Source: Bacillota bacterium
GTDB taxonomy: Bacteria; Bacillota; Dethiobacteria; DTU022
Length of the DNA: 63,216 bases
Assembly: GCA_012799185.1 (NCBI GenBank)
Contig: JAAZLS010000009.1
Coordinates: forward strand, 1 to 63,216
Direction: 5' to 3'
Part shown: positions 1 through 63,216 of the stretch, one piece after another
Layout of the letters: each line of letters starts with the position of its first letter
Numbering within the stretch: position 1 is the stretch's first letter
Made by a program: the position numbers and the translations under genes
The notes under the pieces: generated by a model
Databases searched by the model: none
What the model saw: only the letters and a program-made list of their open reading frames with translations
What the model was told of the DNA's origin: nothing

Positions 1-993
1 ATCGGGGCCGGCATGGGGCGTTTGAGGATGGAGCACCGCCCCGAATCGATCCCCGAAAAACAGGCGGCAGCGGCGGTCGGCCAGGGGTTACTGATACAGA
101 CTTATGAAAAGCTGTTCTCTAGGCACGGGTTAATAGCGGCCCAGGTGCTTTTAACCCGGGCCGATTTAGTTAGCCGGCGCCGCTATATCAATGCCCGCAA
201 TACTCTCCGCTGTCTACTAGGGTGGGGGGTTATACCGATTATAAATGAAAATGATACGGTATCGGCGGAAGAGATCAAATTTGGCGATAATGACCAGCTT
301 TCAGCGTTGGTAGCCGGATTGATTGATGCCCAGTTGCTGATTATTTTGACTACGGTCGATGGGTTTTATCGTGGGGATCCCTGTCGGGATCCGGAGGCCG
401 AATTAATCCCGGTGGTAAATAATATTACTCCCCAGTTAAAATCCTGGGCCGGCCGTTCCACCGATGAGCTAGCTACCGGGGGGATGGTGACCAAACTACT
501 GGCGGCGGAGATAGCTACCTCCTCGGGAACAGGTGTCTATATTGCCAATGGCACTGCTCCCGATATTTTAAAACGGATTATCTCCGGAGAGACGGTGGGT
601 ACCTATTTTTGTCCCCGAAAGCGTTATTTAAACCACCGCAAGCGTTGGATAGCCTACGGGCGGGTGGTAAAGGGGAGTGTTACCGTGGATGACGGAGCCC
701 GGCGGGCCCTTTGCCGGGGCGGTAAAAGCCTACTGCCGGTCGGAGTGGTCGGGGTTAAGGGCTCGTTTAAAATTGGTGATCTGATCGCGATGCAGGACCT
801 GGAGGGAAGGGAGTTGGGGCGGGGCCTCTCTAATTTCTCTTCGGCCACTCTTGCCCGGCTCAAGGGATATACTAGCAGCGAAATTGCCGCCACCTTAGGG
901 GATTCGGCAAGGCCGGAAGAGGTAATTCACCGGGATAACATGGTAATATACAGTTTTGAAAGGAGAGGGAAAGATGCATTCAGAGGTTGTTGA
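1..993 (+). CDS. proB: glutamate 5-kinase, 5' end cut by window edge
   Basis: The frame is open from nt 1 (IGAGMGRL...). The translation has an amino-acid kinase core (NENDTV, FGDNDQLSA, TGGMVTKL) and a C-terminal PUA-like region. It is immediately followed by proA. Confidence 0.9.
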   Translation: MGAGMGRLRMEHRPESIPEKQAAAAVGQGLLIQTYEKLFSRHGLIAAQVLLTRADLVSRRRYINARNTLRCLLGWGVIPIINENDTVSAEEIKFGDNDQLSALVAGLIDAQLLIILTTVDGFYRGDPCRDPEAELIPVVNNITPQLKSWAGRSTDELATGGMVTKLLAAEIATSSGTGVYIANGTAPDILKRIISGETVGTYFCPRKRYLNHRKRWIAYGRVVKGSVTVDDGARRALCRGGKSLLPVGVVGVKGSFKIGDLIAMQDLEGRELGRGLSNFSSATLARLKGYTSSEIAATLGDSARPEEVIHRDNMVIYSFERRGKDAFRGC

Positions 994-2227
994 GAAAGCC
1001 CGGGAAGCAAAATCCGCGGCGCGGGTCTTAGCGAGCTGTTCTACCGCTGAGAAAAACAGGGCCCTATTACTGATTGCCGATGCCCTGCAGGATAAAAGCA
1101 AACAGATACTGGCTGCCAATGAAACCGATCTTGATCATTTAAAACAGAAGCCCGGTTATACCAGTGCTTTTCATGATCGCCTCCTATTAACCCCAGAGCG
1201 GATCGACGGCATGGCCGGAGGGCTACGCGAGATCGCTGCCTTAGAGGATCCGGTGGGCGAGATAGAGGGGATGTCGCTGCGTCCCAGCGGCCTACAAATT
1301 GGAACGGTGCGGGTCCCCATCGGGGTTGTCGGTATTATTTACGAAGCCCGGCCTAACGTCACCGTCGACGCCGCCGGATTAACGCTAAAATCCGGAAACG
1401 CGGTTATTCTTCGGGGAAGCTCGGAGGCGATTCATTCCAACCGGGCCCTGGTGGCAATTATCCAGGAGCAGCTGGCGGAGGCCGGTTTGCCGAAGGGAGC
1501 GGTTGCTCTGATTGAGGATACCGATCGGGCCGCCGCCCGGGCGATGATGCGCTTAAATGAGTATCTGGATCTATTAATACCCCGGGGAGGGCCGTCGCTA
1601 ATTTCAGCTGTTATCGAGAACTCTACGGTACCGGTCATTGAGACCGGAGCCGGCAACTGCCATATCTATGTAGATGCCGGAGCCGATCTGGAGAATGCCC
1701 AGGCGATTATCCTTAATGCCAAGGTACAGCGGCCCGGGGTCTGTAACGCCGTGGAGACCCTACTGGTCCACCGGGAGGCCGCCCCCGGGTTGATTCCCTC
1801 CCTGGTTCCCGCTTTAAATGCCCAGGGGGTGGAGGTCAGGGGTGAACCGGCCAGTCAAAAGTTTCACCGGAAGATTATGCCGGCCACCAGGGAGGATTAT
1901 GAGACCGAGTTCCTAGATCTGATCCTGGCAGTGAAAATAGTAGAGAACATTGAAGAGGCAATTGAGCATATTAATCGTTATGGGACGGGGCACTCGGAAG
2001 CAATTCTTACCGCCGATTATCTGCGGGCCCGGGAATTTTTAGCAAAGGTCGATGCGGCGGCGGTCTATGTTAACGCCTCGACCCGATTCACCGATGGGAA
2101 TGAGTTTGGGCTGGGGGCAGAGATGGGTATTAGCACCCAAAAGTTGCATGCCCGCGGACCGATGGGATTAAAGGAGTTAACCACACTAAAATATATTATC
2201 TATGGCGAAGGGCAAATTCGCCCGTAA
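974..2227 (+). CDS. proA: gamma-glutamyl phosphate reductase
   Basis: The translation MHSEVVEKAREA...GVCNAVETLLVH...STRFTDG is typical ProA of the aldehyde dehydrogenase family. The ATG at 974 is preceded by AGGAGAGGGAAAG, so the TTG at 956 in the ORF track is probably too early. Confidence 0.9.
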   Translation: MHSEVVEKAREAKSAARVLASCSTAEKNRALLLIADALQDKSKQILAANETDLDHLKQKPGYTSAFHDRLLLTPERIDGMAGGLREIAALEDPVGEIEGMSLRPSGLQIGTVRVPIGVVGIIYEARPNVTVDAAGLTLKSGNAVILRGSSEAIHSNRALVAIIQEQLAEAGLPKGAVALIEDTDRAAARAMMRLNEYLDLLIPRGGPSLISAVIENSTVPVIETGAGNCHIYVDAGADLENAQAIILNAKVQRPGVCNAVETLLVHREAAPGLIPSLVPALNAQGVEVRGEPASQKFHRKIMPATREDYETEFLDLILAVKIVENIEEAIEHINRYGTGHSEAILTADYLRAREFLAKVDAAAVYVNASTRFTDGNEFGLGAEMGISTQKLHARGPMGLKELTTLKYIIYGEGQIRP

Positions 2228-2239
2228 GGGGGTTTTAAG

Positions 2240-3412
2240 ATGGGCCGGTTTCAAAATGCACTAAAAGACGAAAAAATATTACTGGTCGATACTACTTTAA
2301 GAGATGGTGAACAGACGGCGGGGGTAGTCTTCTCCAACCAGGAGAAGCTACAGATTGCCCGTATGCTGGATGGGATCGGAGTCCACCAGATCGAGGCCGG
2401 CGTCCCGGTAATGGGCGGCGATGAGAAAAATGTGGTACGCAAAATTGTAGACCTGGAGCTGGAGGCCAGCATTATGGGCTGGAACCGGGCCCATACCGGC
2501 GATGTCCAGCATTCGATCGACTGCGGGGTCGATTCGGTGGCGATCTCTATCTCCACCTCCGATATTCATATTGTCCATAAGCTTCGGACCGATCGGGACT
2601 GGGTTTTATCCAATATGACGAAGGCGGTTCGCTTTGCCAAAAAAGCCGGGCTCTATGTTTCGGTTAATGCCGAGGATGCCTCCCGCAGCGAACTGGACTT
2701 TTTGCTTAAATTTGCCCGGGAGGCCCGGGATGCAGGGGCCGATCGCCTGCGCTATTGTGATACGGTCGGAGTCCTAGAGCCATTTAAAACCTATGAACTG
2801 GTGAAAACGATCATTGAAGAGACCGGGATGGAGATCGAGATGCATACCCACAATGATTTTGGCATGGCCACCGCCAACGCCCTGGCCGGTGCCCGGGCCG
2901 GTGCTCGCTTAATTGGAGTTACTGTAAGCGGCCTAGGAGAAAGGGCCGGGAATGCCGCCCTAGAGGAGATCACCATGGCCCTGAAGTTCCTTATGGGTAC
3001 CGACATGGGGATCGATACCAAGCGGTTCCACGAGGTATCTGAGTATGTGGGCCGGGCTGCCGGTAGACCCGTATCGCCGGGGCGGCCGATTGTCGGCTCC
3101 AATGCCTTTGCCCATGAGTCGGGCATCCATGCCGATGGGGTGCTGAAAAACCCGGCTACCTACGAGGTATTCAGCCCCGAAGATGTGGGCTTGCAGCGTC
3201 AGATTATCATCGGTAAACACTCTGGCTCCAAGTCGGTGATGATGAAGTTTAAAGAGTACGGCATCCAGCTCACCGGGGAGGAGGCGGGAGAGCTGCTTCC
3301 CATGGTCCGCAGCGCAACGGTCGAGCTGAAACGGCCCCTTTTTGATAAGGAGATCATGTACATTTATGAAGATTATCTACATCAAAAAAGAAAAAATAAG
3401 CATGTAAATTAA
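2240..3412 (+). CDS. homocitrate synthase / short 2-isopropylmalate synthase family enzyme (NifV-like, no LeuA regulatory domain)
   Basis: DTTLRDGEQ and HTHNDFGMATANALAG are HMGL-like motifs. At 390 aa it lacks the C-terminal LeuA dimerisation/regulatory domain that the 512-aa leuA at 25155-26693 has. Confidence 0.7.
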   Translation: MGRFQNALKDEKILLVDTTLRDGEQTAGVVFSNQEKLQIARMLDGIGVHQIEAGVPVMGGDEKNVVRKIVDLELEASIMGWNRAHTGDVQHSIDCGVDSVAISISTSDIHIVHKLRTDRDWVLSNMTKAVRFAKKAGLYVSVNAEDASRSELDFLLKFAREARDAGADRLRYCDTVGVLEPFKTYELVKTIIEETGMEIEMHTHNDFGMATANALAGARAGARLIGVTVSGLGERAGNAALEEITMALKFLMGTDMGIDTKRFHEVSEYVGRAAGRPVSPGRPIVGSNAFAHESGIHADGVLKNPATYEVFSPEDVGLQRQIIIGKHSGSKSVMMKFKEYGIQLTGEEAGELLPMVRSATVELKRPLFDKEIMYIYEDYLHQKRKNKHVN

Positions 3413-3528
3413 ACTAAAATTACAGGTGCCTTTAGAGAATGCGACAGGGATAACTTTCACTGTCGCATCATCTTTATGTGAGACATGGACAATAATATAG
3501 TAACTAGCTTTAGAAAGGTGGGAGCTCT

Positions 3529-3804
3529 ATGTTGGACGATCTGATAGCTTTTACTTTTGGCCTGATGGCTGTAAGCAAGGAGAAGGGGGAGGAGTTAATT
3601 ACCTACCTGGTGGAAAAAGGGGAGATGAAGCGGGAAGAGGCCCGGAAAGTAGTAGACCGGCTGATCGAAAAGGGGAGCGCAGAGGGGGAACGCTATCTTG
3701 GTCGGGCCCGGGGTGCCATCGCCGAGAGGATTATTACCAGGGAAGATTTTAACCGCCTGGAATCTAAAATCGATCGGCTTCTCGCAAAGCTGGAGGCCAA
3801 ATAA
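3529..3804 (+). CDS. phasin-like / PHA synthesis regulator-like small coiled-coil protein
   Basis: A 91-aa, highly charged helical protein (GEELITYLVEKGEMKREEARKVVDRLIEKG) resembling COG3937-type phasin family proteins. The call is by pattern only. Confidence 0.45.
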   Translation: MLDDLIAFTFGLMAVSKEKGEELITYLVEKGEMKREEARKVVDRLIEKGSAEGERYLGRARGAIAERIITREDFNRLESKIDRLLAKLEAK

Positions 3805-3831
3805 ATATCCCTTAGAAAATGGGGGCTGACG

Positions 3832-4761
3832 ATGGCGGGAGATATCTACTGTGCGATCGATATCGGAGGAACCAAGACCCTGTTCTGCCTGCTCGACCGG
3901 GATCGGAATATCTATTTCAAAAGGCGTCTCCCTACCCCTGCCGGCAAAGAGGTGGAGGTACTGGTCGATACGGTTAACCGGGGCATAAATCGGGGCCTGG
4001 AGGAGACCGGCCTGGCTACTGAAAATTTAACGGGGATCGGGATCTGCATCGCCGCCTTGACAAATTTCCAGCAGGGGATCGTTTACCAGGCGCCCAACCT
4101 GGGCTGGACCCAACCGGTGGCCCTGAAGGATTATTTTAGGAAAACCTGGGGCTGTCCCCTTTATATTGAGAATGACGCCAATGCCGCTGTCCTGGGTGAG
4201 GTCTATTACGGGGCTGCCCGTGGACATCGCCATGTAATCTACATTACAATAAGTACCGGCATCGGGGGGGGGCTCTTTTTAGACGGGCAGCTTTACCGTG
4301 GGGCCGGCGGCTTTGCCGGTGAAATCGGGCATACAAAGTCGTACGGGGAGGGCCGTACTTGCGGATGTGGTGGCAGCGATTGCCTGGAGGCTTGGGCCTC
4401 CGGCAGGGGGATCGCCAGGAGTGCCGGGCGGCGGGGGGAAGACGGGTGGGATACCGCCCGGATATTTGCAAGGGCGGCCCGAGGAGATCACCGGGCCCGG
4501 GAGCTGGTCGACCAGGCGGTAACAGATATCGCTACCGGGGTGGCCAACCTGGTAACTTTCCTCAACCCCTCCTGCGTTGTTCTAGGGGGATCGGTAGCGG
4601 CAGCCAATCCGTTTTTTTTCGAGCGAGTAAGGGACTTTGTTCAAAACAAGGCTATCAGGACAGCCGTAACGGTAACGCCCCTAGAGATAGTTCCTTCCGT
4701 GCTTGAACCAGAGGCGGGAATCTGGGGAATATATGCTATGATGATTCACGAAATAGGTTAA
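3832..4761 (+). CDS. glcK: ROK-family glucokinase
   Basis: It has the N-terminal DIGGTK ATP-binding motif, the ROK signature with the Cys cluster CGCGGSDCLE, and GGGLF and GEIGH motifs. Confidence 0.8.
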   Translation: MAGDIYCAIDIGGTKTLFCLLDRDRNIYFKRRLPTPAGKEVEVLVDTVNRGINRGLEETGLATENLTGIGICIAALTNFQQGIVYQAPNLGWTQPVALKDYFRKTWGCPLYIENDANAAVLGEVYYGAARGHRHVIYITISTGIGGGLFLDGQLYRGAGGFAGEIGHTKSYGEGRTCGCGGSDCLEAWASGRGIARSAGRRGEDGWDTARIFARAARGDHRARELVDQAVTDIATGVANLVTFLNPSCVVLGGSVAAANPFFFERVRDFVQNKAIRTAVTVTPLEIVPSVLEPEAGIWGIYAMMIHEIG

Positions 4762-4781
4762 TTTATAGCCGGGAGTGATCT

Positions 4782-5483
4782 ATGTTGGGTGATTACCTTT
4801 CCATAATCCTGGAATTCCTAGGGCAGATGGTAGAGAGGTACGGAGCACTGGGAATTGCCGCCGCTATGTTTACCGAGAGCCTAGGGGTACCCTTTGCCTC
4901 TACGGTAGTCTTTCTCTCTGCCGGTAGCCTTATCTACAGCGGCAAAATCACCTTCTGGCCCCTATTTGGGGCCTCCACAGCCGGAATCACTCTGGGAAGT
5001 ATCGCCGGTTATTTTTTAGGTTATGTGAGCCGGGCCATGGGCCACGTGATCAAGTTAACCTTCCGGGGGCGCCGCCTTAGTCGGAAGCCGCCGGAAGTCA
5101 AGAAAAAGTCCAAGGTGTGGCAATTCATCGAACACTACGGCAGCTTTTCTGTGTTTATGGCCCAACTGTTTGGTTTGACGCGCACCTTTATCTCTTTCCC
5201 AGCCGGTATTATGAAGATGAACTTGCCACTATTTACGGTCTATACCGCCCTGGGAGGCGCCCTCTTTAGCCTGGTATCGATTAGCCTTAGTATCCTGCTA
5301 ACCGGTGTGGTAAAGGCTTTTTACAGCTATATTCGCCTTCTTCTTCATCAGCCGGCCCCGGTTTGGATCGTTACCATCGCCCTGGTGGCGGGGATGATCT
5401 GGTTGTACCGTCACCTGGGATGGAAAGTGCCTCTAGACAAGCTAATCGACCGGGGAAAATCCTGGCTGGAGCGTCGGATGTAA
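4782..5483 (+). CDS. DedA/SNARE-associated family membrane protein
   Basis: A multi-TM 233-aa protein with the GVPFAS-type DedA re-entrant motif (ESLGVPFAST). Confidence 0.7.
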   Translation: MLGDYLSIILEFLGQMVERYGALGIAAAMFTESLGVPFASTVVFLSAGSLIYSGKITFWPLFGASTAGITLGSIAGYFLGYVSRAMGHVIKLTFRGRRLSRKPPEVKKKSKVWQFIEHYGSFSVFMAQLFGLTRTFISFPAGIMKMNLPLFTVYTALGGALFSLVSISLSILLTGVVKAFYSYIRLLLHQPAPVWIVTIALVAGMIWLYRHLGWKVPLDKLIDRGKSWLERRM

Positions 5484-5502
5484 GGATGGAGATAGGCAAA
5501 CG

Positions 5503-6849
5503 CTAGGCCGGCCCCTCCCGCTCGGCGTTATAGTAGATCGCCATCGTATTAAGAAGGGTAATCAGGGCGAAGGCCGCACCGTAGGCCCAGATCACCCCGG
5601 AGAGCCCGTAGGCCGGGTCGGCGGTCAAATAGTAGATTAAGGCCAGGCTGAAAGCGGTGCCCGTTATATCATTTATTACCGCTACCTCCGGTCTACCCAG
5701 GCCATGCAATATAGAGGTAGTGGTAAATTGCAGGTAGGCGAGGGGAGCCAACGGGGCGAGCATGATCACCAGCGGGATTGCTCCCGGGTTCCCATAGATA
5801 GTTTTTACCAGCAACGGGGCGAAGGGAGTTAAAACCAGCCAAGTTAGTCCGCCGGTAGCGGCGGTAGCGATAAGGGCGATGGTGATCAGGCGGTGGAGAT
5901 GGCGGGGCGAGCGCAGGGTTGCCGACTGGGCTACCGCCGGCACCAGGACCATGTTCATGGGAACGATTAGTACTGTCGGTAGGTAGAGAAGGGGTACAGC
6001 CATACCGGAAAATTGCCCGAAAAGGGCCGTAGCCTGGCTGGGGCTAAAGCCGGCCACCTGGAGGCGGGAGGGTATAATCCAGGATTCCAGTGTTCCGGTT
6101 AGACCGGCACTCAGGCGGTAGGCCAGGAGGGGCAAAGCTAGGCCAAACAGTTCTCCCTTTAGGAGGCGTCGCTTCGGAGTGGGAGGGACTTGGAGGGGAG
6201 AACGGCGGTGACGGTGACTGAAAAGGGCCAGCAGGCCCAGTCCACTGAATTCGCCGGCGGCGATACCTATTACCAGCCCCAGGGTAGCATATTCCAATCC
6301 TAGCGGTAGTAAAAGGCAGGCGGCGGCCAGGCCGACACCAATTCTAACCAGCTGCTCTCCCAGCTGGGAGGTGGCCACCGGGAACATCTCGCCGCGACCC
6401 TGAAAATAGGCGCGTAAAATCGAAGAGAAGGCAACCACCGTGTAGGCTACCGGCATAAGGCGCAACCCGGGAATAATACGCGGATCGGGAACAAATTTTA
6501 ACGGAAAACAGAGCAGGATCCAGAGAAGCAAAGAGATAACAAGGGCGGTAGGGAAGGTAAAAGATAGGGCCAATCTTTGCACCTGGAGTTGCCCTGTCTG
6601 ATCATTTAAGGCATGGCGGTCGGCCACCATTTTGGTTACCGCTCCCGGTAATCCCAGGGTAGCCCCGACCGTCAATAGGAAATAGAGCGGTAAGATCATC
6701 TGGTATAGTCCCAGGCCTTCCGCACCGATCAGGCGGGAGAGATACATCCGGTTAACCATGCCTAGCAGGCGGGTAATTATGGAGGCTATCCCCAGCTGGC
6801 CGACCCCTTTAAGTAATTTTCTGCCGACAAATAATTTATTACGGGCCAT
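5503..6849 (-). CDS. MOP-superfamily polysaccharide/lipid II flippase (SpoVB/MurJ-like)
   Basis: A 448-aa polytopic membrane protein. The N-terminus (GRKLLKGVGQLGIASIITRLLGMVNRMYLSRLIGAEGLGLYQM) is typical of SpoVB-type Wzx-like flippases. Confidence 0.65.
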   Translation of the reverse strand: MARNKLFVGRKLLKGVGQLGIASIITRLLGMVNRMYLSRLIGAEGLGLYQMILPLYFLLTVGATLGLPGAVTKMVADRHALNDQTGQLQVQRLALSFTFPTALVISLLLWILLCFPLKFVPDPRIIPGLRLMPVAYTVVAFSSILRAYFQGRGEMFPVATSQLGEQLVRIGVGLAAACLLLPLGLEYATLGLVIGIAAGEFSGLGLLALFSHRHRRSPLQVPPTPKRRLLKGELFGLALPLLAYRLSAGLTGTLESWIIPSRLQVAGFSPSQATALFGQFSGMAVPLLYLPTVLIVPMNMVLVPAVAQSATLRSPRHLHRLITIALIATAATGGLTWLVLTPFAPLLVKTIYGNPGAIPLVIMLAPLAPLAYLQFTTTSILHGLGRPEVAVINDITGTAFSLALIYYLTADPAYGLSGVIWAYGAAFALITLLNTMAIYYNAEREGPA

Positions 6850-6937
6850 CTTGTTCTATCCTATGCCCCCGATGGGTATTAAAGAAGATTCGGGCCATGG
6901 TATAATTAGCTGATCTATAATAAGGGTAGGAGGAAAG

Positions 6938-8293
6938 ATGAAAGTCACCCCCCTGGAACGGGATTTAACATACTACATCGAAACCTTTGGTTGCCAGATG
7001 AATGAGCATGATAGCGAGGTGCTGGCGGGGATGCTGGAGAGTATCGGTTATCTGCCGGCCGACACCCCCGGAGAGGCGGACCTAATTCTACTTAACACCT
7101 GCGCCGTCCGACAGAAGCCGGAGCAGAAGGTCTACGCCTTACTGGGCAAGCTAAGACCCTTGAAAGAAAGGAACCCGGCCCTAGTGATCGCCGTCGCCGG
7201 TTGCATGCCCCAGCAGGAGGGAACCCCCCGGGATCTGGCCCGACGTTTTGATTTCATCGATTTAATCCTGGGTACCCATGCTCTCCCCCACCTGCCGCGT
7301 TTACTGGAAGAGGCCCGGGAAAGGGATAAACCGCTGATCGACACCGGAGAATATGAGCTATCCCGGTCGGGGCTACCGGTTCGCCGGGCCAGCCATTTTA
7401 AGGCCTGGCTGAACGTCATTTATGGTTGCAATAACTATTGCTCCTACTGTGTTGTCCCCTATGTCCGGGGGAGGGAGCGAAGTCGTACCAAGGAAGATAT
7501 TATGAAGGAGGCGACAGGACTAGCTCGCGCTGGCTACCGGGAGATAACCCTGCTCGGACAGAATGTAAACTCCTACGGCCAGGATCTATACGGACCACGG
7601 GGCTACGCCTTTGCCGATCTGCTGCTTGACCTGAATCAGGTTGAGGCCCTTTCCCGAATACGTTTCTTAACCTCCCATCCCAAGGATCTCTCTACCCGCC
7701 TGATCCAGGCGGTGGGGGAGGGGGAACGGGCTTGCGAGCATTTCCATCTCCCGGTGCAATCGGGGAGTAACCGCCTTTTAAAGGAGATGAATCGGCGCTA
7801 CAGCCGGGTGAGATACCTGGAGCTGGTAGCGGAGATTAAAGAGACGATCCCCGGGGTAGCACTAACTACCGATCTTATTGTCGGCTACCCGGGAGAAAGG
7901 GAAGAGGATTTCTTGCAAACCCTGGACCTGGTAGAAAGAGCCCGCTTTGATAGCGCCTTTGCCTTTCTCTATTCGCCGCGGGCGGGAACCCGGGCGGCTT
8001 TAAAAAAGGATAGCCTCCCACAGGAAGAGAAGAAAAAACGGTTACAGGAAATATTTAAGTTACAAAACAGGATCAGCCTGGAGATAAACCGGGCTCTGGT
8101 CGGCCAGACCCTGGAGCTCCTAGTGGAGGGGACCAGCAGGAGGGATCCACGGATGCAGTCGGGCCGTAGTCGCAGCAATAAACTTGTTCATTTTCCAGCG
8201 GATCAAGAGCTGGCGGGGAGACTGGTAGAGGTACCGGTAGCTGAAGCCTATACCTGGCACCTGGTGGGAGAATCACCGCGGGGAGGGAGTTAG
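6938..8293 (+). CDS. miaB: tRNA-2-methylthio-N6-dimethylallyladenosine synthase
   Basis: It has a UPF0004 N-domain (FGCQMNEHDSE), the radical-SAM motif CNNYCSYCVVP and a C-terminal TRAM domain. Its position before mutS matches the Firmicute arrangement. Confidence 0.92.
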   Translation: MKVTPLERDLTYYIETFGCQMNEHDSEVLAGMLESIGYLPADTPGEADLILLNTCAVRQKPEQKVYALLGKLRPLKERNPALVIAVAGCMPQQEGTPRDLARRFDFIDLILGTHALPHLPRLLEEARERDKPLIDTGEYELSRSGLPVRRASHFKAWLNVIYGCNNYCSYCVVPYVRGRERSRTKEDIMKEATGLARAGYREITLLGQNVNSYGQDLYGPRGYAFADLLLDLNQVEALSRIRFLTSHPKDLSTRLIQAVGEGERACEHFHLPVQSGSNRLLKEMNRRYSRVRYLELVAEIKETIPGVALTTDLIVGYPGEREEDFLQTLDLVERARFDSAFAFLYSPRAGTRAALKKDSLPQEEKKKRLQEIFKLQNRISLEINRALVGQTLELLVEGTSRRDPRMQSGRSRSNKLVHFPADQELAGRLVEVPVAEAYTWHLVGESPRGGS

Positions 8294-8295
8294 AA

Positions 8296-10905
8296 TTGAG
8301 TGGATTGACACCGATGATGAAACAGTACCTGGGATTTAAAGAAGAGCATCCCGATAAGATTGTCCTTTTTCAGGTTGGCGATTTTTATGAGACTTTTTTC
8401 GAGGATGCCCAGGTTGCGGCCCGGGAGCTGGAGATCGTGCTTACTACCCGTGATACGCAAAAAAAGAACCCGATCCCAATGGCCGGGGTACCGATCCATG
8501 CAGTTGAATCTTATGTTAACAGGCTCCTTAGCCGGGGCTACAAGGTGGTCATCTGTAACCAGGTAGAGGCCGGCGGCCCCGAGAAGGGACTCTTTCAACG
8601 GGAGATAACCCGCATCCTTACCCCGGGTACGATTACCGAGCCGGAGATGTTGGAAGAGAGCAGGAACAACTACCTGGTAACCCTGATCAACCTCTCCGGA
8701 CGGGAACTAAATCTTTACGGCCTGGCGGCGGTCGATGTCTCCACCGGGGAGATTCATCTGACCGAATGGCCCGGTAACAGGTTCCAGGAGGTAGCCGATG
8801 AGCTATTCCGACTCCAGCCGGCAGAATGTATTTGCAGCTCCCGGGAGTTGGCCCAAATGGTTGCACCTTACCTGCAGGAGAGAGAGACCCTCCTTGAGGT
8901 AATTGAATTTTCAGCCGGTACCGACCGGATTAAGAAAATTTATAACGGCCAATGGGGCGAGGATACCTTTGAAAAACTTGCCCTTTTTGAGTACCGAGCG
9001 GCGGCCAGCGCCGGTGCTTTGGCTTTAAGCTACCTGAAAGAGTTAAAACATCTAACGGCCGGTCATCTTCGCCTGCCGGAAATTGTTAAACCCGGCTCCG
9101 GAATGGAGGTAGATTATATTACGAGCCGGAACCTGGAGCTAACAGAGACCATTCGCGAGGGGAAAAAAGAGGGCAGCCTCCTGGGAATCCTTGATCATTG
9201 TGCCTCGGCCATGGGACGCCGGCTTTTGCGGCGTTGGGTAGAGCACCCTCTCACGGACCGGGAGCAGATCGGAGAAAGGTTGGAGGCAGTAGAGGAGCTT
9301 TACCGCAGCTCCCTGTTACGCCGGGAAATACGGGGCTTCCTACAAAGAATGATCGACCTGGAACGCTTCTGCAGCCGGCTTGGGTACCGGCGCGTCAATG
9401 CCCGTGACCTGGTTGGATTAAAAGAGGCCCTGTTACAGCTCCAGCCCCTTTTAAAGTTACTGGCCGGCTTTAAAGCTAGGCTATTACGGGATATAAGGCA
9501 GTTCCCTGATTTCAGTGCTTTAATCAACCTTATATCCCGGGCCCTGGTTGATGAGCCCCCGCTGGCTTTGCAAGAGGGAGGCCTAATTCGCGAAGGGTAC
9601 AGCGAAGAGGCGGATCGCCTGCGGTCTAAGGCCCGTGACGGACGAAGCTGGTTACTCGAATATGAAAAAGGGGAACGGGAGCGAACTGGGATTAAATCTT
9701 TGCGAATCGGCTATAATCGCAATTTTGGTTACTATATCGAGGTTACTCGCCCCAACCTGGAGCTGGTTCCCGCCGAATACCGGCGCCGCCAGACCTTGGT
9801 TAATGCCGAACGTTTTGTTACCGAAGAGTTAACCGAAATGGAGGAGGAGATTACCGGCGCCCGGGAAAAACTGGAGCAACTGGAATACCGACTTTTTGAA
9901 GAGCTGCGGGAGAAGGTGGCAGCCTTTACTCCCCGGCTGCAGGCGGCGGCCCACCGCCTGGCCCTGTTAGATTGCCTGCAAAACCTGGCCGGGGTCGCCG
10001 AGAGTAATCATTATTGCCGACCTACTTTCTGCGATAAAGGGAACCTGGATATCCGGGGGGGGCGGCACCCGGTGGTCGAACAGTTATCGGATCAGCGCTT
10101 CGTTCCCAACCATGCCCGGATGGATGATGAGAAATACGTATTGCTAATTACCGGTCCGAACATGGCTGGCAAAAGCACCTATATTCGTAGCCTGGCCCTG
10201 ATCTGCCTGATGGGCCAAATCGGCAGCTTTGTACCCGCCCGGGAGGCCACGATTCCGCTCTTAGATCGAATTTTTGCGCGGGTTGGCGCCAGCGATGACC
10301 TTAGCCGGGGCCTGAGCACCTTCATGGTCGAGATGCAGGAGACTGCCACCATTCTGAAAGAGGCCACCCCCCGGAGCCTAATCATCTTAGATGAAATCGG
10401 CCGGGGAACCAGCACCTATGATGGGATGAGCATTGCCCGGAGCGTACTGGAATATATTGCGGTGAATATAAAGGCTAAGACCCTTTTTTCAACCCACTAC
10501 CATGAGCTAACCAGCCTGGAGGAGGAGCTATCCCCGGTAAAAAACTATACCATGGCGGTCAAGGAGAAGGGGCAGGAGATTATCTTTTTAAGGCAGCTGG
10601 TTCCCGGCCAGACCGATAAGAGCTACGGTCTTAATGTAGCCCGGCTAGCGGGGATGCCCCTGCCGGTGCTAGCCCGGGCCGGGGAGGTCCTAGCTGGGCT
10701 AGAGGCGGCGGCGACCGTTACCCCCGGGCACCAGTTAACCCTGCTCCCCTATGTTCCCTCATCGCCTGGCAACCGGGTCGCCGAGGAGCTGCTAACTGAA
10801 TTAAAGGAGATTGATATTAATCGCCTGACACCACTAGAATCGCTTCGTATCCTGTACGAGCTACAGCAGAAAGCGCTGGGGGAAGAAGGAGGGGATCCTA
10901 AATAA
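8296..10905 (+). CDS. mutS: DNA mismatch repair protein MutS
   Basis: MTPMMKQY, the FYE mismatch-binding motif (GDFYETF), the Walker A GPNMAGKST, and the STF..E and DEIGRGTSTYDG motifs are present. Confidence 0.96.
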   Translation: MSGLTPMMKQYLGFKEEHPDKIVLFQVGDFYETFFEDAQVAARELEIVLTTRDTQKKNPIPMAGVPIHAVESYVNRLLSRGYKVVICNQVEAGGPEKGLFQREITRILTPGTITEPEMLEESRNNYLVTLINLSGRELNLYGLAAVDVSTGEIHLTEWPGNRFQEVADELFRLQPAECICSSRELAQMVAPYLQERETLLEVIEFSAGTDRIKKIYNGQWGEDTFEKLALFEYRAAASAGALALSYLKELKHLTAGHLRLPEIVKPGSGMEVDYITSRNLELTETIREGKKEGSLLGILDHCASAMGRRLLRRWVEHPLTDREQIGERLEAVEELYRSSLLRREIRGFLQRMIDLERFCSRLGYRRVNARDLVGLKEALLQLQPLLKLLAGFKARLLRDIRQFPDFSALINLISRALVDEPPLALQEGGLIREGYSEEADRLRSKARDGRSWLLEYEKGERERTGIKSLRIGYNRNFGYYIEVTRPNLELVPAEYRRRQTLVNAERFVTEELTEMEEEITGAREKLEQLEYRLFEELREKVAAFTPRLQAAAHRLALLDCLQNLAGVAESNHYCRPTFCDKGNLDIRGGRHPVVEQLSDQRFVPNHARMDDEKYVLLITGPNMAGKSTYIRSLALICLMGQIGSFVPAREATIPLLDRIFARVGASDDLSRGLSTFMVEMQETATILKEATPRSLIILDEIGRGTSTYDGMSIARSVLEYIAVNIKAKTLFSTHYHELTSLEEELSPVKNYTMAVKEKGQEIIFLRQLVPGQTDKSYGLNVARLAGMPLPVLARAGEVLAGLEAAATVTPGHQLTLLPYVPSSPGNRVAEELLTELKEIDINRLTPLESLRILYELQQKALGEEGGDPK

Positions 10906-12719
10906 CTGTTATTGTACTTAGCCCGGCAGTCGCCGAACAGATTGCTGCAGGGGAGGTAATCGAGAATCCCGCTTCGGTAGTAAAAGAGCTGGTAGAAAAC
11001 TCCCTGGATGCGGGCGCCGATCGGATTGAGATCTCGATTAAAGGGGGGGGTATCGATGGGATCGAAGTGATCGATGACGGGGAGGGTATCGATCCCGCCG
11101 ACCTGCCGTTAATATTTCAAAGATATGCTACCAGCAAGATATCCCGGCTGGAAGACCTGGTAACCATTAACAGCCTGGGATTTCGAGGAGAGGCCCTGCC
11201 CAGTATCGCCGCTGTATCCCGGGTTACCCTAACCAGTCGCCGGCGGGGAAAAAGCTCCGGGCGCACGCTCCGGCTGGAGGGGGGTAAAGCGGCCGGCCGC
11301 CTTCGGGAGGTAGGGGCTCCGGAGGGAACGGCGGTCCGGGTGGAGGATCTATTTTATAATACCCCGGCCCGTCTGAAATTTTTAAAATCTCCCCCGGTCG
11401 AGAGCGGGCGTATCTCCTCTCTTCTCTGGGAGCTAGCCCTGGCTCATCCCCGGGTATCCTTTACACTGCAGAGCAATGGGCGTAACCTGTTACAGACCGC
11501 CGGGGATGGTTCTATCACCCATATTTTAGGTTCGCTCCATGGCCTGGAATGTGCAAAGGCCCTCCTGGAGCTGGATGAGAGGACCGTCGGCGGCCCGGTT
11601 AAGATTTTCGGTTCCATTTCTGCCCCCTACTACCACCGGCCTACCCGCCGCGGGATAACAATTATCGTCAACGGACGGGTGGTGCGGGCTCCCTCCCTAG
11701 TCTACGCCCTGGAAAGGGGTTACGGTAACCTGCTGCCCCGGGGGCGTTACCCGGTGGCGGCAATCCGGATCACCATGCCGCCGAATATGCTCGATATCAA
11801 CGTCCATCCTTCCAAGAGCACGGTACGCTTCCAGAATCCGGGGGTACTATCCGATCTGGTTTACCGCGCCGTGAGGGGAGTCCTGGAGGGGAAGTTGCCG
11901 CTACCCTCTTTTAAGGAATCGGGGGCAAAGACCGGTACCCCAACTCCGCTACCGGATAGTGAAGGTAGCCGGCGGGAGGCGGCATCGGTTAAAGATATTT
12001 ACCGGCGGCAGGATCGACAGGAGATCGGCCCCCTAGCAGCGGAGGGTAAACCGGTAATCGTGGAGGATTTAAAAGAGGAGATAGGCGAAGAGGGTCACCA
12101 GGAGAGCCTCTTTTTACAAGGGAGAGAGCCGGAAAAAGGGGAGATGCATCTGATCGGCCAATTTTTACATAGTTACCTGGTCGCCCAGCGCGGTGAGGAG
12201 TTGATTCTAATCGATCAACATGCCGCCCATGAGCGGGTCCTCTACCACCGGTTGCTCACGGACCCGGTCGGTCGACAGTCAACGGCGATGCAGCTGACCC
12301 TCCCCCTGGAACTGGAGATCCCGGCTCCCTACCGGGAACGCTTCGCTGGGTTGCTCGATACATTACGGGGGCTAGGTTTTAAACTGGAAGCCTTTGGTGA
12401 TAATAACTATATTATCCGTGCGCTGCCCCTTTTACTTAAAGGAACGATGGGCCAGGCGGATCTGGACAACCTTATAGAGGAGCTCCTGGCGGAAGAACCG
12501 GAACCGGGCCTGAACAAGCGGGAACAGGTTTGCCGAAATATAGCCTGCCAGCAGGCGATAAAGGCCCGGCAAGCGCTAACACGTCGGGAGATGGAGAGAC
12601 TCCTCGACGAATGGCTAGCTACCCCCGGCTATCAGTACTGCCCCCACGGGCGGCCCTGCCTAGTAGGATTTCAACGTAAGGCTTTAGATAAACTTTTCCG
12701 GCGCCAGGGGGGAAACTGA
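10902..12719 (+). CDS. mutL: DNA mismatch repair protein MutL (start codon non-canonical or unresolved)
   Basis: The ORF track starts at 11067. The same frame is open back to the TAA at 10899-10901, and 10908-11066 encodes VIVLSPAVAEQIAAGEVIENPASVVKELVENSLDAGADRIEISIKGGGIDGIE, the conserved GHKL ATPase N-terminus. That stretch has no ATG, GTG or TTG. An ATA at 10902 lies 8 nt after AAGGAGGGG, and an ATT is at 10911. Confidence 0.88.
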   Translation: MTVIVLSPAVAEQIAAGEVIENPASVVKELVENSLDAGADRIEISIKGGGIDGIEVIDDGEGIDPADLPLIFQRYATSKISRLEDLVTINSLGFRGEALPSIAAVSRVTLTSRRRGKSSGRTLRLEGGKAAGRLREVGAPEGTAVRVEDLFYNTPARLKFLKSPPVESGRISSLLWELALAHPRVSFTLQSNGRNLLQTAGDGSITHILGSLHGLECAKALLELDERTVGGPVKIFGSISAPYYHRPTRRGITIIVNGRVVRAPSLVYALERGYGNLLPRGRYPVAAIRITMPPNMLDINVHPSKSTVRFQNPGVLSDLVYRAVRGVLEGKLPLPSFKESGAKTGTPTPLPDSEGSRREAASVKDIYRRQDRQEIGPLAAEGKPVIVEDLKEEIGEEGHQESLFLQGREPEKGEMHLIGQFLHSYLVAQRGEELILIDQHAAHERVLYHRLLTDPVGRQSTAMQLTLPLELEIPAPYRERFAGLLDTLRGLGFKLEAFGDNNYIIRALPLLLKGTMGQADLDNLIEELLAEEPEPGLNKREQVCRNIACQQAIKARQALTRREMERLLDEWLATPGYQYCPHGRPCLVGFQRKALDKLFRRQGGN

Positions 12720-13684
12720 TGACTGGGGAACCCGGAAAGAAAATTAAGCTGTTGGCCCTGGTCGGGCCTACCGCCGCCGGTAAGAGTGCATTGGCAATCC
12801 AGGTGGCCCAAAGGCTGGGGGGTGAGATCGTTACCGCCGATTCGGCACAGATTTATCGCTATTTAGATATCGGCACAGCCAAGCCTACGCAAAAAGAGCG
12901 GCGGCTGGTCCCCCATCACCTGGTCGACCTAGTAGAGCCGGATCAGTACTTTAGCGTAGCCGATTACCAGGAGGCGGCCTACCGGGAAATAAAAAAGATT
13001 GCTTCAGCAGGGAGGTTACCCCTATTGGTCGGGGGAACCGGCCTCTATATTAATGCGGTTATCGACCGTTATGCCTTCCTGGCCGGGGGAAAAAACGAAC
13101 GGTTGCGCCGGCGCCTGCGGGATGAAGCGGAGCAGAAAGGGCTACCCCACCTTTACCGGCGTCTTGAGGGGGTAGATCCGAGGGCCGCAGCAAAAATCCA
13201 CCCCCACGATCAGCGCCGTATTATCAGGGCCCTGGAGGTCTACCTCCAGGAGGGCCGCCCGATATCGGAGCAGGAGGAGGCTACCCGGCGTCGTAAACCG
13301 ATCTTTGATCTAGTTATCTATGGCCTAACCTTACCCCGACCCCAGCTATATGAAAGGATTCACCGCCGCTTGCAATTAATGCTAGAAGCCGGCTTCCTGG
13401 AAGAGGTGAGGCAGGTGTTAGCCCGGGGTTTCCCTCCCCGGTGCCGGGGGCTGCAGAGCCTGGGTTACCGCCAGCTGGTGCAATACTTGACCGGTGGCAG
13501 CGATAAAGAGTGGGAGGCGACGGTTGATAATATTCGCCGGGATACCCGGCGCCTAGCCAAGCGCCAGCTTACCTGGTTTCGCCGGGACCCCCGCATTCGC
13601 TGGCTGGAGTATGAAGAGGGGGAAGGACCAACAGTATTTGCCGAAACTATTTCTTCCCGAGTGAAGGAAATTCTGTCACTTTAG
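12719..13684 (+). CDS. miaA: tRNA dimethylallyltransferase
   Basis: P-loop GPTAAGKS and the DSAQIYR, GTAKP and GGTGLY motifs are present. The start overlaps the mutL stop (TGATG). Confidence 0.93.
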   Translation: MTGEPGKKIKLLALVGPTAAGKSALAIQVAQRLGGEIVTADSAQIYRYLDIGTAKPTQKERRLVPHHLVDLVEPDQYFSVADYQEAAYREIKKIASAGRLPLLVGGTGLYINAVIDRYAFLAGGKNERLRRRLRDEAEQKGLPHLYRRLEGVDPRAAAKIHPHDQRRIIRALEVYLQEGRPISEQEEATRRRKPIFDLVIYGLTLPRPQLYERIHRRLQLMLEAGFLEEVRQVLARGFPPRCRGLQSLGYRQLVQYLTGGSDKEWEATVDNIRRDTRRLAKRQLTWFRRDPRIRWLEYEEGEGPTVFAETISSRVKEILSL

Positions 13685-13728
13685 GAGAATATTAACAGCT
13701 ACTTGAAGAAATGGGGGGAGCCTTTCCA

Positions 13729-13971
13729 ATGAAAGGACCGGTTAATTTACAAGATACATTTTTAAACCAGGCCCGTAAAGAAAATATGTTAACTACAGTT
13801 TTCTTGGTTAATGGGTACCAGATTAAGGGTATTGTGCGGAGCTTTGATAACTTTACGATACTACTGGATGTGGAAGGTAAACAACAGCTAGTTTATAAGC
13901 ATGCCGTTTCAACCATTGTTCCTTTCAGGAATATCAACCTGCGGCCCGAAGAAAAGGAAAACCTAGAATAG
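13729..13971 (+). CDS. hfq: RNA chaperone Hfq
   Basis: The Sm1/Sm2 motifs are [35 protein letters not shown]....[12 protein letters not shown]. The ATG at 13729 follows GGGGGGAG, so the upstream ATG at 13711 is less likely. Confidence 0.9.
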
Positions 13972-14080
13972 TTCGGCCGGCATTTTTTACCATAACCCTT
14001 TAAAATAGCGGCAGGCCCCCTTTCCCTCTTTGACCAGCTCGAGCGTATAATAGGAGAGGAGCAGGGGAGGGAGGGCACCA

Positions 14081-15007
14081 TTGGTCGAAACGCAGCGGAT
14101 TAATCGATTCACAAAGCGGATAAACCGGGGAGAGCTAAATACAATCGCTGCGCTGAAGGCCCTCAGTGAACTTCCGGATAGTCCGGGAGGCCCGGTTTTA
14201 CGCTCGGCGCTCTATGAGCTAAACCGGCTGGTGGGGTTGGATCAGGTCAAAGAGGTCGTCTTGGAAATTAAAGCCTACCTGGAGATCCAACAAAAAAGGG
14301 CAGCCTGCGGGCTTCGAAGCAGCCCCCAAATGTTACATATGATTTTTAAAGGCAATCCGGGGACCGGTAAAACCACCGTTGCCCGTTTGCTAGGACAGAT
14401 ATTTAAGGGACTGGGGGTTCTACCCCGGGGCCACCTAGTCGAGGTAGAGAGGGCGGACCTGGTGGGTGAGTACATCGGGCAGACCGCCCAAAAAACCCGG
14501 GAGAAGCTCAAAGATTCCCGGGGCGGAATCCTATTTGTAGATGAGGCCTACTCCCTGGGGCGGGGGGGAGAGAAGGACTTTGGCAAGGAAGCGATTGATG
14601 TCCTGGTAAAGGGGATGGAAGATTGGCGCAGCGAATTTATCCTGGTGCTCGCCGGCTATCGCCTGCAGATGAGCCAGTTTGTAGCGCTAAACCCCGGGTT
14701 ATCCTCTCGTTTTCCCCTTCAGATTGATTTTCCCGACTACACGGTTCACGAGCTACTTGCTATCGCTGACATGATGGCGACCGAGCGCCATTATCAATGG
14801 TCGCCGGCTGCCCGGCTAAGGCTAGAGCGGTACCTGGCGAATAAACTTTTATATCAGCGGCCCCATTTCAGCAACGCCCGCCTGGTCAGAAATATCCTTG
14901 AAAAATCCCTCCGCCGCCAGGCCCTAAGGCTAAGCCGGCGGGAAAACCTGTCACGGGAAGATTTGGTACTTATAGATCGAGCCGATCTTGCGGTGGAAGA
15001 TAGATGA
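14081..15007 (+). CDS. spoVK: AAA+ ATPase, stage V sporulation protein K-like
   Basis: Walker A GNPGTGKTTVA, Walker B ILFVDEAY, and the SpoVK/CbbX-type context LVGEYIGQTAQKT are present. Confidence 0.8.
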   Translation: MVETQRINRFTKRINRGELNTIAALKALSELPDSPGGPVLRSALYELNRLVGLDQVKEVVLEIKAYLEIQQKRAACGLRSSPQMLHMIFKGNPGTGKTTVARLLGQIFKGLGVLPRGHLVEVERADLVGEYIGQTAQKTREKLKDSRGGILFVDEAYSLGRGGEKDFGKEAIDVLVKGMEDWRSEFILVLAGYRLQMSQFVALNPGLSSRFPLQIDFPDYTVHELLAIADMMATERHYQWSPAARLRLERYLANKLLYQRPHFSNARLVRNILEKSLRRQALRLSRRENLSREDLVLIDRADLAVEDR

Positions 15008-15585
15008 CCCGGAAGATTGCCGTGGTAGGAGCACCCGCCAGCGGCAAGACCCTATTTAGCATCAACTGGTGCGAATACCTGGGAGCTACCCGGCTCTACT
15101 ATTATGAATTGAATGGCACCGGGAGAAGGAAGGGGACTATTACCCCGTCGGAGGCCCGGAAACGGATGGTATCAAAAGGGCGCTCACAACCGGCGCGTAC
15201 ATTTATCATTAATCAACCGGGTCAATCCCCTTCCCGGTTGGCCATAACCGATACCTTCAGCCTGCTGCATAAGACAATCCTCAACGCCAAGGAGCGGATG
15301 CAACTCTCTTTTACTTTAAAGACCCTCGCCACAACCGATATAATCTTAAACCTGGTCGATTTAACCTGTAGCGACCCGCACCAGGTTGAATTTATAGCAG
15401 CAGTGGATCGGCACCTCTCTGAATTCTCCACCCGGCGGGCGGTCCATTACAGGCTCCTGGGGAACAAGATCGACCTACTGAAAAATCGGTCGAAGATACC
15501 CGGTTGGCCGGTTAGCGGACCGCTAATTCCCATATCGGTCAAGACCCGGGCCGGCTTTGAGCTTCTTAGGGAGAAAATTTTTTAA
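15004..15585 (+). CDS. small P-loop GTPase-like protein, function unknown
   Basis: G1 is GAPASGKT, G4 is NKID and G5-like is SVK. The G3 position reads DTFS instead of DxxG. The start overlaps the spoVK stop. Confidence 0.5.
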   Translation: MTRKIAVVGAPASGKTLFSINWCEYLGATRLYYYELNGTGRRKGTITPSEARKRMVSKGRSQPARTFIINQPGQSPSRLAITDTFSLLHKTILNAKERMQLSFTLKTLATTDIILNLVDLTCSDPHQVEFIAAVDRHLSEFSTRRAVHYRLLGNKIDLLKNRSKIPGWPVSGPLIPISVKTRAGFELLREKIF

Positions 15586-15701
15586 TTAAACACTACCCTG
15601 GGGGGATATAATTGGCAGCCGGGTTTAAGCCCAGTAGATCTATGCTAAAATAGGGTAACAGATAATAATATTGTTGAAAGTAGAGGTGCTACTGCATACC
15701 G

Positions 15702-16967
15702 TTGATCGAGAGTGCCATACTGGTAGGCTGGGAACCGCTAAAGTCGGCGGAGGACTATGAGCAGGCGATGGAGGAGCTTGCCTTACTGGCCCGGACTGCC
15801 GGTGCAGAACCGTTGATAACTGTAACTCAGAAAAGGGCTTCCCCCGATCCTCGCTACTACATCGGCCGGGGCAAGACCCAAGAGGTGGCTGCCCTGGCGG
15901 AAGAGCTGGGGGCCACCCTGGTTGTATTCAATGATCAGCTTTCACCCACACAGATCCGAAACTTGGAAAAGGCATTAGGAGTCAAGGTGATTGATCGCAC
16001 CGCCCTGATCCTAGATGTCTTTGCCCGGCGGGCTCGGACCCGGGCCGGTAAACTTCAAGTAGAATTGGCCCAGCTTCAGTACCTGTTACCCCGGCTGACC
16101 GGCATGGGGACCCAGCTTTCCCGCCTGGGAGGAGGTATTGGTACCCGGGGACCGGGGGAGACCCGGCTGGAGGTAGACCGGCGGCGAATCCGAATGCGTA
16201 TCACCGAGCTCCGCCGGGATATAAAGAGCTTGAGGAAGCAGCGCCGTCTACACCGCCGGCTGCGCAAGAAGAGGGAGATGAAGGTTATCAGCCTGGTCGG
16301 CTATACCAATGCCGGTAAATCAACTCTGTTGAATACCCTGACCGGGGCTGATCTATATACGGAGGACAAGCTTTTTGCAACCCTTGATCCCTCGGTACGA
16401 CGGGGGAACTTAAACGGTGGGATGAAGGTGCTCTTCTCCGATACGGTAGGGTTTATCCGGCGACTTCCCGCCGAGCTATGGACCGCCTTTCAAGCTACCC
16501 TGGAGGAGCTTTTGGATTCGGATCTCCTCCTTCACCTGGTCGATCTGAGCCATTCCAACTACCTTAACCAGCTTTACGCGGTCCGGGAACACCTCTCCCG
16601 GCTGGATCCCGAGTACCATCAGCGGGAGGTGCTGGTATTTAACAAGATAGATCGACTGGCAGAAGAGGTAAACCGGGAGATGCTTCAACGAAAATTCCCC
16701 GGTTCATGCTATATTTCAGCCCTTACCGGGGAGGGGCTAGGGGAGCTAAAGCAGATTCTATTGGAGGCGCTCACCCGGAGTTACCTAAAACTAAGGCTGT
16801 ACCTGCCCTACAACGATCGCCCGGCCTATTATCAAATACTTCGGCAGGGCACAATCCTAAAAGAGATCTATCACCCCGGATATATCGAAATTCTGGCTGA
16901 ACTTAATCCAATCCTAGGAGAACAGCTTAGCCGTTACACGGTTATTCCCGACGGCTATTCCCGCTAA
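15702..16967 (+). CDS. hflX: GTPase HflX
   Basis: An HflX N-domain (DRTALILDVFARRA, LQVELAQLQY, GPGETRLE) is followed by a G domain (GYTNAGKSTLLN, DTVGF, NKID). Confidence 0.92.
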   Translation: MIESAILVGWEPLKSAEDYEQAMEELALLARTAGAEPLITVTQKRASPDPRYYIGRGKTQEVAALAEELGATLVVFNDQLSPTQIRNLEKALGVKVIDRTALILDVFARRARTRAGKLQVELAQLQYLLPRLTGMGTQLSRLGGGIGTRGPGETRLEVDRRRIRMRITELRRDIKSLRKQRRLHRRLRKKREMKVISLVGYTNAGKSTLLNTLTGADLYTEDKLFATLDPSVRRGNLNGGMKVLFSDTVGFIRRLPAELWTAFQATLEELLDSDLLLHLVDLSHSNYLNQLYAVREHLSRLDPEYHQREVLVFNKIDRLAEEVNREMLQRKFPGSCYISALTGEGLGELKQILLEALTRSYLKLRLYLPYNDRPAYYQILRQGTILKEIYHPGYIEILAELNPILGEQLSRYTVIPDGYSR

Positions 16968-16996
16968 TTTTATTCCAGGGAGGTTTCTAATAGCAG

Positions 16997-18268
16997 ATGA
17001 ATCACCAACCATGGCAAGACTATTTTTCATTTCCTCGACAGTTAACCGGGTGGATCGGAGAAACCCTGACCGATATTACCCCCTACTGGGAGAAAATTGA
17101 CCATACCGTTTTAATCAATCAGCACCGGGTTTTGCAGGCTATGCAGCAGGAGAGGATCGGCGAGGAGGATTTTCAAGATAGTACCGGCTACGGTGATAAC
17201 GACCGGGGACGGGAAAAGTTAGAGGCGATCTATGCCGAACTTTTTGAGGCCGAGGCCGCCTTGGTGCGAAGCCAGATCTTATCGGGGACCCACGCCCTGG
17301 CTCTGGCCCTTTTCGGCCTGCTCCGCCCGGGAGAGGAGCTACTGTTTGTAACCGGGGCCCCCTACGATACCCTGCAGGTAGTAGTTGGAAGCAAAGGGGG
17401 GGAGGAGGGGACTTTAAAAGAATGGGGGATCCGTTACCGTTATCTTCCCCTGGCGGAGAACGGTGAACCGGATCTCTCCCGACTCGAACCCGGCTCCAGG
17501 CCCCGGGTAGCCTATATTCAACGCTCCATCGGGTACGAGGTGGGCCAGCGGGCCCTATCGATCGCAAAATTGAAGGAGCTGATTGCAGCAATCCGCTCCC
17601 TTTTTCCTAAAGCCTGGATCTTGGTTGATAACTGTTACGGTGAGTTTGTCGAGACCGATGAACCGACCGCCGTCGGTGCCGACCTGGCCGTCGGCTCATT
17701 AATAAAAAATCCAGGAGGGGGGCTGGCCGCCAGTGGTGGTTATGTAGCAGGCAAGAAGGAACTGGTTCATAAAATTGCCTCTCGTTTTAGCGCCCCCGGC
17801 TTATATGGCAACTTGGGGGCGATGGCCTCAAAGCGAAATCTTTTCCAGGGGCTCTTTCTGGCGCCAGGGCTAGTCGGCAATGCTTTAAAAAATGCTATCT
17901 TCGCCGCTCGCCTCTTTGAAAAGATGGGATACAAGGTTAAACCTGGTTTTGATCAGCCAAGGGGCGATATTGTTCAGGCGATCGTGTTAGGGGATCAGGC
18001 CCGGCTCGAACTATTCTGCCAGGCGATCCAGGGCGCCTCTCCCATTGAGCACTATGTTACACCGGTGCCCGCCGCTCCCCCTGGCTATGACGATCCGATA
18101 ATTATGGCTGCCGGCACCTTTATCCAGGGGGCCTCCGGGGAGCTAACCGCCGACGGGCCGCTGCGGCCGCCCTACGCCGTCTTTCTCCAGGGGGCGCTCA
18201 GCCTAGCCCACGCCCTCTGGGCCACCTGCCGGGCCGCAGAGGCGCTCCTAACAGTAGGGCACCCCTAA
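16997..18268 (+). CDS. ynbB: methionine gamma-lyase family / aluminium-resistance PLP protein (YnbB-like)
   Basis: STGYGDNDRGREKLE..YAELF.AEAALVR.Q..SGTHA is characteristic of the YnbB family. It sits directly after hflX, as in Bacillus. Confidence 0.8.
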   Translation: MNHQPWQDYFSFPRQLTGWIGETLTDITPYWEKIDHTVLINQHRVLQAMQQERIGEEDFQDSTGYGDNDRGREKLEAIYAELFEAEAALVRSQILSGTHALALALFGLLRPGEELLFVTGAPYDTLQVVVGSKGGEEGTLKEWGIRYRYLPLAENGEPDLSRLEPGSRPRVAYIQRSIGYEVGQRALSIAKLKELIAAIRSLFPKAWILVDNCYGEFVETDEPTAVGADLAVGSLIKNPGGGLAASGGYVAGKKELVHKIASRFSAPGLYGNLGAMASKRNLFQGLFLAPGLVGNALKNAIFAARLFEKMGYKVKPGFDQPRGDIVQAIVLGDQARLELFCQAIQGASPIEHYVTPVPAAPPGYDDPIIMAAGTFIQGASGELTADGPLRPPYAVFLQGALSLAHALWATCRAAEALLTVGHP

Positions 18269-18276
18269 GGGTGCCC
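18257..18276. terminator. bidirectional hairpin between convergent ynbB and formimidoyltransferase genes
   Basis: GGGCACCC-ctaa-GGGTGCCC is a perfect 8-bp GC-rich stem. The loop contains the ynbB stop codon. Confidence 0.6.
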
Positions 18277-18285
18277 CGCTGCTCT

Positions 18286-19182
18286 CTATTCGAGCAGCCG
18301 TTTCTCCAAGATCTGGTTGCGATCAAAACCGGCCAGCTGCAGGTAGAATTCAGCGGCATCGGCCAGGGCATCGAGGGGAGTTAGGCCGATTATCTCACTC
18401 TCGATTACCGCCACCCCGTAGCGGGCGGCCTCCCTTTTAACCAATTCAAAGACCCGGTGCAGGGGGACCTGCCGGTAGTCGCAGACATTAATGGTTACCT
18501 GCGCCTTGCCGGTCTCCTCGATGGAGATCCCCAGCGCCTTGATCGTAGGGAATCCGCCACCGCTACCGCGGATCGCCCGGGCTATTTTCTGGGCGATACT
18601 CACATCGCCGGTATCCAGGTTAATATTATAGGCAATTAACGGGGGTCGAGCCCCTACCGCCGTTACTCCCGCCCGGGGGTTAACCTCCGCCGGCCCAAAA
18701 TCTGGTTTTCGCTCCGGCTCCCGGATCGCCGTCAGTAACCCTTCATACTGGCCGCGGCGAACCGATGAGAGATTTTTCCGTTCCGGTTTTCTCGCCGCCT
18801 CTTCGTAAAGATAGACCGGGATAGACAGCTCATCGGCCAGTCGACGGCCAAGGGCCTGGGCCAGTTTAATACAGTCCTCCATGGTTACCCTGGCCACCGG
18901 GATAAAGGGGATCACATCGGTTGCACCCATGCGCGGGTGTTCCCCCTGGTGTTTACTCATATCGATCAGGGAGGCCGCTGTTTTGGCTCCCTGGAAGGCC
19001 GACTCCAGCACCGACTGGGGATCACCGATAAAGGTCATTACCGAGCGGTTGTGGCTCTTGTCATAAGAATAGTCGAGCAGTTTAACCCCGGGCACACCTT
19101 TGATCGCCCCGGCAATCTCTTCGATGACCTCTATTCGACGGCCCTCGCTGAAATTTGGAACACACTGCACAATTTTACCCAT
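18286..19182 (-). CDS. glutamate formimidoyltransferase
   Basis: MGKIVQCVPNFSEGR...HNRSV.TF.G is the hallmark N-terminus of the FTCD transferase domain. It is the last gene of the hut operon. Confidence 0.87.
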   Translation of the reverse strand: MGKIVQCVPNFSEGRRIEVIEEIAGAIKGVPGVKLLDYSYDKSHNRSVMTFIGDPQSVLESAFQGAKTAASLIDMSKHQGEHPRMGATDVIPFIPVARVTMEDCIKLAQALGRRLADELSIPVYLYEEAARKPERKNLSSVRRGQYEGLLTAIREPERKPDFGPAEVNPRAGVTAVGARPPLIAYNINLDTGDVSIAQKIARAIRGSGGGFPTIKALGISIEETGKAQVTINVCDYRQVPLHRVFELVKREAARYGVAVIESEIIGLTPLDALADAAEFYLQLAGFDRNQILEKRLLE

Positions 19183-20449
19183 TATTATCTACCTCCAGTA
19201 CAACATTTCCATTCTTAATTACTTTATCCACCAGGTTGGTACCATAGCGATAGGCTAAATACTCGTAATTGGGAGCATCGAAAATTACAATATCGGCTTT
19301 CTTGCCCTCTTCTAGACTGCCGATCTCGATAGCCCGTCCCAGGGCATGGGCGGCATTAATTGTAATAGCGTTAATAACCTCGGCCGGGGTCATCTCCAGG
19401 TAAAGACAGGCGATATTGATTACCAGCTGAAGATTATTGTTGGGTGAGCTGCCCGGGTTAAAATCGGTAGCCAGGGCTACCGGCACCCCGGCTTCAATCA
19501 TGGCGCGGGCCGGTGCGTAGCGCTCCTCCCGCAGGTAGAAGGTGGTCCCCGGCAGGAGGACGGCGATGGTACCAGCCCCGGCCATGCGGGCAATTCCCTC
19601 CTTTGATATAACTAGCAGGTGGTCGGCAGAGACGGCACCCAGTTCGGCGGCCAGCTCGGCCCCGCCGATAGGAACAATTTCATCGGCATGCATCTTTAAT
19701 TCTAAACCCATCTCACGGGCCGCCAGCAGAAGGCGGCGCGACTCTTCTACAGAGAAGACCCCCTCTTCACAGAAAACATCGCAGTAGCGGGCCAGCTTCT
19801 CTTCCACCACCCGGGGCAGCATCTCTTCAATGATCAGGCTGATAAAGCCTTCGCGATCATCTTTATACTCAGGGGGGAGCGCGTGGGCACCGAGGAAGGT
19901 CGGCACCAGGTCAACCGGTTGGATGCGATCTACCTCTTTTATGGCCCGAAGCATTTTCAACTCTGAAGCGGTGGAGAGACCGTAACCGCTCTTTGCTTCA
20001 GCGGTAGTTGTACCCTGAGCCAGCATCTGGCGGCTGTATTTCTCAGCAATCGTTACCAGCTCTTCTAGTGATGCCCGGCGGGTTGCTTTCACTGTGCTCA
20101 GGATCCCGCCACCAGCGGCTAAGATCTCCAGGTAGGGAACATTTTTAAGTTTGAGGGAGAGTTCATGCTCCCGGGAGCCGCCGAAAACAATATGGGTATG
20201 GGGATCGACCAGCCCGGGAAGAACAACCTTCCCGGAGGCATCGATCTCCCGCCTTTTCTGATTTCGCTCCAGGCGTTTCTCTAGATCGGCGGTCGTCCCG
20301 ACCGCGACAATTTTATCATCTTTAATTGCCACCGCACCATCAGCGAGCACGGTTATCTCTCCCTGATTTTTACCCCGAAGGGGTGCCGGGGAGGCTCCCC
20401 GGGAGGTAACCAGCTGGGCGGCATTTTTGATCAGCAGATCAGCTTTCAT
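19175..20449 (-). CDS. hutI: imidazolonepropionase
   Basis: An amidohydrolase fold with PGLVDPHTHIVFGG, the KSGYGL motif and ATDFNPGSS. Confidence 0.92.
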   Translation of the reverse strand: MKADLLIKNAAQLVTSRGASPAPLRGKNQGEITVLADGAVAIKDDKIVAVGTTADLEKRLERNQKRREIDASGKVVLPGLVDPHTHIVFGGSREHELSLKLKNVPYLEILAAGGGILSTVKATRRASLEELVTIAEKYSRQMLAQGTTTAEAKSGYGLSTASELKMLRAIKEVDRIQPVDLVPTFLGAHALPPEYKDDREGFISLIIEEMLPRVVEEKLARYCDVFCEEGVFSVEESRRLLLAAREMGLELKMHADEIVPIGGAELAAELGAVSADHLLVISKEGIARMAGAGTIAVLLPGTTFYLREERYAPARAMIEAGVPVALATDFNPGSSPNNNLQLVINIACLYLEMTPAEVINAITINAAHALGRAIEIGSLEEGKKADIVIFDAPNYEYLAYRYGTNLVDKVIKNGNVVLEVDNNG

Positions 20450-20464
20450 TTAAACACCTCGCTG

Positions 20465-21091
20465 TTATACCTTTTGTTCTTTCTCAATTAGTTCCCGGTT
20501 GAGTTCAGCGAGACTCCGGCCCCGCTGCACCAGCTCCTCCATCTCTCGGGCCAGCTCCGACCGGACCACCTCGTCCTTGATCGAAGAGAGGTTTATCTGC
20601 ACATTATAGCAGGCCCCTCTAAGAGCGGCCCCGGCCAGGAGGTTTCCAACCCCGAGATCGGTTATGGCGGCCGGGTTTCCTTTTCCCAGGGCCTGTTTAC
20701 CCAGCTCCATTATCTCCAGGCAGTAGCGGGCGGTCTGCAGCGGTACCCGGGCCGCCCCGATGTAGGCGTTGCTGATGGCGAGGGAGCGTAATTTTTTCGC
20801 CTCACTGTTTTTCCGGGGTAGTCGATAGGCTTCCAACACCTGTTTAAAAGATTCACTATCCCGATCTACCGCCTCTACCAGGAGGAAGGCCAGCCGGCGG
20901 GCCCGGTCACTGATCTTCCCTAGCTCCTTTGCCGCTTCATATTTGGCCGGATCTAGGCTAAGGCGGCAGTACATAGAGACCAGGGCCGCCCCCTGGGCCC
21001 CGGTAAGGGCGGCACTGCTACCGCCGCCGGGGGCCGGCGACTCGGTAGCCAACTCGGTGACAAACTGTTTCAGCGTTAATTTTGTTAACAT
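20465..21091 (-). CDS. formiminotetrahydrofolate cyclodeaminase
   Basis: FV..LA...PAPGGGSSAALTGAQGAALVSM is the cyclodeaminase/cyclohydrolase (FTCD_C) motif. Confidence 0.82.
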   Translation of the reverse strand: MLTKLTLKQFVTELATESPAPGGGSSAALTGAQGAALVSMYCRLSLDPAKYEAAKELGKISDRARRLAFLLVEAVDRDSESFKQVLEAYRLPRKNSEAKKLRSLAISNAYIGAARVPLQTARYCLEIMELGKQALGKGNPAAITDLGVGNLLAGAALRGACYNVQINLSSIKDEVVRSELAREMEELVQRGRSLAELNRELIEKEQKV

Positions 21092-21186
21092 GTCGCTCCT
21101 TTTCTAACCGGCGGCAGTTAACAGAACTTCCACGGCAGTGAGCTCTATTACCACCGTGGAAGCATTGCCTTTCCGGTAATGCCGGA

Positions 21187-22842
21187 TTAATCCAGCATCG
21201 GTATTTTTAGATCTGTTTTCCGGGCGAAATCGCAGGCTTCCTTATAGCCGGCGTCAGCATGGCGCACGATGCCCATCCCCGGGTCGGTGGTAAGAACCCG
21301 CTGCAGGCGGGTGGCCGCAGCCGGCGTTCCATCGGCAACGATGACCATACCGGCATGCATGGAGTAGCCGATCCCGACACCACCCCCGTGATGAACCGAG
21401 ATCCAGGTAGCACCGCCAACCGCGTTGATTAAAGCATTCAAAATTGGCCAGTCGGCGATGGCATCGCTGCCGTCAAGCATCGATTCGGTCTCCCGGTTGG
21501 GGGAGGCGACAGAGCCACAGTCTAGGTGGTCGCGCCCGATAACGATCGGCGCCTTAATTTCACCCTTTGCTACCAGGTCGTTAATGATCCCGCCGAAACG
21601 GGCCCGTTCACCGTAGCCCAACCAGCAGATGCGGGAGGGGAGCCCCTGGTATTCAACCCTCTCCCCGGCCATTTTAATCCAGCGGGCCAGGTGTTCATCC
21701 TCGCCGAACTCTTCTAGGATAACCTGGTCGGTGCGGGCAATATCGGCCGGATCTCCCGAGAGGGCTACCCAGCGGAAGGGGCCCTTTCCTTCGCAGAAGA
21801 GGGGCCGGATATAGGCGGGGACGAAGCCGGGGAAATTAAAGGCCTCCTTAAAGCCCTCCTCAAAGGCTACCTGGCGGATATTATTGCCGTAATCAAATAC
21901 AATGGAGCCAGCCTCTTGTAGCTCGGTCATTGCCCGTACATGTTCAACGATCCCGGCCCGGGCCATTTCTTGGTAGCGATTCGGGTTTTCCCGGCGCAGG
22001 CTAAGCGCCCCTTCTAACCCAATCCCCGGGGGCACATAACCCTGCAGGGTATCGTGGGCGGAGGTCTGGTCGGTAACTACCTCCGGCACAACACCGCGCC
22101 GTACTATTTCGGGAAATACCTCGGCTGCATTACCAAGGAGAGCAATCGATAGGGGCTTTCCTTCCCGGCAAGCCTTCTCGGCCAGCGAGAGGGCATGGTC
22201 CAGATCGTCGGCTAAAATATCACAGTAGCGGGTAGCCAGGCGCCGCTCGATGCGTACCGGATCTACCTCTACGGCGATTACAACCCCGTCGTTCATCGTT
22301 ACCGCCAGGGGTTGGGCTCCGCCCATGCCGCCCAGCCCGGCAGTAAGGGTAAGCCTGCCTTTTAGGGTGCCATTAAAATGCTTTCGGGCCAGGGAGCCGA
22401 AGGTCTCATAGGTTCCCTGAAGAATACCCTGGGTACCGATATAGATCCAACTGCCGGCGGTCATTTGGCCGAACATGATCAGACCCTTATCCTCCAGGTC
22501 ACGGAAATATTCCCAGGTGGCCCAGTGGGGGACCAGGAGGGAGTTAGCCAGGATAACCCGCGGTGCATCGGGATGGGATTTAAAAACGCCTACCGGCTTA
22601 CCCGATTGTACGAGCATAGTTTCGTCGCCCTCCAGTTCCCGCAGGGTTCTAACCAGGGCATCGTAACATTCCCAATTACGGGCTGCCTTACCGCTACCAC
22701 CGTAAACAATAAGTTCCTCCGGTTTCTCCGCCACCTCCGGATCCAGGTTATTCATTAGCATCCGTAGGGCCGCCTCTTGCTGCCACCCCTTACAGCTAAT
22801 CCCTGTACCTCGCGGAGCCCGGATAACCCTTTTAGTCATCAC
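21187..22842 (-). CDS. hutU: urocanate hydratase
   Basis: A 551-aa protein with IRAPRG...[20 protein letters not shown] and [12 protein letters not shown], matching the urocanase family along its full length. Confidence 0.96.
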
Positions 22843-22876
22843 CTTTTACCTCCCGCTAACAAGATATTTAGTAATT

Positions 22877-23314
22877 TTAAAGATGATTGATCCCCAATCC
22901 GATAGTTTCGTGTTCGTACCCTTTTATCGGTGCCCCGATGGTCCCGTAAAGAACTACAGCCAGCCACCGGCCATCATCCCGCTGTTCGATGGTACGCGGC
23001 CCGGAGACCACGGTAAAAATTAGGCCTACGGTACGTAATACATCGCCCAATCCCAATTGACCGCGGCAAATACCGACATAGGCCTCCATGGTGGCATGGT
23101 AGAGCGCATGTTTATCCCGGTAGTAATCCCGGCGGACCAACTTTTCCCGCAGGGCCGCCGTTTCAACAGCGGCAAAAATTTTCTCCGTATTCATAGAGCC
23201 GACCCGCCCCTTGAGAAGGAGATAGCCATTTTTAGTTGCCCCGTCGCGAATGGCCTCTTCTGCCTCTCCGCTGGTTAGGGCAAACATCAGGGCAATCTTG
23301 CCCAAGGATTTCAT
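22877..23314 (-). CDS. hutP: hut operon RNA-binding antiterminator HutP
   Basis: GSM....AA.ETA, HALYHATMEA, LRTVGL.F.V and YGTIGAPIKG.EHET.G.GINH closely match the B. subtilis HutP signature segments. Confidence 0.88.
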   Translation of the reverse strand: MKSLGKIALMFALTSGEAEEAIRDGATKNGYLLLKGRVGSMNTEKIFAAVETAALREKLVRRDYYRDKHALYHATMEAYVGICRGQLGLGDVLRTVGLIFTVVSGPRTIEQRDDGRWLAVVLYGTIGAPIKGYEHETIGLGINHL

Positions 23315-23422
23315 TATAAACCTCCAAAGATTATAGTTTATTGACCCCTTTTATTTAATATTCTATCAACGACCGGCTTTTTCCTTCGGTAGCATTTCTT
23401 TATATTGGTTGAATCCTTTTAG

Positions 23423-24976
23423 CTAAAAATTTAAAGGGACAATCGGTTCTATTTCGTCTACCAGGTGATTACCTGTAATTAGTGCCACGGCAGCCTCGAT
23501 TAAAGGATAGAGGATACAGTCTTCTTTAATAAAGGGAACCTTTTCCCGCAGTAGCCGGTAGGCCGGGGCGGTACCCCGTCCTAAAATAGTGTCACCCTTG
23601 AAATCAACGGCCTGGCCCGCCACCAGGAGCTCTATTCCCAGGATCCGGCCAACATTTTCTACCACCCGGCGGGCTTTGCGGGCGGCGGTCGTCCCCATGC
23701 TCACATGATCCTCCTGGTTCGCCGAGGAAGGGATGGAGTCGACGCTTGCCGGATGGCAGAGAACCTTATTTTCACTAACCAGGGAGGCAGCCGTATACTG
23801 GGCGATCATGAAGCCGGAGTTGAGGCCTCCCCCTTCGATGAGGAAGGGCGGTAGGCCGCTTAGGGTAGGATTGACCAGGCGTTCAATACGACGTTCGGCG
23901 ATATTACCCAGCTCCGCCACCGCCATGGCGAGAAAATCAAGGGCCTGGGCTACCGGTTGACCGTGGAAATTTCCCCCGGAGAGAACTCTTCCTTCATCGA
24001 CAAAAAGCAAGGGATTATCGTTAACCGAATTTGCCTCTATCTCTATAATTTTGCGAACATAGTTAAGGGCATCACCGGCGGCTCCGTGAACCTGGGGAAT
24101 ACAGCGAAGGCTATAGGCATCCTGTACTTTATCCTTATCACTGCCTACCAGGCTACTCCCCTCTAAAAGAGAGAGGAGGTTTGAGGCCACCAGCCGGTGA
24201 CCCCGGTGGGGGCGCACCCGGGCAATAAGAGGATCGAAAGCATCGGGCACCGCCTGCAGCGCCTCCAGGGTGAGGGAGGCGACAATCAGGGATGATTTAA
24301 GGAGATTAATCGCATCGTAGGTGGCCAAAGAGCCGAGAGCGGTCATAATCTGGGTCCCGTTAATTAAAGCCAGCCCTTCTTTCTCCCATAGTTCCAGCGG
24401 TTTTAAGCCGGCCCGGTATAAGGCTTCGGCGCCGCTGATCCGCTTTCCCCGGTAATAGGCCTCACCCTGGCCAGTTAAAACCAAGGCCAGATGAGCGAGG
24501 GGCGCCAGGTCACCGCTGGCACCCAGTGATCCCTGGCAAGGGACCACGGGGATAACCCCTTTATTGAGAAGATTGACCAGGTGCTCCACCAGGCGAGGTC
24601 TTACACCGGAACAGCCATGGGCCAGGGCATTGAGTCGAAGGAGCATGGCACCCCGGACCACCTCTTCGGGAAAGGGTTCCCCCAACGCTGCAGCATGGCT
24701 GGCAATTAGATTCTTTTGTAACTGGATCGCATTCTCCTTGGAGATAACGACATCGCTAAAGCGGCCAAAACCGGTAGTAATTCCATAAACCACCCGTTCT
24801 TCCTGGACAAGCTTTTCCAGCATGGCCCGGGAGGCCTTAATCCGTTCCAGGGACTCGGGGTGAAGTTTCACCTCCCGGTGACGGCGGGTTACGGAGGCAA
24901 TGGTCTCCAGGGTTAAATTGTCTCCATCGATCATCACGGGACCGGCAGGTCTATTGCAGTTTTCAATGCTATTCAT
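23423..24976 (-). CDS. hutH: histidine ammonia-lyase
   Basis: The MIO-forming ASGDLAPL motif (SLGASGDLAPLAHL), NGTQ and QEDHVSMG are present. The start is set at the ATG at 24976, preceded by AAGGAGGG; the 23 upstream codons in the ORF track overlap the leader terminator. Confidence 0.94.
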   Translation of the reverse strand: MNSIENCNRPAGPVMIDGDNLTLETIASVTRRHREVKLHPESLERIKASRAMLEKLVQEERVVYGITTGFGRFSDVVISKENAIQLQKNLIASHAAALGEPFPEEVVRGAMLLRLNALAHGCSGVRPRLVEHLVNLLNKGVIPVVPCQGSLGASGDLAPLAHLALVLTGQGEAYYRGKRISGAEALYRAGLKPLELWEKEGLALINGTQIMTALGSLATYDAINLLKSSLIVASLTLEALQAVPDAFDPLIARVRPHRGHRLVASNLLSLLEGSSLVGSDKDKVQDAYSLRCIPQVHGAAGDALNYVRKIIEIEANSVNDNPLLFVDEGRVLSGGNFHGQPVAQALDFLAMAVAELGNIAERRIERLVNPTLSGLPPFLIEGGGLNSGFMIAQYTAASLVSENKVLCHPASVDSIPSSANQEDHVSMGTTAARKARRVVENVGRILGIELLVAGQAVDFKGDTILGRGTAPAYRLLREKVPFIKEDCILYPLIEAAVALITGNHLVDEIEPIVPLNF

Positions 24977-24997
24977 TGGCCAAACCCTCCTTAAGAT

Positions 24998-25030
24998 AAA
25001 AATGAGCACGCAGGTAAAGACCCCGTGCTC
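24998..25030 (-). terminator. intrinsic terminator (attenuator) in hutH leader
   Basis: The minus-strand RNA reads GAGCACG-ggggucuuuaccug-CGUGCUC-A-UUUUU, a 7-bp stem followed by a U-run. It lies 21 nt upstream of the hutH ATG. Confidence 0.75.
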
Positions 25031-25031
25031 C

Positions 25032-25048
25032 CTAATCTCTAGCAACTA
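25032..25048 (-). promoter_or_regulatory. HutP binding site: UAG-N4-UAG-N4-UAG
   Basis: The minus-strand RNA reads caUAGuugcUAGagauUAGgGAGCACG. The three UAG triplets have 4-nt spacers (CTA at 25046-48, 25039-41 and 25032-34 on the plus strand) and directly abut the 5' arm of the terminator. Confidence 0.75.
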
Positions 25049-25078
25049 TGAGACACATGAGAAAAGTTATCCAATTTC

Positions 25079-25107
25079 ATATTAGGTTATTCCCGCCGGA
25101 CTGTCAA
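25079..25107 (-). promoter_or_regulatory. sigma-A type promoter of hut operon
   Basis: Minus strand: TTGACA (25107-25102), a 17-nt spacer, then TAATAT (25084-25079). Confidence 0.6.
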
Positions 25108-25154
25108 CCGTATTCCCAGGTGGTTATCTTTGTTCAGAAATATCGACCGGTCGT

Positions 25155-26693
25155 CTATTCTGGCTGGTTATGGTTGACCCCGTTGATTTTTAAAAGCTTG
25201 TTGAGACCGTCCAGGTATGCCTTCACGCTGGCCTCGACAATGTCGGTGCTAGTCCCCCGGCCGGTAATGGTTTTCTGTTTGCTTAACGACATGTTGAGCG
25301 ATACCTCTCCCAGGGCATCACGGCCCCGGGTCACCGCCCGCAACCGGTAGTTGTCCAGGAGGATATCGAGGCCGGCAATCTTGTTGATTGCATTGAAGGC
25401 GGCATCGATGGGACCCGAACCGACAGCCATCTCCTCAATTAATTCACCGTCATCCCGGATTAGCCGGATTACCGCTACCGGGATACTCTTGCTACCGCTG
25501 ACGGTCTGCAGGTAATCCAACCGGTAGGTCGGCTCGGCGGCGAAAAGAAAGTCGATGGCCAATGCCTCTAGATCCTCCAGGTAGACCTCTTTTTTCTTAT
25601 CAGCCAGCTCCAAATAGCGAGTATACAGCGTTTCCAGCTGTTCCTCCTCCAAGGTAAACCCTAACCGTTCCAGCTGGTGCTTAACGGCGTGACGCCCAGA
25701 GCGGGCGGTTAAAATCATCTGGGCCGCCTTGCCGCCGATAAGCTCGGCATCAATTATCTCGTAGGTTTCTTTATGTTTTAAAACCCCGTCCTGGTGAATC
25801 CCCGAGGAGTGGGCAAAGGCATTGACCCCGATTACCGCTTTGTTCATCGGGACCGGGATGCCGGTCAGCTTGCTTACAAGCCGGCTGGTACGATAAATCT
25901 CCTGTAGATTTAAGCCGGTATAGAAAGGATAATGGGACTTTTTAAGATAGAGGGCCACGGCGATCTCCTCCAGGGCGGCGTTACCTGCCCTTTCCCCGAT
26001 CCCGTTAATATTGCACTCTACCTGGCGGGCGCCATTTTCGATCGCCGCCAGGGAGTTGGCTACCGCCAGGCCCAGATCGTTGTGGCAATGCACACTTAGG
26101 GTCACCCGCTCCATTCCGGGGATATTTTCCCTTAGGCGCCGGATCAGTGCCCCGAACTCTTCCGGGAGGGCATAGCCCACGGTATCGGGAATATTGATCA
26201 CCGTCGCCCCGGCCTCGATAACCTGTTCCAAAAGGCGATAGAGATATTGTTCGTCGGAGCGGGTGGCATCCTCAGGGGAGTATTCGATATCGGAGGTAAA
26301 TTTTTTAGCGTATTTTACCGCCTCTACCGCCTGGTGTAGACAGGCCTCTGGATCCTGTTTCAACTTATAGCGCATATGGATCGGCGAGGAGGCGAGAAAA
26401 ACATGAATTCGGGGATGTTCCGCATCCTTAATTGCTTCCCAGGCGGAATCAATATCGCCCGGTAAACAGCGGGCCAAGGCACAGATTGCCGGCCCTTTAA
26501 CCTGGCGGGAGATCTCTCTGACCGCCTTAAATTCACCGGGGGAGGATATGGGGAAGCCGGCTTCAATTACATCTACCTTTAACCGGGCCAGCTGGCGGGC
26601 TACCTCCAATTTTTCATCGAAGTTCAGGCGAGCCCCGGGGGTCTGCTCACCATCCCGCAGAGTACTATCAAAGATATAAATTTTATTACTCAT
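25155..26693 (-). CDS. leuA: 2-isopropylmalate synthase
   Basis: DSTLRDGEQTPG and HCHNDLGLAVANSLAA are present, and the C-terminal LeuA allosteric domain is present (512 aa). Confidence 0.93.
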   Translation of the reverse strand: MSNKIYIFDSTLRDGEQTPGARLNFDEKLEVARQLARLKVDVIEAGFPISSPGEFKAVREISRQVKGPAICALARCLPGDIDSAWEAIKDAEHPRIHVFLASSPIHMRYKLKQDPEACLHQAVEAVKYAKKFTSDIEYSPEDATRSDEQYLYRLLEQVIEAGATVINIPDTVGYALPEEFGALIRRLRENIPGMERVTLSVHCHNDLGLAVANSLAAIENGARQVECNINGIGERAGNAALEEIAVALYLKKSHYPFYTGLNLQEIYRTSRLVSKLTGIPVPMNKAVIGVNAFAHSSGIHQDGVLKHKETYEIIDAELIGGKAAQMILTARSGRHAVKHQLERLGFTLEEEQLETLYTRYLELADKKKEVYLEDLEALAIDFLFAAEPTYRLDYLQTVSGSKSIPVAVIRLIRDDGELIEEMAVGSGPIDAAFNAINKIAGLDILLDNYRLRAVTRGRDALGEVSLNMSLSKQKTITGRGTSTDIVEASVKAYLDGLNKLLKINGVNHNQPE

Positions 26694-26712
26694 GTTCGCA
26701 TATACCTCCTTT

Positions 26713-26970
26713 AAAAAATAAAGCCTTTCATCAAAGAGACGAAAGGCTGTTTTCGCGGTACCACTCTTTTTGTAATTAAAACATTAATTACCCGCTTGTT
26801 TGTGATAACGGTTCAATACCGGCCGCGCTTAATCTGGTTATTACCATTTCGGGCGGCAGCTCCCGGAGGAGTTTGCTTAAGCCCCCCTGCCGCCTTGCAC
26901 CAGCCGGCGGCTCGCTGTAAAGGCAGCTTAAGCTACTGGTTCCGATCCTGACCTGTTCTAAAGATAAATG
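26713..26970 (-). promoter_or_regulatory. T-box riboswitch leader of leuA
   Basis: The minus-strand RNA contains the T-box core AGAGUGGUACCGCG (26754-26766). It is followed by the terminator AGCCUUUC-gucucuuugau-GAAAGGCU-UUAUUUUUU (26713-26748). The upstream Stem-I-like region has an AGUA motif, a distal loop GGCUGGUGCAA and CUU/CUC (Leu) triplets. Confidence 0.8.
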
Positions 26971-26977
26971 TAGAACC

Positions 26978-27006
26978 ACTATATGAAAGAACTGTCGGTT
27001 TGTCAA
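26978..27006 (-). promoter_or_regulatory. promoter of leuA T-box leader
   Basis: Minus strand: TTGACA (27006-27001), a 17-nt spacer, then TATAGT (26983-26978). Confidence 0.6.
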
Positions 27007-27053
27007 CCGGTTTCAACAAAATCGAGGAAGAAAGCCTCGGTCCCGCCCGTCGA

Positions 27054-27093
27054 TTGACAGCCCTTAACCGGTGTTGTTATACTTGTCCCAAGT
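27054..27093 (+). promoter_or_regulatory. promoter plus palindromic operator of the cbpA/dnaJ-hspR-clpB operon
   Basis: TTGACA (27054-27059), an 18-nt spacer, then TATACT (27078-27083). The -10 overlaps the perfect inverted repeat ACTTG-tcc-CAAGT (27081-27093). Confidence 0.5.
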
Positions 27094-27126
27094 GAAAGTC
27101 AATTCCCATTAGGGGGGCTGGAGAAG

Positions 27127-28149
27127 ATGCCGGTTCACTTTCAGGACTATTACGAGCTACTGGGACTTAAACGAGACGCCAGTGAGAAAGAGATTAAATC
27201 GGCCTACCGCCGGCTGGCCCGAAAATGGCACCCCGACCTGCGCCCAGAGGATGAAAAGGAAGAGGCAGCCAAACAGTTTAAACGGGTTAACGAAGCCTAC
27301 GAGGTTCTTAAAGATCCAGAGAAAAGGGCCCGCTACGACCGTTTGGGTAAGGATTGGGAGCATGGTCAGGATTTCCAACCGCCGCCCGACATGGAGGGTT
27401 TCCATTTCCATGACACCGGCGGTGATTTCGAGGGCGGTTTTAGCGATTTCTTTGAGATGCTTTTCGGGGGCGGCCGGGGTCGGACCGGGACCATGGGGAG
27501 AGATTTTCACGCCGCGGGCGGTTTCCAAGCGGCTACTGTCCGGGGCCCCGATGGAGAGAGTGAAATTGAATTGACCCTGGAGGAGGCCTACCGGGGAACC
27601 TCCCGTCTGCTACGGGTAGCCAGCGGTTCCATCTGCCCCGACTGTGGTGGACTTGGCCGGAGTGGGAGGGATTTTTGCCCCCGCTGCGGCGGAACCGGCG
27701 AGATAGCGAAGGAGAAAACCCTGGAGGTAACTATTCCAGCCGGGGTTAAAGAAGGGAGCCGCATCCGCCTCAAGGGGCAGGGCGGCGAAGGGTTGGGGGG
27801 CGGGCCCCCGGGGGATCTTTACTTAAAGGTTCGACTGTTACCCCACCGCCATTTTCATCTAAAGGACCGGGATATTGAAAGCGAAGTTCGCCTCCGACCG
27901 GAGCAGGCAGCCCTGGGGGACCGGGTCACCGTCCTTACCCTGGACGGCCCGGTGGAGGTAACGGTACCCCCCGGAAGCGGCTGCGGCCGCAAATTGCGGC
28001 TCAAGGGGAAGGGGTTCCCGGTACCGGGTGGAGGGCGGGGCCATCAGTATGTACAGGTGTTAATTGATATCCCGTCGCCCCTAAGCGAAGAGGAACGGGA
28101 ACTTTACCGACAGTTACAGGAGTTACGAAAGGGGAGGGAGCGGAAGTGA
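27127..28149 (+). CDS. J-domain co-chaperone (DnaJ/CbpA-like, single zinc centre)
   Basis: A J domain (DYYELLGL...[11 protein letters not shown]), a G/F-rich linker, only two CxxCxGxG motifs ([16 protein letters not shown]), and DnaJ C-terminal beta domains. Confidence 0.85.
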
Positions 28150-28430
28150 AACTAATCCGGGTCTGCTACGAGGATTATAGTGGCAAGGAAAAGGTCTGCA
28201 TCGATACCCTGGAGCTACATCCCGCCCAGATTGAGCGCTTCCGGGTCCTGGGGATGATCGCACCGGAGGGGGACCAGGTTAGCCTGGAGGAGCTGCGGCG
28301 CCTTCGCAAGGCACTGCGCCTACATCGATCCCTGGGGGTGAACCTGGCCGGAGCGGCAGTAATTCTCGACCTTTTAGAGCGGATTGAAAACCTGGAAGAT
28401 GAGATAAGGATACTCAAGAAAGGCCGGTGA
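28146..28430 (+). CDS. MerR-type heat-shock regulator / chaperone modulator (HspR/CbpM-like)
   Basis: A 94-aa protein with [32 protein letters not shown], typical of HspR/CbpM. It overlaps the dnaJ-like stop and precedes clpB. Confidence 0.6.
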
Positions 28431-28437
28431 GAGATTG

Positions 28438-31038
28438 ATGGATCTGAACCGTTTTACAGAGAAAAGTCGGGAGGCCTTATTTGCCGCCCAACAGGCCGCC
28501 AGCGAAAGAGACCACCAGCTGGTCGGGACCGGTCATCTTTTAGCGGCCTTGCTGGAGCAGGAGGGGGGTATTACCCCCCGTTTTTTAGAGGAGGCCGGGG
28601 TCAACAGGGAGAGACTAGGTTCGGAGCTGGAACAACTGCTTGCCCGGATTCCCCGGGTAACCGGATATAAAAGCCCCGTGCAACTCGATCCGGTCCTGGC
28701 CCGGGTTTTAACCCGGGCGGAGAGCGAGGCACAGCAATTTAAAGATGAATATATCAGTGCGGAGCACCTGCTCCTGGCCCTGTTGGAAGAAGGCGAAGGG
28801 GAGTTAAAAAATATTTTGCAGCGGGCGGGCCTGAACCGGGAGGCACTGCTCCAGGCTTTCCGCCGGGTACGCGGTAGTCAACGGATCACCAGCGAAAATC
28901 CGGAGGGGACTTACGAGGCGTTGCTTCGCTATGGGCGGGATCTCACCGCCCTGGCAACCCAGGGGAAGCTGGACCCGGTTATCGGACGGGATGAAGAAAT
29001 CCGACGGGTCATTGAAATCCTTTCCCGGCGTACCAAGAATAACCCGGTCTTAATTGGTGAACCGGGGGTAGGCAAAACTGCCATCGTGGAGGGCCTGGCC
29101 CGGCGCATTGTAGCCCGGGATATTCCGGAAGGGTTAAAGGAGAAAAAGGTCATTGCCTTGGATATGGGTTCACTAATTGCCGGGGCCAAGTATCGAGGTG
29201 AATTTGAGGAACGCTTAAAGGCAGTCTTAAAAGAGGTGCAGGAGGCGGAGGGCCAGGTTATCCTCTTCCTCGATGAGCTCCATACGGTGGTCGGCGCTGG
29301 GGCAGCGGAGGGGGCGCTCGATGCCGGCAATATACTTAAGCCGATGCTGGCCCGGGGAGAGCTGCGGGCGGTCGGTGCCACTACCCTGGATGAGTACCGC
29401 AAACATATTGAAAAAGATGCCGCCCTAGAGAGGCGTTTTCAGCCCATTTTAGTCCAGCCCCCTTCGGTGGAAGATACGGTCTCCATCCTGCGGGGGCTAA
29501 AGGAGCGCTACGAGGTGCACCACGGGGTTCGGATTCAAGATGCAGCACTGATCGCGGCGGCAGTCATGTCGGATCGATACATCAGCGATCGTTTCCTACC
29601 CGATAAGGCTATCGATTTAATCGATGAGGCGGCAGCCCGCCTGCGGACACAGATTGACAGCCTACCGACCGCCTTGGACGAGATTAAGCGGCGGGTGATG
29701 CAACTGGAGATCGAAGAGGCCGCCCTGAAAAAAGAAGAGGATCCAGCCTCGGCAGAGCGCCTGGCCCGGCTCCAGAAAGAACTGGCGGGGCTACGGGAAG
29801 AGGCGGAGGCCATGGAGGCCCAGTGGCAGGCAGAAAAAAATAGTATCGGGCAGGTGCGGGCAATTAAGAAGGAAATCGAGGAGGTTCGCACCGCCATCGA
29901 ACAGGCTGAACGGGAGTATGATCTTAACCGGGCGGCCGAACTAAAATACGGTCGTTTGAACGAGCTGGAGCAGCGCCTAAAGGAAGTGGAGAAGCGGCTG
30001 GCGAAGGAACAGGAGCAGACCATGCTCTTGCATGAAGAGGTAGGCGAGGAGGAGATAGCCCAGGTAGTTAGCCGCTGGACCGGGATCCCCGTAAGCCGCC
30101 TGCGGACGGGTGAAATGGAAAAGCTGCTTCACCTGGAGGAGACCTTACATAAACGGGTAATCGGCCAGGAGGAGGCGGTGCGGGCGGTGGCCGACGCGGT
30201 CCTACGGGCCCGCAGTGGTATTAAAGATCCCCGTCGGCCGGTGGGTAGCTTTATCTTTCTCGGCCCGACAGGGGTAGGAAAGACCGAGCTTAGCCGGGCC
30301 CTGGCAGAGAACCTTTTCGATGACGAACGCAATATGATCCGCCTGGATATGTCCGAATATATGGAGAAACATACGGTGGCCCGCCTGGTGGGAGCACCTC
30401 CGGGCTACGTGGGCTATGACGAGGGGGGACAGTTAACGGAGGCGGTACGGCGCAAACCATACAGCGTTCTTCTTTTAGACGAGATCGAAAAGGCTCACCC
30501 CGATGTCTTTAACATGCTTTTGCAAATTTTAGATGATGGGCGACTTACCGATGGCCAGGGCCGTACGGTCGATTTTCGCCAGACCATTATTATCATGACC
30601 TCCAATATCGGCGGCAAAGAGATCCTGGAATTCCAGGAGCAAGGAGGCGGGTTCGAGGAGATGAAGGCGAAGGTATTGGCCTTATTGCGACAGTATTTCC
30701 GTCCCGAATTTCTGAACCGGGTAGATGAGACCATCGTTTTCCAGGCGTTGGAGCGGGAACAGATCGGCAAAATTACTGAACTGCTGCTAGAGCGACTGGC
30801 CCGGCGGGTGGAACGGGGGGCCGGTATAACCCTTAAATGGGATCAACCGGTGCTGGAGTACCTGGCCGATCGGGGGTATGATCCGGCTTTCGGGGCCCGT
30901 CCCCTGCGGCGGGCTATCCAGAGTGCGGTAGAGACTCCCCTCGCCCGGCGGATCATCGCCGGTGAGATCGGTGATGGGCGAACAGTTATCCTTCAGGCCG
31001 GTCCCACGGGCTTGGAGATTACAGGTGGAAGCAGGTGA
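28438..31038 (+). CDS. clpB: ATP-dependent chaperone ClpB
   Basis: A Clp_N repeat, NBD1 GEPGVGKTA, a long coiled-coil M-domain, NBD2 GPTGVGKTE and the GARPLRR sensor are present. The ATG at 28438 is preferred over the TTG at 28435. Confidence 0.96.
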
Positions 31039-31045
31039 TACAGCT

Positions 31046-31375
31046 ATGGCACTATTAAAAAAAATAGCCCTCTTTTCTACCGGTAAACCGGAGGAGACCG
31101 GCGAAAAAAATGGCTGCGTAAAGATAAAGGGTAATTTTTACGGGAAGCTCAGGGGCTGCTGCCGGGTAGTGATTAGCGATACAGGTTCATTAAAGGGGGA
31201 GATCAGCGCCCGGGTGCTGGAGGTATACGGTGCCGCCGAGGGTAAGGTGAGCGTTGATGATTTACTGATCCATTCGACGGGACAACTCCATTATCAAACA
31301 ATCTCCTACAGGAATCTTAACCTGGAGGAGGGAGGAGTATTAAAAAAACTCCACGGCGGCAACGGTAGCCACTAG
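31046..31375 (+). CDS. bactofilin-like (DUF583) polymer-forming protein
   Basis: The start is set at the internal ATG after the clpB stop. The repetitive beta-helix-like pattern G.F.G.L.....V.I...G.L.GEI.A..LEV.G...G.V is seen. Confidence 0.55.
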   Translation: MALLKKIALFSTGKPEETGEKNGCVKIKGNFYGKLRGCCRVVISDTGSLKGEISARVLEVYGAAEGKVSVDDLLIHSTGQLHYQTISYRNLNLEEGGVLKKLHGGNGSH

Positions 31376-31466
31376 AGTTTACCATTACCAGTATAAACAG
31401 GATGGAATAAAGAATTCGTGGCGGGCCACCCTAGTAGAGAAATATAGTGCTAGGGAGGTCTTTTTT

Positions 31467-31733
31467 ATGCCTGAAGTCAGGTGCAAGGTAGATAGCTGTG
31501 TATTTTGGGGAAAGGGAGATCACTGTACCGCCTCCGAGATCTGGGTCAACCATAACATGGAGAGCGATGAGTACGATGAGCTACATGCCCTGGGCGGCTT
31601 CGGCCTGGAGTTGGCCGATGATATGGAGAGCATCAGCGACGAAGGGAAGCCCTTAACCTCAAGGCAGACCTGCTGTGAAACCATGCGACCGAAGGAGAGG
31701 ATAGGAGGCGGTGGGGGAGGCTGCTGCAGATAG
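31467..31733 (+). CDS. DUF1540 domain protein
   Basis: VRCKVDSCVFWGKGDHCTASEIWV matches the Cys-rich DUF1540 repeat common in sporeformers. The C-terminal tail is GGGGGGCCR. Confidence 0.55.
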   Translation: MPEVRCKVDSCVFWGKGDHCTASEIWVNHNMESDEYDELHALGGFGLELADDMESISDEGKPLTSRQTCCETMRPKERIGGGGGGCCR

Positions 31734-31760
31734 GACGGTAGCCGGGGACAGGTTGAACTG

Positions 31761-31788
31761 GGAGCAGATATACTGCTCCTTTTTTTTT
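31761..31788 (+). terminator. intrinsic terminator after DUF1540 gene
   Basis: GGAGCAG-atata-CTGCTCC followed by T9. Confidence 0.85.
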
Positions 31789-31850
31789 GTTGGCGATTAC
31801 CATTTCTGGTATAATTATAATTATGATCCCCGGGGAGGAGGAAAAATTTT

Positions 31851-33887
31851 TTGCTAAACTTAGGCAGTCGTTCAGCCGGTACATTCACGATCCACTTACT
31901 GCTTCCATTTTTGCTAATCTGGTTGCTCTTTAGTGATGGCTGCACCTCGATTCCCCCGGGGTTGACCGCGGAGGAGTTTTACCGATTATGGGGCAAAAAA
32001 GAATTCGCGGCCATGTACGAACTTTTAGACAACACCTCCCGCTCACTTTATCCGAAAGAGGATTTTATTAATCGTTACAGGGATATAACCGATGAGATCG
32101 GCCTTGACTCGGTAGAGATCAAGGGAATCGAAGAGATAGAGTCCACCGCCGGGGCGGCGGTATTTCTTATCTCGGCCAACCTTAAAACAGCGACAACCGG
32201 ATCGCTTCCGGTTCAATACCGGGTGGCAATTAGCCGCAAAAAAAGAAGGGATCCCTGGAGACTAAAATGGCATCCCGGCTTGATTTTCCCCCCGCTGGAT
32301 GAGCACTCCCGGGTAGAGTTAAAGTTTAGTGGCTCTCCCCGGCGGGGCCTGATTACCGATCGCCACGGTGAAATCCTGGCCGGCCCCCGCCGGTTTAAAG
32401 AGGTGGGGGCGGTTCCCGGGGTCTATGAAGACGAAGGGCCCTTCGTGACGGCGCTGGAAAAACTGCTAAAACTTGATTCCCAATACATTCTCGAACAATT
32501 GCATCAACCCTGGGTTAGCGAAGGTCTCTATGTCCCCCTCACCGTTCTTGCTCCCGAGGAGGAAAAATTAATCGATCGGCTTCTTCAGATCCCCGGGGTA
32601 ATGATTAACGAGGTGGAACGCCGCTATTATCCGCTCGGGGCGGCAACGGCCCACCTGATCGGCTATCTAGGGGAGGTTACCGCCCAGGAACTGGAGGATA
32701 ACCGGGGTAAAGGGCTTCATGCTGGCGACCTAATCGGTAAAACCGGCCTGGAGGCCACCCAGGAGGAAAACCTGGCCGGAAAAAGGGGTTATACCCTGCG
32801 CATTCTAGGCACCGATGGGGGCGAAGCGGCGGTGATAGCCCACCAGGAACCGGTAGACGGTCAAGATGTGGCTCTCTCTATCGACTCCGCGTTGCAAAAA
32901 TATGCCGCTGAGGCCCTGGGAGATAGGAGGGGGGCGCTAGTCGCCCTCGATCCGCGCACTGGCGAAATACGGGCCCTCTGCAGCAGTCCCGCATTCGATC
33001 CCAACCGTTTTATAGCCGGGCTAAGCGCCGCCGAATGGAACAGGCTGCAGGAGGAGGAGGCCGGTCTATTTTTAAACCGAGCCCTCTCCGGAATTTACCC
33101 GCCTGGCTCGGTTTTAAAACCCCTAACTGCCGCTGCAGCGATAGCCGAGGGGTTCCTTGACCCGGAAGAAATGATTGAAATAACCGGGGACCGGTGGCAA
33201 CCCGATCCATCCTGGGGCGATTACTATATCCGGCGTGTGCGGCCCGATGTGGAACAACTGGACCTGGACCGGGCGATGAAATACTCGGATAATATCTATT
33301 TTGCCCGGGCCGCGCTGGCCCTGGGTAAAGGTAAATTTAAAGAATACAGTGAGCGTTTTGGTTTTACTCGCTCCCTCCCTTTTCCCCTGCCGGTGGCTCT
33401 CTCCCGGCTCGCCCCCGATGAAATAAAGTCGAAGATACAGCTGGCCGACAGCGGCTACGGCCAGGGGCAGGTGATGGCTACTCCGTTGCAGATGGCCCTG
33501 GTCTACAGTGCTTTTGCCGGGGAGGGCTCCATCCCAAAACCAAGACTGCTCCAGGAGGAAGAGGCGGCAATATTTGAGGAGGCGGTGAAACCAGGGGTGG
33601 CACAAAGGGTTCATCAGGCCCTGGTAGAGGCCCTTCACGGGGCCGGCGCCCCCTCTGCCGCCGGAAGAATTACTAATTTTAAAGTAGCCGGCAAGACCGG
33701 TACCGCCGAGATCGACCGGGAAAAAGGAAATATCTGTTGGTATATTACCTATGGCCCGGCGGATTCACCATCACTGGTGGTGGCGGTCGTGCTTGAAGGA
33801 GGAGCCATGGCCTCCACCGATGCCCTCCCGGTTGGCCGGGCGGTACTGAAATATCACCTTTTGAAAGCAAAAAACAACTTCCGATAA
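31851..33887 (+). CDS. class B penicillin-binding protein with NTF2-like (MecA_N) N-domain
   Basis: SxxK is GSVLKP, SxN is YSDN and KTG is AGKTGTAE. An N-terminal signal anchor and a MecA_N-like segment (EEFYRLWGKKEFAAMYELL) are present. Confidence 0.85.
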   Translation: MLNLGSRSAGTFTIHLLLPFLLIWLLFSDGCTSIPPGLTAEEFYRLWGKKEFAAMYELLDNTSRSLYPKEDFINRYRDITDEIGLDSVEIKGIEEIESTAGAAVFLISANLKTATTGSLPVQYRVAISRKKRRDPWRLKWHPGLIFPPLDEHSRVELKFSGSPRRGLITDRHGEILAGPRRFKEVGAVPGVYEDEGPFVTALEKLLKLDSQYILEQLHQPWVSEGLYVPLTVLAPEEEKLIDRLLQIPGVMINEVERRYYPLGAATAHLIGYLGEVTAQELEDNRGKGLHAGDLIGKTGLEATQEENLAGKRGYTLRILGTDGGEAAVIAHQEPVDGQDVALSIDSALQKYAAEALGDRRGALVALDPRTGEIRALCSSPAFDPNRFIAGLSAAEWNRLQEEEAGLFLNRALSGIYPPGSVLKPLTAAAAIAEGFLDPEEMIEITGDRWQPDPSWGDYYIRRVRPDVEQLDLDRAMKYSDNIYFARAALALGKGKFKEYSERFGFTRSLPFPLPVALSRLAPDEIKSKIQLADSGYGQGQVMATPLQMALVYSAFAGEGSIPKPRLLQEEEAAIFEEAVKPGVAQRVHQALVEALHGAGAPSAAGRITNFKVAGKTGTAEIDREKGNICWYITYGPADSPSLVVAVVLEGGAMASTDALPVGRAVLKYHLLKAKNNFR

Positions 33888-33920
33888 TATATCTTATGTA
33901 AACTAAGGGGTTTTAAAAAA

Positions 33921-33957
33921 CTTTCCGGGCTGTAAAACCTGGAAAGTATGTTATTTT
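33921..33957. terminator. hairpin between convergent PBP gene and small membrane gene
   Basis: CTTTCC-gggctgtaaaacct-GGAAAG followed by a T-rich tract (tatgttattttt). Confidence 0.45.
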
Positions 33958-33964
33958 TGCGTAA

Positions 33965-34225
33965 CTACAATTTTTTGCCCCTGACACCGGCAATGGTGCT
34001 CCTGGTACCTGAGAATAACCCAATGGAGGATAACCCCAACACGGTTCCCATCATTAATGCCCTCTTAAAATCATCGGGTGATAGGTAATAAAAGGCAAAA
34101 AAATATCCCATTGCCATCGAACTTAAGGGCACAAAACGGGCCGGTAATCCGGAACGTTTCAGTAACTCGTTTAACCCTACCAGTACCGGGACTAGGGTTA
34201 TTCCGTAGACTGTAAACTGATCCAT
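33965..34225 (-). CDS. small two/three-TM membrane protein (holin-like topology), function unknown
   Basis: An 86-aa protein with hydrophobic segments and a basic C-terminus (GVRGKKL). No family could be assigned by eye. Confidence 0.35.
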   Translation of the reverse strand: MDQFTVYGITLVPVLVGLNELLKRSGLPARFVPLSSMAMGYFFAFYYLSPDDFKRALMMGTVLGLSSIGLFSGTRSTIAGVRGKKL

Positions 34226-34299
34226 AATTTTCCCCGCCTCTGTTAAAAAGCTCTTTGCTCCAGCCTATGTCCCGGTGATAGTGATTAGAACTGAGTGTA

Positions 34300-34743
34300 T
34301 CAATCTCCTTGAAATTCGATTTCCTTTAAATGCTGCTTATAGATAGAGCGAGACGGCTTCTTTAATGAGGGCAGCATACGCATAAATATATGCACCGGAC
34401 CCCGGGCGACAATCTGCCGCCGGGTCAAAGCTGTAATCATATCCAGGGAACCGCTCCAGCAGCGATGGGCGATATCCGCCTCCATGACTAAAGTTAGATC
34501 CGGCTCCAGGTCCGATTTGCCACAGTAAACCTTGAAATAACCGTTTTCCTGGCAGATATTTTTTGCATCAATGGTGATTTCAGAAGCGGGATTATCAAAC
34601 TGGTACTTTATGATCAGCCCGCAGTACTTGTATTTCGGCCCAATTTCTTCATGCATACTTATTTTTTTAATAAATTCTCCGATACACCGGTACAGATGCT
34701 GTTCATCTTTAAACACAGTTGCCAATTTAATCCCTCCTACCAT
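34300..34743 (-). CDS. SCP2 sterol-carrier-like domain protein
   Basis: The C-terminal pattern D..L.M.A.......G.L....A...R.I...G.......M..L resembles the SCP-2 fold. The call is weak and by eye. Confidence 0.4.
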   Translation of the reverse strand: MVGGIKLATVFKDEQHLYRCIGEFIKKISMHEEIGPKYKYCGLIIKYQFDNPASEITIDAKNICQENGYFKVYCGKSDLEPDLTLVMEADIAHRCWSGSLDMITALTRRQIVARGPVHIFMRMLPSLKKPSRSIYKQHLKEIEFQGD

Positions 34744-34983
34744 TTATATTTTCTACGGTCTACTCTATTTAATTCCCTAACCGGGTTACTACCTATTATG
34801 ACCCATTACCATCTTATTCAGGCCCGTATGATGGTATGAATAGTTTCCACATTATTTCCATAATTCCTGCCATAGATTAAATTTATTCTAGTACAACTCT
34901 TTAGTTAACTTAGATATATCATAAACCCGATCTTTAATCAACAGTTATAAATTATAGCTTTTAGGCAAAAGGAGTGTTATAAT

Positions 34984-36216
34984 TTGCATATGAAGATAAA
35001 GCGTACCCTGATAATAATATTTTCCCTGGTGGTACTGGCCCTTTTAGCCGGCTATCTCCTGGATCTACCCTGGTTTTCCGCTCTTTGGGCATCTACTCCC
35101 GGGCCTCCCCCTCCCATCGAAGAGCCGGAGCCCCCGCCGGAACCGACCCCCGATATACGCACCGCCCGGTTGGTCGCGGCCGGCGATATAATAGTGCATT
35201 TAACCCAGGTCGAACAGGCCTTTGCCGGTGGTAGTTATGATTTTACCCCCAGTTTTAGCTTTATAACTCCTAGCCTGCAATCGGCCGATTTAACAGTAGG
35301 CAATTTTGAGACCGTCCTAGCCGGTCCCGAGCGGGGTTATAGCGGTTATCCCGCCTTTAATACCCCGGATGAACTGGCGCAAAATCTAAAACAGGCCGGG
35401 TTTGATCTCCTCTCTACCGCCAATAACCATAGCCTGGATATGGGCATTAATGGCCTATTTAGAACGATTGACTGTTTGGAAGAGGCCGGCCTGGTCACCT
35501 TCGGCACCTACCGCCAGCCGGAGGAGCGCACGCCCCTGCTGGTGGAGGTAAACGGTATTAATCTATTTTTTACCGCCTATACGGAGTCGACCAACGGTAT
35601 TCCGGTGCCCGACGGGTACGATTACGCCATTAATTATATCCCAAATTTTAATATCCTGGATCCGATTATCAATGAGATAACCGTCGCCCGGGAAAAGGGG
35701 GCCGATCTGGTGATTGTTTACATGCACTGGGGCCACGAATACCACGTGCAACCTACCGATTTTCACCGGGACCTGGCCCGGCAGCTGGCTATAGCCGGGG
35801 CCGATATGATTATTGGTGGCCATCCACATGTAATGCAACCCCTGGAGTGGATCACCGTGGAGACGGATGACGGACCACCGCGGCAAGTGCTGGTCGCCTA
35901 CTCCTTGGGCAATTTTATCTCCAACCAGTTCCACTGGGTCCCTTACATTCCAACCCCCAAGGTCCAGTACGGCCTGCTGCTGGATGTGGAGATTTCCAAG
36001 GATATGGAGAGCGGCCTAACCCGGCTTAGCCGGGCCGACTATGATATCACCTGGGTTCACCGCAACTGGCGCCACCGGATACTGCCTCTCTCAGAGGTCC
36101 TTTCCTCCACTGCGCTGGACCAGTATAATCTTACCGAAGAGGAGCTGAGGGCCATCAAGGCCGAATACGACTGCCTTCGCGAGGAGATATTAGAGAAGTA
36201 TAATTTTAGCGATTAA
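34984..36216 (+). CDS. CapA-family (PGA_cap) metallophosphoesterase-like protein
   Basis: A signal anchor, then VAAGDIIVH, VGNFETVL, STANNHSLDMG, YMHWGHEY and GGHPHV, which are CapA/PgsA motifs. Confidence 0.8.
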   Translation: MHMKIKRTLIIIFSLVVLALLAGYLLDLPWFSALWASTPGPPPPIEEPEPPPEPTPDIRTARLVAAGDIIVHLTQVEQAFAGGSYDFTPSFSFITPSLQSADLTVGNFETVLAGPERGYSGYPAFNTPDELAQNLKQAGFDLLSTANNHSLDMGINGLFRTIDCLEEAGLVTFGTYRQPEERTPLLVEVNGINLFFTAYTESTNGIPVPDGYDYAINYIPNFNILDPIINEITVAREKGADLVIVYMHWGHEYHVQPTDFHRDLARQLAIAGADMIIGGHPHVMQPLEWITVETDDGPPRQVLVAYSLGNFISNQFHWVPYIPTPKVQYGLLLDVEISKDMESGLTRLSRADYDITWVHRNWRHRILPLSEVLSSTALDQYNLTEEELRAIKAEYDCLREEILEKYNFSD

Positions 36217-36245
36217 CCGCAGTCGGAATTAATGAACCGGAGAAG

Positions 36246-37403
36246 ATGATATTGAAAATAGCATTTTTTACCGATAGTTTTCGACCCTATACCAGTGGCG
36301 TCGTTCGTTCAATTGAACTGTTCGCCCGGGAGTTTACAGCCCGGGGCCACGAGGTCTTTATATTCGGTCCCGATTACCCCCTTCTTCACTGTCCTCCCGA
36401 AAAAAAAGTATTCCGCTTTATCTCTATTCCTGCCCCCACCATGCCCGACTTTGCTTTACCGATCCCTATTTCAATTAATTTAGGACCCACTATTCGCCGG
36501 ATTGGACTGGATATTATTCATGTCCATTCACCTTTTCTATTGGGCCGGCTGGGTGCTCGGGCTGCCCGGCGCTATAAACTGCCCCTGGTATTTACCTTCC
36601 ACACCCTCTACGATCAATATGTCCATTACCTTCCCCTCGGTGAGGAACCGGCCCGGCGCCTGGTTCGTTCAATCAGCCGGGATTTTTGCAACAAATACTG
36701 CCGCCTGGTGATTTCCCCCTCCCGAACGGTTGCAAACCACCTTCGTACCTTGGGCGTCAAGGTACCGGTACGGACCATTCCGACCGGAGTAGATCTTAAT
36801 GAATTTAGCAATGCTGATCCCCGGTGGTTAAAAGAGAGCTACAACCTGGATAATAGAAGTAGAGTCCTATTATTTGTAGGCCGCCTGGGAAAAGAGAAAA
36901 ACGTGCCTTTTTTAATCAAGGCCTTTGCCCAAGCCGCCCGCACGGTTCCTAATATTCACCTGGTCCTGGTCGGCAAAGGGCCGTTGAAGAGCCAGCTCCG
37001 CCAGCTGGTCCGGGAATTGGAGCTTGACGGCAAGGTGACTTTCACCGGAATGCTCAACAGGAAAAAGGTAGCCCACTGCTATGCGGGAGCGGATCTATTT
37101 GTTTTTCCATCGGTTACCGAGACCCAGGGGCTGGTTATCGGCGAGGCAAAAACCCGGGGATTGCCAACCATAGCGGTAAAAGCTTTCGGCGCAGCCGAGA
37201 TGGTGAAACACATGGAGGATGGGCTATTAACCGGTCCCTCGATTAACTCCTTCGCCGAAGCGATAATTCAATTGTTGCAAGAAGATCATCTCTATCAAAA
37301 GATGCGTAAAAAGGCCCGCGAAAACGCCACCCTTTACTCCTCCTCCCACTTTGCTGGGCAGATGTTGGCCACCTACAAGGAACTCATCGCGAACCCGGTT
37401 TAA
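36246..37403 (+). CDS. GT4-family glycosyltransferase
   Basis: An N-terminal Glyco_trans_4 segment (FFTDSFRPYTSGV) and a C-terminal GT1 motif (FVFPSVTETQGLVIGEA, the E-x7-E region). Confidence 0.8.
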   Translation: MILKIAFFTDSFRPYTSGVVRSIELFAREFTARGHEVFIFGPDYPLLHCPPEKKVFRFISIPAPTMPDFALPIPISINLGPTIRRIGLDIIHVHSPFLLGRLGARAARRYKLPLVFTFHTLYDQYVHYLPLGEEPARRLVRSISRDFCNKYCRLVISPSRTVANHLRTLGVKVPVRTIPTGVDLNEFSNADPRWLKESYNLDNRSRVLLFVGRLGKEKNVPFLIKAFAQAARTVPNIHLVLVGKGPLKSQLRQLVRELELDGKVTFTGMLNRKKVAHCYAGADLFVFPSVTETQGLVIGEAKTRGLPTIAVKAFGAAEMVKHMEDGLLTGPSINSFAEAIIQLLQEDHLYQKMRKKARENATLYSSSHFAGQMLATYKELIANPV

Positions 37404-37416
37404 TCTACTCCCAGGG

Positions 37417-38853
37417 TTAATTTAACCAAAGCTGTTTCGTCCGTTCGGTAATCGGCCGGTGATAGAACAAAAGTATGGCCGGAATCAACAGAAACAGTAG
37501 ACGCCCGAAGATCGTGTTGGCAAATAAGATCAGTGCGCCCAGCCAGCGGTTCCTACCGCTATAAATACCCCGGATTGCCTCCCTGTCCACGGTTTTAATC
37601 ATGGCCCCGGTTTCGGACAGGGGGGGGTAATTGTCGATATCGACCCGGTATAACCCCTTCTCTATACCGATCACCCGCTCCACATAGGTAACATAGTGTT
37701 CCTCGAATAAAATGATCTGGCCAACTTCAACCTTGTCGTCGGGTTCAATCTGTTTAAAATAAACCAGATCATTGAGCATGATTTCCGGCTCCATGGTAGA
37801 AGACTTAAATATATAGGGAATTGTTCCCCGGAAGGAGACCTCCCTTCCCAGGGTAGAGGCATTAATCGCTAGAATTACCAGATTAAAAGAGAGGGCGGCC
37901 AGGATGAAGAGAATCAAGAACGAAACAGAGGCAACATCGAATATTTTGCGACGACGGGCCTGTCTCTTTCCATTGCCCAAGGCTCTCCCCCGCCCAGTTT
38001 TGGGGTCGATCAATACCACCCGCTCCCCGGGTGTTAGTATCCCATCATAACCGGTATCGGGTAGATAGTAGTACTTGGATATATTGCGGGCCATGACTAT
38101 ACAGACCAGGATAAATACAGAGACAATTGCCGCTGCTGCCGGTAGAAACGGTGAGCGACCGATATCAAATAGGTTGTAGAGATTTTGCATTGCGACCCGG
38201 TTTGACAGGATCGAATAATAGCCCAATTTTATTTTTAGTATTATTAATAGGATAAAGGAGAAGGCAATAAAATAGCGGGCACCGGTTATGGACTTAACAA
38301 AAGTTGAGAGGGTCATGGAGATAATAATCATAATAATGAGATCAATCAACCCGGCTAGGTACAGGGAGGGAAAATAGGCCGGGATCAGGCTATATTTTAA
38401 GAAATATGTCATAAAGGCCGTGAAGAAAAAACCTATGGTGTAAACAAATATTGTTGATAGCAGCAAGGCGGTCAACTTGGAAAAGATCATGGTTAGCGGA
38501 TTATAGCCCATCTTAACCAAGAGGTACCAGGAGTTTTGCTTTATCTCATAAAAAAAGAGGGAGTCATAGTTCAAAATATAGTAAAAGATATTTAAAACCA
38601 GGGCCACGTGGATATAGATATAGAGGGTTGAAAAATAGCTAGGCTGCATAATTTGCGGGATCGCCTCCAGGAGCACACTCTCCCTCAGCGGTTGAGCAGC
38701 AAAGAAAACTGCGAAGGAGATAAGACCTAAAAAGAGAGCAAAGACCACCCTTTGCTTGCTACTGACTATATTTTCCGTATAGCCCTGGCGCAGCTCTTTA
38801 CTAAAATAGCTGTGCTTATAAATCATATTGCCGGTCAATCTCCTCGTAGGCAT
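37417..38853 (-). CDS. polytopic membrane protein fused to a SipW-like (S26B) signal-peptidase domain with substituted catalytic residues
   Basis: About 6 TM segments span residues 35-265, followed by a basic linker, a TM anchor, an S26-like domain (KSSTMEPEIMLNDLVYF...VTYVERVIGI...YRVDIDNYP) and a C-terminal TM. Compared with the neighbouring SipW (SGSMEP / THRII / KGDN), the nucleophile Ser is Thr (ACC, 37795-37797) and the His is Glu (GAG, 37678-37680). An alternative start is the ATG at 38826. Confidence 0.6.
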   Translation of the reverse strand: MPTRRLTGNMIYKHSYFSKELRQGYTENIVSSKQRVVFALFLGLISFAVFFAAQPLRESVLLEAIPQIMQPSYFSTLYIYIHVALVLNIFYYILNYDSLFFYEIKQNSWYLLVKMGYNPLTMIFSKLTALLLSTIFVYTIGFFFTAFMTYFLKYSLIPAYFPSLYLAGLIDLIIMIIISMTLSTFVKSITGARYFIAFSFILLIILKIKLGYYSILSNRVAMQNLYNLFDIGRSPFLPAAAAIVSVFILVCIVMARNISKYYYLPDTGYDGILTPGERVVLIDPKTGRGRALGNGKRQARRRKIFDVASVSFLILFILAALSFNLVILAINASTLGREVSFRGTIPYIFKSSTMEPEIMLNDLVYFKQIEPDDKVEVGQIILFEEHYVTYVERVIGIEKGLYRVDIDNYPPLSETGAMIKTVDREAIRGIYSGRNRWLGALILFANTIFGRLLFLLIPAILLFYHRPITERTKQLWLN

Positions 38854-39814
38854 TTTGAACCGTTTTCGGGTTTACCTTCATGGACCGGGGTGCGAAACCG
38901 CTCCTGATAATATTTTCATAAATTAAATGGGGATCAGTATTATCCTCACCGGGTTCACTAATAAGCAGGCGCCGGCCCTTTAATGTAAAATGGAGTTCGG
39001 GCAGCCGGGGAGCAAGCCGCTCCATAATTTGAGGGGCCTCCGGATCTTCGATTATAAGTAGGATCTTGTCATAGGTCAGGCGCAGCTCCTCTACCGTTCC
39101 TTGGTAGATCATTCTTCCTTCCGCTACGTAAGCCGTGTGGCTGCAGCTTTTTTCAATTAACCGACAATCTTTGCTGCCCATAATAAGGGTCTTCCCTCGC
39201 TCCTTAATCAGAGCGGCAATATGGGCGATCGCTGTAGAGAGCATCCTGTTAAACCGGTATTCGGGAACATTAAAGACAATCATCACGCTCTCCGAATAGG
39301 CGGTAACCAGCAAGGTGACTACTACCTTTTCCTCCCTGGTTAGTCGCGCGATCGGGGTTAGAGAAATAGGCCCCAAGCCAATCGACAACAGCAGCTCGAA
39401 AATCTGTTCCTGCCGGTAAACTGCGCCGCTACCCCTTTTAGCAGTGGCAAACATGAGAAATTCCAACACATTCATATTATCATAAAGCATGGTCGGACCG
39501 CAGATATAGAAAACATGTTCCAAGATCACCCGCTTATTGCGCATCATACCCCGCTCGACCAGGATACAGCGGCCGGCGTGATAAGGTTTAATATTGGCCA
39601 TTACCTCTAGCAATAGCTTGATTTCCAAAAGGGAGCGCCCATAGATACCCCATGATTCCGGCCTTTTAATCACCAGGTTAATATTTTCCAGAACCCGCCG
39701 CGGCCGCTCTCCCCGGGTATGATAATGTTCGATCGAAGAGAGCCCCTCCATAAAGACCACCGTCTCCACGGTATTGAAGCCCGGCTCTAACTGTCTTCTT
39801 ACCGTCCGCTTCAT
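38816..39814 (-). CDS. ABC-ATPase-like protein with degenerate Walker A, signature, Walker B and H-loop (predicted pseudo-ATPase)
   Basis: The overall ABC NBD layout is present (VLENINLVI..PESWGIYG...; ...MIYQGTVEEL), but every catalytic motif is replaced. Walker A reads GIYGRSLLEIK instead of GxxGxGKT. The signature reads LTREEK instead of LSGGQ. Walker B reads VMIVFNVPE instead of hhhhDEP. The H-loop reads GSKD instead of SH. Confidence 0.55.
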   Translation of the reverse strand: MKRTVRRQLEPGFNTVETVVFMEGLSSIEHYHTRGERPRRVLENINLVIKRPESWGIYGRSLLEIKLLLEVMANIKPYHAGRCILVERGMMRNKRVILEHVFYICGPTMLYDNMNVLEFLMFATAKRGSGAVYRQEQIFELLLSIGLGPISLTPIARLTREEKVVVTLLVTAYSESVMIVFNVPEYRFNRMLSTAIAHIAALIKERGKTLIMGSKDCRLIEKSCSHTAYVAEGRMIYQGTVEELRLTYDKILLIIEDPEAPQIMERLAPRLPELHFTLKGRRLLISEPGEDNTDPHLIYENIIRSGFAPRSMKVNPKTVQNAYEEIDRQYDL

Positions 39815-39838
39815 CTCTATTGCCCCGCTATTTTTTTA

Positions 39839-40372
39839 TTAAGTAAATGGCATTTTCCATAAAAGTACAGCAATTACCCGGTCGGGGGTAAGCAGTTCCA
39901 GGTCCGGGGAGCTGATCGGATTATCCCCCTTGGTCCGATAGCTGACAGTGCCATCGTCAGCAACTATAACCTCAATAATCCGGTGGGTAATAGTTAAACC
40001 GGACTCGTTCCTAAAGGTAACAATCTCATTTTCCTTAAGTCTAGACGCATCCTTAGGCTTACGGGATAGGATCACCGCCCCCACGGGCAGAGTGGGCTCC
40101 ATGCTCCCCGATTCAATCATGTAGAGCTGGTATCCCAAGAGATCGGGGGTTTTCCCCCGGCTTTTTGCCACCTGGATCGAGACCAGTGCCGCCAGCATTA
40201 AAACAATTACAATCGAAAAAAATACCCGCCCGGTAACCCTGGCCAACCGCGATCTCTCTTTTTTCCGCCGGCCTCGTCTCCCCTTAGCGCGGAATATAGC
40301 CTGGCGCATGGCCTCGATCTGTTCCGGGGTAGTATACTTTGGGTCCTGCATGGCCCCAGGCCCCTCCTCCAT
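39839..40372 (-). CDS. sipW: signal peptidase I, SipW/archaeal-ER type (S26B)
   Basis: A single N-terminal TM, then ESGSMEPTL, ITHRII and TKGDNP, so all catalytic boxes are intact. The start may be the second ATG, 21 nt downstream, which follows GGAGGAGGGG. Confidence 0.8.
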   Translation of the reverse strand: MEEGPGAMQDPKYTTPEQIEAMRQAIFRAKGRRGRRKKERSRLARVTGRVFFSIVIVLMLAALVSIQVAKSRGKTPDLLGYQLYMIESGSMEPTLPVGAVILSRKPKDASRLKENEIVTFRNESGLTITHRIIEVIVADDGTVSYRTKGDNPISSPDLELLTPDRVIAVLLWKMPFT

Positions 40373-40407
40373 CCTTCCTATCTCCCATCTATATTACCAT
40401 AATTACG

Positions 40408-40467
40408 AAGCACCGGGGACGGTCCTTTTTGCTTCATAAGCACCGGGGACGGTCCTTTTTGCTTCAT
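40408..40467. repeat. perfect tandem duplication of a 30-nt unit
   Basis: AAGCACCGGGGACGGTCCTTTTTGCTTCAT occurs at 40408-40437 and again, identically, at 40438-40467. Each unit carries the inverted repeat (G)AAGCA...TGCTT(C). Confidence 0.95.
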
Positions 40468-40478
40468 TAAAAGAGGTA

Positions 40479-40498
40479 GCCCACCCTTTAGGGTGGGC
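40479..40498 (-). terminator. hairpin downstream of the TasA-like genes (partial terminator/processing site)
   Basis: The minus-strand RNA reads GCCCACCC-uaaa-GGGUGGGC followed by UACCUCUUUU. The 8-bp GC stem is strong, but the U-tract is interrupted. Confidence 0.5.
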
Positions 40499-40551
40499 GG
40501 GTGTCGCAAATAGATGGTGTCGGCAAGGTTAATCCCCTAGGATCCAGGAAT

Positions 40552-41118
40552 TTAGTCTTCGTCTGTAGCTTCTTGTTGGGTGCCGGTTACCGATACGGTA
40601 ACTGCGCTGCCGTAGTCGGCTCCGGCGTACTGTGCATCCTCACTCATAGTTTGCCCTTCAGGTATTTCATCGGTTCCAAGGGGCCACTCAATCTTTACAT
40701 TGTAGGTTTTTTCCTGGCCAGTTTCAGCCAACGGGAACTCGTCGGTAAATTTGCCGTCGTCATCCAGATTTATGCTTTGGTCCTCCTCATCAGTTACTGA
40801 AACAACCAGGGGTTCTATAGCATCTTTTCCCTCAGCTGCAGCAAGGGTAACTGCAAACTCCAGATCCATGGCGGTTTCGCTAACCAGGGCCTCCTCATAG
40901 TTCTTTACACTAAATTTCCATTCAACAGTGTCACCGGGGGCGATTTTAATATTCTCCTCAAAAGTATTTGTCTCACCCGGCTTTAGGATAAACTCCTTGG
41001 CCACCACGCTGCCCGCGGCCAAGTCATCAATGGTAATCGAGTACGCGGAAAGGGTGCCGGCAATAAGCGAGGTTGTTATTAACAACACCAGGGCCACAAT
41101 CAAAAGTGTTCTTTTCAT
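40552..41118 (-). CDS. TasA/BsaA/camelysin-like exported protein with SipW-type signal peptide
   Basis: The signal peptide is MKRTLLIVALVLLITTSLIAGTLSAYS (compare the GGT.A.F class). The mature part is a beta-rich domain with APGDTVEWKFSVKN and a terminal VTVSVTGTQ (compare TasA FSFEATQ). It is a paralog of the N-domain of the upstream gene, and its ATG overlaps that gene's TGA. Confidence 0.6.
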   Translation of the reverse strand: MKRTLLIVALVLLITTSLIAGTLSAYSITIDDLAAGSVVAKEFILKPGETNTFEENIKIAPGDTVEWKFSVKNYEEALVSETAMDLEFAVTLAAAEGKDAIEPLVVSVTDEEDQSINLDDDGKFTDEFPLAETGQEKTYNVKIEWPLGTDEIPEGQTMSEDAQYAGADYGSAVTVSVTGTQQEATDED

Positions 41119-42053
41119 TTTCTTTCTTCCTCCTTGTTATTCCAACTAGATTTATTAAACTCACAAGTCAAACTAACAGTCTTCCCGTTTACCCAGACAT
41201 CTTTAATCGGTTCTGTTCCTGTTCCGGTCGCCCAACCACCGAAGGATATACTCCCACCCGGTGAAATATTTTTATTATAGTTTATTGGATAATAGTATCT
41301 ATAGGTGCCGGTAGGCAAATTGTCGTGATCCTCTCTGGCCCCAGCCCATATAGCCGTTATTTGATCATTGTCTAATCTAAAGTTGATCTCCCATCCTTCG
41401 ATCGTTTCTTCCATATTATTCGTAATGGTAATCTGAAATTCAAAGTTGCCATCACCCCATACCCGGGTAGCCTCATATAGTACATGGATACCGTCTTGCG
41501 GCACTTCAGGATCGGGGATATCAAAAGGTAGCTGGGAGGCGATGGCGCTGACCCGGATCGTGTTTCCAAGACCTTCTGGACCATTAAGATAATCGTTATT
41601 GCTCCCGTCGGGCCAGTGAATCTCTACCGTATAATCGCACTCTTGCCCTATTGCTGCAAAGAGAAATTCTCCATAAAGGTCAAAGGTCCCGGTACCGGTA
41701 ACGGAATCGAGAACTTTACCTTCGGCATCCTTTACGCTGACGATTAAAGATTCGATGGCACTTTTGCCTTCGGTGGGGGTAACGTGAAAGGTCAACTTAT
41801 AATAGAGGTCAGTTTCGGTGACAAGGTTTCCATCATGGTTTTTTACTTTAAACGGCCAGTTAATGGTCTCGGCAGGCCCGATCGGTTCGTTCATGGCGAA
41901 GGAGTCGGTACCATCACCTAAAAAGATAAATTCTTTCGCTACCGTAGAGCCGTCAGCCAGATCAACGGTAGCCGAATAGGAGGCCAGGGTCCCGGCCAGG
42001 ATGGACCCGGCGATTAACAAGACCAACAGTAAAATAAGTAATAATCTTTTCAT
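41115..42053 (-). CDS. TasA/BsaA-like exported protein fused to a C-terminal CBM2-like carbohydrate-binding module
   Basis: The signal peptide is MKRLLLILLLVLLIAGSILAGTLASYS and the TasA-like domain is shared with the 40552-41118 product. The C-terminal ~110 aa read VLYEATRVWGDGNFEFQITITNN..ETIEGWEINF......ITAIW......NISPGGSISFGGWATG......VWVNGKTVSLTC, which fits the CBM2 pattern (W.GGF...V.V.N....GW...F......W....N..I..G....FGF.......NG..C). Confidence 0.6.
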   Translation of the reverse strand: MKRLLLILLLVLLIAGSILAGTLASYSATVDLADGSTVAKEFIFLGDGTDSFAMNEPIGPAETINWPFKVKNHDGNLVTETDLYYKLTFHVTPTEGKSAIESLIVSVKDAEGKVLDSVTGTGTFDLYGEFLFAAIGQECDYTVEIHWPDGSNNDYLNGPEGLGNTIRVSAIASQLPFDIPDPEVPQDGIHVLYEATRVWGDGNFEFQITITNNMEETIEGWEINFRLDNDQITAIWAGAREDHDNLPTGTYRYYYPINYNKNISPGGSISFGGWATGTGTEPIKDVWVNGKTVSLTCEFNKSSWNNKEEERK

Positions 42054-42062
42054 TGCGCCACC

Positions 42063-42100
42063 TTATTTTTATAAAAAAATTGCCACCTAAAACATGTAGT
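42063..42100 (-). terminator. imperfect hairpin plus U7 overlapping the 3' end of the aptamer candidate (possible expression platform)
   Basis: The minus-strand RNA reads GCCAGUUGACACUACAUGUUUUAGGUGGC-AA-UUUUUUU. The outer GCCA/UGGC and inner CUA/UAG pairs form, but the interior is poorly paired. The 5' arm is shared with the aptamer 3' end. Confidence 0.35.
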
Positions 42101-42172
42101 GTCAACTGGCTATCTCAATTCCCTCCAGGGAACCGGACCCTTTAGTTTTGCGCCGTGGACTCGCGCCCACGT
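42089..42172 (-). promoter_or_regulatory. candidate GEMM-I-like (cyclic-dinucleotide) riboswitch aptamer in leader of the TasA-like operon
   Basis: The minus-strand RNA reads GUGAAAGGCAAC-[GUGGGC-GCGA-GUCCAC]-GGCGCAAAAC-UAAAGGGUCCGGUUCCCUGGAGGGAAUUGAGAUAGCCAGUUGACAC. This echoes the GEMM-I layout GGCAAAC-[hairpin with GNRA loop]-GGACGCAAAGCC...UAGCCAGCUGCC. It deviates at hallmark positions: one A fewer in GGCAAAC, and GGCGC instead of GGACGC. Confidence 0.4.
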
Positions 42173-42272
42173 TGCCTTTCACTCGAGGAATTTTATTTTA
42201 TTGATACAATAGTATTGCATAAAATTCCTACCGTGTCAACGCTAGAATTAATTATTGGAAGATTCGCCCGGC

Positions 42273-43076
42273 TTATCGGCCCTTGGCCAGGAGCAGGCGA
42301 TCCTGCTGTAGCTCCTCTCCGCTGGCTTCATAGAACATATCTACCAGGTCGCTAACGGTCAGGTTCTTCCGATCGGGGCCGGAAACATCTAGAATAATTT
42401 TTCCTTCATGCATCATAATCGTCCGGTGGCCCATTTTAAGGGCTTGTTCCATATTGTGGGTGACCATCAGGGTGGTGATCCCCTGGTTTTCGATTAGCTT
42501 TTCGGTTAGCTCCAAGACCGTGTTGGCGGTTTTAGGATCTAGGGAGGCGGTATGTTCATCCAGCAAAGCCAGCTTAGGTTCCTTCAGGGTGGTCATCAGC
42601 AAGGCCAGGGCCTGTCTCTGTCCCCCCGAGAGCAACTTGACCGGTGAGTTTAATCTTTCCTCAAGCCCCAACTGAAGGCTTAACAGCCGCTCTTGGAAAA
42701 AAACCCGGTTAGAGTCGGCAATAGCCCAGCGCAGCCGACGCTTATCTCCCCGGCGAAGGGCCAGGGCCAAATTTTCCTCTACAGTTAGGGAGGCAGCGGT
42801 ACCCACCATCGGATCTTGAAATACGTGACAAATAGAGGCCGCCCTCCTGTAATCAGGGAGGCGGGTTACCTCCTCACCGTTTAAACTAACCGTCCCTTCC
42901 TCTGCTTGGTAGATACCGGCAATGCATTTCAACAGTGTTGATTTACCGGCCCCGTTACCGCCAATAATAGTGGTGAACTGCCCTTTTTCCAGGGAGAGGC
43001 TAACCCTATCCAGGGCCACCCTTTCATTTATGCTTCCTGGGTAAAAAATTTTAGTTAACGATTTTACATTTAACAT
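42273..43076 (-). CDS. ABC transporter ATP-binding protein (COG1101-type)
   Basis: Intact Walker A GGNGAGKST, signature LSGGQRQ, Walker B LALLDEHT and H-loop VTHN. Confidence 0.88.
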   Translation of the reverse strand: MLNVKSLTKIFYPGSINERVALDRVSLSLEKGQFTTIIGGNGAGKSTLLKCIAGIYQAEEGTVSLNGEEVTRLPDYRRAASICHVFQDPMVGTAASLTVEENLALALRRGDKRRLRWAIADSNRVFFQERLLSLQLGLEERLNSPVKLLSGGQRQALALLMTTLKEPKLALLDEHTASLDPKTANTVLELTEKLIENQGITTLMVTHNMEQALKMGHRTIMMHEGKIILDVSGPDRKNLTVSDLVDMFYEASGEELQQDRLLLAKGR

Positions 43077-43103
43077 TACTTGAAACCTCGCTCTTAATAA
43101 TGG

Positions 43104-44003
43104 CTACGCTGATAGCCTCTTGCTACCGGCATTGGCCTGGAATTTTTTACTTAGCTCAGGGGCAATCAATGCCAGCGTAACCAGAAGGGCAGTAAACAGG
43201 CGTAAATCCGTATGTTCGATAAAACCCAACCTTAACACGAGGGCAATCGCCAGCCGATAGACTACGGAACCAAAGACAACCGCTACTACTTTTCCCAGGA
43301 TTGATTTAACCCCAAAGAGGACCTCGCCGATGATTACCGAGGCCAGGCCGACAATAATGGTCCCGATTCCCATATTCACATCGGCAAAACCCTGGTACTG
43401 GGCAATCATCGCCCCGGAGAGGGCGACCAGGGCATTGGAGAGGCTTAATCCTAAGATCTTCATGTTATCGGTGTTCACGCCCTGGCTGCGCATCATAATC
43501 TCATTGTCACCGGTGGCCCGTACCGCCAGCCCACTTTCAGTATGGAGGAAACTATAAAGTAATAACACCAGGATTACCACTACGACACCGGCAGCAAGAT
43601 ATTCACCGGTGCGGGCGGATAGGCCGCCTAAACTAAAGTAATCGTAAACCGTTGTTGCCCGAAGCAGGGAGATGTTGGGGCTATTCATGATCCGCAAGTT
43701 AATCGAATAGAGACCGATCGAGGTTAATATACCTGAAAGCAACGGCGTAATTGAAAACTTGGTATGGAGGATACCGGTAATTAAACCGGCTACCGCCCCC
43801 AACAAGGGTGCGACCAGGGTAGCTAGAAAAGGGTTGGTCCCGGTGGCAATTAAAGAAGCGGTGATGGCTGCCCCCAGGGGCAGGCTGCCATCAACCGTCA
43901 AATCAGCATAATTTAAAACACGGAAAGTTAAAAAAACCCCTAAAACCATGATTGCATACAGCAATCCTAATAATATGGCTCCATGTATTACCACTGCGGA
44001 CAC
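43104..44003 (-). CDS. ABC transporter permease (COG4120-type)
   Basis: A 299-aa polytopic membrane protein of the branched-chain-type permease fold, in an operon with the ATPase and binding protein. Confidence 0.8.
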   Translation of the reverse strand: MSAVVIHGAILLGLLYAIMVLGVFLTFRVLNYADLTVDGSLPLGAAITASLIATGTNPFLATLVAPLLGAVAGLITGILHTKFSITPLLSGILTSIGLYSINLRIMNSPNISLLRATTVYDYFSLGGLSARTGEYLAAGVVVVILVLLLYSFLHTESGLAVRATGDNEIMMRSQGVNTDNMKILGLSLSNALVALSGAMIAQYQGFADVNMGIGTIIVGLASVIIGEVLFGVKSILGKVVAVVFGSVVYRLAIALVLRLGFIEHTDLRLFTALLVTLALIAPELSKKFQANAGSKRLSA

Positions 44004-44106
44004 CGGTGCACCCCCTGCTAAAATATCGCCAGCACGGGGCAGCCCGTATAAACCTCCAGCGGGTCTACCCCGTGGGAAAAGGTAATGTTAAATCATACGG
44101 TTTTTA

Positions 44107-45120
44107 CTATTCTCTAAAAGTTTCCGCCCGATCCAGCAACGACTGGGGAAGTTCCAGTCCCAGCCTTTCGGCGGCGGTTATATTAACCAGGTCTACAAAA
44201 TTATCTTGACCCTCAATCGGCATGGTGGCCGGTTCGGCCTCACCGCGAAGGATCTTGGCAGCCATTATGCCGGTCTGGTACCCCAGCTGGTAGTAATCGA
44301 TACCGGCAACGGTAGCCAGGGCTCCCGCTTTAACCGAGTTTTCTTCGCCGGTGATGACAATTATTTTTTCCTCTTCAGTTACTTTTAGAACCGACTCTAT
44401 TGCCGCCACTACCGTGTTATCGGTGGGAATATAGATAGCATCGGCTTCGACCAGCGCCTCGGCCGCCGCCAGCACATCGTTCCCGGTGGGGGCCGCCTTC
44501 TCAACAAGAGTTAACCCTAATCTGGGCGCCTCCTCGCGGGCTAACTCTACCTGAAACACCGAGTTGGTTTCACCGGGATTATAGATAACTCCTACTGTTT
44601 TTGCCTCCGGGTTTATCTCCTTGATCAGAGCCAACTGATCCTCTACTGGGTTTAAATCGGTAGTGCCAGAGACATTGCCCCCCGGTTCTTGGGGGTCCAT
44701 CACGCCCACATCCTCCGGATTAGTAACCGCCGTGATTAGGATTGGAATCTCCTGGGTAGCTTGGGCCGCCGCCTGGGCTGCCGGGGTAGCGATAGCTAAA
44801 ATCACATCAACCTCATCCGCCACAAACCCATCGGCAATCGAACGGGCGGTTGCCTGCTCCCCTTCGGCGCATTTATAACTTATATTTAAATTGGTCCCCT
44901 CTTTAAATCCTTCATCCGCCAAGGCATCGATAAAGCCCTCTTTGGCCTGGTCCAGCGCTTCGTGCCGGATGATCTGAACAATGCCAACATTGTAAACTAC
45001 CTCTTCGCCCTCCCCGTTCCCGCTGTCACCTTCCGGTTCGGCCGGTGAACATCCCAGTAGACCAAACAACATGACCCCGATTAACAATAGTAATGATAAC
45101 TTTAATATATTTTTACTCAA
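44107..45120 (-). CDS. ABC transporter substrate-binding lipoprotein (COG2984 / ABC_sub_bind family)
   Basis: The lipobox is LLGC. The Gly/Glu-rich linker is followed by the VGIVQI..H.ALD....GF...L and PIL..AVT motifs of the PF04392-like family. The start codon is TTG. Confidence 0.8.
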   Translation of the reverse strand: MSKNILKLSLLLLIGVMLFGLLGCSPAEPEGDSGNGEGEEVVYNVGIVQIIRHEALDQAKEGFIDALADEGFKEGTNLNISYKCAEGEQATARSIADGFVADEVDVILAIATPAAQAAAQATQEIPILITAVTNPEDVGVMDPQEPGGNVSGTTDLNPVEDQLALIKEINPEAKTVGVIYNPGETNSVFQVELAREEAPRLGLTLVEKAAPTGNDVLAAAEALVEADAIYIPTDNTVVAAIESVLKVTEEEKIIVITGEENSVKAGALATVAGIDYYQLGYQTGIMAAKILRGEAEPATMPIEGQDNFVDLVNITAAERLGLELPQSLLDRAETFRE

Positions 45121-45183
45121 TTCCTATCCTCGCTTTCTTGCTAAAAAACAAAAACCCTTTTTAAAGGGGGTAAAGCCATCTCC

Positions 45184-45258
45184 CTACCTTGCTACCGTCC
45201 TACAGAGATATGAGGATATAATTTTACACGGAATTTTCTCTCCTTTCCTACCATTCTA
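45184..45258 (-). promoter_or_regulatory. two clusters of three phased (G/U)G(U/G)AG pentamers in ABC-importer leader
   Basis: Distal cluster in the minus-strand RNA: GGUAGaauGGUAGgaaAGGAG. Proximal cluster: UGUAGgacGGUAGcaaGGUAGgGAG. The triplet centres fall at plus-strand 45256, 45248 and 45240, and at 45200, 45192 and 45184. This is a strict 8-nt period within each cluster, with the clusters 40 nt apart and in phase. The stretch CCCUU-uaaa-AAGGG-UUUUUGUUUUUU follows. Confidence 0.4.
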
Positions 45259-45300
45259 CCTGCCCTTCCAAATTACAAAGTTATTACAGGGCTTAAAACA

Positions 45301-45329
45301 ATTTTATAGATGCGGGCGGATAAAGTCAA
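45301..45329 (-). promoter_or_regulatory. promoter of ABC-importer operon
   Basis: Minus strand: TTGACT (45329-45324), a 17-nt spacer, then TAAAAT (45306-45301). Confidence 0.55.
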
Positions 45330-45352
45330 TAGTATTTGCTAATCCGCCTGTT

Positions 45353-46798
45353 TTAGCTTCCAGCATCAATATAGGCGACAGCCTGGAGAAACCTGGCTGA
45401 AACTTTCTCCGGGCCCAGTACCGCCATCATATCAAACAGTTCCGGCCCCATGGTACGACCGGATAGGGCCAGCCGGGAGAGAGGCATCAATTTTCCTATG
45501 GAGAGCTGTAACTCCTTGGCTATTTCCTTATAGGCATTGGAGAAGGTGCTTGGCTCCGGATCGGAGAGGGTCTTCATCTTGGCAGCCAGGGCACGTAAAA
45601 TTTGCCCGGCCCCCTCCCTCCGAAAATGTTTCTTTACTCCCTTCGGATCGTAGTCAAAATGGTTATTGTAGAAATAACTGGAGGCTCGGGTTAAATCCAG
45701 CAGATTTTTCTCTCTCTGCCGGACCAGCTCCACCACCTGCTCCAGGTACCCCATTTGTTCTGAATTAAGGGGGGGATTTACCAGTCCTTCCGCTTCAAAG
45801 AAAGGGATAGCCAGGGCAACGATGCGATCCAGCGCCCCTTCCCGCAGGTAATGACCGTTCATCCAGGTAAGTTTAGCTGTATCGTAGACGGCGGCGGTTT
45901 TATTGACCCGGTCCAACCTAAACTGGGCCGCTGCCTCCGCCATTGTAAAAAACTCCCGGTCACCCTCCGGAGCCCACCCGAGCAGAGTCATATAGTTGAT
46001 TAATGCCTCCGGCAGGTAGCCCTCCTGGCGAAACTGTTCCACGGAGGTGGCGCCGTGCCGTTTACTGAGCTTACTGCGATCGGGAGCCAGGATCATCGGG
46101 ACATGGGCATAATAGGGAAGGCTATAGCCCAGGGCCAGGGCACAAAGTTGCTGGCGGGGGGTATTGGAGAGATGTTCCTCTGCCCGGATTACATGGGTAA
46201 TCTTCATCCGTTCATCATCGATGACGTTGGCAAAGTTATAGGTGGGCAAACCGTTCGATTTCATGATAATGAAATCATCCAGGTTACAGTTATCGAAGCG
46301 GACTTTACCCCGAATCTTGTCGGTGACCACGGTTTCCCCGTCCCGGGGGATTTTAAGCCGAATAACCGGTTTCCGTCCCTCCTGCTGAAAGCGTTTCAAC
46401 CGGTCTGCAGTTAAATCGCGACATTTTTCCGGGTAGAGATAAGGCTTTTTCCGCCGGCGGGCCTCCTCCCGACCGGCTTTAAGTTCTTCCTCGCTACAGT
46501 AGCAGTAATAGGCTTTCCCTTCTGCAATCAGCCGCTCGGCCTCCTGCCGGTAACCCTCTAGGTATTCCGACTGCTTATAGGGCCCTTCATCCCAATCCAG
46601 GCCCAGCCAGCGGAGGGACTCCAGGAGACCCGTTGTAAACTCGGGACGGGAACGCTCCAGGTCGGTATCATCTATTCTTAAAACAAAAACCCCGCCGGTT
46701 GCCCGGGCATACAGGAGGTTAAAGAGGGCAGTCCGGGCTCCCCCGATATGTAACTCGCCGGTAGGGCTGGGGGCAAATCTTACTCTTACGTTTGACAA
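45353..46798 (-). CDS. gltX: glutamate--tRNA ligase
   Basis: RFAPSPTGELHIGGARTAL is the HIGH motif, KLSKRHG is the KMSKS motif, and a class I anticodon-binding domain is present. Confidence 0.94.
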   Translation of the reverse strand: MSNVRVRFAPSPTGELHIGGARTALFNLLYARATGGVFVLRIDDTDLERSRPEFTTGLLESLRWLGLDWDEGPYKQSEYLEGYRQEAERLIAEGKAYYCYCSEEELKAGREEARRRKKPYLYPEKCRDLTADRLKRFQQEGRKPVIRLKIPRDGETVVTDKIRGKVRFDNCNLDDFIIMKSNGLPTYNFANVIDDERMKITHVIRAEEHLSNTPRQQLCALALGYSLPYYAHVPMILAPDRSKLSKRHGATSVEQFRQEGYLPEALINYMTLLGWAPEGDREFFTMAEAAAQFRLDRVNKTAAVYDTAKLTWMNGHYLREGALDRIVALAIPFFEAEGLVNPPLNSEQMGYLEQVVELVRQREKNLLDLTRASSYFYNNHFDYDPKGVKKHFRREGAGQILRALAAKMKTLSDPEPSTFSNAYKEIAKELQLSIGKLMPLSRLALSGRTMGPELFDMMAVLGPEKVSARFLQAVAYIDAGS

Positions 46799-46874
46799 AA
46801 TAACCCACTCCTACTTGTGTACTTGTAATAGTCACACCTAGTAATATATCATAACCGAAATAGCGATTCTATGA

Positions 46875-47636
46875 TTATTCCTTAAGTACGGTTAGCAGAT
46901 CGCCGAGAACGAGGGATGTGTTTTCCCTTATCACTACCGCCGCCTCCCGATCAAAGGGAGTAGGCTGTAGGTTAATAATGGCCAGCTTTTGGGCCAGGCG
47001 AGGCAGGCCGGCCACCGGGTAGACACTGAGGCTGGTTCCCGCCGCAATCATCAGGTCACAGCCGGCCCGCAGGGCCTGCTCAGCCTCGAAGTACGAGTCG
47101 GCCATGGAGTCGCCAAATAGTACGACATCGGGGCGGAGCATCTCCCGGCAGGTACAGCGGGGAGGGATCTCTTTGGCAGCAAGCTTATCGAGAAGATCTT
47201 GAAATGAATAACTGGCTCCACAACCGGTGCAACTGGCGGTCCGCAGATGGCCATGCACCTCCCAGATCCGCTTTGAACCGGCTTTAACATGGAGTCCATC
47301 GATATTTTGTGTAATTAAGCCATTAAGAAAGCCTAACTTTTCCATTTCAGCCAGGGCATAGTGACCGGGGTTAGGCCGGGCAGAAATTAAATTCTTGAAA
47401 CGGGCGAAGCCCAGCTTGTAAAAAGAAACCGGGTCGCTATAGAGCACCTCTGCGGTTGAATATTTAGTCGGGTCTACCTTTTCCCATAGCCCGGTGCCGG
47501 GACTGCGAAAATCGGGGATCCCACTATCGGTACTGCACCCCGCCCCGGTTAAAGCATATACCCGGGTACTGCGTTGAACCAGTGTAGCTAGCTCCATAAT
47601 TTTATCCCGGTATCCCTTTCGTTCCGCTGAACTCAC
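46875..47636 (-). CDS. cobB: NAD-dependent protein deacylase (Sir2 family)
   Basis: GAGCSTDSGIPDFR, QNIDGLH, the catalytic His in EVHG, and the Zn ribbon CxxC...CxC are present. Confidence 0.87.
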   Translation of the reverse strand: MSSAERKGYRDKIMELATLVQRSTRVYALTGAGCSTDSGIPDFRSPGTGLWEKVDPTKYSTAEVLYSDPVSFYKLGFARFKNLISARPNPGHYALAEMEKLGFLNGLITQNIDGLHVKAGSKRIWEVHGHLRTASCTGCGASYSFQDLLDKLAAKEIPPRCTCREMLRPDVVLFGDSMADSYFEAEQALRAGCDLMIAAGTSLSVYPVAGLPRLAQKLAIINLQPTPFDREAAVVIRENTSLVLGDLLTVLKE

Positions 47637-47751
47637 TCTAGGTTCACCTCAGATCAACTTCTAAATAAACCAGTTTCTATATAGACCGGGGCAAACCCTT
47701 CTTCATCCCGGTTGAGCCCCGTTCAATAGCTGCCCCACTGTCATTTAAAGC

Positions 47752-47778
47752 AAAAAGAAGGCCGGCAGCGCCGGCTTT
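47752..47778 (-). terminator. terminator after decarboxylase beta-subunit gene
   Basis: The minus-strand RNA reads AAGCCGGC-gcu-GCCGGCCUU-CUUUUUG. Confidence 0.6.
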
Positions 47779-47817
47779 GAAGACAGTAATTGTAACAATT
47801 TTTAACGTTATAAATAT

Positions 47818-48948
47818 TTATCCCAACAGGGACAGGAGTATACCGGCGGCGACAGCCGAGCCGATTACACCAGCCACATTGGGACCCATGGCATGCATCA
47901 AGAGATAGTTCCGTGGGTTGGCCTCTTTACCTACGGTCTGAGAGACCCGGGCTGCCATCGGAACCGCCGATACACCGGCCGAGCCAATTAAGGGGTTGAT
48001 TTTACCGCCGCTAACGGCATAAAGCAGCTTGCCCATTAAAACCCCTCCGGCTGTACCAACGGCGAAGGCGGCCAATCCTAACATAATGATTAAAATTGTA
48101 TCCACCGTTAGGAAGTATTCGGCGGTCGCTTTGGCTCCAACAGCTACCCCTAAAAAGATTACTACGATGTTATTTAATTCGTTCTGGGCGGCATCGCTTA
48201 ACCGCTTGGTCACACCGCACTCGCGGAGCAGGTTCCCAAACATCAGCATTCCCAACAGGGGCATCGCCGAGGGAACCAGCATCCCGGTAATAACCAGGAC
48301 CACGATCGGAAAGATAATCTTCTCGGTCTTGGAGACCGGTCTTAACTGCTCCATTACCACCTCGCGCTCTCTCTTGGTTGTAAGCAGTTTCATGATCGGT
48401 GGTTGAATGATCGGCACCAGGGCCATATAGGAGTAGGCGGCAATAGCCACAGACCCTAACAGCTCCGGGGCCAACTTACTGGTTAGAAAGATGGCGGTTG
48501 GCCCGTCGGCACCGCCGATGATTCCGATGGAACCGGCCTGGGCGGGGGTAAAGTTCAGGTAGAGGGCACCGAGAAATGTAATAAATATTCCCAACTGGGC
48601 GGCTGCCCCCAAAAGAAGCGTTACCGGGTTAGCAATCAGGGGACCAAAATCGGTCATCGCACCGATACCTAAGAAGATCAGCGGTGGGAAGATCCCCAGC
48701 TCCACACCTTGGGAAATATAATAGAGTAAGCCCCCAATCTGCCCGTCCCCCGGTACCTCCAGCAGACCTCCCAGGGGGAGGTTGACCATCAGCATCCCGA
48801 AGGCGATCGGGACCATCAGCAGGGGCTCATATTTTTTAACGATCCCCAGATAAAGTAATACAAACGCAATAACAACCATAATACCTTCATACAAGGTAAT
48901 ATTATAATAACCGGTAGATTGAATGAATTCCGTAATCAGGTTTAGCAA
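47818..48948 (-). CDS. Na+-translocating decarboxylase beta subunit (OadB/GcdB/MmdB family)
   Basis: A 376-aa polytopic protein with [16 protein letters not shown] and GGADGPT motifs typical of the OAD_beta family. Confidence 0.9.
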
Positions 48949-49000
48949 CAGTCATTCCTCCTTTACACAAATGGTGGGATGCATAAGTTTTAATGACAAG

Positions 49001-49417
49001 TTATGCAATGTAAACCAGGGCATCACCTGTGTTTACCGAATCCCCACCGGTGACTGTTACTTTGGTTACGGTTCCCCCTACCGGAGAAGTGATTTCATTC
49101 TCCATTTTCATTGCTTCCAGGATTAAAAGCACATCTCCCTCTGCCACCTGGTCGCCCGGTTTTACCGTCACCTCTATTACCGAACCCGGCATCGGTGCGG
49201 GGACCGCCGTCCCATCGCCCCCAACGGGAGCAGCTTCCTCCACCGGTTGGGCCGGTGGTGCTGTAACGGGAGCACTTTTAACTGTTTTTTCTACTGCCGC
49301 CGGTGCGGCCTGGGTTCTGCCGGCCACCGCCGGTGTAGTCGCCGTCCCCTGCTCCGAAATCTCTTCCACTGATACATCATAGGTTTGTCCTTCTACAGTT
49401 ACTTTAAACTTCCGCAT
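49001..49417 (-). CDS. biotin carboxyl carrier subunit of decarboxylase
   Basis: An Ala/Pro-rich linker and the biotinylation motif EAMKMENEI in a C-terminal biotinyl domain. Confidence 0.87.
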   Translation of the reverse strand: MRKFKVTVEGQTYDVSVEEISEQGTATTPAVAGRTQAAPAAVEKTVKSAPVTAPPAQPVEEAAPVGGDGTAVPAPMPGSVIEVTVKPGDQVAEGDVLLILEAMKMENEITSPVGGTVTKVTVTGGDSVNTGDALVYIA

Positions 49418-49817
49418 GATTTCCTCTCCTTCTTAATGCTGCTAATTTTAGTGCCCCAGTCATAAGTTCCTTCCTTCCGGTCAATAGCCAGGCTTTACCG
49501 GTATGGCCGGCTGCCAATGAAGGGGTTATACTTATTTTAAAAGGCTGTTTCGCCGGTTCATCCAACAACAGGGAGCTGATAGAGCCTACTATGGCTGCTA
49601 CAATCCTCCCCTCTATTTTTGAGGGGGAAGTTTCAACCGATACTACCGGTTTAGTAGTAACTATTGCCCCCGGTTCAGGTGTATTTTTTTTTTGTCGATC
49701 AAAGGCTCTTCCGAATATATTTAATAATAAATATAGAGCGATAAGAGCCGTAAGCGTAACTCCAAAGCCTAAAGTGACTACCTGAAATGCTATCGCCGAC
49801 CTATCCACAACGTGCAC
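49404..49817 (-). CDS. OadG-like small membrane subunit of Na+-decarboxylase
   Basis: An N-terminal TM (VVTLGFGVTLTALIALYLLLNIFG) followed by a Pro/Thr-rich region. The start codon is GTG, and the gene overlaps the carrier-subunit gene. Confidence 0.6.
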   Translation of the reverse strand: MHVVDRSAIAFQVVTLGFGVTLTALIALYLLLNIFGRAFDRQKKNTPEPGAIVTTKPVVSVETSPSKIEGRIVAAIVGSISSLLLDEPAKQPFKISITPSLAAGHTGKAWLLTGRKELMTGALKLAALRRRGNHAEV

Positions 49818-49985
49818 TCCTCTTCTATAAATTATTATGATCCAAACACTTAATATTGTATCATATTATATTTGTTTAGTAAGGGGATAAACTATTGTAT
49901 ATACGTAACAAATAGAGAGCATGGACCCTATTAATATACCACATATAAACCGGTTCAGATTTGGAATATCTGCTAAAAGTCGCCC

Positions 49986-50831
49986 CTATAGACCGGATAG
50001 CCCCTTAAGTTGTTGTAAGTATTTGTAACCGACAGCGGTATAGCCGGGATGACTGATCTTACTTTTAGGGTCACCATGGAAATCGGAACCACCAGTAATA
50101 ACCAACCGATGTTTTTTAGCTAACCGAAGAAAATACTCCTGTTCTGATCGGCTATGATGGGGATAGAAAACCTCCAGGCCCTTTATTCCCAGGGATAACA
50201 ACGCTTCGATTGGAATGCTTTTAATTAACCCGGGGTGGGCTAAAACACTGGTCGCCGCGGACCGGTGGAGAATAGAGAGCACTTTTTCAGCCGAATAAAG
50301 GTTACGGGGAAAATAGGCGGTACTGTTTTCGCCCAGGTACCGCTCAAAAGCCTCCCGAATACTGGCCACGATGCCCTTCTTTAGTAGTAACCGAGCAAAA
50401 TGCAAACGACCGGGGGAGGCCGGGTATGACTCCCGGAGAATCTCTTCCCGGTCCAGGTTTATTCCCAACTGTTTCAGGCGATCCGAGATTTTACGGGCCC
50501 GCCGAAACCGTTCCCTTTTCATTAATTTTAAAAACAGGGGTAGATGACCCCGGGAGGAGGGATAGTAGCCAAGTAGATGGACCTCTTCTCCCCGGTAGAT
50601 AGCGCTTACCTCCACCCCCGGTACTACCTCAATTCCTAATCGCCGCCCGGCTGTTATCGCCTCCGGGATACCATCCATCGTATCATGGTCGGTGATCGCT
50701 ATCGCCCTTAAACCTTGCCCGGCCGCCATGGATACAACCTTTTCCGGTGGGTAATAGCCATCGGAAAAGTTAGTGTGAGTATGAAAATCAACAATCCATT
50801 CTTCCTGATTATTCATTAAGACAGGCCCCAA
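49986..50831 (-). CDS. PHP-domain phosphoesterase
   Basis: DFHTHTNFSDG and ITDHDT are PHP motifs, with a C-terminal GGSDFHG. Confidence 0.78.
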   Translation of the reverse strand: MGPVLMNNQEEWIVDFHTHTNFSDGYYPPEKVVSMAAGQGLRAIAITDHDTMDGIPEAITAGRRLGIEVVPGVEVSAIYRGEEVHLLGYYPSSRGHLPLFLKLMKRERFRRARKISDRLKQLGINLDREEILRESYPASPGRLHFARLLLKKGIVASIREAFERYLGENSTAYFPRNLYSAEKVLSILHRSAATSVLAHPGLIKSIPIEALLSLGIKGLEVFYPHHSRSEQEYFLRLAKKHRLVITGGSDFHGDPKSKISHPGYTAVGYKYLQQLKGLSGL

Positions 50832-51777
50832 TCAGCCGCCGCAGATTTTCACCAGCGATAAGGTCGATTTCAGTAGAGGTAAACCCTCGGTCATAGAGGG
50901 CTGCAATTAGTTTACCATAGCAGGAGGCATCCGGTATCTCCTCTACCGGGTATCTAATACCGTCAAAATCAGAGCCGATTGCTAAATGAGGGACCCCGAC
51001 CACCCGGGCTAGGTGAACAAAATGATCTACTAGCTGATCCAGGCTGGCGACGGTCTCCCCAGAGATAAAGGGTGCATTAAAGGTTAATCCAATGACTCCG
51101 CCTTTCTCCGCCACTTTTTTTACCTGTTCATCACTCAGGTTTCGCGGGTGATCACAGAGTGCCTGAGAATTCGCATGGGATACCAGGGGGGGTAATGGCC
51201 AGAGGGCAAGGGCATCGTCAAAACATGAGGGTGACAGGTGGGCCAAATCAAGGATAACACCCAGGCTGGACATTTTCTCCAGGAGCTGCCGGCCCGCCCT
51301 AGTAAGCTTGCTACCGGTTATCGCCTCGCTTACGCCATCGGCAAACATATTGCGCTTATTCCAGGTTAGCGAAAGGGCGCGTACCCCTAGTTTAAAGAAT
51401 AGCTCCAAGTTATCGGGACAGCCCTCCAGGGGTTCGGCCCCCTCTAGGGCCAGTAGGCAGGCGATCTTTTTTTCATGCGGCGCCTGCTTAAGATGGGCGA
51501 CGCTTTCTACCGCCAGCAGGTCTTCCCGATTCTGTTCTAGAGTCTGATGGTAATAGCGGATATAGTCCATGGATTTTTGAAGGTGGGAGCCGGGTCGGCT
51601 GTAAGGTGCGGTACAGACCGCGAAAAATAAGAGGCCAACCTTACCGGACCGGAGGCGGGGCAGATCGATATGGGCAGAAGCATTAAGCTGTTTAAAATCA
51701 TAACCGGCCCTATCCATCCACCAGAGGGTATCACAATGGCTGTCGCCGATAATATGTTCCGTTAATAACTTACTCAT
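50809..51777 (-). CDS. membrane dipeptidase (peptidase M19)
   Basis: DSHCDTL, the LEGAEPLEG-type motif, GSDFDG and the SH.N motif are present. Confidence 0.85.
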   Translation of the reverse strand: MSKLLTEHIIGDSHCDTLWWMDRAGYDFKQLNASAHIDLPRLRSGKVGLLFFAVCTAPYSRPGSHLQKSMDYIRYYHQTLEQNREDLLAVESVAHLKQAPHEKKIACLLALEGAEPLEGCPDNLELFFKLGVRALSLTWNKRNMFADGVSEAITGSKLTRAGRQLLEKMSSLGVILDLAHLSPSCFDDALALWPLPPLVSHANSQALCDHPRNLSDEQVKKVAEKGGVIGLTFNAPFISGETVASLDQLVDHFVHLARVVGVPHLAIGSDFDGIRYPVEEIPDASCYGKLIAALYDRGFTSTEIDLIAGENLRRLIGACLNE

Positions 51778-51868
51778 ACTATAATACTATCGCAAATTAG
51801 ACAAAAAAGCACCCCCGTAGCTATTGCCGGAGGTGCAGGCCCAAGTACTGTTAATGACATACTACCAT

Positions 51869-52129
51869 TTAACGAGGCTGTATAATTAATTTTATAGCGG
51901 TTCTCTCCTCACCATCGATCATGATATCCGTAAAAGCTGGAATACAGATAAGATCAATTCCTCCGGGAGCAACAAATCCCCTGGCGATAGCCACTGCTTT
52001 CACCGCTTGATTTAGAGCACCTGCACCGATTGTTTGTATCTCTGCTCCGCCCCGTTCACGCAATACTCCTGCTAAGGCACCGGCCACAGAATTCGGATTG
52101 GATTTTGCTGAAACCTTTAATATCTCCAT
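51869..52129 (-). CDS. spoVS: stage V sporulation protein S
   Basis: MEILKVSAKSNPNSVAGALAGVLRE....EIQ.IGAGA.NQAVKA.AIARGF is near-invariant SpoVS sequence. Confidence 0.93.
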   Translation of the reverse strand: MEILKVSAKSNPNSVAGALAGVLRERGGAEIQTIGAGALNQAVKAVAIARGFVAPGGIDLICIPAFTDIMIDGEERTAIKLIIQPR

Positions 52130-52279
52130 CTACCAAATGTACCCCCTTAAAGATATTACATTGTTAAGGTCCGTATTTTAATCTCACAATTATAGGTTCG
52201 TCTTTTAATCTTACATTCCTGCCCAAATTGTGCCATATTAGTTATGTTTTGAAATATTCTATATCCGTTATGGGGGCTA

Positions 52280-52789
52280 CTACTTATTTAGCACATATAC
52301 CTTTCCTTCTTCGCGAAATGCAAATAATGTTTTTACCTTTTTTTCCCCTTGGATTAACAAATATTCCAGGTAGTCGTCTTCAGGCCGGGAATCCACAAGA
52401 AAATCCAGGGGCTCCTTACGGTAGTCATCGACTAGATCGGCGCCAAAATTGTCTGTAATCACGCTGCTGACCAGGTTTACCTCCTCCCGGGTTAAAGGAT
52501 CCTTGGCGAAATAGAGATCCAGCCGGGTTAGCCCCTGGTAGTAATCCTTGCAAAATTTAATCCCTGACGCCTCTGTTTTTAAAAAATGACAATAACTATT
52601 CCAGATCTCTACCATCCTTTTACAAAACTGGCGATAGCGATCGACTGTTATCTTATCTTTAATCATAAAGCTAAAACAGTAGGATAAGGTATCCAGGTCG
52701 TAGTTAATAGTAAATATTTCTGGGTGATCTAGTAAAAAGCTTGCGACCAAGTTTATTTGGTATGTATCTTCAAAAGTTGCCTCTTTCAA
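52280..52789 (-). CDS. hypothetical protein
   Basis: A 169-aa acidic, AT-rich ORF with no motif recognised. It occupies the slot between rny and spoVS. Confidence 0.4.
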   Translation of the reverse strand: MKEATFEDTYQINLVASFLLDHPEIFTINYDLDTLSYCFSFMIKDKITVDRYRQFCKRMVEIWNSYCHFLKTEASGIKFCKDYYQGLTRLDLYFAKDPLTREEVNLVSSVITDNFGADLVDDYRKEPLDFLVDSRPEDDYLEYLLIQGEKKVKTLFAFREEGKVYVLNK

Positions 52790-52860
52790 TTTGTTCCCCC
52801 CACCTAAATAGTAAACTTAAGTTCCATGGATGGTTCAAAAATACCTTCTTTTTAATATGT

Positions 52861-52888
52861 AAAAAAAAGTGCCCGAAGGCACTTTTTT
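52861..52888. terminator. bidirectional terminator after rny
   Basis: A8-GTGCC-cgaa-GGCAC-T6. On the minus strand this reads GUGCC-UUCG-GGCAC-U8. Confidence 0.85.
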
Positions 52889-52926
52889 GCTGTTTCCCAT
52901 GATCAAACGGCCGAAATTGCCTGTTT

Positions 52927-54462
52927 TTACTTGGCATAACTCACAGCCCGGGTTTCGCGGATTACTGTTACTTTAATCTGTCCGGGGTATTCCAGTTCTC
53001 TTTCAATTTTCTTGACGATATCCCGGGCGACCTTCACCGAAGCATAGTCATCAATCCGCTCTGGTTTTACCATTATCCTAATTTCCCTCCCAGCCTGAAT
53101 CGCATAGGCCTTGTCTACCCCTTCAAAGGAGTCGGCAATCTCTTCTAACTTCTCCAGCCGTTTTATATAAGACTCCAGGGTTTCCCGGCGGGCCCCCGGA
53201 CGGGCGGCCGAGATAGCGTCAGCCGACTGGATTAATACTGCTTCTGGGGTTTGGAAATCAACATCGCCATGGTGGGCGGCGATCGCGTTAACAATTTCCG
53301 CCGACTCGCGGTATCTTTTTGCCAGCTCGGCACCGGTTTGGGCGTGGGAACCCTCTACCTCGTGATCGACCGCCTTGCCAATATCGTGCAACAGACCGGC
53401 CCGCTTGGCAAAGTTAACATCTAACCCCAGCTCGGCGGCCATCACCGCGGCCAGATGGGCCACTTCAATTGAATGTTGTAATACATTTTGCCCATAACTG
53501 GTGCGAAAGCGAAGCTTACCCAGGCAGATTACTATCTCCGGGTGGATTCCATGGACACCGGTCTCGAAAATGGCCCGTTCCCCTTCTTCCCGGATCTGTA
53601 TCTCCACCTCTTTTCGGGTTTTGGCAACAATCTCTTCGATCCGCGCCGGGTGGATACGGCCATCGCTAACCAATCGTTCCAGGGATATACGGGCAATTTC
53701 CCTACGCACCGGGTCAAATCCCGAGAGGATAACCGCCTCCGGTGTGTCATCGATGATTAAATCAATCCCGGTAAGGGTCTCCAGGGCCCGGATATTACGT
53801 CCCTCCCGTCCGATAATCCGTCCCTTCATTTCATCGTTGGGTAGGGATACTACCGATACGGTTGATTCAGAGACATGATCGGCGGCGCAACGCTGAATAG
53901 CCGTAGTAATGATTTCCCGGGCCTTTTTATCAGCCTCATTTTTAGCCCGTGTCTCTATCTCTTTTACCATTACAGCCATTTCATGGGTAATCTCGGATTC
54001 AATCCGCTGCAACAGTTGATCTTTCGCCTCGTCGGAGGTCATCCCCGATATCTGTTCCAGTAGGGATTGCTGTTTTTGATATAACTCCGCTAGATTAGCC
54101 TTAATCTTATTGTTTTCTTCCTCTATTTTCTTGAGATCTTCTTCCTTCTTCTCGATTTTAAGATTTTTTCTATCCATGCTTTCTTCTTTTTGCATTAACC
54201 GCCGTTCCATGCGCTGGAGCTCGGAGCGTCTTTCACGACTCTCCTTTTCAAGCTCGTTTCGAAGACGATGCATCTCTTCCTTGGCCTCCAGCGCTTTCTC
54301 CCTTTTAATTGCCTGGGCTTCACTTTCAGCCTGCTCAACAATTTTTCTGGCTGTCTCTTCAGCCGAAGCGGTGCGTACTTCTACCAGGTATTTCCTAAAA
54401 ATATAGCCTAAGCCAACGCCGGCCAGCAGCGTAATGACAATAACTAGCACTTTGACACCCAA
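52927..54462 (-). CDS. rny: ribonuclease Y
   Basis: An N-terminal TM, a long coiled coil, a KH domain ([12 protein letters not shown]) and an HD domain (LLHDIGKA). The start is set at the TTG at 54462, 5 nt after AGGAGGTG; the ORF-track start at 54489 has no SD. Confidence 0.93.
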
Positions 54463-54498
54463 ATTATCACCTCCTAATAAGTAAATCAAAAATGGAAC

Positions 54499-54527
54499 AA
54501 AAAAAACTGTGTTTCAGGCACAGCTTA
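54499..54527 (-). terminator. hairpin plus U8 immediately upstream of the rny RBS
   Basis: The minus-strand RNA reads AAGCUGUG-ccugaaa-CACAGUUUUUUUU. It ends about 24 nt before the rny SD. Confidence 0.55.
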
Positions 54528-54754
54528 AAAGAGAAAGGATTACATTCGGGTATATCCCTTTATAGTATAATATTTCGATACAAGAGACAAAAGGGCATTC
54601 TTAATAAACGAATATAAATTGCAGATCTATCCATAGTGCCCGGCGATTTTAAGGCACCAGGTCCTTCTCTTTTAAGTTATAAATACAACTTAACCGGTCC
54701 CTTATTATTACTGCCAGAAAAATTAAATAGCAAACATTACTATTACCTGTCCCT

Positions 54755-54784
54755 ATTTTAAACCATAGCCTTGTATTATGTCAA
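54755..54784 (-). promoter_or_regulatory. possible promoter of the rny leader / an sRNA
   Basis: Minus strand: TTGACA (54784-54779), an 18-nt spacer, then TAAAAT (54760-54755). Confidence 0.4.
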
Positions 54785-54806
54785 TAAATATTGGCCTCGT
54801 CTCCCA

Positions 54807-55484
54807 CTAGGTGTTGAACTGCCGATCACCGGCATCTCCTAAGCCGGGGACAATATATGCCAGCTCATTTAGATCTTGATCCAGTTCACAGGTATAAATC
54901 GTTATCTCCGGATGTTCCCGGTTTAAGCGCTTAACCCCGTCTACACTACAAATTATAAACGCCAATTTTACATTTTTGCAATTTTTCTCCTTAAGCATCT
55001 CTAGGCAATAGGAAGCTGTTCCACCGGTAGCCAACATGGGATCCAGGACAATAACTTGGGCATTGGACAGGTCAGGTAGCTTCTGGTAATAAAATACAGG
55101 ATTGAAGGTATTTTCATCACGGTATAGACCCAGATGGCCCACTCGGGCGGTAGGGATAACTGTTAAAAAACCCTCTACCATCCCCAGGCCGGCCCTGAAT
55201 ACCGGCAGTAAAACAATCTTTTCCTGCAAGGTTTTGCCGGAATGACTTGCCAGGGGGGTCTCCACAACCTGTTCCCCCAGGGATAGATCGGCAGTTATTT
55301 CATAGGTCATCAAGATTGACAGCTCTTTTAGAAGTTCCCGAAACTGTTTGGGCTTGGTTCGCTTATCTCTCAAAAGGGTTGCCTTATGCTGGACCAGAGG
55401 ATGGTTTATTATTTTAATGTTCACTTGGTGCTTGCTCCCTCCATCATATTTGTTAAAACGGTTTCCGTAAAATGTAAAAAGCAA
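54807..55484 (-). CDS. upp: uracil phosphoribosyltransferase
   Basis: HPLVQHK, the PRPP-binding loop VLDPMLATGGT and YIVPGLGDAGDR are present. The true start may be the GTG at 55424 (VNIKIINHPL...). Confidence 0.9.
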   Translation of the reverse strand: MLFTFYGNRFNKYDGGSKHQVNIKIINHPLVQHKATLLRDKRTKPKQFRELLKELSILMTYEITADLSLGEQVVETPLASHSGKTLQEKIVLLPVFRAGLGMVEGFLTVIPTARVGHLGLYRDENTFNPVFYYQKLPDLSNAQVIVLDPMLATGGTASYCLEMLKEKNCKNVKLAFIICSVDGVKRLNREHPEITIYTCELDQDLNELAYIVPGLGDAGDRQFNT

Positions 55485-55537
55485 CTTGATGGTTCTATTA
55501 ATGATAATATAACTTCGCTAAAGGGGCAATTTATATT

Positions 55538-56203
55538 TTAATCTAGCGAATAGATACGGTACAGGGGACCATGCGCCGGGTCCCGAAACTCCAACCTAAC
55601 CTCGATCTGTTCTACTAGGACCTCCGGCCCTGTTAGAACTATCTCCAGGGCCAGTTTAGATAAAACATTTGGCCCCAGTTCGGGAAAATAGAGTTCAATA
55701 AAGCCAGGATCCGGCTGTTCACTTTCAAAATGTACCTTGTAGCGGCTCTCCTCCCCCAGCTCGACTAGTTCAACCAGGAACCGGGGGAAATTTTCTTGCA
55801 AGGACCCTATTATCTCTGCCGGGGAGGTAATAAAGCTGGATAGGCTCTCCAATTGTAGCCTTTCAACCCTCTCCCAGTTTTTTTTATCTCCTGCCTTTAT
55901 ATATAGAGTTTCATTTTTATATTGTACCTCCAGGCAGTGGGCGGGAATCGTCCCCCGGATTTCGGTCCAATTTTGAACTTTACCCTCGAATTTAAGCCGG
56001 TAACCGGGGGAATGTTCTTCAATCGCCAGGGGGTATTCAGCCCGATCCGACAGGTTCTCCCAGGCCTGGCTTAACAGCTCTGGGGCGGTTGGAAGCCGGA
56101 CCTGAGGTTGTTTTAAAAATAAAAGGGCGGCAATGAATACTACTGCCGCCACCAGGCAGGCCAGGGCCAGTTGACCCGGGTTTCTGGTTTGTAATCTCCT
56201 CAT
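55538..56203 (-). CDS. membrane-anchored hypothetical protein
   Basis: An N-terminal TM (LALACLVAAVVFIAALLF) followed by a ~190-aa extracytoplasmic domain. No family was recognised. Confidence 0.4.
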   Translation of the reverse strand: MRRLQTRNPGQLALACLVAAVVFIAALLFLKQPQVRLPTAPELLSQAWENLSDRAEYPLAIEEHSPGYRLKFEGKVQNWTEIRGTIPAHCLEVQYKNETLYIKAGDKKNWERVERLQLESLSSFITSPAEIIGSLQENFPRFLVELVELGEESRYKVHFESEQPDPGFIELYFPELGPNVLSKLALEIVLTGPEVLVEQIEVRLEFRDPAHGPLYRIYSLD

Positions 56204-56308
56204 TTAGTGCCGCCCCTAATTTTATTATCTTTTCAAATATATGCCCGGTTATCCAGGCATATTCTAATCCCGGTCATCTATTGCTGGTTAAATGTTAATA
56301 GCCGGGCC

Positions 56309-57748
56309 CTATCTCCTTTTATCTCCTTTAATCACCGCCCGTGGAACAAGCCGCGCCACCTTTTTAGTAAAATCAATCTCGGTAAAGGTATCGATTACTG
56401 CCTCAATATCTTTATAAGCCTGGGGAGCCTCATCTAAAAACGGCTTATGGCTCCGGCCTAGAAGAAGGATATCTTCCATTATACCTTTAAACTCGGAAAC
56501 ATTAATCTTACGGCGGGCTGCCCGGCGGGAAAGAACCCGTCCGGCGCCATGATTAACGGAGTAAAAAGTCTCGACGACCTTTTCCCCGGCTACTACCACA
56601 TAAGAAGAGGTCCCCATGCTCCCCGGAATTAATATAGGATGACCGATCGGTTGGTAGGCCGGGGGGTTACCGGGGTGACCCGGTGGGAGTGCTCTTACCG
56701 CTCCCTTGCGATGAATTAAGGCCTCTCTACCGTTTACCGATTCAAACTTGGCGATATTATGGGCCACATCGTAAACCAAGCCCAGATCGTAATCCATATC
56801 TTTTCCTCCCAACACCGACGCAAAGGCCTTGCGTACATCGTCAGTAATCCACTGGCGGTTGCAAAATGCAAAATTTGCCGCGCAGGCCATGGCAGCTAGG
56901 TAACTCTCTCCCTGGGAGGATTTTATAGGAACCGCCGCCAACCCGGCGGTAGGTATATCGAGTTTCATTTTTTTAGCCGCACTGAGCATCTCCGCCGAAT
57001 AATCGGTGCAGATCTGGTGACCAAAGCCCCGGCTTCCGGTATGGATTAAGACGGTCAGCATACCCTCCTCTAAATCTAGCAGCCCGGCGGCCTCCCGGTC
57101 AAAAATTTTGTCTACCCGCCCCAACTCAATAAAATGGTTACCAGCTCCAAGGGTTGAGAACTGATCTCCTCGCTGGATCGCCTTCTCACTGACTGCATTT
57201 AAATCGGCGCCTTTTAAAAAGCCCCCTTCTTCGATATAACTAGCATCCTCGGCACGACCAAAACCCAGCTCCAATAGATGGGGTACCCCCCGGTGAACCA
57301 GTTGGCGGAAATGCTGTTTGGCCAAGGAGGCATGCTTGCTTTTTTTACCTATCCCGCTGGGAACCCGCTCGACAATGGCATTTATTAATTTCCGTAAAAC
57401 GGGCTTATCGAGAGAGTCGGCCTCGATATTAGTTCGAAGTAGTCGTACTCCACAATTAATATCCATCCCGACCGCACCGGCGGAGACCAGCCCTTGGGAG
57501 GAATCCATGGCCATGACTCCCCCGATAGGTAAACCAAAGCCGGTATGAATATCGGGCATTCCAACAACCGGGCTTAACACGCCGGTGAGCGAAGCACCGT
57601 CCATCAATTGTTGTAGGGATTCGGTTTCGGAAAAAGTCCGGTATAGTTCCCGGTTTAAATAAACTATTGCCTCCACTTTCATCGGGCCTTGCCGTGGTAT
57701 TCGGTAACGGTTAGGACCCGCTTCTTTCAATAGGGTCAATAAGATCAT
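56309..57748 (-). CDS. rtcB: RNA 3'-phosphate/5'-OH ligase RtcB
   Basis: MPD.H.G.G.PIGGV, DINCGVR, GAGNHFIE, HTGSRG.GHQ and NHGAGR match the RtcB metal and GMP-His motifs. Confidence 0.93.
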   Translation of the reverse strand: MILLTLLKEAGPNRYRIPRQGPMKVEAIVYLNRELYRTFSETESLQQLMDGASLTGVLSPVVGMPDIHTGFGLPIGGVMAMDSSQGLVSAGAVGMDINCGVRLLRTNIEADSLDKPVLRKLINAIVERVPSGIGKKSKHASLAKQHFRQLVHRGVPHLLELGFGRAEDASYIEEGGFLKGADLNAVSEKAIQRGDQFSTLGAGNHFIELGRVDKIFDREAAGLLDLEEGMLTVLIHTGSRGFGHQICTDYSAEMLSAAKKMKLDIPTAGLAAVPIKSSQGESYLAAMACAANFAFCNRQWITDDVRKAFASVLGGKDMDYDLGLVYDVAHNIAKFESVNGREALIHRKGAVRALPPGHPGNPPAYQPIGHPILIPGSMGTSSYVVVAGEKVVETFYSVNHGAGRVLSRRAARRKINVSEFKGIMEDILLLGRSHKPFLDEAPQAYKDIEAVIDTFTEIDFTKKVARLVPRAVIKGDKRR

Positions 57749-57882
57749 TCCTCTCTTTTCTATAAACTAATGTACAGGGATACAGGCAGAATCGTGTCAC
57801 CGATGATGACATGGCCGGCACAGTTCTTTCGATGGGGTGACGGTATTATATAAAGATGGGGGGGTGTAGCCTTACCGGGGGT

Positions 57883-58659
57883 TTAAGACAGGCGCTCTAC
57901 AATTTTTTTTAGTTCCGGTAAAAAGGCATTATTCGTCAAATTAAAATGAACCGGAGTAATAGAGATATAACCATCCCGATCGGCCTGTACATCGGTGCCC
58001 TCTATCCCCTTCTCCTCCACCAGTTCGCCAGCCAGCCAGTAATAGACCCGCCCCCGGGGGTCGGTTCTCCGCTCAAAGGCGTTACGGTATTTTCTGCGAC
58101 CCAGGGTTGTCGCCCGGGCACCTTTTACCCGACGGTTACCCGGAACATTGATATTAAACAGGGTCCCCGAGGGAAATTCGGTATGTAAAACATGGGGGAG
58201 CAGGCGGCGGACGAAATCGGCAGCATAGGAAAAATCATCGCCGTTACTAAGCGATACCGCCACAGCCGGTACGCCTAGAATTATCCCTTCGACCGCAGCC
58301 GATACCGTACCCGAATATAAGACATCGGTGCCTAGGTTTGAACCGTTATTAATACCTGATATTACCAGCCGGGGTTTTTCGGAGAGAATTGCCTCAACGG
58401 CCAACTTAACACAGTCGGAAGGGGTGCCGTTAACAGACCAGCCCTCTAGCCCCGGGTTATGTAGAAATCGTACTTTTTCCGCTCTTAACGGGCGGTGCAT
58501 CGTTATAGCATGTCCCACGGCGCTCTGTTCGTGGTTGGGGGCTACTACCAGGAGCTCGTACCGGAGACCTTTGGGAGGCGGGAATAGCGCCTGGCATAGC
58601 ATCTGGATCCCCTCGGCATGAATGCCATCATCGTTGGTAATTAAAATTGTTTCCTTCAT
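57883..58659 (-). CDS. surE: 5'/3'-nucleotidase SurE
   Basis: ILITNDDGI, SGINNGSNLG and YSGTV..A.EG are present. The ATG at 58659 follows GCAGGAGG. Confidence 0.9.
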   Translation of the reverse strand: MKETILITNDDGIHAEGIQMLCQALFPPPKGLRYELLVVAPNHEQSAVGHAITMHRPLRAEKVRFLHNPGLEGWSVNGTPSDCVKLAVEAILSEKPRLVISGINNGSNLGTDVLYSGTVSAAVEGIILGVPAVAVSLSNGDDFSYAADFVRRLLPHVLHTEFPSGTLFNINVPGNRRVKGARATTLGRRKYRNAFERRTDPRGRVYYWLAGELVEEKGIEGTDVQADRDGYISITPVHFNLTNNAFLPELKKIVERLS

Positions 58660-59983
58660 GTAAACCTCCTGCATTATCCCGGCCCTTCTTCCCCGTTAAC
58701 CGGTAAGCCCGCCGGGAAGCCTCATAGATGATCCGCTCTTCGTCCAGTGTGGTAAGGGAGCCGTTGTCAACCAGGATCTGCCCGTCAACCATGACCAGCG
58801 AAACATCGGCGGCAGCGGCAGAATAGACCAGGTGGGCCGAGGGATCAAAAATTGGATTGAGGTGGGGTAGATCCCCCTTCAGGCCGATCAGATCCGCCCG
58901 GTAGCCCACCTTTAGTTTACCCAGGCGGGGAAGTCTCAGCACCTCCGCCCCGTTGGTCGTAGCCATTTTTAAAGCCGCCCTAGCCGGTATTACCGTTGGA
59001 TCCTGGTGGATTCCTTTCGGTAGCAACGCGGCCAGGAATATCTCCTCCCATAGATCCAGATTATTGTTACTGCCGGCACCGTCGGTACCTAAAGAAACTT
59101 TAACTCCCGCCTTCAGGAGTTCGTTCAGGGGAGCAATACCGCTGCCCAGCTTTAGGTTGCTCCCAGGGTTATGGGCTACCCCTACGCCCTGCTGGGCCAG
59201 GATCGAGATATCACGGTCACTTAGGTGTACACAATGAGCTGCAATCACCTCAAATTGAAATAGCCCGACATGTTCCATCAACTCTACCGGAGAGAGTCCA
59301 TATTTTTGGCGGCACCGCTCCACCTCCCCCGCGGTCTCTGCAAGATGGATCTGTAGCGGGCGACCAGTTCGAGCGGCTATAGCCATAACCTTTTTTAGAA
59401 ATCCCGGGGGGCAGGTATAGGGGGCATGGGGTCCCAGCGAGGTGTTAATCCGGCCGTTCTCTTTGCCCTGCCAGTTGTTAATAAAGCTTTCGGCCTCCCG
59501 CAGCATTCTCCCACCGGCCAGGCCAACACCGGCCAGGCCCCGGGAGAGCATAGCCCGGATCTTGCTCTCGGCTACCGCCTCCGCGGCTCGATCCATGAAA
59601 AAATACATGTCGGTAAAGGTGGTTGTCCCACCTTTTAGCATTTCGGCGATCGCCAGCAGGGTTCCCCAGTAGACATCATCCCCAGTTAAAGCCTTCTCCG
59701 CCGGCCAGATTTTGTCTTCCAGCCACCGCATCAGGGGCAAATCATCGGCATAGCCCCTAAGCAAGGTCATAGCGGCATGGCCGTGGGTGTTAATCAATCC
59801 CGGTAATAGGATCCATTTGTTACCCTCGATGACCCGATCGATCCCGGCTTGCTCTATTCGTTCCGGTCGGGAGACGATAGCGGTAATGGGATCACCCTCT
59901 ACCAGCAGGTCACCACAAAAGTGGTCGGGTTGTTCCTCATCCATCGTTACGATCGTGGCGCCGGTAATCAATATTTTTTTCAC
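58628..59983 (-). CDS. mtaD: 5-methylthioadenosine/S-adenosylhomocysteine deaminase
   Basis: An amidohydrolase with LPGLINTHGHAAMTLLRG.ADD.PL..WL, HL.E and GTDG..SNN motifs typical of MtaD. Confidence 0.85.
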   Translation of the reverse strand: MKKILITGATIVTMDEEQPDHFCGDLLVEGDPITAIVSRPERIEQAGIDRVIEGNKWILLPGLINTHGHAAMTLLRGYADDLPLMRWLEDKIWPAEKALTGDDVYWGTLLAIAEMLKGGTTTFTDMYFFMDRAAEAVAESKIRAMLSRGLAGVGLAGGRMLREAESFINNWQGKENGRINTSLGPHAPYTCPPGFLKKVMAIAARTGRPLQIHLAETAGEVERCRQKYGLSPVELMEHVGLFQFEVIAAHCVHLSDRDISILAQQGVGVAHNPGSNLKLGSGIAPLNELLKAGVKVSLGTDGAGSNNNLDLWEEIFLAALLPKGIHQDPTVIPARAALKMATTNGAEVLRLPRLGKLKVGYRADLIGLKGDLPHLNPIFDPSAHLVYSAAAADVSLVMVDGQILVDNGSLTTLDEERIIYEASRRAYRLTGKKGRDNAGGLHEGNNFNYQR

Positions 59984-60002
59984 TTGATGGCCCCCTTTTG
60001 CC

Positions 60003-61046
60003 TTAAAGAAATAAGGAGTTTACTTTATCCTGATCGGGTTGCCTGATAACGGCCTTCTCTGTAATGAGGGCACTAACCAGGGCAGCCGGAGTAACGTCAA
60101 AGGCCGGATTATAGGCTTCGATCCCGGTAGGGGCAACGGCCTCTCCCCCGGTGCCGGTAATTTCTTCCGGACCCCGTTCTTCAATAACAATTTTTTCCCC
60201 GTCGGGCAGGGTGCGATCAATAGTTGAGCAGGGGGCGGCAACATAGAATGGAATCCGGTGGTGGCGGGCCAGCACCGCCAGGGAATAGGTACCGATTTTA
60301 TTGGCAGTATCACCGTTAGCAGCGATGCGATCCGCCCCTACAATTACCAGGTCAACTTTCCGCTTAGCCATCAGGTGGGCGGCACAGTTGTCAATAATTA
60401 ATGTAGACGGTATGCCCTCCCGGACAAGTTCAAAAGATGTTAACCGGGCTCCCTGCAAAAAAGGCCGGGTCTCGGAGGCATAAACCCGGAGCACCTTTCC
60501 CTGTTTAAAGGCCGAACGAATAACCCCCAATGCCGTTCCGTAACCCCCGGTAGCCAAGGCGCCCGCATTGCAATGGGTAAGTAGGGAGGCCCCGGGGGGT
60601 ATCAGCTCCGCTCCCAGATCCCCCAACCGGCGATTTGTTACCATATCTTCTTCGAAAATGGAGCAGGCCTCTTCTTCTAGGCAAGCCGCCAACTCCAGGA
60701 GATCCGTAGAATCACTTTCCTCCAGCCGGGCCAGGATCCGCTGTAGACCCCAATGAAGGTTTACCGCGGTGGGACGGGAGCGGCGAAGTTTTTCGGAGGC
60801 GGCGTTAAGAGCCAAAACAAATTCCCGGCGACCGGGGTTCTCCTCCGCCACCCTGTAAGCCGCTAAAACCAAGCCAAAAGCGGCACTTATACCGATTGCC
60901 GGCGCCCCCCGGACAACCATTTTATTGATCGCCCCGGCCACCTGCTCCGCTGTACGACAGGAGCGATAAACTATTTCTCCCGGAAGTAATCGCTGATCCA
61001 GCAGTTTTAGACAACCATTTTCCCAGCGAAGCGTATCGGGCATCAT
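60003..61046 (-). CDS. mtnA: S-methyl-5-thioribose-1-phosphate isomerase
   Basis: An eIF-2B alpha/beta/delta-like fold with LDQR.LP, VRGAPAIG, THCNAG.LAT, ETRP.LQGARLT and GADRIAANGD.ANKIGTY. The ATG at 61046 overlaps the mtnP TGA. Confidence 0.9.
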   Translation of the reverse strand: MMPDTLRWENGCLKLLDQRLLPGEIVYRSCRTAEQVAGAINKMVVRGAPAIGISAAFGLVLAAYRVAEENPGRREFVLALNAASEKLRRSRPTAVNLHWGLQRILARLEESDSTDLLELAACLEEEACSIFEEDMVTNRRLGDLGAELIPPGASLLTHCNAGALATGGYGTALGVIRSAFKQGKVLRVYASETRPFLQGARLTSFELVREGIPSTLIIDNCAAHLMAKRKVDLVIVGADRIAANGDTANKIGTYSLAVLARHHRIPFYVAAPCSTIDRTLPDGEKIVIEERGPEEITGTGGEAVAPTGIEAYNPAFDVTPAALVSALITEKAVIRQPDQDKVNSLFL

Positions 61047-61864
61047 TTTATCACGCCTCCCCGGGTCCCGGAATTTGTGGGCCAATGCCGGCCGCCCAGC
61101 TCACATTCACAGGTTTTAACCGTTGGAATTTCAGTCAAACTGCTCATTAGGAGTAAATCCAACTCTGATTTCCCGTCAACCATAACTTCCAACACTTCTT
61201 CATGGGATAACTTACCGGTAGAGATCCCGGCGGCAAAATTTGTCACCAACGCGATAGTAGCATAACATAACCCGGCTTCCCGGGCAAGGGTCACCTCGGG
61301 AACGTTGGTCATGCCGACCAGGTCGGCACCAAAAAGGGCAAACATCTTTATTTCAGCCGGGGTTTCAAAACGCGGCCCCTCCGTGCAGATATAACAGCCG
61401 CCATCTATTACTTGCTGGTTCAATTTTCGACCAGCCCGCAAAATAGCAGCTCGCAGCTGCGGACAGTAGGGCTGGGTAAAGTCGGTATGGACCACCTCCC
61501 CCTCCTCCCCCTCATAAAAGGTGGAGGGTCGCCCCTTTGTAAAGTCGATAAACTGATCAATAACCACCCGGCTACCGGGGGCCATCCCCTCCCTTAGGCT
61601 CCCGACCGCCGCCGTAGCGATTACCGCCTCGATCCCTAATTCTTTTAAAGCAGTAATATTGGCCCGGTAATTAACCAGGTGGGGTGGAACCGAATGTCGA
61701 TCTCCATGGCGGGCCAGGAAATAGACCTCCCGGTTTTCATACCGCCCCGATTGTAGAAATACCGGGCCGTACCTGGTAGATATTGTTAGCTCCCTCCTCT
61801 CATCGAGCCTGGACTGTTCGTAGACCCCGGTTCCGCCGATAAATGCAATTTTTTGCCGGCCCAT
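61043..61864 (-). CDS. mtnP: S-methyl-5'-thioadenosine phosphorylase
   Basis: IGGTG, FL.RHG..H..PPH.VNYRANI.ALK.LG, GPRFET.AE and VGMT..PE match the MTAP/PNP family. Confidence 0.88.
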   Translation of the reverse strand: MGRQKIAFIGGTGVYEQSRLDERRELTISTRYGPVFLQSGRYENREVYFLARHGDRHSVPPHLVNYRANITALKELGIEAVIATAAVGSLREGMAPGSRVVIDQFIDFTKGRPSTFYEGEEGEVVHTDFTQPYCPQLRAAILRAGRKLNQQVIDGGCYICTEGPRFETPAEIKMFALFGADLVGMTNVPEVTLAREAGLCYATIALVTNFAAGISTGKLSHEEVLEVMVDGKSELDLLLMSSLTEIPTVKTCECELGGRHWPTNSGTRGGVIK

Positions 61865-62001
61865 CTGTTACCTCCTTAAGCAAAATTAAAACCCCAGATC
61901 AAGCCAAAAGCAGCCCTGGGCTGCTCCTGATATCTATAAACCCTCTTAATTTAAATTTCGTCTAATAATGGAAAATTCCTGCTATCGATATCGGTCTGCC
62001 C

Positions 62002-62988
62002 TTAAGCCTTTTGTTTTAGCAGGCGGCGAGTAAGCAACCCGTAGTGCCGGGCATGTTTATTTTTCCCCAGGAGGCGATAGATTGAGGCCAGCTCAAAAGT
62101 AATAAGCGGTTCCCGGGGGTTAATGCGGTAAGCCCGTTCCAGGGAGACCAGGGCATCTTCATAGCGCTCGAGGAAAGAGCAGGCCCTACCCCGGTGTAGT
62201 TCCGCCTCCCAATCTCCGGTGGAGAGTTCCAGGACCCGCTCAAAATTATCCACCGCCTCCCGGTAGCATTGAAGGTTGTAGTATATTGCCGCCCGGTTAA
62301 ACCAGGGCTCAAGTAGACCGGGCTCCTCCTCCGTAGCCTGGGTAAAATAGGGTAACGCCTGTCGGTACTGTTCCTGGGCAGCCAGGACGACTCCCAGGGT
62401 ATTTAAAGCCATCCCCCGAATTAAAGGATCTTTTTCCAAGGCCAGCACCAACTTCAATTCCTTAAAGGCCTCCTCGACCTGACCCGATTGGGCCAAGGCA
62501 ACCCCGAGACAGAAATGACCCAAAATAAAATTTGGCTGCTGTGCAGTAACCTTTTTAAATTCCCCGGCCGCTTCGGATACCATGGAGAGACCCCAAAAGC
62601 CCATGGCTTTTCGAAAAGATGTAATCGCCCCTTCGCCGCTTAAGCATATAAATTCATCTTCTTCATCACCCTCGCTCAAATCAACCTCCCCTTGCCCGGG
62701 CCCGGTATAACTACTCCCGGTAGGGCGTCCAAAGCTCAAGATATCTTCAGCGTCGATATCCATAAACCCAGGGGGAAAACTATCGGGGAGGGAAATAGAG
62801 TAACGTTCCTGGATCTGGTTTACCCGCTCCTCAAATTTAATCCAGTACTGCATACATTTATCCATAGTATTCCGCAAGGAGATTAGGGTTTCAATAATCA
62901 CCTCCCTTTGAGAATCGGTTATTTCACTGGAGAGATCCTGTTCGATAAAGGAGAGCGCTTCAAATATAGCCGTAAACGTGGAAAACAT
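62002..62988 (-). CDS. TPR-repeat protein
   Basis: The C-terminal ~200 aa show repeated 34-aa A/G/Y-patterned helices (e.g. GHFCLGVALAQSGQVEEAFKELKLVLALEKDP). The N-terminal domain is unassigned. Confidence 0.7.
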   Translation of the reverse strand: MFSTFTAIFEALSFIEQDLSSEITDSQREVIIETLISLRNTMDKCMQYWIKFEERVNQIQERYSISLPDSFPPGFMDIDAEDILSFGRPTGSSYTGPGQGEVDLSEGDEEDEFICLSGEGAITSFRKAMGFWGLSMVSEAAGEFKKVTAQQPNFILGHFCLGVALAQSGQVEEAFKELKLVLALEKDPLIRGMALNTLGVVLAAQEQYRQALPYFTQATEEEPGLLEPWFNRAAIYYNLQCYREAVDNFERVLELSTGDWEAELHRGRACSFLERYEDALVSLERAYRINPREPLITFELASIYRLLGKNKHARHYGLLTRRLLKQKA

Positions 62989-63080
62989 CAGAAAACCCTT
63001 CCCTAAAAATCAAGTTGTCTTTAACCTAATCCCATGTTAGAATCTGAAGAAGCAACACAGATATTTTCTTAATTGGTCGG

Positions 63081-63109
63081 TTGACGCTGATTTAAAAATG
63101 CGCTATACT
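63081..63109 (+). promoter_or_regulatory. promoter of tRNA gene
   Basis: TTGACG (63081-63086), a 17-nt spacer, then TATACT (63104-63109). Confidence 0.55.
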
Positions 63110-63139
63110 ATTAATTGCCTTTCGGGGTTTTTTTATTCG

Positions 63140-63215
63140 GCCGACGTAGCTCAATTGGCAGAGCAGCTGATTTGTAATCAGCAGGTTACCAGTTCAAGTC
63201 TGGTCGTCGGCTCCA
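63140..63215 (+). tRNA. tRNA-Thr (anticodon UGU), encoded CCA
   Basis: A hand-folded cloverleaf. Acceptor GCCGACG/CGTCGGC, D arm GCTC-AATTGGCA-GAGC, anticodon arm GCTGA-TTTGTAA-TCAGC (UGU), variable loop AGGTT, T arm ACCAG-TTCAAGT-CTGGT, discriminator T and CCA. Confidence 0.9.
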
Positions 63216-63216
63216 G

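Follow-up and report, generated by a model that had tools for sequence, protein, structure and literature searches.

How might an intact SipW-type signal peptidase and the secreted proteins encoded beside it be served by two partners that both look catalytically dead? The question is raised by a five-gene cassette in a 63,216-nt stretch of Bacillota DNA (contig JAAZLS010000009.1; hereafter the window), in which all features described below lie on the minus strand. The initial annotation had divided the cassette into seven parts, from a structured leader through t312, t188, a spacer and sipW to g332 and g478, and we found every part in its place. Neighbouring genes either overlap or lie end to end, and their translation may therefore be coupled. 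In our view there is about an even chance that the cassette functions as an operon, induced by c-di-GMP, for a SipW-dependent fibre or adhesin, built of acidic β-sandwich subunits and equipped with a dedicated inert membrane platform.

A gene-neighbourhood survey covered 79 loci/genomes from Clostridia. sipW, g332 and g478 were adjacent in 75 of the 79; the four remaining cases comprised three loci cut by contig ends and one aberrant arrangement. g332 was present at 76 loci and fibre-like genes at 71, the fibre paralogues being arrayed as one to four copies per locus. No other gene family was conserved across the 79 loci, be it sortase, LPXTG anchor, TapA or DUF5305. Co-occurrence of g332 and g478 with sipW and fibre-like genes, on which the initial annotation had made its reading depend, was essentially constant. 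The five-gene operon is conserved in anaerobic Firmicutes and is often under c-di-GMP control. The initial annotation had not recognized the coupling to two dead partners as described, and a literature search likewise found no paper on the pairing of g332/g478 with SipW fibre genes; this accessory pair, a pseudo-ABC ATPase and a permease fused to a pseudo-SipW, was not found described anywhere. Nor did we encounter any of the observations that had been named as contradicting the proposal (intact catalytic residues in the two partners, homologues never found with sipW and tasA-like genes, secreted proteins devoid of TasA similarity, or a match to a characterized system).

The first gene, t312 (41115-42053; 312 aa), encodes a secreted protein with a SipW-type signal peptide, an acidic β-sandwich and a C-terminal CBM2. 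The last module, previously proposed as CBM2-like, was matched by Pfam CBM_2 at residues 191-291 (47.2 bits; cutoff 24) and by PDB entries 6f7e and 1exg, with the aromatic W/W/Y residues kept; CBM2-bearing orthologues of t312 occur at 42 loci. t188 (40552-41118; 188 aa) encodes a second secreted acidic β-sandwich subunit, and the N-domains of the two proteins are 46% identical (E = 4e-31). As initially described, the t188 start overlaps the t312 stop (ATGA) and is served by a Shine-Dalgarno sequence (AAGGAGG) within the last t312 codons. We found 175 t188 homologues. Across this family, the signal junction (G21, T22, Y26) and an AKEF motif show little or no variation, and conservation within the subunit peaks at the mature N-terminus. 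In the AF2 model of the t188 monomer (pLDDT 81.5), this segment comes out disordered (residues 28-37). Mature t188 is strongly acidic, with 38 D/E against 9 K/R. t188 is the probable major fibre subunit, and the two proteins appear to be fibre or adhesin subunits, one of them with predicted cellulose binding through its CBM2.

The designation 'TasA/BsaA-like' stood as a remote resemblance but not as family membership. Neither t312 nor t188 matched Pfam Peptidase_M73 or TIGR04090, and just six of 29 subunit family members touched Peptidase_M73, all below threshold. Comparison with TasA by hhalign gave 21% probability. TasA was absent among the top 50 Foldseek matches of the subunit model, the best of which were donor-strand pilins such as FimG, themselves weak matches, and the t188 family profile matched no filament subunit in the PDB. 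Membership of the subunits in the TasA superfamily is putative.

The signal peptidase proved intact, as had been claimed. sipW (39839-40372) encodes a 177-aa SipW-type (S26B) signal peptidase I that scored 72.5 bits on TIGR02228 (cutoff 51.85), and its S90, H130 and D150 are present and invariant in 19 cassette SipWs. The protein has a single N-terminal transmembrane (TM) segment at residues 50-68 and aligns with the 189-position Bacillus SipW model over positions 5-124 only.

The products of the next two genes gave no Pfam match at E ≤ 1, ABC_tran and ABC2_membrane included. g332 (38816-39814; 332 aa) is a pseudo-ABC nucleotide-binding protein whose profile identified it as a homologue of ABC nucleotide-binding domains (NBDs; PDB 1vpl, E = 6e-13). 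Residue-level alignment with 1vpl and the family-wide columns agree with the earlier reading that all four ATPase motifs are replaced: the Walker A Lys is Ile, the Walker B D-E is N-[LFV], the signature reads LT(K/R)EEK and the H-loop His is Q, K or R. N182 and P184 never vary within the family, and where G-K-[ST] would be expected a conserved E64-I65-K66 is found. The C-terminal domain resembles its counterparts in PmtC and DrrA-type exporters. By these columns, g332 looks like a catalytically dead ABC ATPase.

The open reading frame of g478 (37417-38853) spans 478 aa, as initially given, but the family-conserved and likely start is Met10 (38826), which yields 469 aa and overlaps the g332 stop by 11 nt. 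An ABC-2-like domain of six N-terminal TM segments is predicted to be followed by a SipW-like pseudo-peptidase module, consisting of an anchor TM (312-330), an external domain (331-438) and a further TM (439-457); a predicted basic cytoplasmic loop with 12 Lys/Arg precedes the externally placed pseudo-domain. Foldseek matched the TM domain to NosY, ABCG and PmtD (TM-score on target about 0.5) with poor E-values of 0.065 or worse. The earlier label 'permease' holds to the extent of these low-significance ABC-2 fold matches and the pairing with g332; no Pfam permease model matched g478. The C-terminal region aligned with the SipW family (hhalign 94.9%, E = 5e-8), pairing T353 with SipW S90 and E392 with H130, and this alignment together with the topology bears out a complete second SipW-like module with Thr at the Ser and Glu at the His position. 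T353 is kept in 119 of 121 close homologues and S-T-M-P in most 50%-identity representatives of the family; the His position varies (E, S, A, R, K, Q or M). SSMP/HR is retained in free SipW-like proteins that fall immediately outside this family. The pseudo-domain, for which the AF2 model is of low confidence (pLDDT 37-73), retains box B (T-M-x-P) and box E (D-x-D-x-Y-P), and looks like a catalytically dead copy of a signal peptidase. That both partners are without catalytic residues is true family-wide; the substitutions do not reflect decay.

Upstream of t312, a c-di-GMP-I (GEMM-I) riboswitch aptamer (42098-42186) matched Rfam RF01051 over its full length (1-87) at 46.4 bits (gathering score 35) and scored 63 bits with our own model R1. 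This confirmed the GEMM-I-like leader, with the aptamer extending 14 nt past the end first assigned to it. A promoter-like site found by consensus scan (42211-42239; TTGACA, 17-nt spacer, TG-extended AATACT; 10/12 consensus matches plus TG) lies 25 nt upstream of the aptamer, a distance compatible with a transcription start. The probable expression platform (42073-42110) is a hairpin, GCCAGUUG...UUUAGGUGGC, followed by U7, and its 5′ arm doubles as the 3′ strand of the second aptamer helix. The hairpin formed in both the MFE and the centroid fold (z = -2.85), and the same bases pair inside the aptamer in the Rfam alignment. Helix and hairpin would be mutually exclusive, and from these folds we infer an ON switch. 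Aptamers of this class were found in the window and at 20 related loci; almost all of them immediately precede fibre genes, and several are in tandem. As about three quarters of the loci were without a detectable one, c-di-GMP-I control is not universal. The spacer 3′ of t188 holds a terminator- or attenuator-like GC hairpin with T-tract (40469-40498; GCCCACCC-TAAA-GGGTGGGC; 8-bp stem, 7 GC), as initially noted, and a comparable hairpin and T-tract follows the last upstream fibre gene at 36 of 55 related loci.

Surface-adhesion genes controlled by c-di-GMP riboswitches provide the context for this arrangement (PMC3649979; PMC11477304). As in Clostridioides difficile and the B. cereus group, a class I aptamer lies in the 5′ leader of adhesion genes and is followed by a probable transcription-termination platform; whereas adhesin and pilus genes are regulated there, the genes regulated here encode SipW-dependent subunits, and a literature search found no report linking c-di-GMP-I riboswitches to such subunits.

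In the mechanism that we propose, high c-di-GMP would stabilize the aptamer and sequester the 5′ arm of the terminator hairpin, so that the two subunit genes are transcribed. The second hairpin would restrict read-through, and SipW, g332 and g478 would thus be made at lower levels. Exported via Sec, the subunits would become substrates of the active SipW, whose cut behind the conserved A-G-T-L-A motif would expose the highly conserved N-terminal segment x-Y-x-x-x-I-D-x-L-A-x-G-S-V-V-A-K-E-F as the likely donor strand for polymerization, and t312 would supply a CBM2a-type module through which the fibre is tethered to a polysaccharide such as cellulose or chitin. We infer that g332 associates with g478 in an ABC-2-type (NBD2-TMD2-like) complex without canonical ATP binding or hydrolysis. 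Its external SipW-derived domain, which has lost the Ser/His dyad and kept the box B/E pocket, may bind the signal-peptide/donor-strand region of the subunits and either hand them over to SipW or keep hold of the basal subunit, and the fibre would in that way be primed and anchored at the membrane. An inert ABC-2-derived platform, whose pseudo-peptidase would bind subunit N-termini and assist SipW in processing, assembly or anchoring, is the most likely role of the pair.

The pair might instead regulate SipW, as an activator or specificity setter or as a brake that competes for the signal peptide. The pseudo-domain is a SipW paralogue with its pocket motifs retained, sipW lies strictly adjacent and directly upstream of g332/g478, and the cassette SipW, which matches only part of the Bacillus model and has one TM, is without the C-terminal TM that g478 keeps. 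Regulation would, however, not account for the conservation of an entire ABC-2-like TM domain and of a pseudo-NBD in the cytoplasm, and a pure inhibitor in obligatory 1:1 synteny would be unusual; we consider this role rather unlikely. Very improbable, in our judgement, is that g332 and g478 are still active, be it as a non-canonical nucleotide-driven exporter, with subunits, polysaccharide or cleaved signal peptides as candidate cargo, or as a Thr peptidase with another general base. Selection does act on the replacement residues, given the high conservation of E64-I65-K66, N182-x-P184 and T353; the likeness of the g332 C-terminal domain to PmtC and DrrA-type exporters fits a transporter, and Thr can in principle serve as nucleophile. 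Yet the Walker A Lys, Walker B Asp/Glu, LSGGQ and H-loop His are missing all together, no ABC transporter is known to work without all these motifs, and the general-base position of the peptidase is unconserved in the wider family.

It is also conceivable, though distinctly improbable, that the secreted proteins are monomeric or surface carbohydrate-binding adhesins or coat proteins that use SipW for export without forming fibres, with g332/g478 doing something else in the envelope, for instance sensing, immunity or retention. Consistent with this are the lack of a significant match, by structure or by sequence, to TasA, AbpA and other solved donor-strand filaments, and the CBM2, which by itself hints at substrate adhesion in cellulolytic consortia; the nearly identical contigs derive from a biogas fermenter. 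Against it stand the hallmarks of TasA-superfamily filament loci, namely multi-paralogue arrays, an extremely conserved mature N-terminus, acidity and a dedicated SipW, and the strict synteny, from which we argue that g332 and g478 act on the secreted proteins.

An inert platform for SipW-dependent subunits has partial counterparts in known systems. B. subtilis tapA-sipW-tasA, B. cereus sipW-tasA-calY and C. perfringens sipW-bsaABC likewise place a dedicated S26B SipW beside secreted paralogous subunits whose signal junction reads G-T-x-A-x-[FY] and whose mature N-terminus is conserved, and share the link to a biofilm lifestyle. The cassette subunits differ in being far smaller (about 150 aa mature), in falling short of the cutoffs for Peptidase_M73 and TIGR04090 and in giving no TasA match by fold; one is fused to CBM2, and the accessory position is held by the pseudo-NBD and permease::pseudo-SipW rather than by a TapA-like protein. 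The Bacillus operon is controlled by SinR/Spo0A-type regulators, whereas a c-di-GMP-I riboswitch would control the cassette. Among TasA-superfamily filaments, AbpX fibrils are strongly acidic and Ca-dependent (preprint 10.64898/2026.01.04.697558). The AbpX/AbpA/Tafi/thread loci encode small acidic subunits whose N-terminus serves as donor strand, together with minor or tip paralogues, a dedicated SPase I (an unusual, active 10-TM enzyme) and a 'SPase accessory' membrane protein (DUF5305), and the bacterial loci are linked to c-di-GMP (10.64898/2026.01.04.697558; PMC9245690). Acidic small subunits, paralogues, an SPase with accessory and the c-di-GMP link recur in the cassette, but there the accessory pair derives from ABC proteins, the S26 protein with several TMs is catalytically dead and the active enzyme is a separate small SipW.

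The accessory pair itself is akin to ABC-2/type V exporters (NosFY, PmtCD, ABCG, DrrAB), in which NBD and TMD genes are likewise separate and overlapping: the best sequence matches of g332 were 1vpl, the PmtC C-terminal domain and the GldA and DrrA models, and the best fold matches of the g478 TM domain were NosY, PmtD and ABCG. It departs from them in the replaced ATPase motifs of g332 and the S26-like module at the g478 C-terminus. The best functional analogy for an inactive peptidase carried by an ABC scaffold is the C39-like domain (CLD) of HlyB-type and PCAT ABC exporters. The HlyB CLD, a peptidase-derived domain fused to an ABC transporter, has lost its catalytic residue and serves substrate binding or chaperoning. 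It belongs to clan C39, not S26, and is cytoplasmic, whereas the g478 domain is extracellular and C-terminal; moreover, the HlyB NBD is fully active and that of g332 dead, and the g478 TM fold is ABC-2/type V-like, not of HlyB type.

The base composition spoke less strongly than the initial annotation had supposed. Its contrast of ~32% with ~57% GC was overstated, since GC ranges from 45-53% in the cassette genes and averages 53.6% over the window, and the horizontal acquisition drawn from it is weak: GC3 is 0.47-0.60 in the cassette genes (0.54 overall) against 0.589 ± 0.048, and lowish values are limited to t312 and t188. The low GC of g478 is located at codon positions 1 and 2 because of its hydrophobic residues. 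The spacer contains, besides its hairpin, the perfect 2 × 30-nt tandem repeat that had been reported (40408-40467; ATGAAGCAAAAAGGACCGTCCCCGGTGCTT; TRF score 120; chance expectation 0 matches); the window holds no further copy, and the repeat is identical in two independent metagenome contigs, L080 and L081.

The five minus-strand open reading frames that the initial annotation had assigned to the cassette were all present as described, and the leader it had called GEMM-I-like is a c-di-GMP-I aptamer. A covariance model search matched 42098-42186 to Rfam RF01051 over the full length of the model (positions 1-87) with 46.4 bits, against a gathering score of 35. Motif inspection placed a promoter-like site (TTGACA-17-TG-AATACT) at 42239-42211 on the minus strand, and 3′ of the aptamer a terminator-like hairpin followed by seven U residues lies at 42110-42073 on the same strand. 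This hairpin takes its 5′ arm from the 3′ strand of the second aptamer helix, so that the two structures should exclude each other and ligand should favour read-through; we infer from this that the riboswitch follows ON logic. The genes for the two secreted proteins, t312 (312 aa) and its 188-aa paralog t188, are joined by an overlapping ATGA, with an AAGGAGG Shine-Dalgarno sequence within the last codons of t312, as had been noted. Likewise, we found the 8-bp GC hairpin with its T-tract (40498-40479) and the perfect 2 × 30-nt tandem repeat (40408-40467). Two independent biogas-fermenter metagenome contigs having the same flanking genes carry an identical copy of the repeat, and an assembly artefact was rejected on this ground. 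It lies between the terminator and sipW, just 5′ of a possible TG-extended -10 element (TGGTAATAT) and the sipW Shine-Dalgarno sequence.

The signal peptidase encoded by sipW (39839-40372, minus strand; 177 aa) is intact, as proposed. It scores 72.5 on TIGR02228 (curated cutoff 51.85), and the catalytic residues S90 (box B, SM-x-P), H130 (box D, H-R) and D150 (box E, G-D-N) are invariant in 19 cassette orthologs. Since it falls under the equivalog cutoff for Bacillus SipW (100 versus 190), we regard it as SipW-type and not as the Bacillus ortholog. On near-identical contigs, gene callers skip the first ATG of sipW and start at the second (Met8, MQDPKYTT); either start is compatible with the N-terminus conserved in the family (KYTT.EQIE).

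Pfam verified the predicted CBM2 module of t312 (CBM_2, PF00553; 47.2 bits, cutoff 24, positions 3-99 of 101), which aligns to the cellulose-binding domains 6f7e and 1exg. The CBM2a of Cex has three planar-face Trp residues; the planar-face positions of t312 are W/W/Y in the 1exg alignment, and of the Cex-type disulfide the sequence appears to retain only the C-terminal Cys. The N-terminal domain of t312 is 46% identical to t188.

The view that both secreted proteins are TasA/BsaA-like held only in part. In its favour are the adjacent sipW and a SipW-cognate signal junction, A-G-T-L-[AS]-x-Y, which is of the G-T-x-A-x-[FY] type and has invariant T22 and Y26. The mature N-terminus is extremely conserved and is disordered in the monomer model, mature t188 is strongly acidic (38 D/E versus 9 K/R), and homologs are labelled 'SipW-cognate class signal peptide' or 'Camelysin metallo-endopeptidase' in some sources. 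Against it, Peptidase_M73 (PF12389) gave no match at E ≤ 1 for either protein of the window and touched 6 of 29 family members, all sub-threshold (best E 0.0028), while the BsaA model TIGR04090 touched a single one of the 29 below its cutoff (E = 0.031). NCBIfam gave no TasA/BsaA-type match for t312 or t188, and none to the TIGR04088 signal-peptide model was reported for the family. When compared with all PDB chains, the family profile produced noise only (S-layer Sap, E = 0.004), with no TasA, AbpA or thread subunit. A Foldseek search of the t188 model against the PDB returned nothing at E ≤ 1e-3, and TasA (8aur, 5of1) lay outside the top 50; the best match, FimG with its donor strand (E = 3e-3, TM-score 0.33-0.43), is a hint only, and jelly-roll matches were weak too. 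In hhalign, the strand I-A-P-G-[DE] locally matches L-K-P-G-D of TasA at an equal distance from the cleavage site, but the alignment of the family to verified TasA reached 20.9% probability over 29 columns, which is no evidence of homology. By any threshold tried, the subunits are not members of the TasA or BsaA families. They are SipW-dependent proteins, probably of the donor-strand type, and at most remote members of the TasA superfamily.

The two remaining proteins, g332 (332 aa; 38816-39814, minus strand) and g478 (478 aa; 37417-38853, minus strand), matched no Pfam family at E ≤ 1. The g332 protein of the window alone gave weak matches to ABC nucleotide-binding domains (NBDs) of about 31 bits; a profile of 26 family members matched 79 solved ABC NBDs in the PDB (best 1vpl, E = 5.7e-13), and by this comparison g332 is a homolog of the ABC NBD fold. 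The claim that its ATPase motifs have been replaced was borne out in 121 sequences, in which Walker A, signature, Walker B and H-loop are all substituted. Specifically, alignment to 1vpl pairs Walker A G-K-T with E-I-K, Walker B D-E with N-L, and the H-loop His with Lys. Throughout the family, the canonical GxxGxGK[ST] is replaced by G59-x-S-x-[FYL]-E-I-K, LSGGQ by L-T-[KR]-E-E-K, hhhhDE by F-N182-[LFV]-P, and the H-loop by T-[QKR]. The replacement residues are themselves conserved (E64 in 116, I65 in 105 and K66 in 97 of the 121 sequences; N182 and P184 in all). Just upstream of the cassette promoter lies another ABC system, intact, unrelated and for uptake (42273-45120, minus strand). It consists of an ABC_sub_bind lipoprotein, a BPD_transp_2 permease and an ATPase whose GGNGAGKST, LSGGQ and LLDE motifs are canonical, and it offers a useful internal contrast to the degenerate g332; L080 and L081, two near-identical contigs, show the same arrangement.

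Met10 is the conserved start of g478 and gives an 11-nt overlap with the g332 stop codon. For the topology, hydropathy and the positive-inside rule predict an internal N-terminus followed by six transmembrane (TM) segments; a loop of 57 residues, 12 of them Lys/Arg, leads to TM7 (312-330), after which come an external domain (331-438) and a final TM segment (439-457). In the AF2 model, the TM domain reached pLDDT values of 80-95 and the external domain was poor (37-73). Nearest to the TM domain in Foldseek were NosY, ABCG5/G8/G2 and PmtD, at a probability of 0.99 and a TM-score on target of ∼0.5, with E ≥ 0.065; no Pfam permease model was matched by g478, nor by relatives sharing only its N-terminal domain, which were scanned for a transitive link to ABC2_membrane. 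Given the good Foldseek probability, the weak E-values and the Pfam result, an origin of the TM domain from ABC-2 permeases is likely, not proven. Six proteins (P0445, P0447, P0456, P0457, P0463 and P0470) match this N-terminal TM domain only and carry other or unrecognisable C-terminal parts of 390-580 aa; they could show the fusion partners of the permease before, or instead of, the pseudo-SipW module.

Because the whole g478 family profile had zero matches in the PDB, the S26 homology of the C-terminal module was established against the cassette SipW family. The SipW-like module that had been claimed was recovered by hhalign at 94.9% probability (E = 4.7e-8), pairing F-K-S-S-T353-M-E-P of g478 with I-E-S-G-S90-M-E-P of SipW, and Y-V-E392-R with I-T-H130-R; NF046067 matched aa 312-466 with 33.5 bits. 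Thr at the Ser nucleophile position and Glu at the His position, also noticed beforehand, each occur in 119 of 121 close homologs. To size the g478 family, an HMM search was run exhaustively over 1.84 billion representatives; 85 proteins reached E ≤ 1e-30, 136 reached E ≤ 1e-10 and 712 reached E ≤ 1e-3. Box B of the family representatives is nearly always S-T-M-P and the general-base position varies (E, S, A, R, K, Q, M, D); free SipW-like proteins scoring just under the family all read S-S-M-P ... H-R. Judged from these alignments, the module is thus an S26B paralog in which the catalytic dyad is gone and the pocket motifs are kept under selection. Pseudogene decay of g332 and g478 was rejected, as their substitutions are kept across 79 or more species.

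To follow the module through other genomes, we collected 79 loci by a degenerate-pattern scan with one genome per species. They include many Desulfosporosinus species, Candidatus Dichloromethanomonas, Anaerobacterium chartisolvens, Ruminiclostridium sufflavum, Sporobacter, Mageeibacillus, Lutispora, Syntrophomonadaceae, Christensenellaceae, Candidatus Limiplasma and numerous other Bacillota; protein database matches add Desulfitobacterium, Dehalobacter, Oxobacter and Gracilibacter. The initial annotation had put forward co-occurrence of g332 and g478 with sipW and fibre genes for survey. With the five window proteins mapped onto all ORFs, sipW, g332 and g478 are adjacent and in this order in 75 of the 79 loci, and the fibre family is found in 71. 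Of the other four loci, three are cut by contig ends and one (L053) is aberrant. All-against-all clustering of flanking ORFs revealed only three broadly conserved families, namely SipW together with g478 (79 loci), g332 (76) and the fibre proteins (71); no sortase, LPXTG anchor, TapA-like or DUF5305 protein was conserved among these ORFs.

Gene order follows clade. In the closer clade (46% identity or more), CBM2-fused and short paralogs stand upstream of sipW, and CBM2 occurs in 42 loci. In the distant clade (29-39% identity; Limiplasma, Christensenellales, R. sufflavum), CBM2 is absent, and the fibre paralogs number one to four where they are downstream and one where upstream. A strong hairpin with T-tract comes after the last of the upstream fibre genes in 36 of 55 loci, so that an attenuator between structural and machinery genes is a recurrent design. 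In distant-clade loci such as L050 (11694-16183), to which L045, L055, L056, L058, L059, L064 and L077 are similar, three or four fibre paralogs lie 3′ of g478. Nine loci encode, after the fibre paralogs, a ∼658-aa protein that has a SipW-type junction (T-G-A-Y-F) and a Pro/Thr linker but lacks any Pfam domain; it may be a tip or adhesin standing in for the CBM2-fused paralog. The g478 gene is split into two ORFs or shortened at L053:947-2291, L069:7299-8707 and L077:2326-3830, and in L053 a riboswitch takes the place of g332 ahead of g478; the split or short copies could reflect frameshifts, misassembly or genuine degeneration.

The c-di-GMP-I riboswitch is recurrent, not universal. An Rfam scan detected the aptamer in one of seven loci scanned. 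A wider search, in which a motif screen was followed by a covariance model built from 23 aptamers, gave 27 strong matches, in the window and in 20 of the 79 loci; a universal c-di-GMP-I leader was rejected on these counts. The aptamer is immediately 5′ of a fibre gene in at least 17 of those loci, in both clades, and where the fibre genes are downstream it sits between g478 and the first subunit gene. This placement argues that the riboswitch acts specifically on the subunit genes. Tandem aptamers occur directly 5′ of fibre-like genes at L025:6026-6425, L066:5731-5918, L067:5784-5971, L070:3428-3615, L065:6297-6491 and L071:129-321, and L025 has a third aptamer (13089-13189) 3′ of the cassette, before another gene.

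On the best-supported reading, the cassette encodes a fibre or adhesin system that responds to c-di-GMP and is processed by SipW. Its sole conserved accessory would be an inert, ABC-2-derived membrane complex that shows a pseudo-SipW domain outside the cell. This domain would bind the signal junction or the newly exposed N-terminal strand of the subunits, and, together with SipW, would serve in processing, priming or anchoring the fibre. Such binding is suggested by the lack of any other conserved anchor or chaperone, by the retained pocket motifs, and by paralogy to an enzyme that recognises the junction. In function, the nearest parallel is found in HlyB-type ABC exporters, whose C39-like domain is catalytically dead; in the cassette, by contrast, the NBD also appears dead and the pseudo-peptidase domain is predicted to be extracellular. 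Other readings have to be weighed against it. The pair g332/g478 might be an activator or brake of SipW, and the same paralogy and pocket motifs stand beside that reading. It might also be a still-active machine of a non-canonical kind, to be set beside the conserved replacements in g332 and the dyad loss in g478. Finally, the subunits might not be fibres, a question on which the conserved mature N-terminus, the acidic composition and the dedicated SipW stand on one side and the TasA-directed searches on the other.

Among the biofilm scaffolds of bacteria and archaea, SipW-dependent fibres of the TasA superfamily form a major, still growing class, and to our knowledge their priming and surface retention are understood only for Bacillus (TapA). 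The cassette is a compact, strictly conserved five-gene module with about 85 family representatives at 50% identity, ranging over Desulfosporosinus, Desulfitobacterium, Dehalobacter, Christensenellales and cellulolytic clostridia, and the accessory role appears here to be filled by two pseudoenzymes, one from an ABC exporter and one from the signal peptidase itself. If an inert g332/g478 complex does hold subunit N-termini and work with SipW, it would be a new example of enzyme-to-scaffold conversion and a likely receptor for signal-peptide or donor-strand segments, and the riboswitch would link c-di-GMP directly, at the RNA level, to matrix-fibre production in bioremediation, biogas and gut anaerobes. 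Several carriers are cultured, which makes this model directly testable.

It is conceivable, though on balance rather unlikely, that g332 and g478 are the first described doubly dead ABC transporter::signal-peptidase chimera and form the obligatory base (primer, anchor, usher-like chaperone) of an unrecognised family of c-di-GMP-controlled, SipW-dependent fibres in Clostridia. An ABC-2 exporter and a SipW paralog would then have been fused and stripped of catalysis, giving the S26 pseudo-peptidases their first member with a defined role and Gram-positive donor-strand fibres a new way to start and stay at the membrane. More speculatively, the remodelled yet conserved pseudo-nucleotide site of g332 might bind another ligand, e.g. 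c-di-GMP itself.

TasA-superfamily loci of Bacillota and archaea described in the AbpX preprint comprise a dedicated SPase I (sometimes with 10 TM), a DUF5305 accessory, anchors and c-di-GMP enzymes, and no ABC-like or pseudo-peptidase partner is described there (10.64898/2026.01.04.697558). The present cassette differs from these loci in that it lacks DUF5305 and its multi-TM S26 protein is apparently inactive, which by description sets the systems apart. The initial annotation had not recognised the pairing as described, and our search of the full-text literature found no account of the cassette. The g332/g478 accessory pair appears to be undescribed, and the tie of such an operon to a c-di-GMP riboswitch unreported.

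The cassette had also been called AT-rich and, on that basis, horizontally acquired. Its genes range from 45 to 53% GC, the window averaging 53.6% (SD 3.6), and its GC3 is 0.543 compared with 0.589 ± 0.048, a difference within about 1 SD overall. The low GC of g478 sits in codon positions 1 and 2, GC3 is lowish only in the two subunit genes (0.47 and 0.51), and the right-hand third of the window is likewise lower in GC. Recent transfer is without compositional support, and acquisition argued from AT-richness was rejected on GC3. Three 1-kb windows of ∼40-41% GC (34001-35000, 52001-53000 and 54001-55000) lie below any part of the cassette, and the ORFs at 52280-52789 and 54807-55484 have a GC3 of 0.47-0.48. 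Elsewhere in the window, a T-box leader (26732-26958, minus strand; 124 bits versus a gathering score of 93) lies upstream of a 512-aa ORF at 25155-26693.

Follow-up and report, generated by a model that had tools for sequence, protein, structure and literature searches.

Signal peptidases of the SipW/Sec11 type (S26B) feature a transmembrane (TM) anchor, a beta domain marked by boxes B to E and a C-terminal TM helix (LG....F..T), and belong to the Ser/His lineage. [quoted passage not shown] NosDFY is an ABC-2/type V system acting outside the membrane, and not transporting. HlyB is an ABC exporter carrying a C39-like domain, a degenerate peptidase which has lost the nucleophile and is thought to bind substrate. 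Signal peptidases without the dyad are also known. SipA (LepA; PDB 4n31) of Streptococcus pyogenes is a stand-alone, single-TM protein of the S26A P-type (Ser/Lys) lineage, associated with sortase-assembled pili; the peptide-binding cleft is kept, the dyad is absent, and pili do not polymerise without this protein, which is inactive as a peptidase (PMC4049620). In Gram-positive bacteria, TasA-like donor-strand fibres are made without a chaperone-usher system; their nucleation, anchoring and control are ascribed to TapA in Bacillus, and no archaeal factor is known (PMC9245690).

The window analyzed (the whole stretch of DNA, 63,216 nucleotides) contains an operon in which two genes encoding proteins with SipW-class signal peptides are followed by sipW, by the gene for a degenerate ABC ATPase, and by a gene encoding an ABC-2-like membrane domain fused to a SipW-like module (Table 1). 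The last protein, referred to as the fusion, is viewed here with moderate confidence as a catalytically silent membrane protein, which would serve as a platform on which a TasA-like surface fibre is assembled or anchored. The assembly role is drawn from gene context and from analogy with SipA and the C39-like domain of HlyB.

Table 1. Features of the operon and modules of the fusion, by position in the window
Feature	Positions	Strand	Remarks
Promoter-like site, TTGACA, 17 nt, TG-AATACT	42211..42239	(-)	Consensus match only, 10/12, extended -10
c-di-GMP-I riboswitch aptamer	42098..42186	(-)	RF01051, 46.4 bits vs gathering score 35, full-length
Secreted fibre-subunit/adhesin-like protein, 312 aa	41115..42053	(-)	SipW-class signal peptide ..AGTLASYS.., beta-rich, C-terminal CBM2
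Secreted fibre-subunit-like protein, 188 aa	40552..41118	(-)	SipW-class signal peptide ..AGTLSAYS..
Terminator-like hairpin, GCCCACCC-TAAA-GGGTGGGC + T-rich tail	40479..40498	(-)	Pattern match only
Intact SipW-type (S26B) signal peptidase I, 177 aa	39839..40372	(-)	SGSMEP, THRI, KGDN present; no C-terminal TM
Degenerate ABC nucleotide-binding-domain (NBD) homologue, 332 aa	38816..39814	(-)	Overlaps fusion gene by 11 nt
Fusion gene, ABC-2-like domain + SipW-like module	37417..38826	(-)	469 aa from M10; ORF back to 38853
ABC-2/type V exporter-like six-helix membrane domain, residues 30-258	38080..38766	(-)	AF2 + Foldseek
Cytoplasmic linker, residues 259-294, basic, poorly conserved	37972..38079	(-)	pLDDT 50-59; 28% mean pairwise identity
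TM7, N-terminal anchor of SipW-like module, residues 295-334	37852..37971	(-)	AF2, hhalign
Extracytoplasmic SipW-like beta domain, residues 335-436	37546..37851	(-)	BLASTP, Foldseek, hhalign, family alignments
TM8, RWLGALILFANT..., C-terminal helix of SipW-type enzymes	37420..37545	(-)	AF2 helices 436-445 and 448-477

The same cassette (fibre-subunit-like proteins, intact SipW, dead ATPase, fusion) is common to about 50 loci. The genes always co-occur, the fusion is the last gene, and an intact SipW is encoded beside it in every cassette. Neither sortases nor LPXTG pilins were found in the cassette. In the window, the cassette has a c-di-GMP-I riboswitch in front, the aptamer of which ends 44 nt before the first operon gene; riboswitches of the same class precede subunit genes also in the related loci L017 (twice), L031 and L050. 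Regulation by c-di-GMP is in keeping with a surface or biofilm structure. GT4 glycosyltransferase and PGA_cap genes adjoin the operon on the other strand, outside the conserved cassette.

The 312-aa protein carries a CBM_2 domain (residues 191–291, E = 2.9e-12; Pfam), and orthologues of about 320 aa head the cassette in most loci. Orthologues of the 188-aa protein are named in UniRef either 'SipW-cognate class signal peptide' or 'Camelysin metallo-endopeptidase', and 5/24 match the Pfam family Peptidase_M73 (PF12389; TasA/camelysin), the best match (2.6e-6) being above the gathering score and confined to the N-terminal half. Neither of the two subunit copies of the window matches M73 in Pfam. 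The 188-aa protein is modelled by AF2 as a beta-sandwich, disordered at residues 25–39. Searching PDB sequences with the profile of this subunit did not retrieve TasA, and gave only one insignificant match, to an S-layer protein; fold searches by Foldseek did not retrieve TasA either, chaperone-usher pilins being the only matches, and weak ones. The name TasA-like thus refers only to the class of signal peptide, the context of the operon and the partial matches to M73 in Pfam. As in the B. subtilis and C. perfringens loci, a dedicated SipW is associated with subunits carrying SipW-cognate signals, some orthologous subunits fitting the TasA/camelysin family. Unlike tapA-sipW-tasA, the cassette has no TapA homologue, features instead a pseudo-ABC/pseudo-SipW pair, and includes one subunit with a CBM2. 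A further difference is that most related loci contain a mini-ORF of 43–108 aa, limited to the signal peptide plus a short conserved stretch; a search for this mini-ORF in the window gave no match.

The fusion is encoded by an ORF (37417..38853, minus strand) in which the sole stop is the terminal one, and no frameshift was detected upon sequence check. Translation most likely starts at M10 (ATG, 38824–38826) rather than at 38853, because all homologues begin with MIY..., GAGGAG is found upstream, and the gene before it is then overlapped by 11 nt, exactly as in Desulfosporosinus orientis. A gene split by an unnoticed stop or frameshift was rejected on the basis of the uninterrupted ORF and of the occurrence of the same fusion in homologues, and the two halves, which are joined in >50 species, are one gene, as previously assumed. 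That an error of sequencing or assembly joined two genes, or that the gene is a decaying pseudogene, is practically excluded, as the same single ORF, of approximately 465 aa, is found in >200 database proteins and in 58 species genomes, and both halves are strongly conserved. Mean pairwise identity among orthologues is 69% in TM8, which is the most conserved segment of the fusion, 54% in the signal-peptidase-like domain, 50% in the TM domain and 28% in the linker; the first two values denote purifying selection, not decay.

The fusion is present in at least 58 species of Clostridia, anaerobic Firmicutes, and is named 'S26 family signal peptidase' in the NCBI annotation. In the initial annotation it had been considered unusual. 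This holds in that no description was found in the literature searched, the coverage of which is incomplete; it does not hold as to rarity, given the number of species and the name already assigned by NCBI.

In the AF2 model, the N-terminal domain of the fusion is made of six long helices, with pLDDT values mostly of 80–97. The best fold match is NosY (7o0z; TM-score on target 0.57), and the TM domains of ABCG2 and ABCG5/8 are also matched; for these Foldseek matches the probability is ~1.0, but E is only ~3e-3. In Pfam searches, no ABC2_membrane match was found in the fusion and no ABC_tran match in the partner ATPase. The profile of the whole fusion, compared with PDB sequences, matched only uL24/KOW, and not significantly (E > 1). 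The TM-domain fold, and the adjacent and overlapping gene for the cognate NBD, are traits shared with NosDFY. Alignments, structure prediction and family survey agree with the early view that a transporter-like 6-TM domain has been joined to a whole SipW module, and both TM helices flanking the module are present in the model as in the alignment, the TM8 motif being aligned with the LG....F.QT motif of canonical SipWs.

The relationship of the C-terminal module to SipW was assessed in several ways. The NCBIfam SipW model matches residues 312–466 (E = 2.9e-8), at a score (33.5 bits) far under the curated cut-off of 190; similarly, the archaeal-type signal peptidase I model scores 23.7 bits, the cut-off being 51.85. 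No Peptidase_S26 match was found in the Pfam search of the fusion. BLASTP aligns the fusion with the SipW encoded in the window (E = 5e-5), pairing residues as had been done earlier by eye. Comparison by hhalign of 59 fusion C-terminal domains with 65 canonical SipWs gave a probability of 99.3% (E = 2.6e-20), and in the AF2 model the domain matches SEC11C/A, SpsB and SipA (Foldseek). Canonical features were found in the SipW of the window, which is recognized by the SipW model (1.1e-28), is above the cut-off of the archaeal-type signal peptidase I model, and matches SEC11C/A with the motifs aligned. The fusion thus resembles SipW/Sec11 proteins in fold and in the order of modules, and shares an operon with a real SipW and with proteins bearing SipW-class signal peptides; it differs in having Thr for Ser, Glu (variable in the family) for His, and a six-helix domain in front.

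The residues expected at the active site are changed. Codon ACC at 37795–37797 specifies T353, at the position of the nucleophile Ser (box B, SGSMxP), and codon GAG at 37678–37680 specifies E392, at the position of the general-base His (box D, xHR[IV]). D407-N408 (37630–37635) is aligned with GDN (box E). Between the pseudo-domain and canonical SipWs, hhalign pairs T with S, E with H, and DN with DN. Ser to Thr and His to Glu changes at the dyad, as the retention of Asp-Asn, had been proposed from visual alignment to one SipW, and BLASTP and hhalign, the latter against canonical SipWs, bear out all three. A compensating role had also been suggested for H386 (CAC, 37696–37698). This suggestion does not stand, since the residue is present in just 2/121 homologues and cannot be a conserved catalytic residue. 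A Thr/Lys dyad involving K420 was also rejected, as this Lys is kept in the core clade only, and in <50% of the wider family.

The two dyad positions differ in their conservation. Thr is found at the nucleophile position in 119/121 homologues and in 57/58 species loci, and either Ser or Thr in 58/58; in a set of 55 full-length representatives the residue is T in 43 and S in 5, and K, V, R, D, E, H or L in the remaining 7. The base position is occupied in the same set by E (18), R (7), A (6), K (6), S (5), Q (4), M (3) or H (1); in species loci, the core clade has E, and divergent loci have A, S or R. Of the two residues, the conservation of which in homologous fusions had been in question, Thr is therefore kept in most loci and lost in distant members, and Glu is not kept across the family. 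The box around T353 (F.S.TMEP) is strongly conserved, D405 does not vary, and D407 is shared by 113/121 homologues. Only N361, D362, F366, Y409, R436 and G439 are >80% conserved family-wide, and what remains in distant relatives is the permease with a minimal beta domain, devoid of any signal-peptidase motif. Since Glu is not family-wide and Thr is replaced in the most divergent members, the module looks like a pseudoenzyme rather than an enzyme with an alternative Thr/Glu dyad, and the automatic label 'S26 family signal peptidase' is probably wrong as a description of activity for the fusion family.

Some of these data could be read differently. Residues with a hydroxyl group in 48/55 representatives and in 58/58 loci would also fit a functional role of the hydroxyl, in catalysis or in binding, and, together with the conserved F.S.TMEP box and the two Asp residues, might denote an active enzyme. 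T353 would be the nucleophile, and the base could be E392, another residue, or a group provided by the substrate or a partner. The protein would cleave or transpeptidate the subunits, in a second processing step, in covalent cross-linking, or in anchoring. Catalysis by Ser/Glu/Asp is known in other peptidase clans, as in the sedolisins, whereas Ser to Thr changes usually cripple serine hydrolases. We regard an active enzyme as very unlikely, because the base position is free, no alternative His or Lys is conserved, 7/55 representatives lack Ser and Thr at the nucleophile position and distant relatives the motifs altogether, and an intact SipW is always encoded alongside. A special case would be that T353, invariant in the core clade except for Ser in a few members, is a real nucleophile there, and the domain a slow or single-turnover acyl-transferase which covalently links or anchors subunits; a signal-peptidase fold would then do a sortase-like job on a nucleotide-independent, ABC-like scaffold. 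This is compatible with the hydroxyl found at the nucleophile position in 87% of the representatives, and is considered highly improbable.

The gene preceding the fusion encodes its predicted ATPase partner. ABC ATPase families match this protein weakly (~1e-7; NCBIfam models), and its profile matches solved NBDs (1vpl, E = 3.5e-15). Motifs were located by comparison with solved NBDs and with a canonical NBD encoded in the window. In the alignment, the Walker A Lys is changed to Ile, the Walker B Asp to Asn, the catalytic Glu to Leu, and the H-loop His to Gln. The signature motif, together with Walker A, Walker B and the H-loop, is gone in 48/48 orthologues, in which the Walker A Lys is replaced by Ile, the catalytic Glu by Leu, Phe or Val, LSGGQ by LT[KR]EE, and the H-loop His by Gln or Lys; N182, at the position of the Walker B Asp, is invariant in all 48. 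An ATP-driven cycle is not expected from an NBD devoid of ATPase motifs. The dead NBD could still bind a nucleotide or another ligand, and drive a conformational change. With both dyad and ATPase motifs lost, the pair resembles an ABC transporter which would neither hydrolyze ATP nor cleave signal peptides, and both proteins are taken, from the sequence changes described, to have lost enzymatic activity.

The fold of the N-terminal domain, that of a type V exporter, might suggest that the pair is a working exporter, for instance of a polysaccharide, lipid or peptide accompanying the fibre, powered by a different ATPase or solely by nucleotide binding, the signal-peptidase-like domain being a vestigial or structural extracellular cap. 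A motif conserved in the fusion family, F.EI..N.WY.L..MGY, appears to be located where coupling helices sit in type V exporters, and the GT4 glycosyltransferase and PGA_cap genes beside the operon could be connected with export. The translationally coupled partner is however a dead NBD in all orthologues, and the two neighbouring genes are not in the conserved cassette. In addition, the signal-peptidase-like domain and TM8 are conserved at least as much as the TM domain, and so are not vestigial. An exporter is consequently given very little probability.

Loss of the dyad, dead ATPase and wide conservation, taken together, make a non-enzymatic platform for fibre assembly the most likely function of the fusion. 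In the proposed mechanism, signal peptides of the subunits would be removed by the true SipW. The pseudo-SipW domain is predicted to retain the peptide-binding function of the fold; at the outer face of the membrane, it might hold either SipW itself or the subunits, the latter by the cleavage-site region or by the newly formed N-terminal strand. The complex of fusion and partner would thereby organize how a TasA-like surface fibre is processed, primed or anchored.

Several traits of the fusion recall SipA: the signal-peptidase fold, the replacement of both dyad residues, and a gene located inside a surface-fibre cluster beside real processing or assembly enzymes. In contrast to SipA, the fusion belongs to the SipW (Ser/His) lineage, has an ABC-like membrane domain, and is associated with sortase-independent subunits carrying SipW-class signals. 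The closest sequence relatives of the pseudo-domain are SipW-type enzymes, not members of the S26A lineage of SipA, and by this measure the pseudo-domain and SipA are best regarded as independent origins of the same idea. A nucleophile-less peptidase domain attached to an ABC membrane domain is found also in HlyB; in the fusion, the domain is of the S26 and not of the C39 type, is located at the outer face of the membrane and not in the cytoplasm, and the NBD motifs are lost.

The SipWs of the cassettes have a peculiar feature. Motifs are kept in 46/46, but all end about 26 aa past GDN, without the C-terminal TM and the LG....F.QT motif, which are kept both in the pseudo-domain and in canonical SipWs. 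The pseudo-SipW domain might thus be a membrane-anchoring or regulatory partner of the cassette SipW, in an active/inactive heterodimer in which cleavage is positioned or gated. The degree of conservation of TM8 and the constant co-occurrence of the two genes are in line with such a pairing, and pseudoenzymes regulating active paralogues are a common pattern. Permease domain and dead NBD are left unexplained by a partnership with SipW, which we consider rather unlikely as the main function; it overlaps the preferred reading, a platform for fibre assembly, and does not exclude it.

The cassette, widespread in anaerobic Clostridia, is a candidate fibre machine made entirely of disabled enzymes: the ABC ATPase is devoid of ATPase motifs, the permease of this ATPase carries a dyad-less signal peptidase, and the active paralogue is encoded adjacent. 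If the assembly role is correct, the fusion would be, next to streptococcal SipA, a second signal peptidase independently recruited for fibre assembly, and a clear example of pseudoenzymes used as a membrane scaffold.

Two minor elements in Table 1 concern expression of the operon. The promoter-like site lies upstream of the riboswitch, and the terminator-like hairpin, located between the subunit genes and sipW, is a possible attenuator.

The permease-like domain and the SipW-like module, viewed as halves of one protein in the initial annotation, are indeed encoded by a single uninterrupted reading frame of 478 codons, in which the only stop is terminal (residues are numbered from M1). All homologues start at MIY..., equivalent to M10 of the fusion, GAGGAG is found 5' of the M10 ATG, and the 11-nt overlap with the preceding gene, measured from M10, is identical in Desulfosporosinus orientis. 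A protein of 469 aa starting at 38826 is therefore most likely. Features of the window are listed in the table.

Features of the window; cassette genes are numbered in the order of transcription
Feature	Position	Strand	Remarks
T-box leader	26732-26958	-	124 bits; no relation to the fusion
PGA_cap and GT4 glycosyltransferase genes	34984-37403	+	PGA_cap: CapA-like capsule synthesis, E = 7e-73
Gene 6, fusion	37417-38853	-
Gene 5, dead NBD	38816-39814	-	ABC NBD homologue, 332 aa; overlaps fusion start
Gene 4, SipW	39839-40372	-
Hairpin with T-rich tail	40498-40479	-	8 bp, 7 GC; boundary of subunit genes and sipW
Gene 3, subunit	40552-41118	-	188 aa; ~176 aa in other loci
Gene 2, mini-ORF			most loci, 43-108 aa, between the two subunit genes; none found in the window
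Gene 1, larger subunit-like protein	41115-42053	-	~320 aa; SipW-class signal peptide, C-terminal CBM2
c-di-GMP-I riboswitch aptamer (RF01051)	42098-42186	-	full-length, 46.4 bits (gathering score 35)
Promoter-like site	42239-42211	-	5' of riboswitch
tRNA gene	63140-63212	+	no relation to the fusion

The complete architecture is featured by >200 database proteins of ~465 aa, already public under a generic peptidase name ('S26 family signal peptidase' in NCBI), and by 58 loci identified by scanning one genome per species. Proteins and loci in such number argue against an artefact, and the fusion is a family, not an accident. The loci reside in Desulfosporosinus, Candidatus Dichloromethanomonas, Peptococcaceae, Lutispora, Anaerobacterium, Sporobacter, Christensenellaceae, Mageeibacillus, Oscillospiraceae, and unclassified Clostridia. 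Searched exhaustively with the family profile, 1.84 billion cluster representatives gave 679 matches at E <= 1e-3, 84 of them at E <= 1e-30. Orthologues are 54% identical in the signal-peptidase-like domain and 69% in TM8, versus 50% in the permease domain and 28% in the linker, which argues that the signal-peptidase-like domain is under purifying selection rather than decaying.

Residues 312-466 match the NCBIfam SipW model (E = 2.9e-8), with a score far under the family cut-off. BLASTP against the SipW of the window (E = 5e-5) pairs SSTMEP with SGSMEP, VERV with THRI, and DIDN with KGDN, and the same pairing results from profile-profile alignment of 59 C-terminal domains to 65 canonical Ser/His SipWs (99.3% probability, E = 2.6e-20). 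In the AlphaFold2 model of the fusion (mean pLDDT 78, pTM 0.70), the C-terminal domain matches human SEC11C and SEC11A and S. aureus SpsB in the PDB, as well as E. coli LepB, LexA, and S. pyogenes SipA. SGSMEP, HR and KGDN are all intact in the SipW of the window when aligned to SEC11A/C, hence the residue correspondence extends to the solved eukaryotic enzyme. Four independent lines agree that Thr replaces the nucleophile Ser (T353, codon ACC, 37795-37797), Glu the general base His (E392, codon GAG, 37678-37680), and that Asp-Asn is kept (D407-N408, 37630-37635). The codons originally assigned to the two replacements are correct; H386 is at 37696-37698. The model features a helix at 295-334, a beta domain at 340-435 and helices at 436-477, and the C-terminal motif RWLGALILFANT pairs with the LG....F.QT motif of the C-terminal helix of canonical SipWs. 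Flanking helices and matching motif thus bear out the grafting of a complete SipW module.

At position 353, Thr is found in 119 of 121 close homologues (Ser in 2), in 57 of the 58 species loci (Ser in 1), and in 43 of 55 full-length representatives, the remainder having Ser (5) or K, V, R, D, E, H and L (one each). Position 392 is Glu in 119 close homologues (Gln in 2) and in most species loci, divergent loci having A, S or R; the 55 representatives feature E (18), R (7), A (6), K (6), S (5), Q (4), M (3), H (1) and others. Conservation of both replacements, raised in the initial annotation, holds near-universally among close homologues, but Glu varies among the representatives. The suggestion that H386 might compensate was abandoned, as this residue is found in 2/121 homologues. 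Domain residues >80% conserved family-wide are N361, D362, F366, Y409, R436 and G439, among which there is no plausible nucleophile/base pair; an active Thr enzyme in the core clade would be an unlikely rival reading. In still more remote relatives the permease persists with a TM helix, a long linker that is basic or rich in proline, and a beta domain that is minimal and devoid of any signal-peptidase motif; others lack the domain altogether, so that the signal-peptidase-derived domain erodes stepwise across the superfamily. Judging from these alignments, the simplest reading is that the domain is a pseudoenzyme, the Ser/Thr preference at the old nucleophile position (87%) reflecting a binding or structural hydroxyl. 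The peptidase annotation of the family, corrected here, is probably erroneous.

Among distant relatives of the permease domain (P0233, P0222, P0216, P0208 and P0204), linkers are very long, basic or proline/glutamine-rich, and the outer domain is either minimal beta and motif-less or missing. Rare family variants include locus L004 (5956-7440), with Ser at the nucleophile position (FKSSSMEP) and Glu retained, protein P0154, the single representative with Thr and a His at the base position (..EYVHQI..), and protein P0127. These natural variants, some of which have Ser at the nucleophile position, are useful for probing the role of the hydroxyl.

Residues 30-258 are modelled as six long helices. 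Their fold resembles that of NosY, from the NosDFY complex (TM-score on target 0.57), as well as the ABCG2 and ABCG5/G8 membrane domains. An ABC-2 / type V exporter fold is thus predicted for the N-terminal domain, which neither Pfam nor NCBIfam models match. The linker (259-294) is basic, poorly conserved and modelled with low confidence. The topology is self-consistent: the six helices finish on the cytoplasmic side, TM7 crosses to the outside, where the beta domain is located, and TM8 returns. An unlikely rival reading takes the fusion as a real exporter. A profile of 25 orthologues of the NBD homologue matches, among solved NBDs, 1vpl (3.5e-15), then ABCA3/A4, ABCG1, BceA and LolD; NCBIfam matches are weak (YbbA and GldA), and Pfam ABC_tran, which matches a normal NBD of the window at 6.6e-29, gives none. 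All catalytic motifs are replaced, consistently in 48 orthologues. Walker A (GxxGxGK[ST]) is changed to G.xG[RT]S.[FY]E[IV][KR]L, with Ile opposite Lys, the Walker B Asp to an invariant Asn, the catalytic Glu to Leu, Phe or Val, the LSGGQ signature to LT[KR]EE, and the H-loop His to Gln or Lys. The 'transporter' is therefore one without ATPase, and the NBD homologue, by its motifs, a putative pseudo-ATPase partner of the fusion.

Gene order is constant in ~50 loci. All 46 cassette SipWs have intact SGSM.P, THR[IV] and GDN motifs and stop ~26 residues past GDN, lacking the C-terminal membrane helix present in canonical SipWs and in the pseudo-SipW domain. The CBM2 of the larger subunit-like protein (residues 191-291, CBM_2 E = 2.9e-12) is kept in the ~320-aa orthologues, which suggests that the fibre or its tip may bind cellulose, chitin or matrix polysaccharide. 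Mini-ORFs (L001 4640-4771, L003 4581-4772, L013 3608-3742, and ~30 loci more) encode a SipW-class signal peptide followed by just a short conserved peptide (...GTLS.YTSV.SFG..I.PD), and their products may be strand-only caps or primers of the fibre. Subunits are called TasA-like because of signal-peptide class, SipW linkage, and partial Pfam Peptidase_M73 matches, found in the N-terminal half of 5/24 orthologues; UniRef names are 'SipW-cognate class signal peptide' and 'Camelysin metallo-endopeptidase'. The 188-aa subunit is modelled by AlphaFold2 as a beta-sandwich, disordered at residues 25-39, just past the signal peptide. The model weakly matches chaperone-usher pilins in the PDB, including FimG with donor strand, and TasA is not among the matches. 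A donor-strand fibre is therefore likely, though unproven.

The riboswitch aptamer ends 44 nt 5' of the first operon gene. A riboswitch of the same class lies 5' of the subunit genes in 3/11 related loci tested, L017 (two copies), L031 and L050, and was not detected in the other 8; a GGDEF gene adjoins the cassette in D. orientis. The hairpin may be an internal attenuator setting the subunit:machinery ratio, and its position would fit high subunit, low machinery expression. Riboswitch, GGDEF neighbour and hairpin all indicate that c-di-GMP induces a structure of the surface or of a biofilm.

In HlyB-type ABC exporters a degenerate C39-like domain binds the substrate without cutting it, and provides a second analogy for the fusion. 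The closest precedent would be S. pyogenes SipA/LepA, a protein with signal-peptidase fold in which Ser/Lys are changed to Asp/Gly, the cleft is conserved and peptidase activity is absent, and which is essential for pilus polymerisation (PMC4049620). Whereas SipA is of the Ser/Lys lineage, the fusion domain descends from SipW (Ser/His) enzymes, so that its conversion was independent and took place in a new architecture. Pseudo-signal-peptidases in pilus loci, as SipW/TasA operons, are already known; a literature search of incomplete coverage retrieved no description of the fusion, the dead ATPase partner or the cassette.

In the mechanism proposed, signal peptides would be removed by the true SipW, while fusion and pseudo-NBD would form an ABC-like complex, endowed with neither kind of catalytic activity, showing two SipW-like domains on the outer membrane face. 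In this fold, substrates lie as an extended strand in a peptide-binding groove, with which the domains would grip the region around the cleavage site or the newly formed N-terminal strand of the subunit; they would also, or instead, provide a dock for the TM-less SipW. By these means the complex would coordinate how the fibre is processed, primed or anchored. A rival reading restricts the fusion to a regulator of SipW. The fusion is a testable candidate for the missing assembly/anchoring factor of TasA-like fibres in Clostridia.

The PGA_cap and GT4 genes lie outside the conserved cassette and converge on the operon end, the stop codons being 13 nt apart. G+C content is ~0.43-0.51 over ~34000-58000, a region including the operon, down from ~0.54-0.58, and horizontal acquisition of the low-G+C part is possible.

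Follow-up and report, generated by a model that had tools for sequence, protein, structure and literature searches.

A conserved homologue of ABC nucleotide-binding domains with every catalytic motif replaced, coupled to a pseudo-peptidase membrane protein in a SipW-associated gene module

The current analysis identifies a widely conserved family of proteins that are homologous to the nucleotide-binding domains (NBDs) of ABC transporters, and in which all of the catalytic motifs have been replaced. Its representative in the window (the entire 63,216-nucleotide stretch of Bacillota DNA that was analysed) is a 332-aa protein encoded at 38816..39814 (-), immediately upstream of the gene for a membrane protein with a degenerate enzyme domain of its own. 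ABC NBDs count as obligate ATP motors, and to our knowledge the known degenerate examples retain ATP binding and always operate beside a competent site. A standalone family that has lost all of its motifs, is strictly conserved, and is always coupled to a second pseudoenzyme would therefore be a clear case of an ABC scaffold preserved for something other than energy supply. The same family points to a five-gene module that has yet to be studied and that c-di-GMP regulates in several lineages.

Several comparisons (ORF analysis, profiles, alignments, AF2 and Foldseek) identify the 332-aa protein as a true homologue of ABC NBDs, specifically of the ABC-2 type. Full-length NBD models of NCBIfam match it with E-values down to 1e-7, at 31 bits versus model cut-offs of 336-403, and a profile of the family searched against the PDB recovers 71 NBD sequences at E<=1e-3, the best of which is 1vpl_A (7.4e-14). 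Its AF2 model (pLDDT 89.2, pTM 0.85) contains both the RecA-like core and the helical subdomain, and Foldseek aligns this model to >1000 NBD chains at a probability of 1.00 (E 8e-16, TMq up to 0.74), including ABCA4 (TMq 0.74), ABCA1 (0.73), and NosF 7o0y_B (0.64/0.70), with TM_1403, PmtC, and YbbA also matched at a probability of 1.00. A preliminary description, made from the nucleotide sequence, had proposed this ORF, an NBD-like order of motifs, and a C-terminal extension of ~90 aa. The ORF exists as described, structure prediction returns an NBD with a C-terminal domain, and the extension corresponds to a domain of ~88 aa (38819-39082, (-)) that is itself matched in fold, since the full-length alignments to ABCA4, NosF, and TM_1403 (320-333 columns) include it. 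The same domain is aligned to PmtC (6xjh_C) by the family profile and is covered by the GldA model of NCBIfam, which spans positions 43-300/301. Among a library of 1.84 billion proteins, the nearest sequences outside of the family are ABC-2 NBDs of the canonical kind, which carry GPNGAGKTT and have a C-terminal domain. Pfam PF00005 yields no match to the protein at E<=1 and detects only 1/29 of its relatives at E<=0.01, while members of the family are named “hypothetical” or “ABC transporter ATP-binding protein” in the databases.

The register of the motifs was set by residue-level alignments to YbbA (9ge6_B), TM0544 (1vpl_A), and Rv1218c together with a profile alignment. The strings originally proposed as degenerate motifs fall exactly upon Walker A, the signature, Walker B, and the H-loop, and the degeneracy claimed for the P-loop, signature, Walker B, and switch His withstood this comparison: no register shift in the alignments to solved NBDs restores any catalytic motif or uncovers an intact Walker A or B, and PF00005 itself fails to detect the protein. 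Downstream of VLENINLVI (residues 41-49), the Walker A position reads GIYGRSLLEIK (residues 56-66; 39617-39649, (-)), with a family consensus of WGIxGRSxFEIK. Within the window stretch G59-R-S-L-L-E-I-K66, I65 occupies the Walker A Lys position, which is Ile/Val in the family, and K66 falls on the Ser/Thr position; GK[ST] is found in 0/71 loci and 0/29 aligned proteins. At the Q-loop (HVFYICGPT; 39491-39517, (-)), Gln is replaced by the near-invariant Gly105, which lies in a family context of FYIG, and this region opens a strongly conserved block running into the helical subdomain. The signature LSGGQ[RK] is replaced by LTREEK (residues 158-163; 39326-39343, (-); family consensus LT[KR]EEK). 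Walker B reads MIVFNVPE (residues 178-185; 39260-39283, (-)), in which Asn182 stands at the Asp position and is invariant in the 29-sequence alignment as well as predominant in the 71 loci, a few divergent ones carrying Ser, Asp, or Glu; the catalytic Glu position is V/L/F in the family and the following Pro184 is invariant. Lastly, Lys215 replaces the switch His within GSKD (residues 213-216; 39167-39178, (-)), a position that varies across the family (K/R/Q/T/C/N and others). Thus, no catalytic element is left in its canonical form, whether Walker A, the Q-loop Gln, LSGGQ, the Asp-Glu of Walker B, or the switch His, and this degeneracy is common to 29/29 aligned homologues and 71/71 genome loci. 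The checks of sequence and fold that were suggested with the preliminary description all favored it, and the role that it put forward, structural or regulatory instead of that of a transporter motor, is probable.

The protein has presumably lost nucleotide binding. In the AF2 model a helix begins at residue 62, two residues past the strand 54-59, leaving no glycine-rich P-loop. One could still imagine a cryptic nucleotide binder or ATPase that employs non-canonical residues (K66, R60, K94) to drive transport of cargo or of a small molecule, given that AF2 and Foldseek still show the NBD fold with high confidence, that K66, one residue past the Walker A Lys position, is conserved as K/R, and that the D-loop Asp is mostly retained. 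However, such an enzyme would have to function not only without the glycine-rich loop, but also without the catalytic Glu, the Q-loop Gln, LSGGQ, or a conserved switch His in any of the 71 loci and with a Walker B Asp that is mostly Asn, and it would belong to a family whose window member Pfam ABC_tran does not recognise. We consider this scenario very improbable.

The loss of every catalytic motif might equally be expected if the gene were a transporter relic that had decayed and lost its function, yet 71 species-level genomes spread across the Clostridia retain an intact ORF, the family comprises ~110 clusters at 50% identity (reaching E<=1e-30), and 27 columns of the 29-sequence alignment are invariant, including W55, K94, H100, H226, and D249 outside of the former ATP site. 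Furthermore, its divergence equals that of the neighboring genes, with mean identities to the window over 58 loci of 49.7% for the NBD-like protein, 50.5% for its membrane partner, 48.9% for SipW, and 50.1% for the cargo. As judged from these values, the family is clearly under purifying selection, with the same constraint as the neighboring intact SipW. Transcript fragments from biogas metatranscriptomes also map to the NBD-like gene, and its coupling to the partner gene is conserved. The probability of decay is accordingly negligible, and this reading is effectively refuted by the conservation data.

The coupling junction itself (38816..38845, (-)) was defined from the sequence and from the conserved start of the partner, and is present in 67/68 loci. 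This start corresponds to M10 of the longer ORF (ATG 38826-38824), whereas the NBD-like gene terminates with TAA at 38818-38816, and the two consequently overlap by 11 nt, as the preliminary description had recognised from its stop/start overlap with a membrane/pseudo-peptidase gene. In the window, GAGGAG (38840-38845) is located 13 nt 5' of the partner ATG within the conserved YEE[IL] codons; among the 67 loci that keep the overlap (11-59 nt), an internal Shine-Dalgarno sequence, AGGAG, lies 13-14 nt upstream of the ATG. Judging by this arrangement, the NBD-like and partner genes are clearly translationally coupled.

The partner is a 469-aa protein (37417..38826, (-)). A conserved N-terminal amphipathic helix and a 6-TM domain (38068-38826, (-)) are joined by a disordered linker to a SipW-like pseudo-peptidase domain (37417-37956, (-)), which is TM-anchored and has a C-terminal TM. 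The latter domain weakly matches NF046067 (E 2.9e-8) and finds SEC11C (7p2q_A), SpsB, and S. pyogenes SipA (4n31, E 0.02) as fold matches. When its catalytic positions were assigned by alignment to the window's own SipW, itself aligned to SEC11C, the Ser was found to be Thr in 68/69 partners and the His mostly Glu, while the Asp is retained, that of VDIDN being strongly conserved; the single relative with Ser at the Thr position is from locus L002. The conservation of Thr, Glu, and Asp argues for selection on these positions, and together with the Ser of L002 it could be taken to indicate that the partner is active as an unusual Thr/Glu/Asp peptidase, processing for example a second cargo site, with the dead NBD as its cytoplasmic stabilizer. 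Against this, characterised S26 enzymes lose their activity when Ser is changed to Thr and His to Glu, and an intact SipW is always encoded adjacent to the partner. Non-catalytic homologues can also be essential, since S. pyogenes SipA is a non-catalytic, signal peptidase-like protein that is required for pilus assembly/polymerisation (PMC4049620). An active partner is therefore improbable in our estimation. The database names “ATP-binding protein” for the NBD-like family and “S26 family signal peptidase” for the partner are both likely to be functionally misleading.

The relationship of the 6-TM domain is less distinct. Its best non-peptidase fold matches are the TMDs of ABCG5/G8 (258 columns, E 0.097) and NosY (265 columns, TMt 0.52, E 0.21), both obtained by Foldseek from a model with a pLDDT of 70, and these predictions weakly suggest a relationship to ABC-2 permeases. 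By sequence, Pfam relates only 1/21 partners to ABC-2 permeases (E 0.11), and neither the PDB search nor a profile comparison with the local ORFs gave any ABC-2 permease signal.

A wider context than that of the original description emerges upstream, where SipW, its secreted cargo, and a c-di-GMP riboswitch are encoded. Only four gene families are conserved around the NBD-like gene: cargo, SipW, the NBD-like protein, and the partner. The operon leader contains a c-di-GMP-I riboswitch aptamer (42098..42186, (-); Rfam RF01051), which matches the full model (1-87) at 46.4 bits versus a gathering score of 35 (E 8.4e-7), and metatranscriptome contigs start upstream of it at 42228. Such riboswitches precede the secreted-protein genes in the window and in 5/16 other loci scanned (L018, L036, L002, L037, and L049). 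The first gene (41115..42053, (-); ORF, Pfam) encodes a 312-aa secreted protein with a SipW-type signal peptide, an Ig-like module, and a C-terminal cellulose-binding CBM2 (PF00553 CBM_2, 2.9e-12). Its N-terminal module aligns with a 188-aa paralogue (40552..41118, (-); ORF, family alignment), and the two share an invariant G-T-x-x-x-Y after the hydrophobic core. This 188-aa protein likewise has a SipW-type signal peptide and is a candidate major subunit; its C-terminus is VTGTQQEATDED, without an LPXTG motif, and no sortase is conserved near the module. Neither cargo protein gave a significant match to TasA, camelysin, or BsaA models, and the 312-aa protein has a weak match to TIGR04088 cognate_SipW (11.1 bits versus a cut-off of 19, E 0.36). 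Relatives of the 188-aa protein bear the automatic source names “SipW-cognate class signal peptide”, “Alternate signal-mediated exported protein”, and “Camelysin metallo-endopeptidase”, and the gene for the 312-aa protein is located upstream of SipW in most loci. This gene order, the resemblance of the signal peptides, and the automatic names suggest that the cargo is SipW-dependent.

A terminator-like hairpin (40479..40498, (-)) with an 8-bp stem containing 7 GC pairs, followed by a T-run, separates the subunit genes from sipW and is a candidate attenuator. The 188-aa gene has the highest transcript-contig depth in the operon, the X28 transcript contig stops at 40507, and downstream contig depth is ~5-10-fold lower, although depth of this kind is a poor measure of expression. 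The SipW-type (ER/archaeal-type) signal peptidase I encoded downstream (39839..40372, (-)) is intact by NCBIfam, Pfam, and alignment (NF046067, 1.1e-28; TIGR02228, 3.5e-20; PF10502), with its Ser, His, and Asp aligning to those of SEC11C. Its SGSMEP, VTHRI, and KGDN motifs are preserved in 67/67 loci, it is adjacent in 66 loci, and it has a conserved cytoplasmic N-terminal motif, KYTTxEQIExMR.

The window also encodes a canonical NBD (42273-43076; PF00005, 6.6e-29) 2.5 kb upstream, as part of a separate importer-like pair. A heterodimeric ABC system, in which the NBD-like protein is the silent half and an active NBD encoded elsewhere pairs with it on the partner, might draw upon this gene, and degenerate sites are common among heterodimeric exporters (review PMC7756269). 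Nevertheless, the importer-like pair is not kept beside the module in other loci, and no active ATPase or second NBD is conserved in the module across 71 loci. A consensus ABC composite site also requires the signature of the degenerate subunit, and in heterodimeric exporters an inactive NBD lacking its signature is unable to contribute to even one consensus site with an outside partner. Since the NBD-like protein has lost its signature as well, neither composite site could be canonical, and such a pairing is highly unlikely.

Based upon these features, the interpretation to which we incline, at somewhat better than even probability, is that the NBD-like protein and its partner constitute a non-catalytic, ABC-2-like membrane platform that aids SipW-dependent processing, assembly, or anchoring. 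The NBD-like protein would be the dead descendant of an ABC-2-type NBD, comprising core and C-terminal domain and neither binding nor hydrolysing ATP. Translational coupling would fix its ratio to the downstream membrane protein, upon whose cytoplasmic face it would dock in the manner of NBDs on ABC-2 permeases, presumably through the strongly conserved Q-loop/helical-subdomain groove on its own side and, in the partner, through the conserved helix at the N-terminus together with the TM2-TM3 loop. Such a physical complex is suggested by the coupling, the co-occurrence of both genes, and analogy with these transporters. The pair would then serve as an energy-independent membrane platform, whose outer Thr/Glu SipW-like domain would bind the signal peptide or N-terminal segment of the cargo without cutting it, aiding the hand-over of cargo to the intact SipW and its subsequent assembly or anchoring on the cell surface. 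SipA, which lacks catalytic residues and is nonetheless needed for pili, is a precedent for this role of the partner domain, and a role of the pair in assembly or hand-over would accord with it. The module as a whole would function as an adhesion or matrix system controlled by its c-di-GMP riboswitch, probably building surface or matrix structures that bind cellulose, in Firmicutes from anaerobic digesters and in dehalogenating ones. The module also offers a way into the question of how, in the absence of TapA, SipW cargo becomes assembled or anchored.

Alternatively, the pair might be an inside-out regulatory sensor, in which the dead NBD binds a cytoplasmic ligand (c-di-GMP or another nucleotide signal, via the C-terminal domain or the conserved basic block ERGMMRxKR) and relays it across the membrane domain to the pseudo-peptidase domain, which gates the access of SipW to its cargo, by analogy with the control of LapG by LapD. 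In addition, c-di-GMP-controlled systems often possess a protein receptor. The resemblance of the C-terminal domain to the regulatory domains of ABCA, NosF, and MetN-type NBDs by Foldseek, the family-invariant residues outside of the former ATP site, the placement of the operon under c-di-GMP riboswitches, and the need of SipW's conserved cytoplasmic motif for a binding partner are all consistent with a sensor. However, a search for known ligand-binding motifs in the protein found none, R88 of an apparent RxxxR is not invariant, and the riboswitches occur in only 6/17 loci examined, making this reading unlikely. Its most explicit form, in which a second messenger (most plausibly c-di-GMP, in view of the riboswitch) or the conserved cytoplasmic tail of SipW signals through the dead NBD and the ABC-like membrane domain to a pseudo-peptidase that sequesters or releases the cargo signal peptide, is rather unlikely as well. 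If true, it would be a LapD/LapG-like checkpoint in which a pseudo-ATPase is combined with a pseudo-peptidase, and a class of accessory machinery, so far unrecognised, that serves the SipW-dependent surface fibres of Clostridia.

When the platform interpretation is compared with known systems, the closest parallels are found among the ABC-2/type V NBDs (NosF of NosDFY, the NBD plus R-domain of ABCA1/3/4/7, T. maritima TM_1403 and TM0544, S. aureus PmtC, GldA, and YbbA), which share the fold over 332 residues, have detectable sequence homology, and whose genes likewise lie directly before that of a polytopic membrane protein, to which they are coupled. Unlike these, the family lacks all catalytic motifs and falls below Pfam and NCBIfam cut-offs, and its partner carries a peptidase-like domain and is not recognisable by sequence as a permease. 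Degenerate heterodimeric ABC proteins (TM287/288, PatAB, CFTR NBD1, and ABCG5/G8; review PMC7756269) similarly contain an NBD without catalytic residues that is structurally integrated into a membrane complex, as we propose here, but they keep Walker A, still bind ATP, and, as far as is known, always have a second competent site. The NBD-like family, in contrast, has lost Walker A, Walker B, and the signature, and a second NBD is not conserved in its module. EcsAB with RasP (9a6w) and FtsEX with cell-wall hydrolases are further examples of ABC-like membrane complexes that partner or regulate a hydrolase, extracytoplasmic or intramembrane, as proposed for this pair, and EcsA is among the fold matches of the NBD-like model (Foldseek rank 46). 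EcsA and FtsE are active ATPases whose function is ATP-dependent, a mechanism that the NBD-like protein, judging by its residues, should be unable to use.

The gene content of the module is most reminiscent of the matrix-fibre operons B. subtilis tapA-sipW-tasA, B. cereus sipW-tasA-calY, and C. perfringens sipW-bsaA, each of which encodes a dedicated SipW with its secreted cargo. Relatives of the cargo are named as SipW-cognate or camelysin-like, and the c-di-GMP riboswitch suggests a similar biofilm or adhesion context. Distinct from these operons, the cargo has no significant match to TasA, camelysin, or BsaA and TapA is absent, while we know of no counterpart of the NBD-like and TMD-pseudo-SipW genes in operons of the sipW-tasA type. 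With respect to the partner, S. pyogenes SipA derives from the bacterial Ser/Lys type, is a free-standing protein, and acts together with sortases and LPXTG pilins, whereas the partner domain is of the SipW type (ER/archaeal, Ser/His/Asp), is fused to a 6-TM domain, and is paired with a dead NBD in a module that does not conserve a sortase. Despite these distinctions, both present a peptidase fold without its catalytic dyad, and both are encoded in a cluster with secreted subunits of a surface structure.

The NBD-like protein (332 aa) is encoded by an intact minus strand ORF (38816-39814), which lies within a run of co-directional genes in the ORF map of the window. Upstream of it on the same strand are genes for a 312-aa protein with a signal peptide and a CBM2 domain (41115-42053; PF00553, 2.9e-12), a paralogous 188-aa secreted protein (40552-41118), and a 177-aa SipW-type signal peptidase (39839-40372; NF046067, 1.1e-28). 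Downstream is the long ORF of a polytopic membrane protein, its partner (37417-38853), the C-terminal part of which weakly matches SipW (NF046067, 2.9e-8). The plus strand of 38816-39814 was rejected as coding, its largest content being a single 54-aa ORF, and an Rfam scan of this interval yielded 0 family matches. Two convergent plus strand ORFs of 410 and 385 aa (34984-37403) end 13 nt from the partner stop, and the stretch that separates them from the partner gene showed no terminator-like site.

A Pfam scan of the NBD-like protein returned nothing even at E<=1, PF00005 included. As there was no PF00005 match to align against, the motif register was read from PDB and NCBIfam alignments. The protein matches the full-length NCBIfam NBD models YbbA (1.2e-7) and GldA (1.4e-7, model positions 43-300 of 301) as well as the solved NBDs of YbbA (9ge6_B, 5.6e-8), TM0544 (1vpl_A, 1.4e-5), and Rv1218c. 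A profile built from 29 relatives reaches the NBDs of the PDB at best at 7.4e-14, with 71 distinct NBD sequences at E<=1e-3, and its register is the same as that of the single-sequence alignments. The preliminary description had proposed an NBD fold, and a structure prediction, which could have spoken against this, came out in its favor: the AlphaFold2 model computed on the 29-relative alignment (pLDDT 89.2, pTM 0.85) matches ABCA4 (TMq 0.74), ABCA1 (TMq 0.73), and NosF of NosDFY (TMq 0.64, TMt 0.70), with TM_1403, PmtC, and YbbA likewise among the best structural matches, all at probability 1.00. These structural alignments span 320-333 columns and therefore cover the C-terminal domain as well.

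Within this fold, G59-R-S-L-L-E-I-K66 occupies the position of the Walker A motif GxxGxGK[ST], with Ile65 on the Lys position. LTREEK stands in place of the LSGGQ[RK] signature, MIVFNVPE in place of Walker B (hhhhDEPT), and Gly105 in place of the Q-loop Gln, while the H-loop reads GSKD with Lys215 at the switch His position. The glycine-rich phosphate-binding loop is absent from the AlphaFold2 model, in which the post-P-loop helix begins at residue 62, two residues past strand 54-59. A register shift that might restore Walker A or B was sought in three independent alignments and was not found. The degenerate strings that had been assigned to the catalytic motifs from the sequence indeed fall upon them in the NCBIfam and PDB alignments, and the alignments, profile, and AlphaFold2 fold together uphold the earlier observation in every particular. 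The protein lacks six sequence features that define the ABC ATPase family, and should be referred to as an NBD-like pseudo-ATPase rather than an "ATP-binding protein". Some cryptic use of nucleotide by the NBD-like protein appears highly improbable.

This degeneracy extends throughout the family. Through a word-indexed search, 143 relatives were identified, 320-350 aa long and 45-63% identical; their sources are Desulfosporosinus, Desulfitobacterium, Dehalobacter, Oxobacter, Anaerobacterium, and Gracilibacter, along with numerous MAGs. Most of these proteins carry the name "hypothetical" or "ABC-2 type transport system ATP-binding protein". Across the 29 aligned sequences, even the degenerate strings are kept (WGIxGRSxFEIK, FYIG, LT[KR]EEK, and IVFN[LVF]PE), Asn182 and Pro184 are invariant, and many of the 27 invariant columns lie off the old ATP site (W55, N74, Y78, K94, H100, H226, and D249). 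A locus scan using one genome per species yielded 71 loci, all from Clostridia, and GK[ST], LSGGQ, Asp-Glu, and a conserved switch His were found in 0/71 of the locus proteins, including the most divergent at 31-38% identity. Furthermore, 1.84 billion representatives were searched exhaustively with HMMER, which returned 110 clusters at E<=1e-30. Beyond these, additional dead branches are encountered, some fused to low-complexity N-terminal regions; the matches from ~1e-21 downward are ABC-2 NBDs of the canonical type, having both GPNGAGKTT and a C-terminal domain. The score gap between the two groups extends roughly from 1e-28 to 1e-21, and no less degenerate intermediates were found among relatives at 31-38% identity or in the 1.84-billion-protein library. 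The family therefore forms a separate offshoot of ABC-2-type NBDs, dead in its entirety. The N-terminal regions of one dead sub-branch (P0355, P0357, P0359, P0364, and P0369) are 350-1170 aa long, Q/P/E/A-rich, and disordered-looking.

Averaged over 58 loci, the NBD-like protein is 49.7% identical to its counterpart in the window, the partner 50.5%, SipW 48.9%, and the cargo (the secreted proteins) 50.1%. Judging from these values, the constraint on the dead NBD appears equal to that on the adjoining catalytically intact peptidase, and the notion that it is a relic is scarcely credible. Fragments of its gene also occur in biogas-fermenter metatranscriptome assemblies (39041-39299 and 39126-39286, depth 3-5).

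When the window proteins were compared with the 71 loci by tblastn, a near-invariant gene order was evident: CBM2 cargo, cargo, SipW, NBD-like protein, and partner. When all ORFs of the loci were clustered without supervision, only four families proved conserved, namely cargo, SipW, NBD-like protein, and partner (63, 66, 71, and 68 loci, respectively), and no second NBD or ATPase, sortase, or regulator was conserved in the neighborhood. The module of the dead NBD and its partner also encodes an active SipW and the probable cargo of this SipW, and it contains no ATPase. We give very little credence to a pairing of the dead NBD with an NBD from outside, which is disfavored because the signature has been lost as well. 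In two loci (L048 and L053), the NBD-like protein and partner are found as a pair with no SipW or cargo detectable within 8 kb upstream, and these partners are the most divergent (26-34% identity). In their source records, relatives of the cargo carry the name "SipW-cognate class signal peptide", "Alternate signal-mediated exported protein", or "Camelysin metallo-endopeptidase". Pfam, NCBIfam, and PDB profiles gave no significant match of the cargo to TasA, camelysin, or BsaA, the marginal matches being an S-layer Sap domain (0.0033), TIGR04090 (0.22), and TIGR04088 (0.36). The CBM2 cellulose-binding domain forms the C-terminus of the larger secreted protein (41115-42053, minus strand), and the organism of the window is recurrent in metagenomes from biogas plants and anaerobic digesters; therefore, the module may mediate attachment to plant biomass.

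The operon leader contains a c-di-GMP-I riboswitch (42098-42186, minus strand; RF01051, 46.4 bits, E 8.4e-7), and RF01051 also lies upstream of the cargo genes in 5/16 other loci scanned (L002, L018, L036, L037, and L049), sometimes in tandem. Going by these sites, c-di-GMP apparently controls the module in several lineages. Directly upstream of the riboswitch (42273-44003, minus strand) are a canonical ABC NBD (PF00005, 6.6e-29) and a 299-aa permease-like ORF, an unrelated and intact ABC system that is not conserved beside the module elsewhere. A strong, GC-rich terminator-like hairpin with a T-run (40479-40498, minus strand) separates the 188-aa cargo gene from sipW. Transcript contigs have a depth of 14-48 over 40507-42228 versus 3-7 downstream, which fits abundant subunits and scarce machinery, contig depth being a crude measure. 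One metatranscriptome contig stops at 40507, beside the hairpin. Hairpin, contig end, and fall in depth together suggest a candidate attenuator setting a high ratio of subunits to machinery. The SipW of the module has a cytoplasmic N-terminal tail of ~45 aa with the motif KYTTxEQIExMRxEI (residues 12-26 in the window), conserved in 67 loci and followed by a basic stretch; this motif may serve in docking, with the dead NBD as a possible binding partner.

An alignment of 21 homologues places the true start of the partner at Met10 of the long ORF (MIYxxSYFxKELRQxY, invariant M10). Its ATG (38826-38824) overlaps the TAA of the NBD-like gene (38818-38816) by 11 nt, with GAGGAG at 38840-38845. A stop/start overlap implying co-translation with the membrane gene had been noted previously, and it is now evident as an overlap of 11-59 nt in 67/68 loci, in which AGGAG also lies 13-14 nt upstream of the partner ATG, within conserved YEE[IL] codons of the NBD-like gene. 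The coupling of their translation is thus itself conserved. The near-invariant C-terminal NAYEE[IL] of the NBD-like protein (38840-38854, minus strand) is encoded by the same GAGGAG that forms the Shine-Dalgarno sequence of the partner, thus placing a dual constraint on those codons.

The model of the partner, which is moderately good (pLDDT 69.8; the first membrane domain reaches 80-90), starts with six helices at the N-terminus, continues through a disordered linker and a TM anchor to a beta-rich outer domain, and closes with a TM at the C-terminus. Structure comparisons pair the outer domain with SEC11C, SpsB, and S. pyogenes SipA. The Ser, His, and Asp of the window SipW align with SEC11C, and in the partner aligned to this SipW, Thr replaces the nucleophile Ser, Glu replaces His, and Asp is kept. 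In this SipW-like domain (37417-37956, minus strand, in the window), Thr is found in 68/69 partners and the His position is mostly Glu, while SGSMEP, VTHRI, and KGDN are kept in all 67 adjoining SipW proteins. The sole exception among the partners, that of L002, reads SSSMEP with Ser. Given the replacement of both Ser and His, the partner is a pseudo-peptidase by the usual criteria. Its conserved Thr/Glu/Asp may leave a small doubt, and it is improbable that the partner is an unusual active peptidase with the NBD-like protein as its stabilizer. Peptidases aside, the model comes closest in fold to the ABCG5/G8 and NosY membrane domains (~260 columns, only E 0.1-0.2). No significant link of the partner TM domain to ABC-2 permeases was obtained with Pfam (21 members), with a profile against the PDB, or with a profile against all ORFs of the 71 loci and the window.

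A dead ABC-2-type NBD is made together with a membrane protein on which a SipW-like domain, likewise dead, is displayed. The NBD-like protein descends from ABC-2 NBDs and would work like them. Presumably, it would bind the cytoplasmic face of the partner with the groove in which NBDs receive coupling helices. In the 29-sequence alignment, family conservation is highest in HVFYIG...MLYxNMNVLEFLMFA, a stretch that comprises the Q-loop and the first helix of the helical subdomain. In the partner, the cytoplasmic elements conserved most are the N-terminal helix and the loop SEIRKNSWYLL, which follows TM2. The resulting complex could serve as a static or ligand-modulated platform, with the outer pseudo-peptidase holding the signal-peptide region of the cargo so that the cargo can be passed to SipW, or so that it can be assembled in order or anchored; SipA has been proposed to act in this way for streptococcal pili (PMC4049620). 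With moderate confidence, we infer that the NBD-like protein and partner would assist cargo hand-over, assembly, or anchoring. A regulatory, ligand-sensing role is conceivable, if unlikely.

Our literature searches found nothing specific on this NBD-like family or on fully dead bacterial NBDs, nor any description of a SipW module with such components, SipA being the only precedent. Specialists would find the pairing of two pseudoenzymes, and how strictly it is conserved, surprising; it is directly testable, and its mechanism is inferred. Known degenerate NBDs keep ATP binding and a competent sister site (PMC7756269), whereas the family described here is standalone and has lost all motifs. What is new is a fully dead, standalone NBD family recruited, together with a pseudo-signal-peptidase, into a module proposed for the maturation or assembly of secreted proteins.
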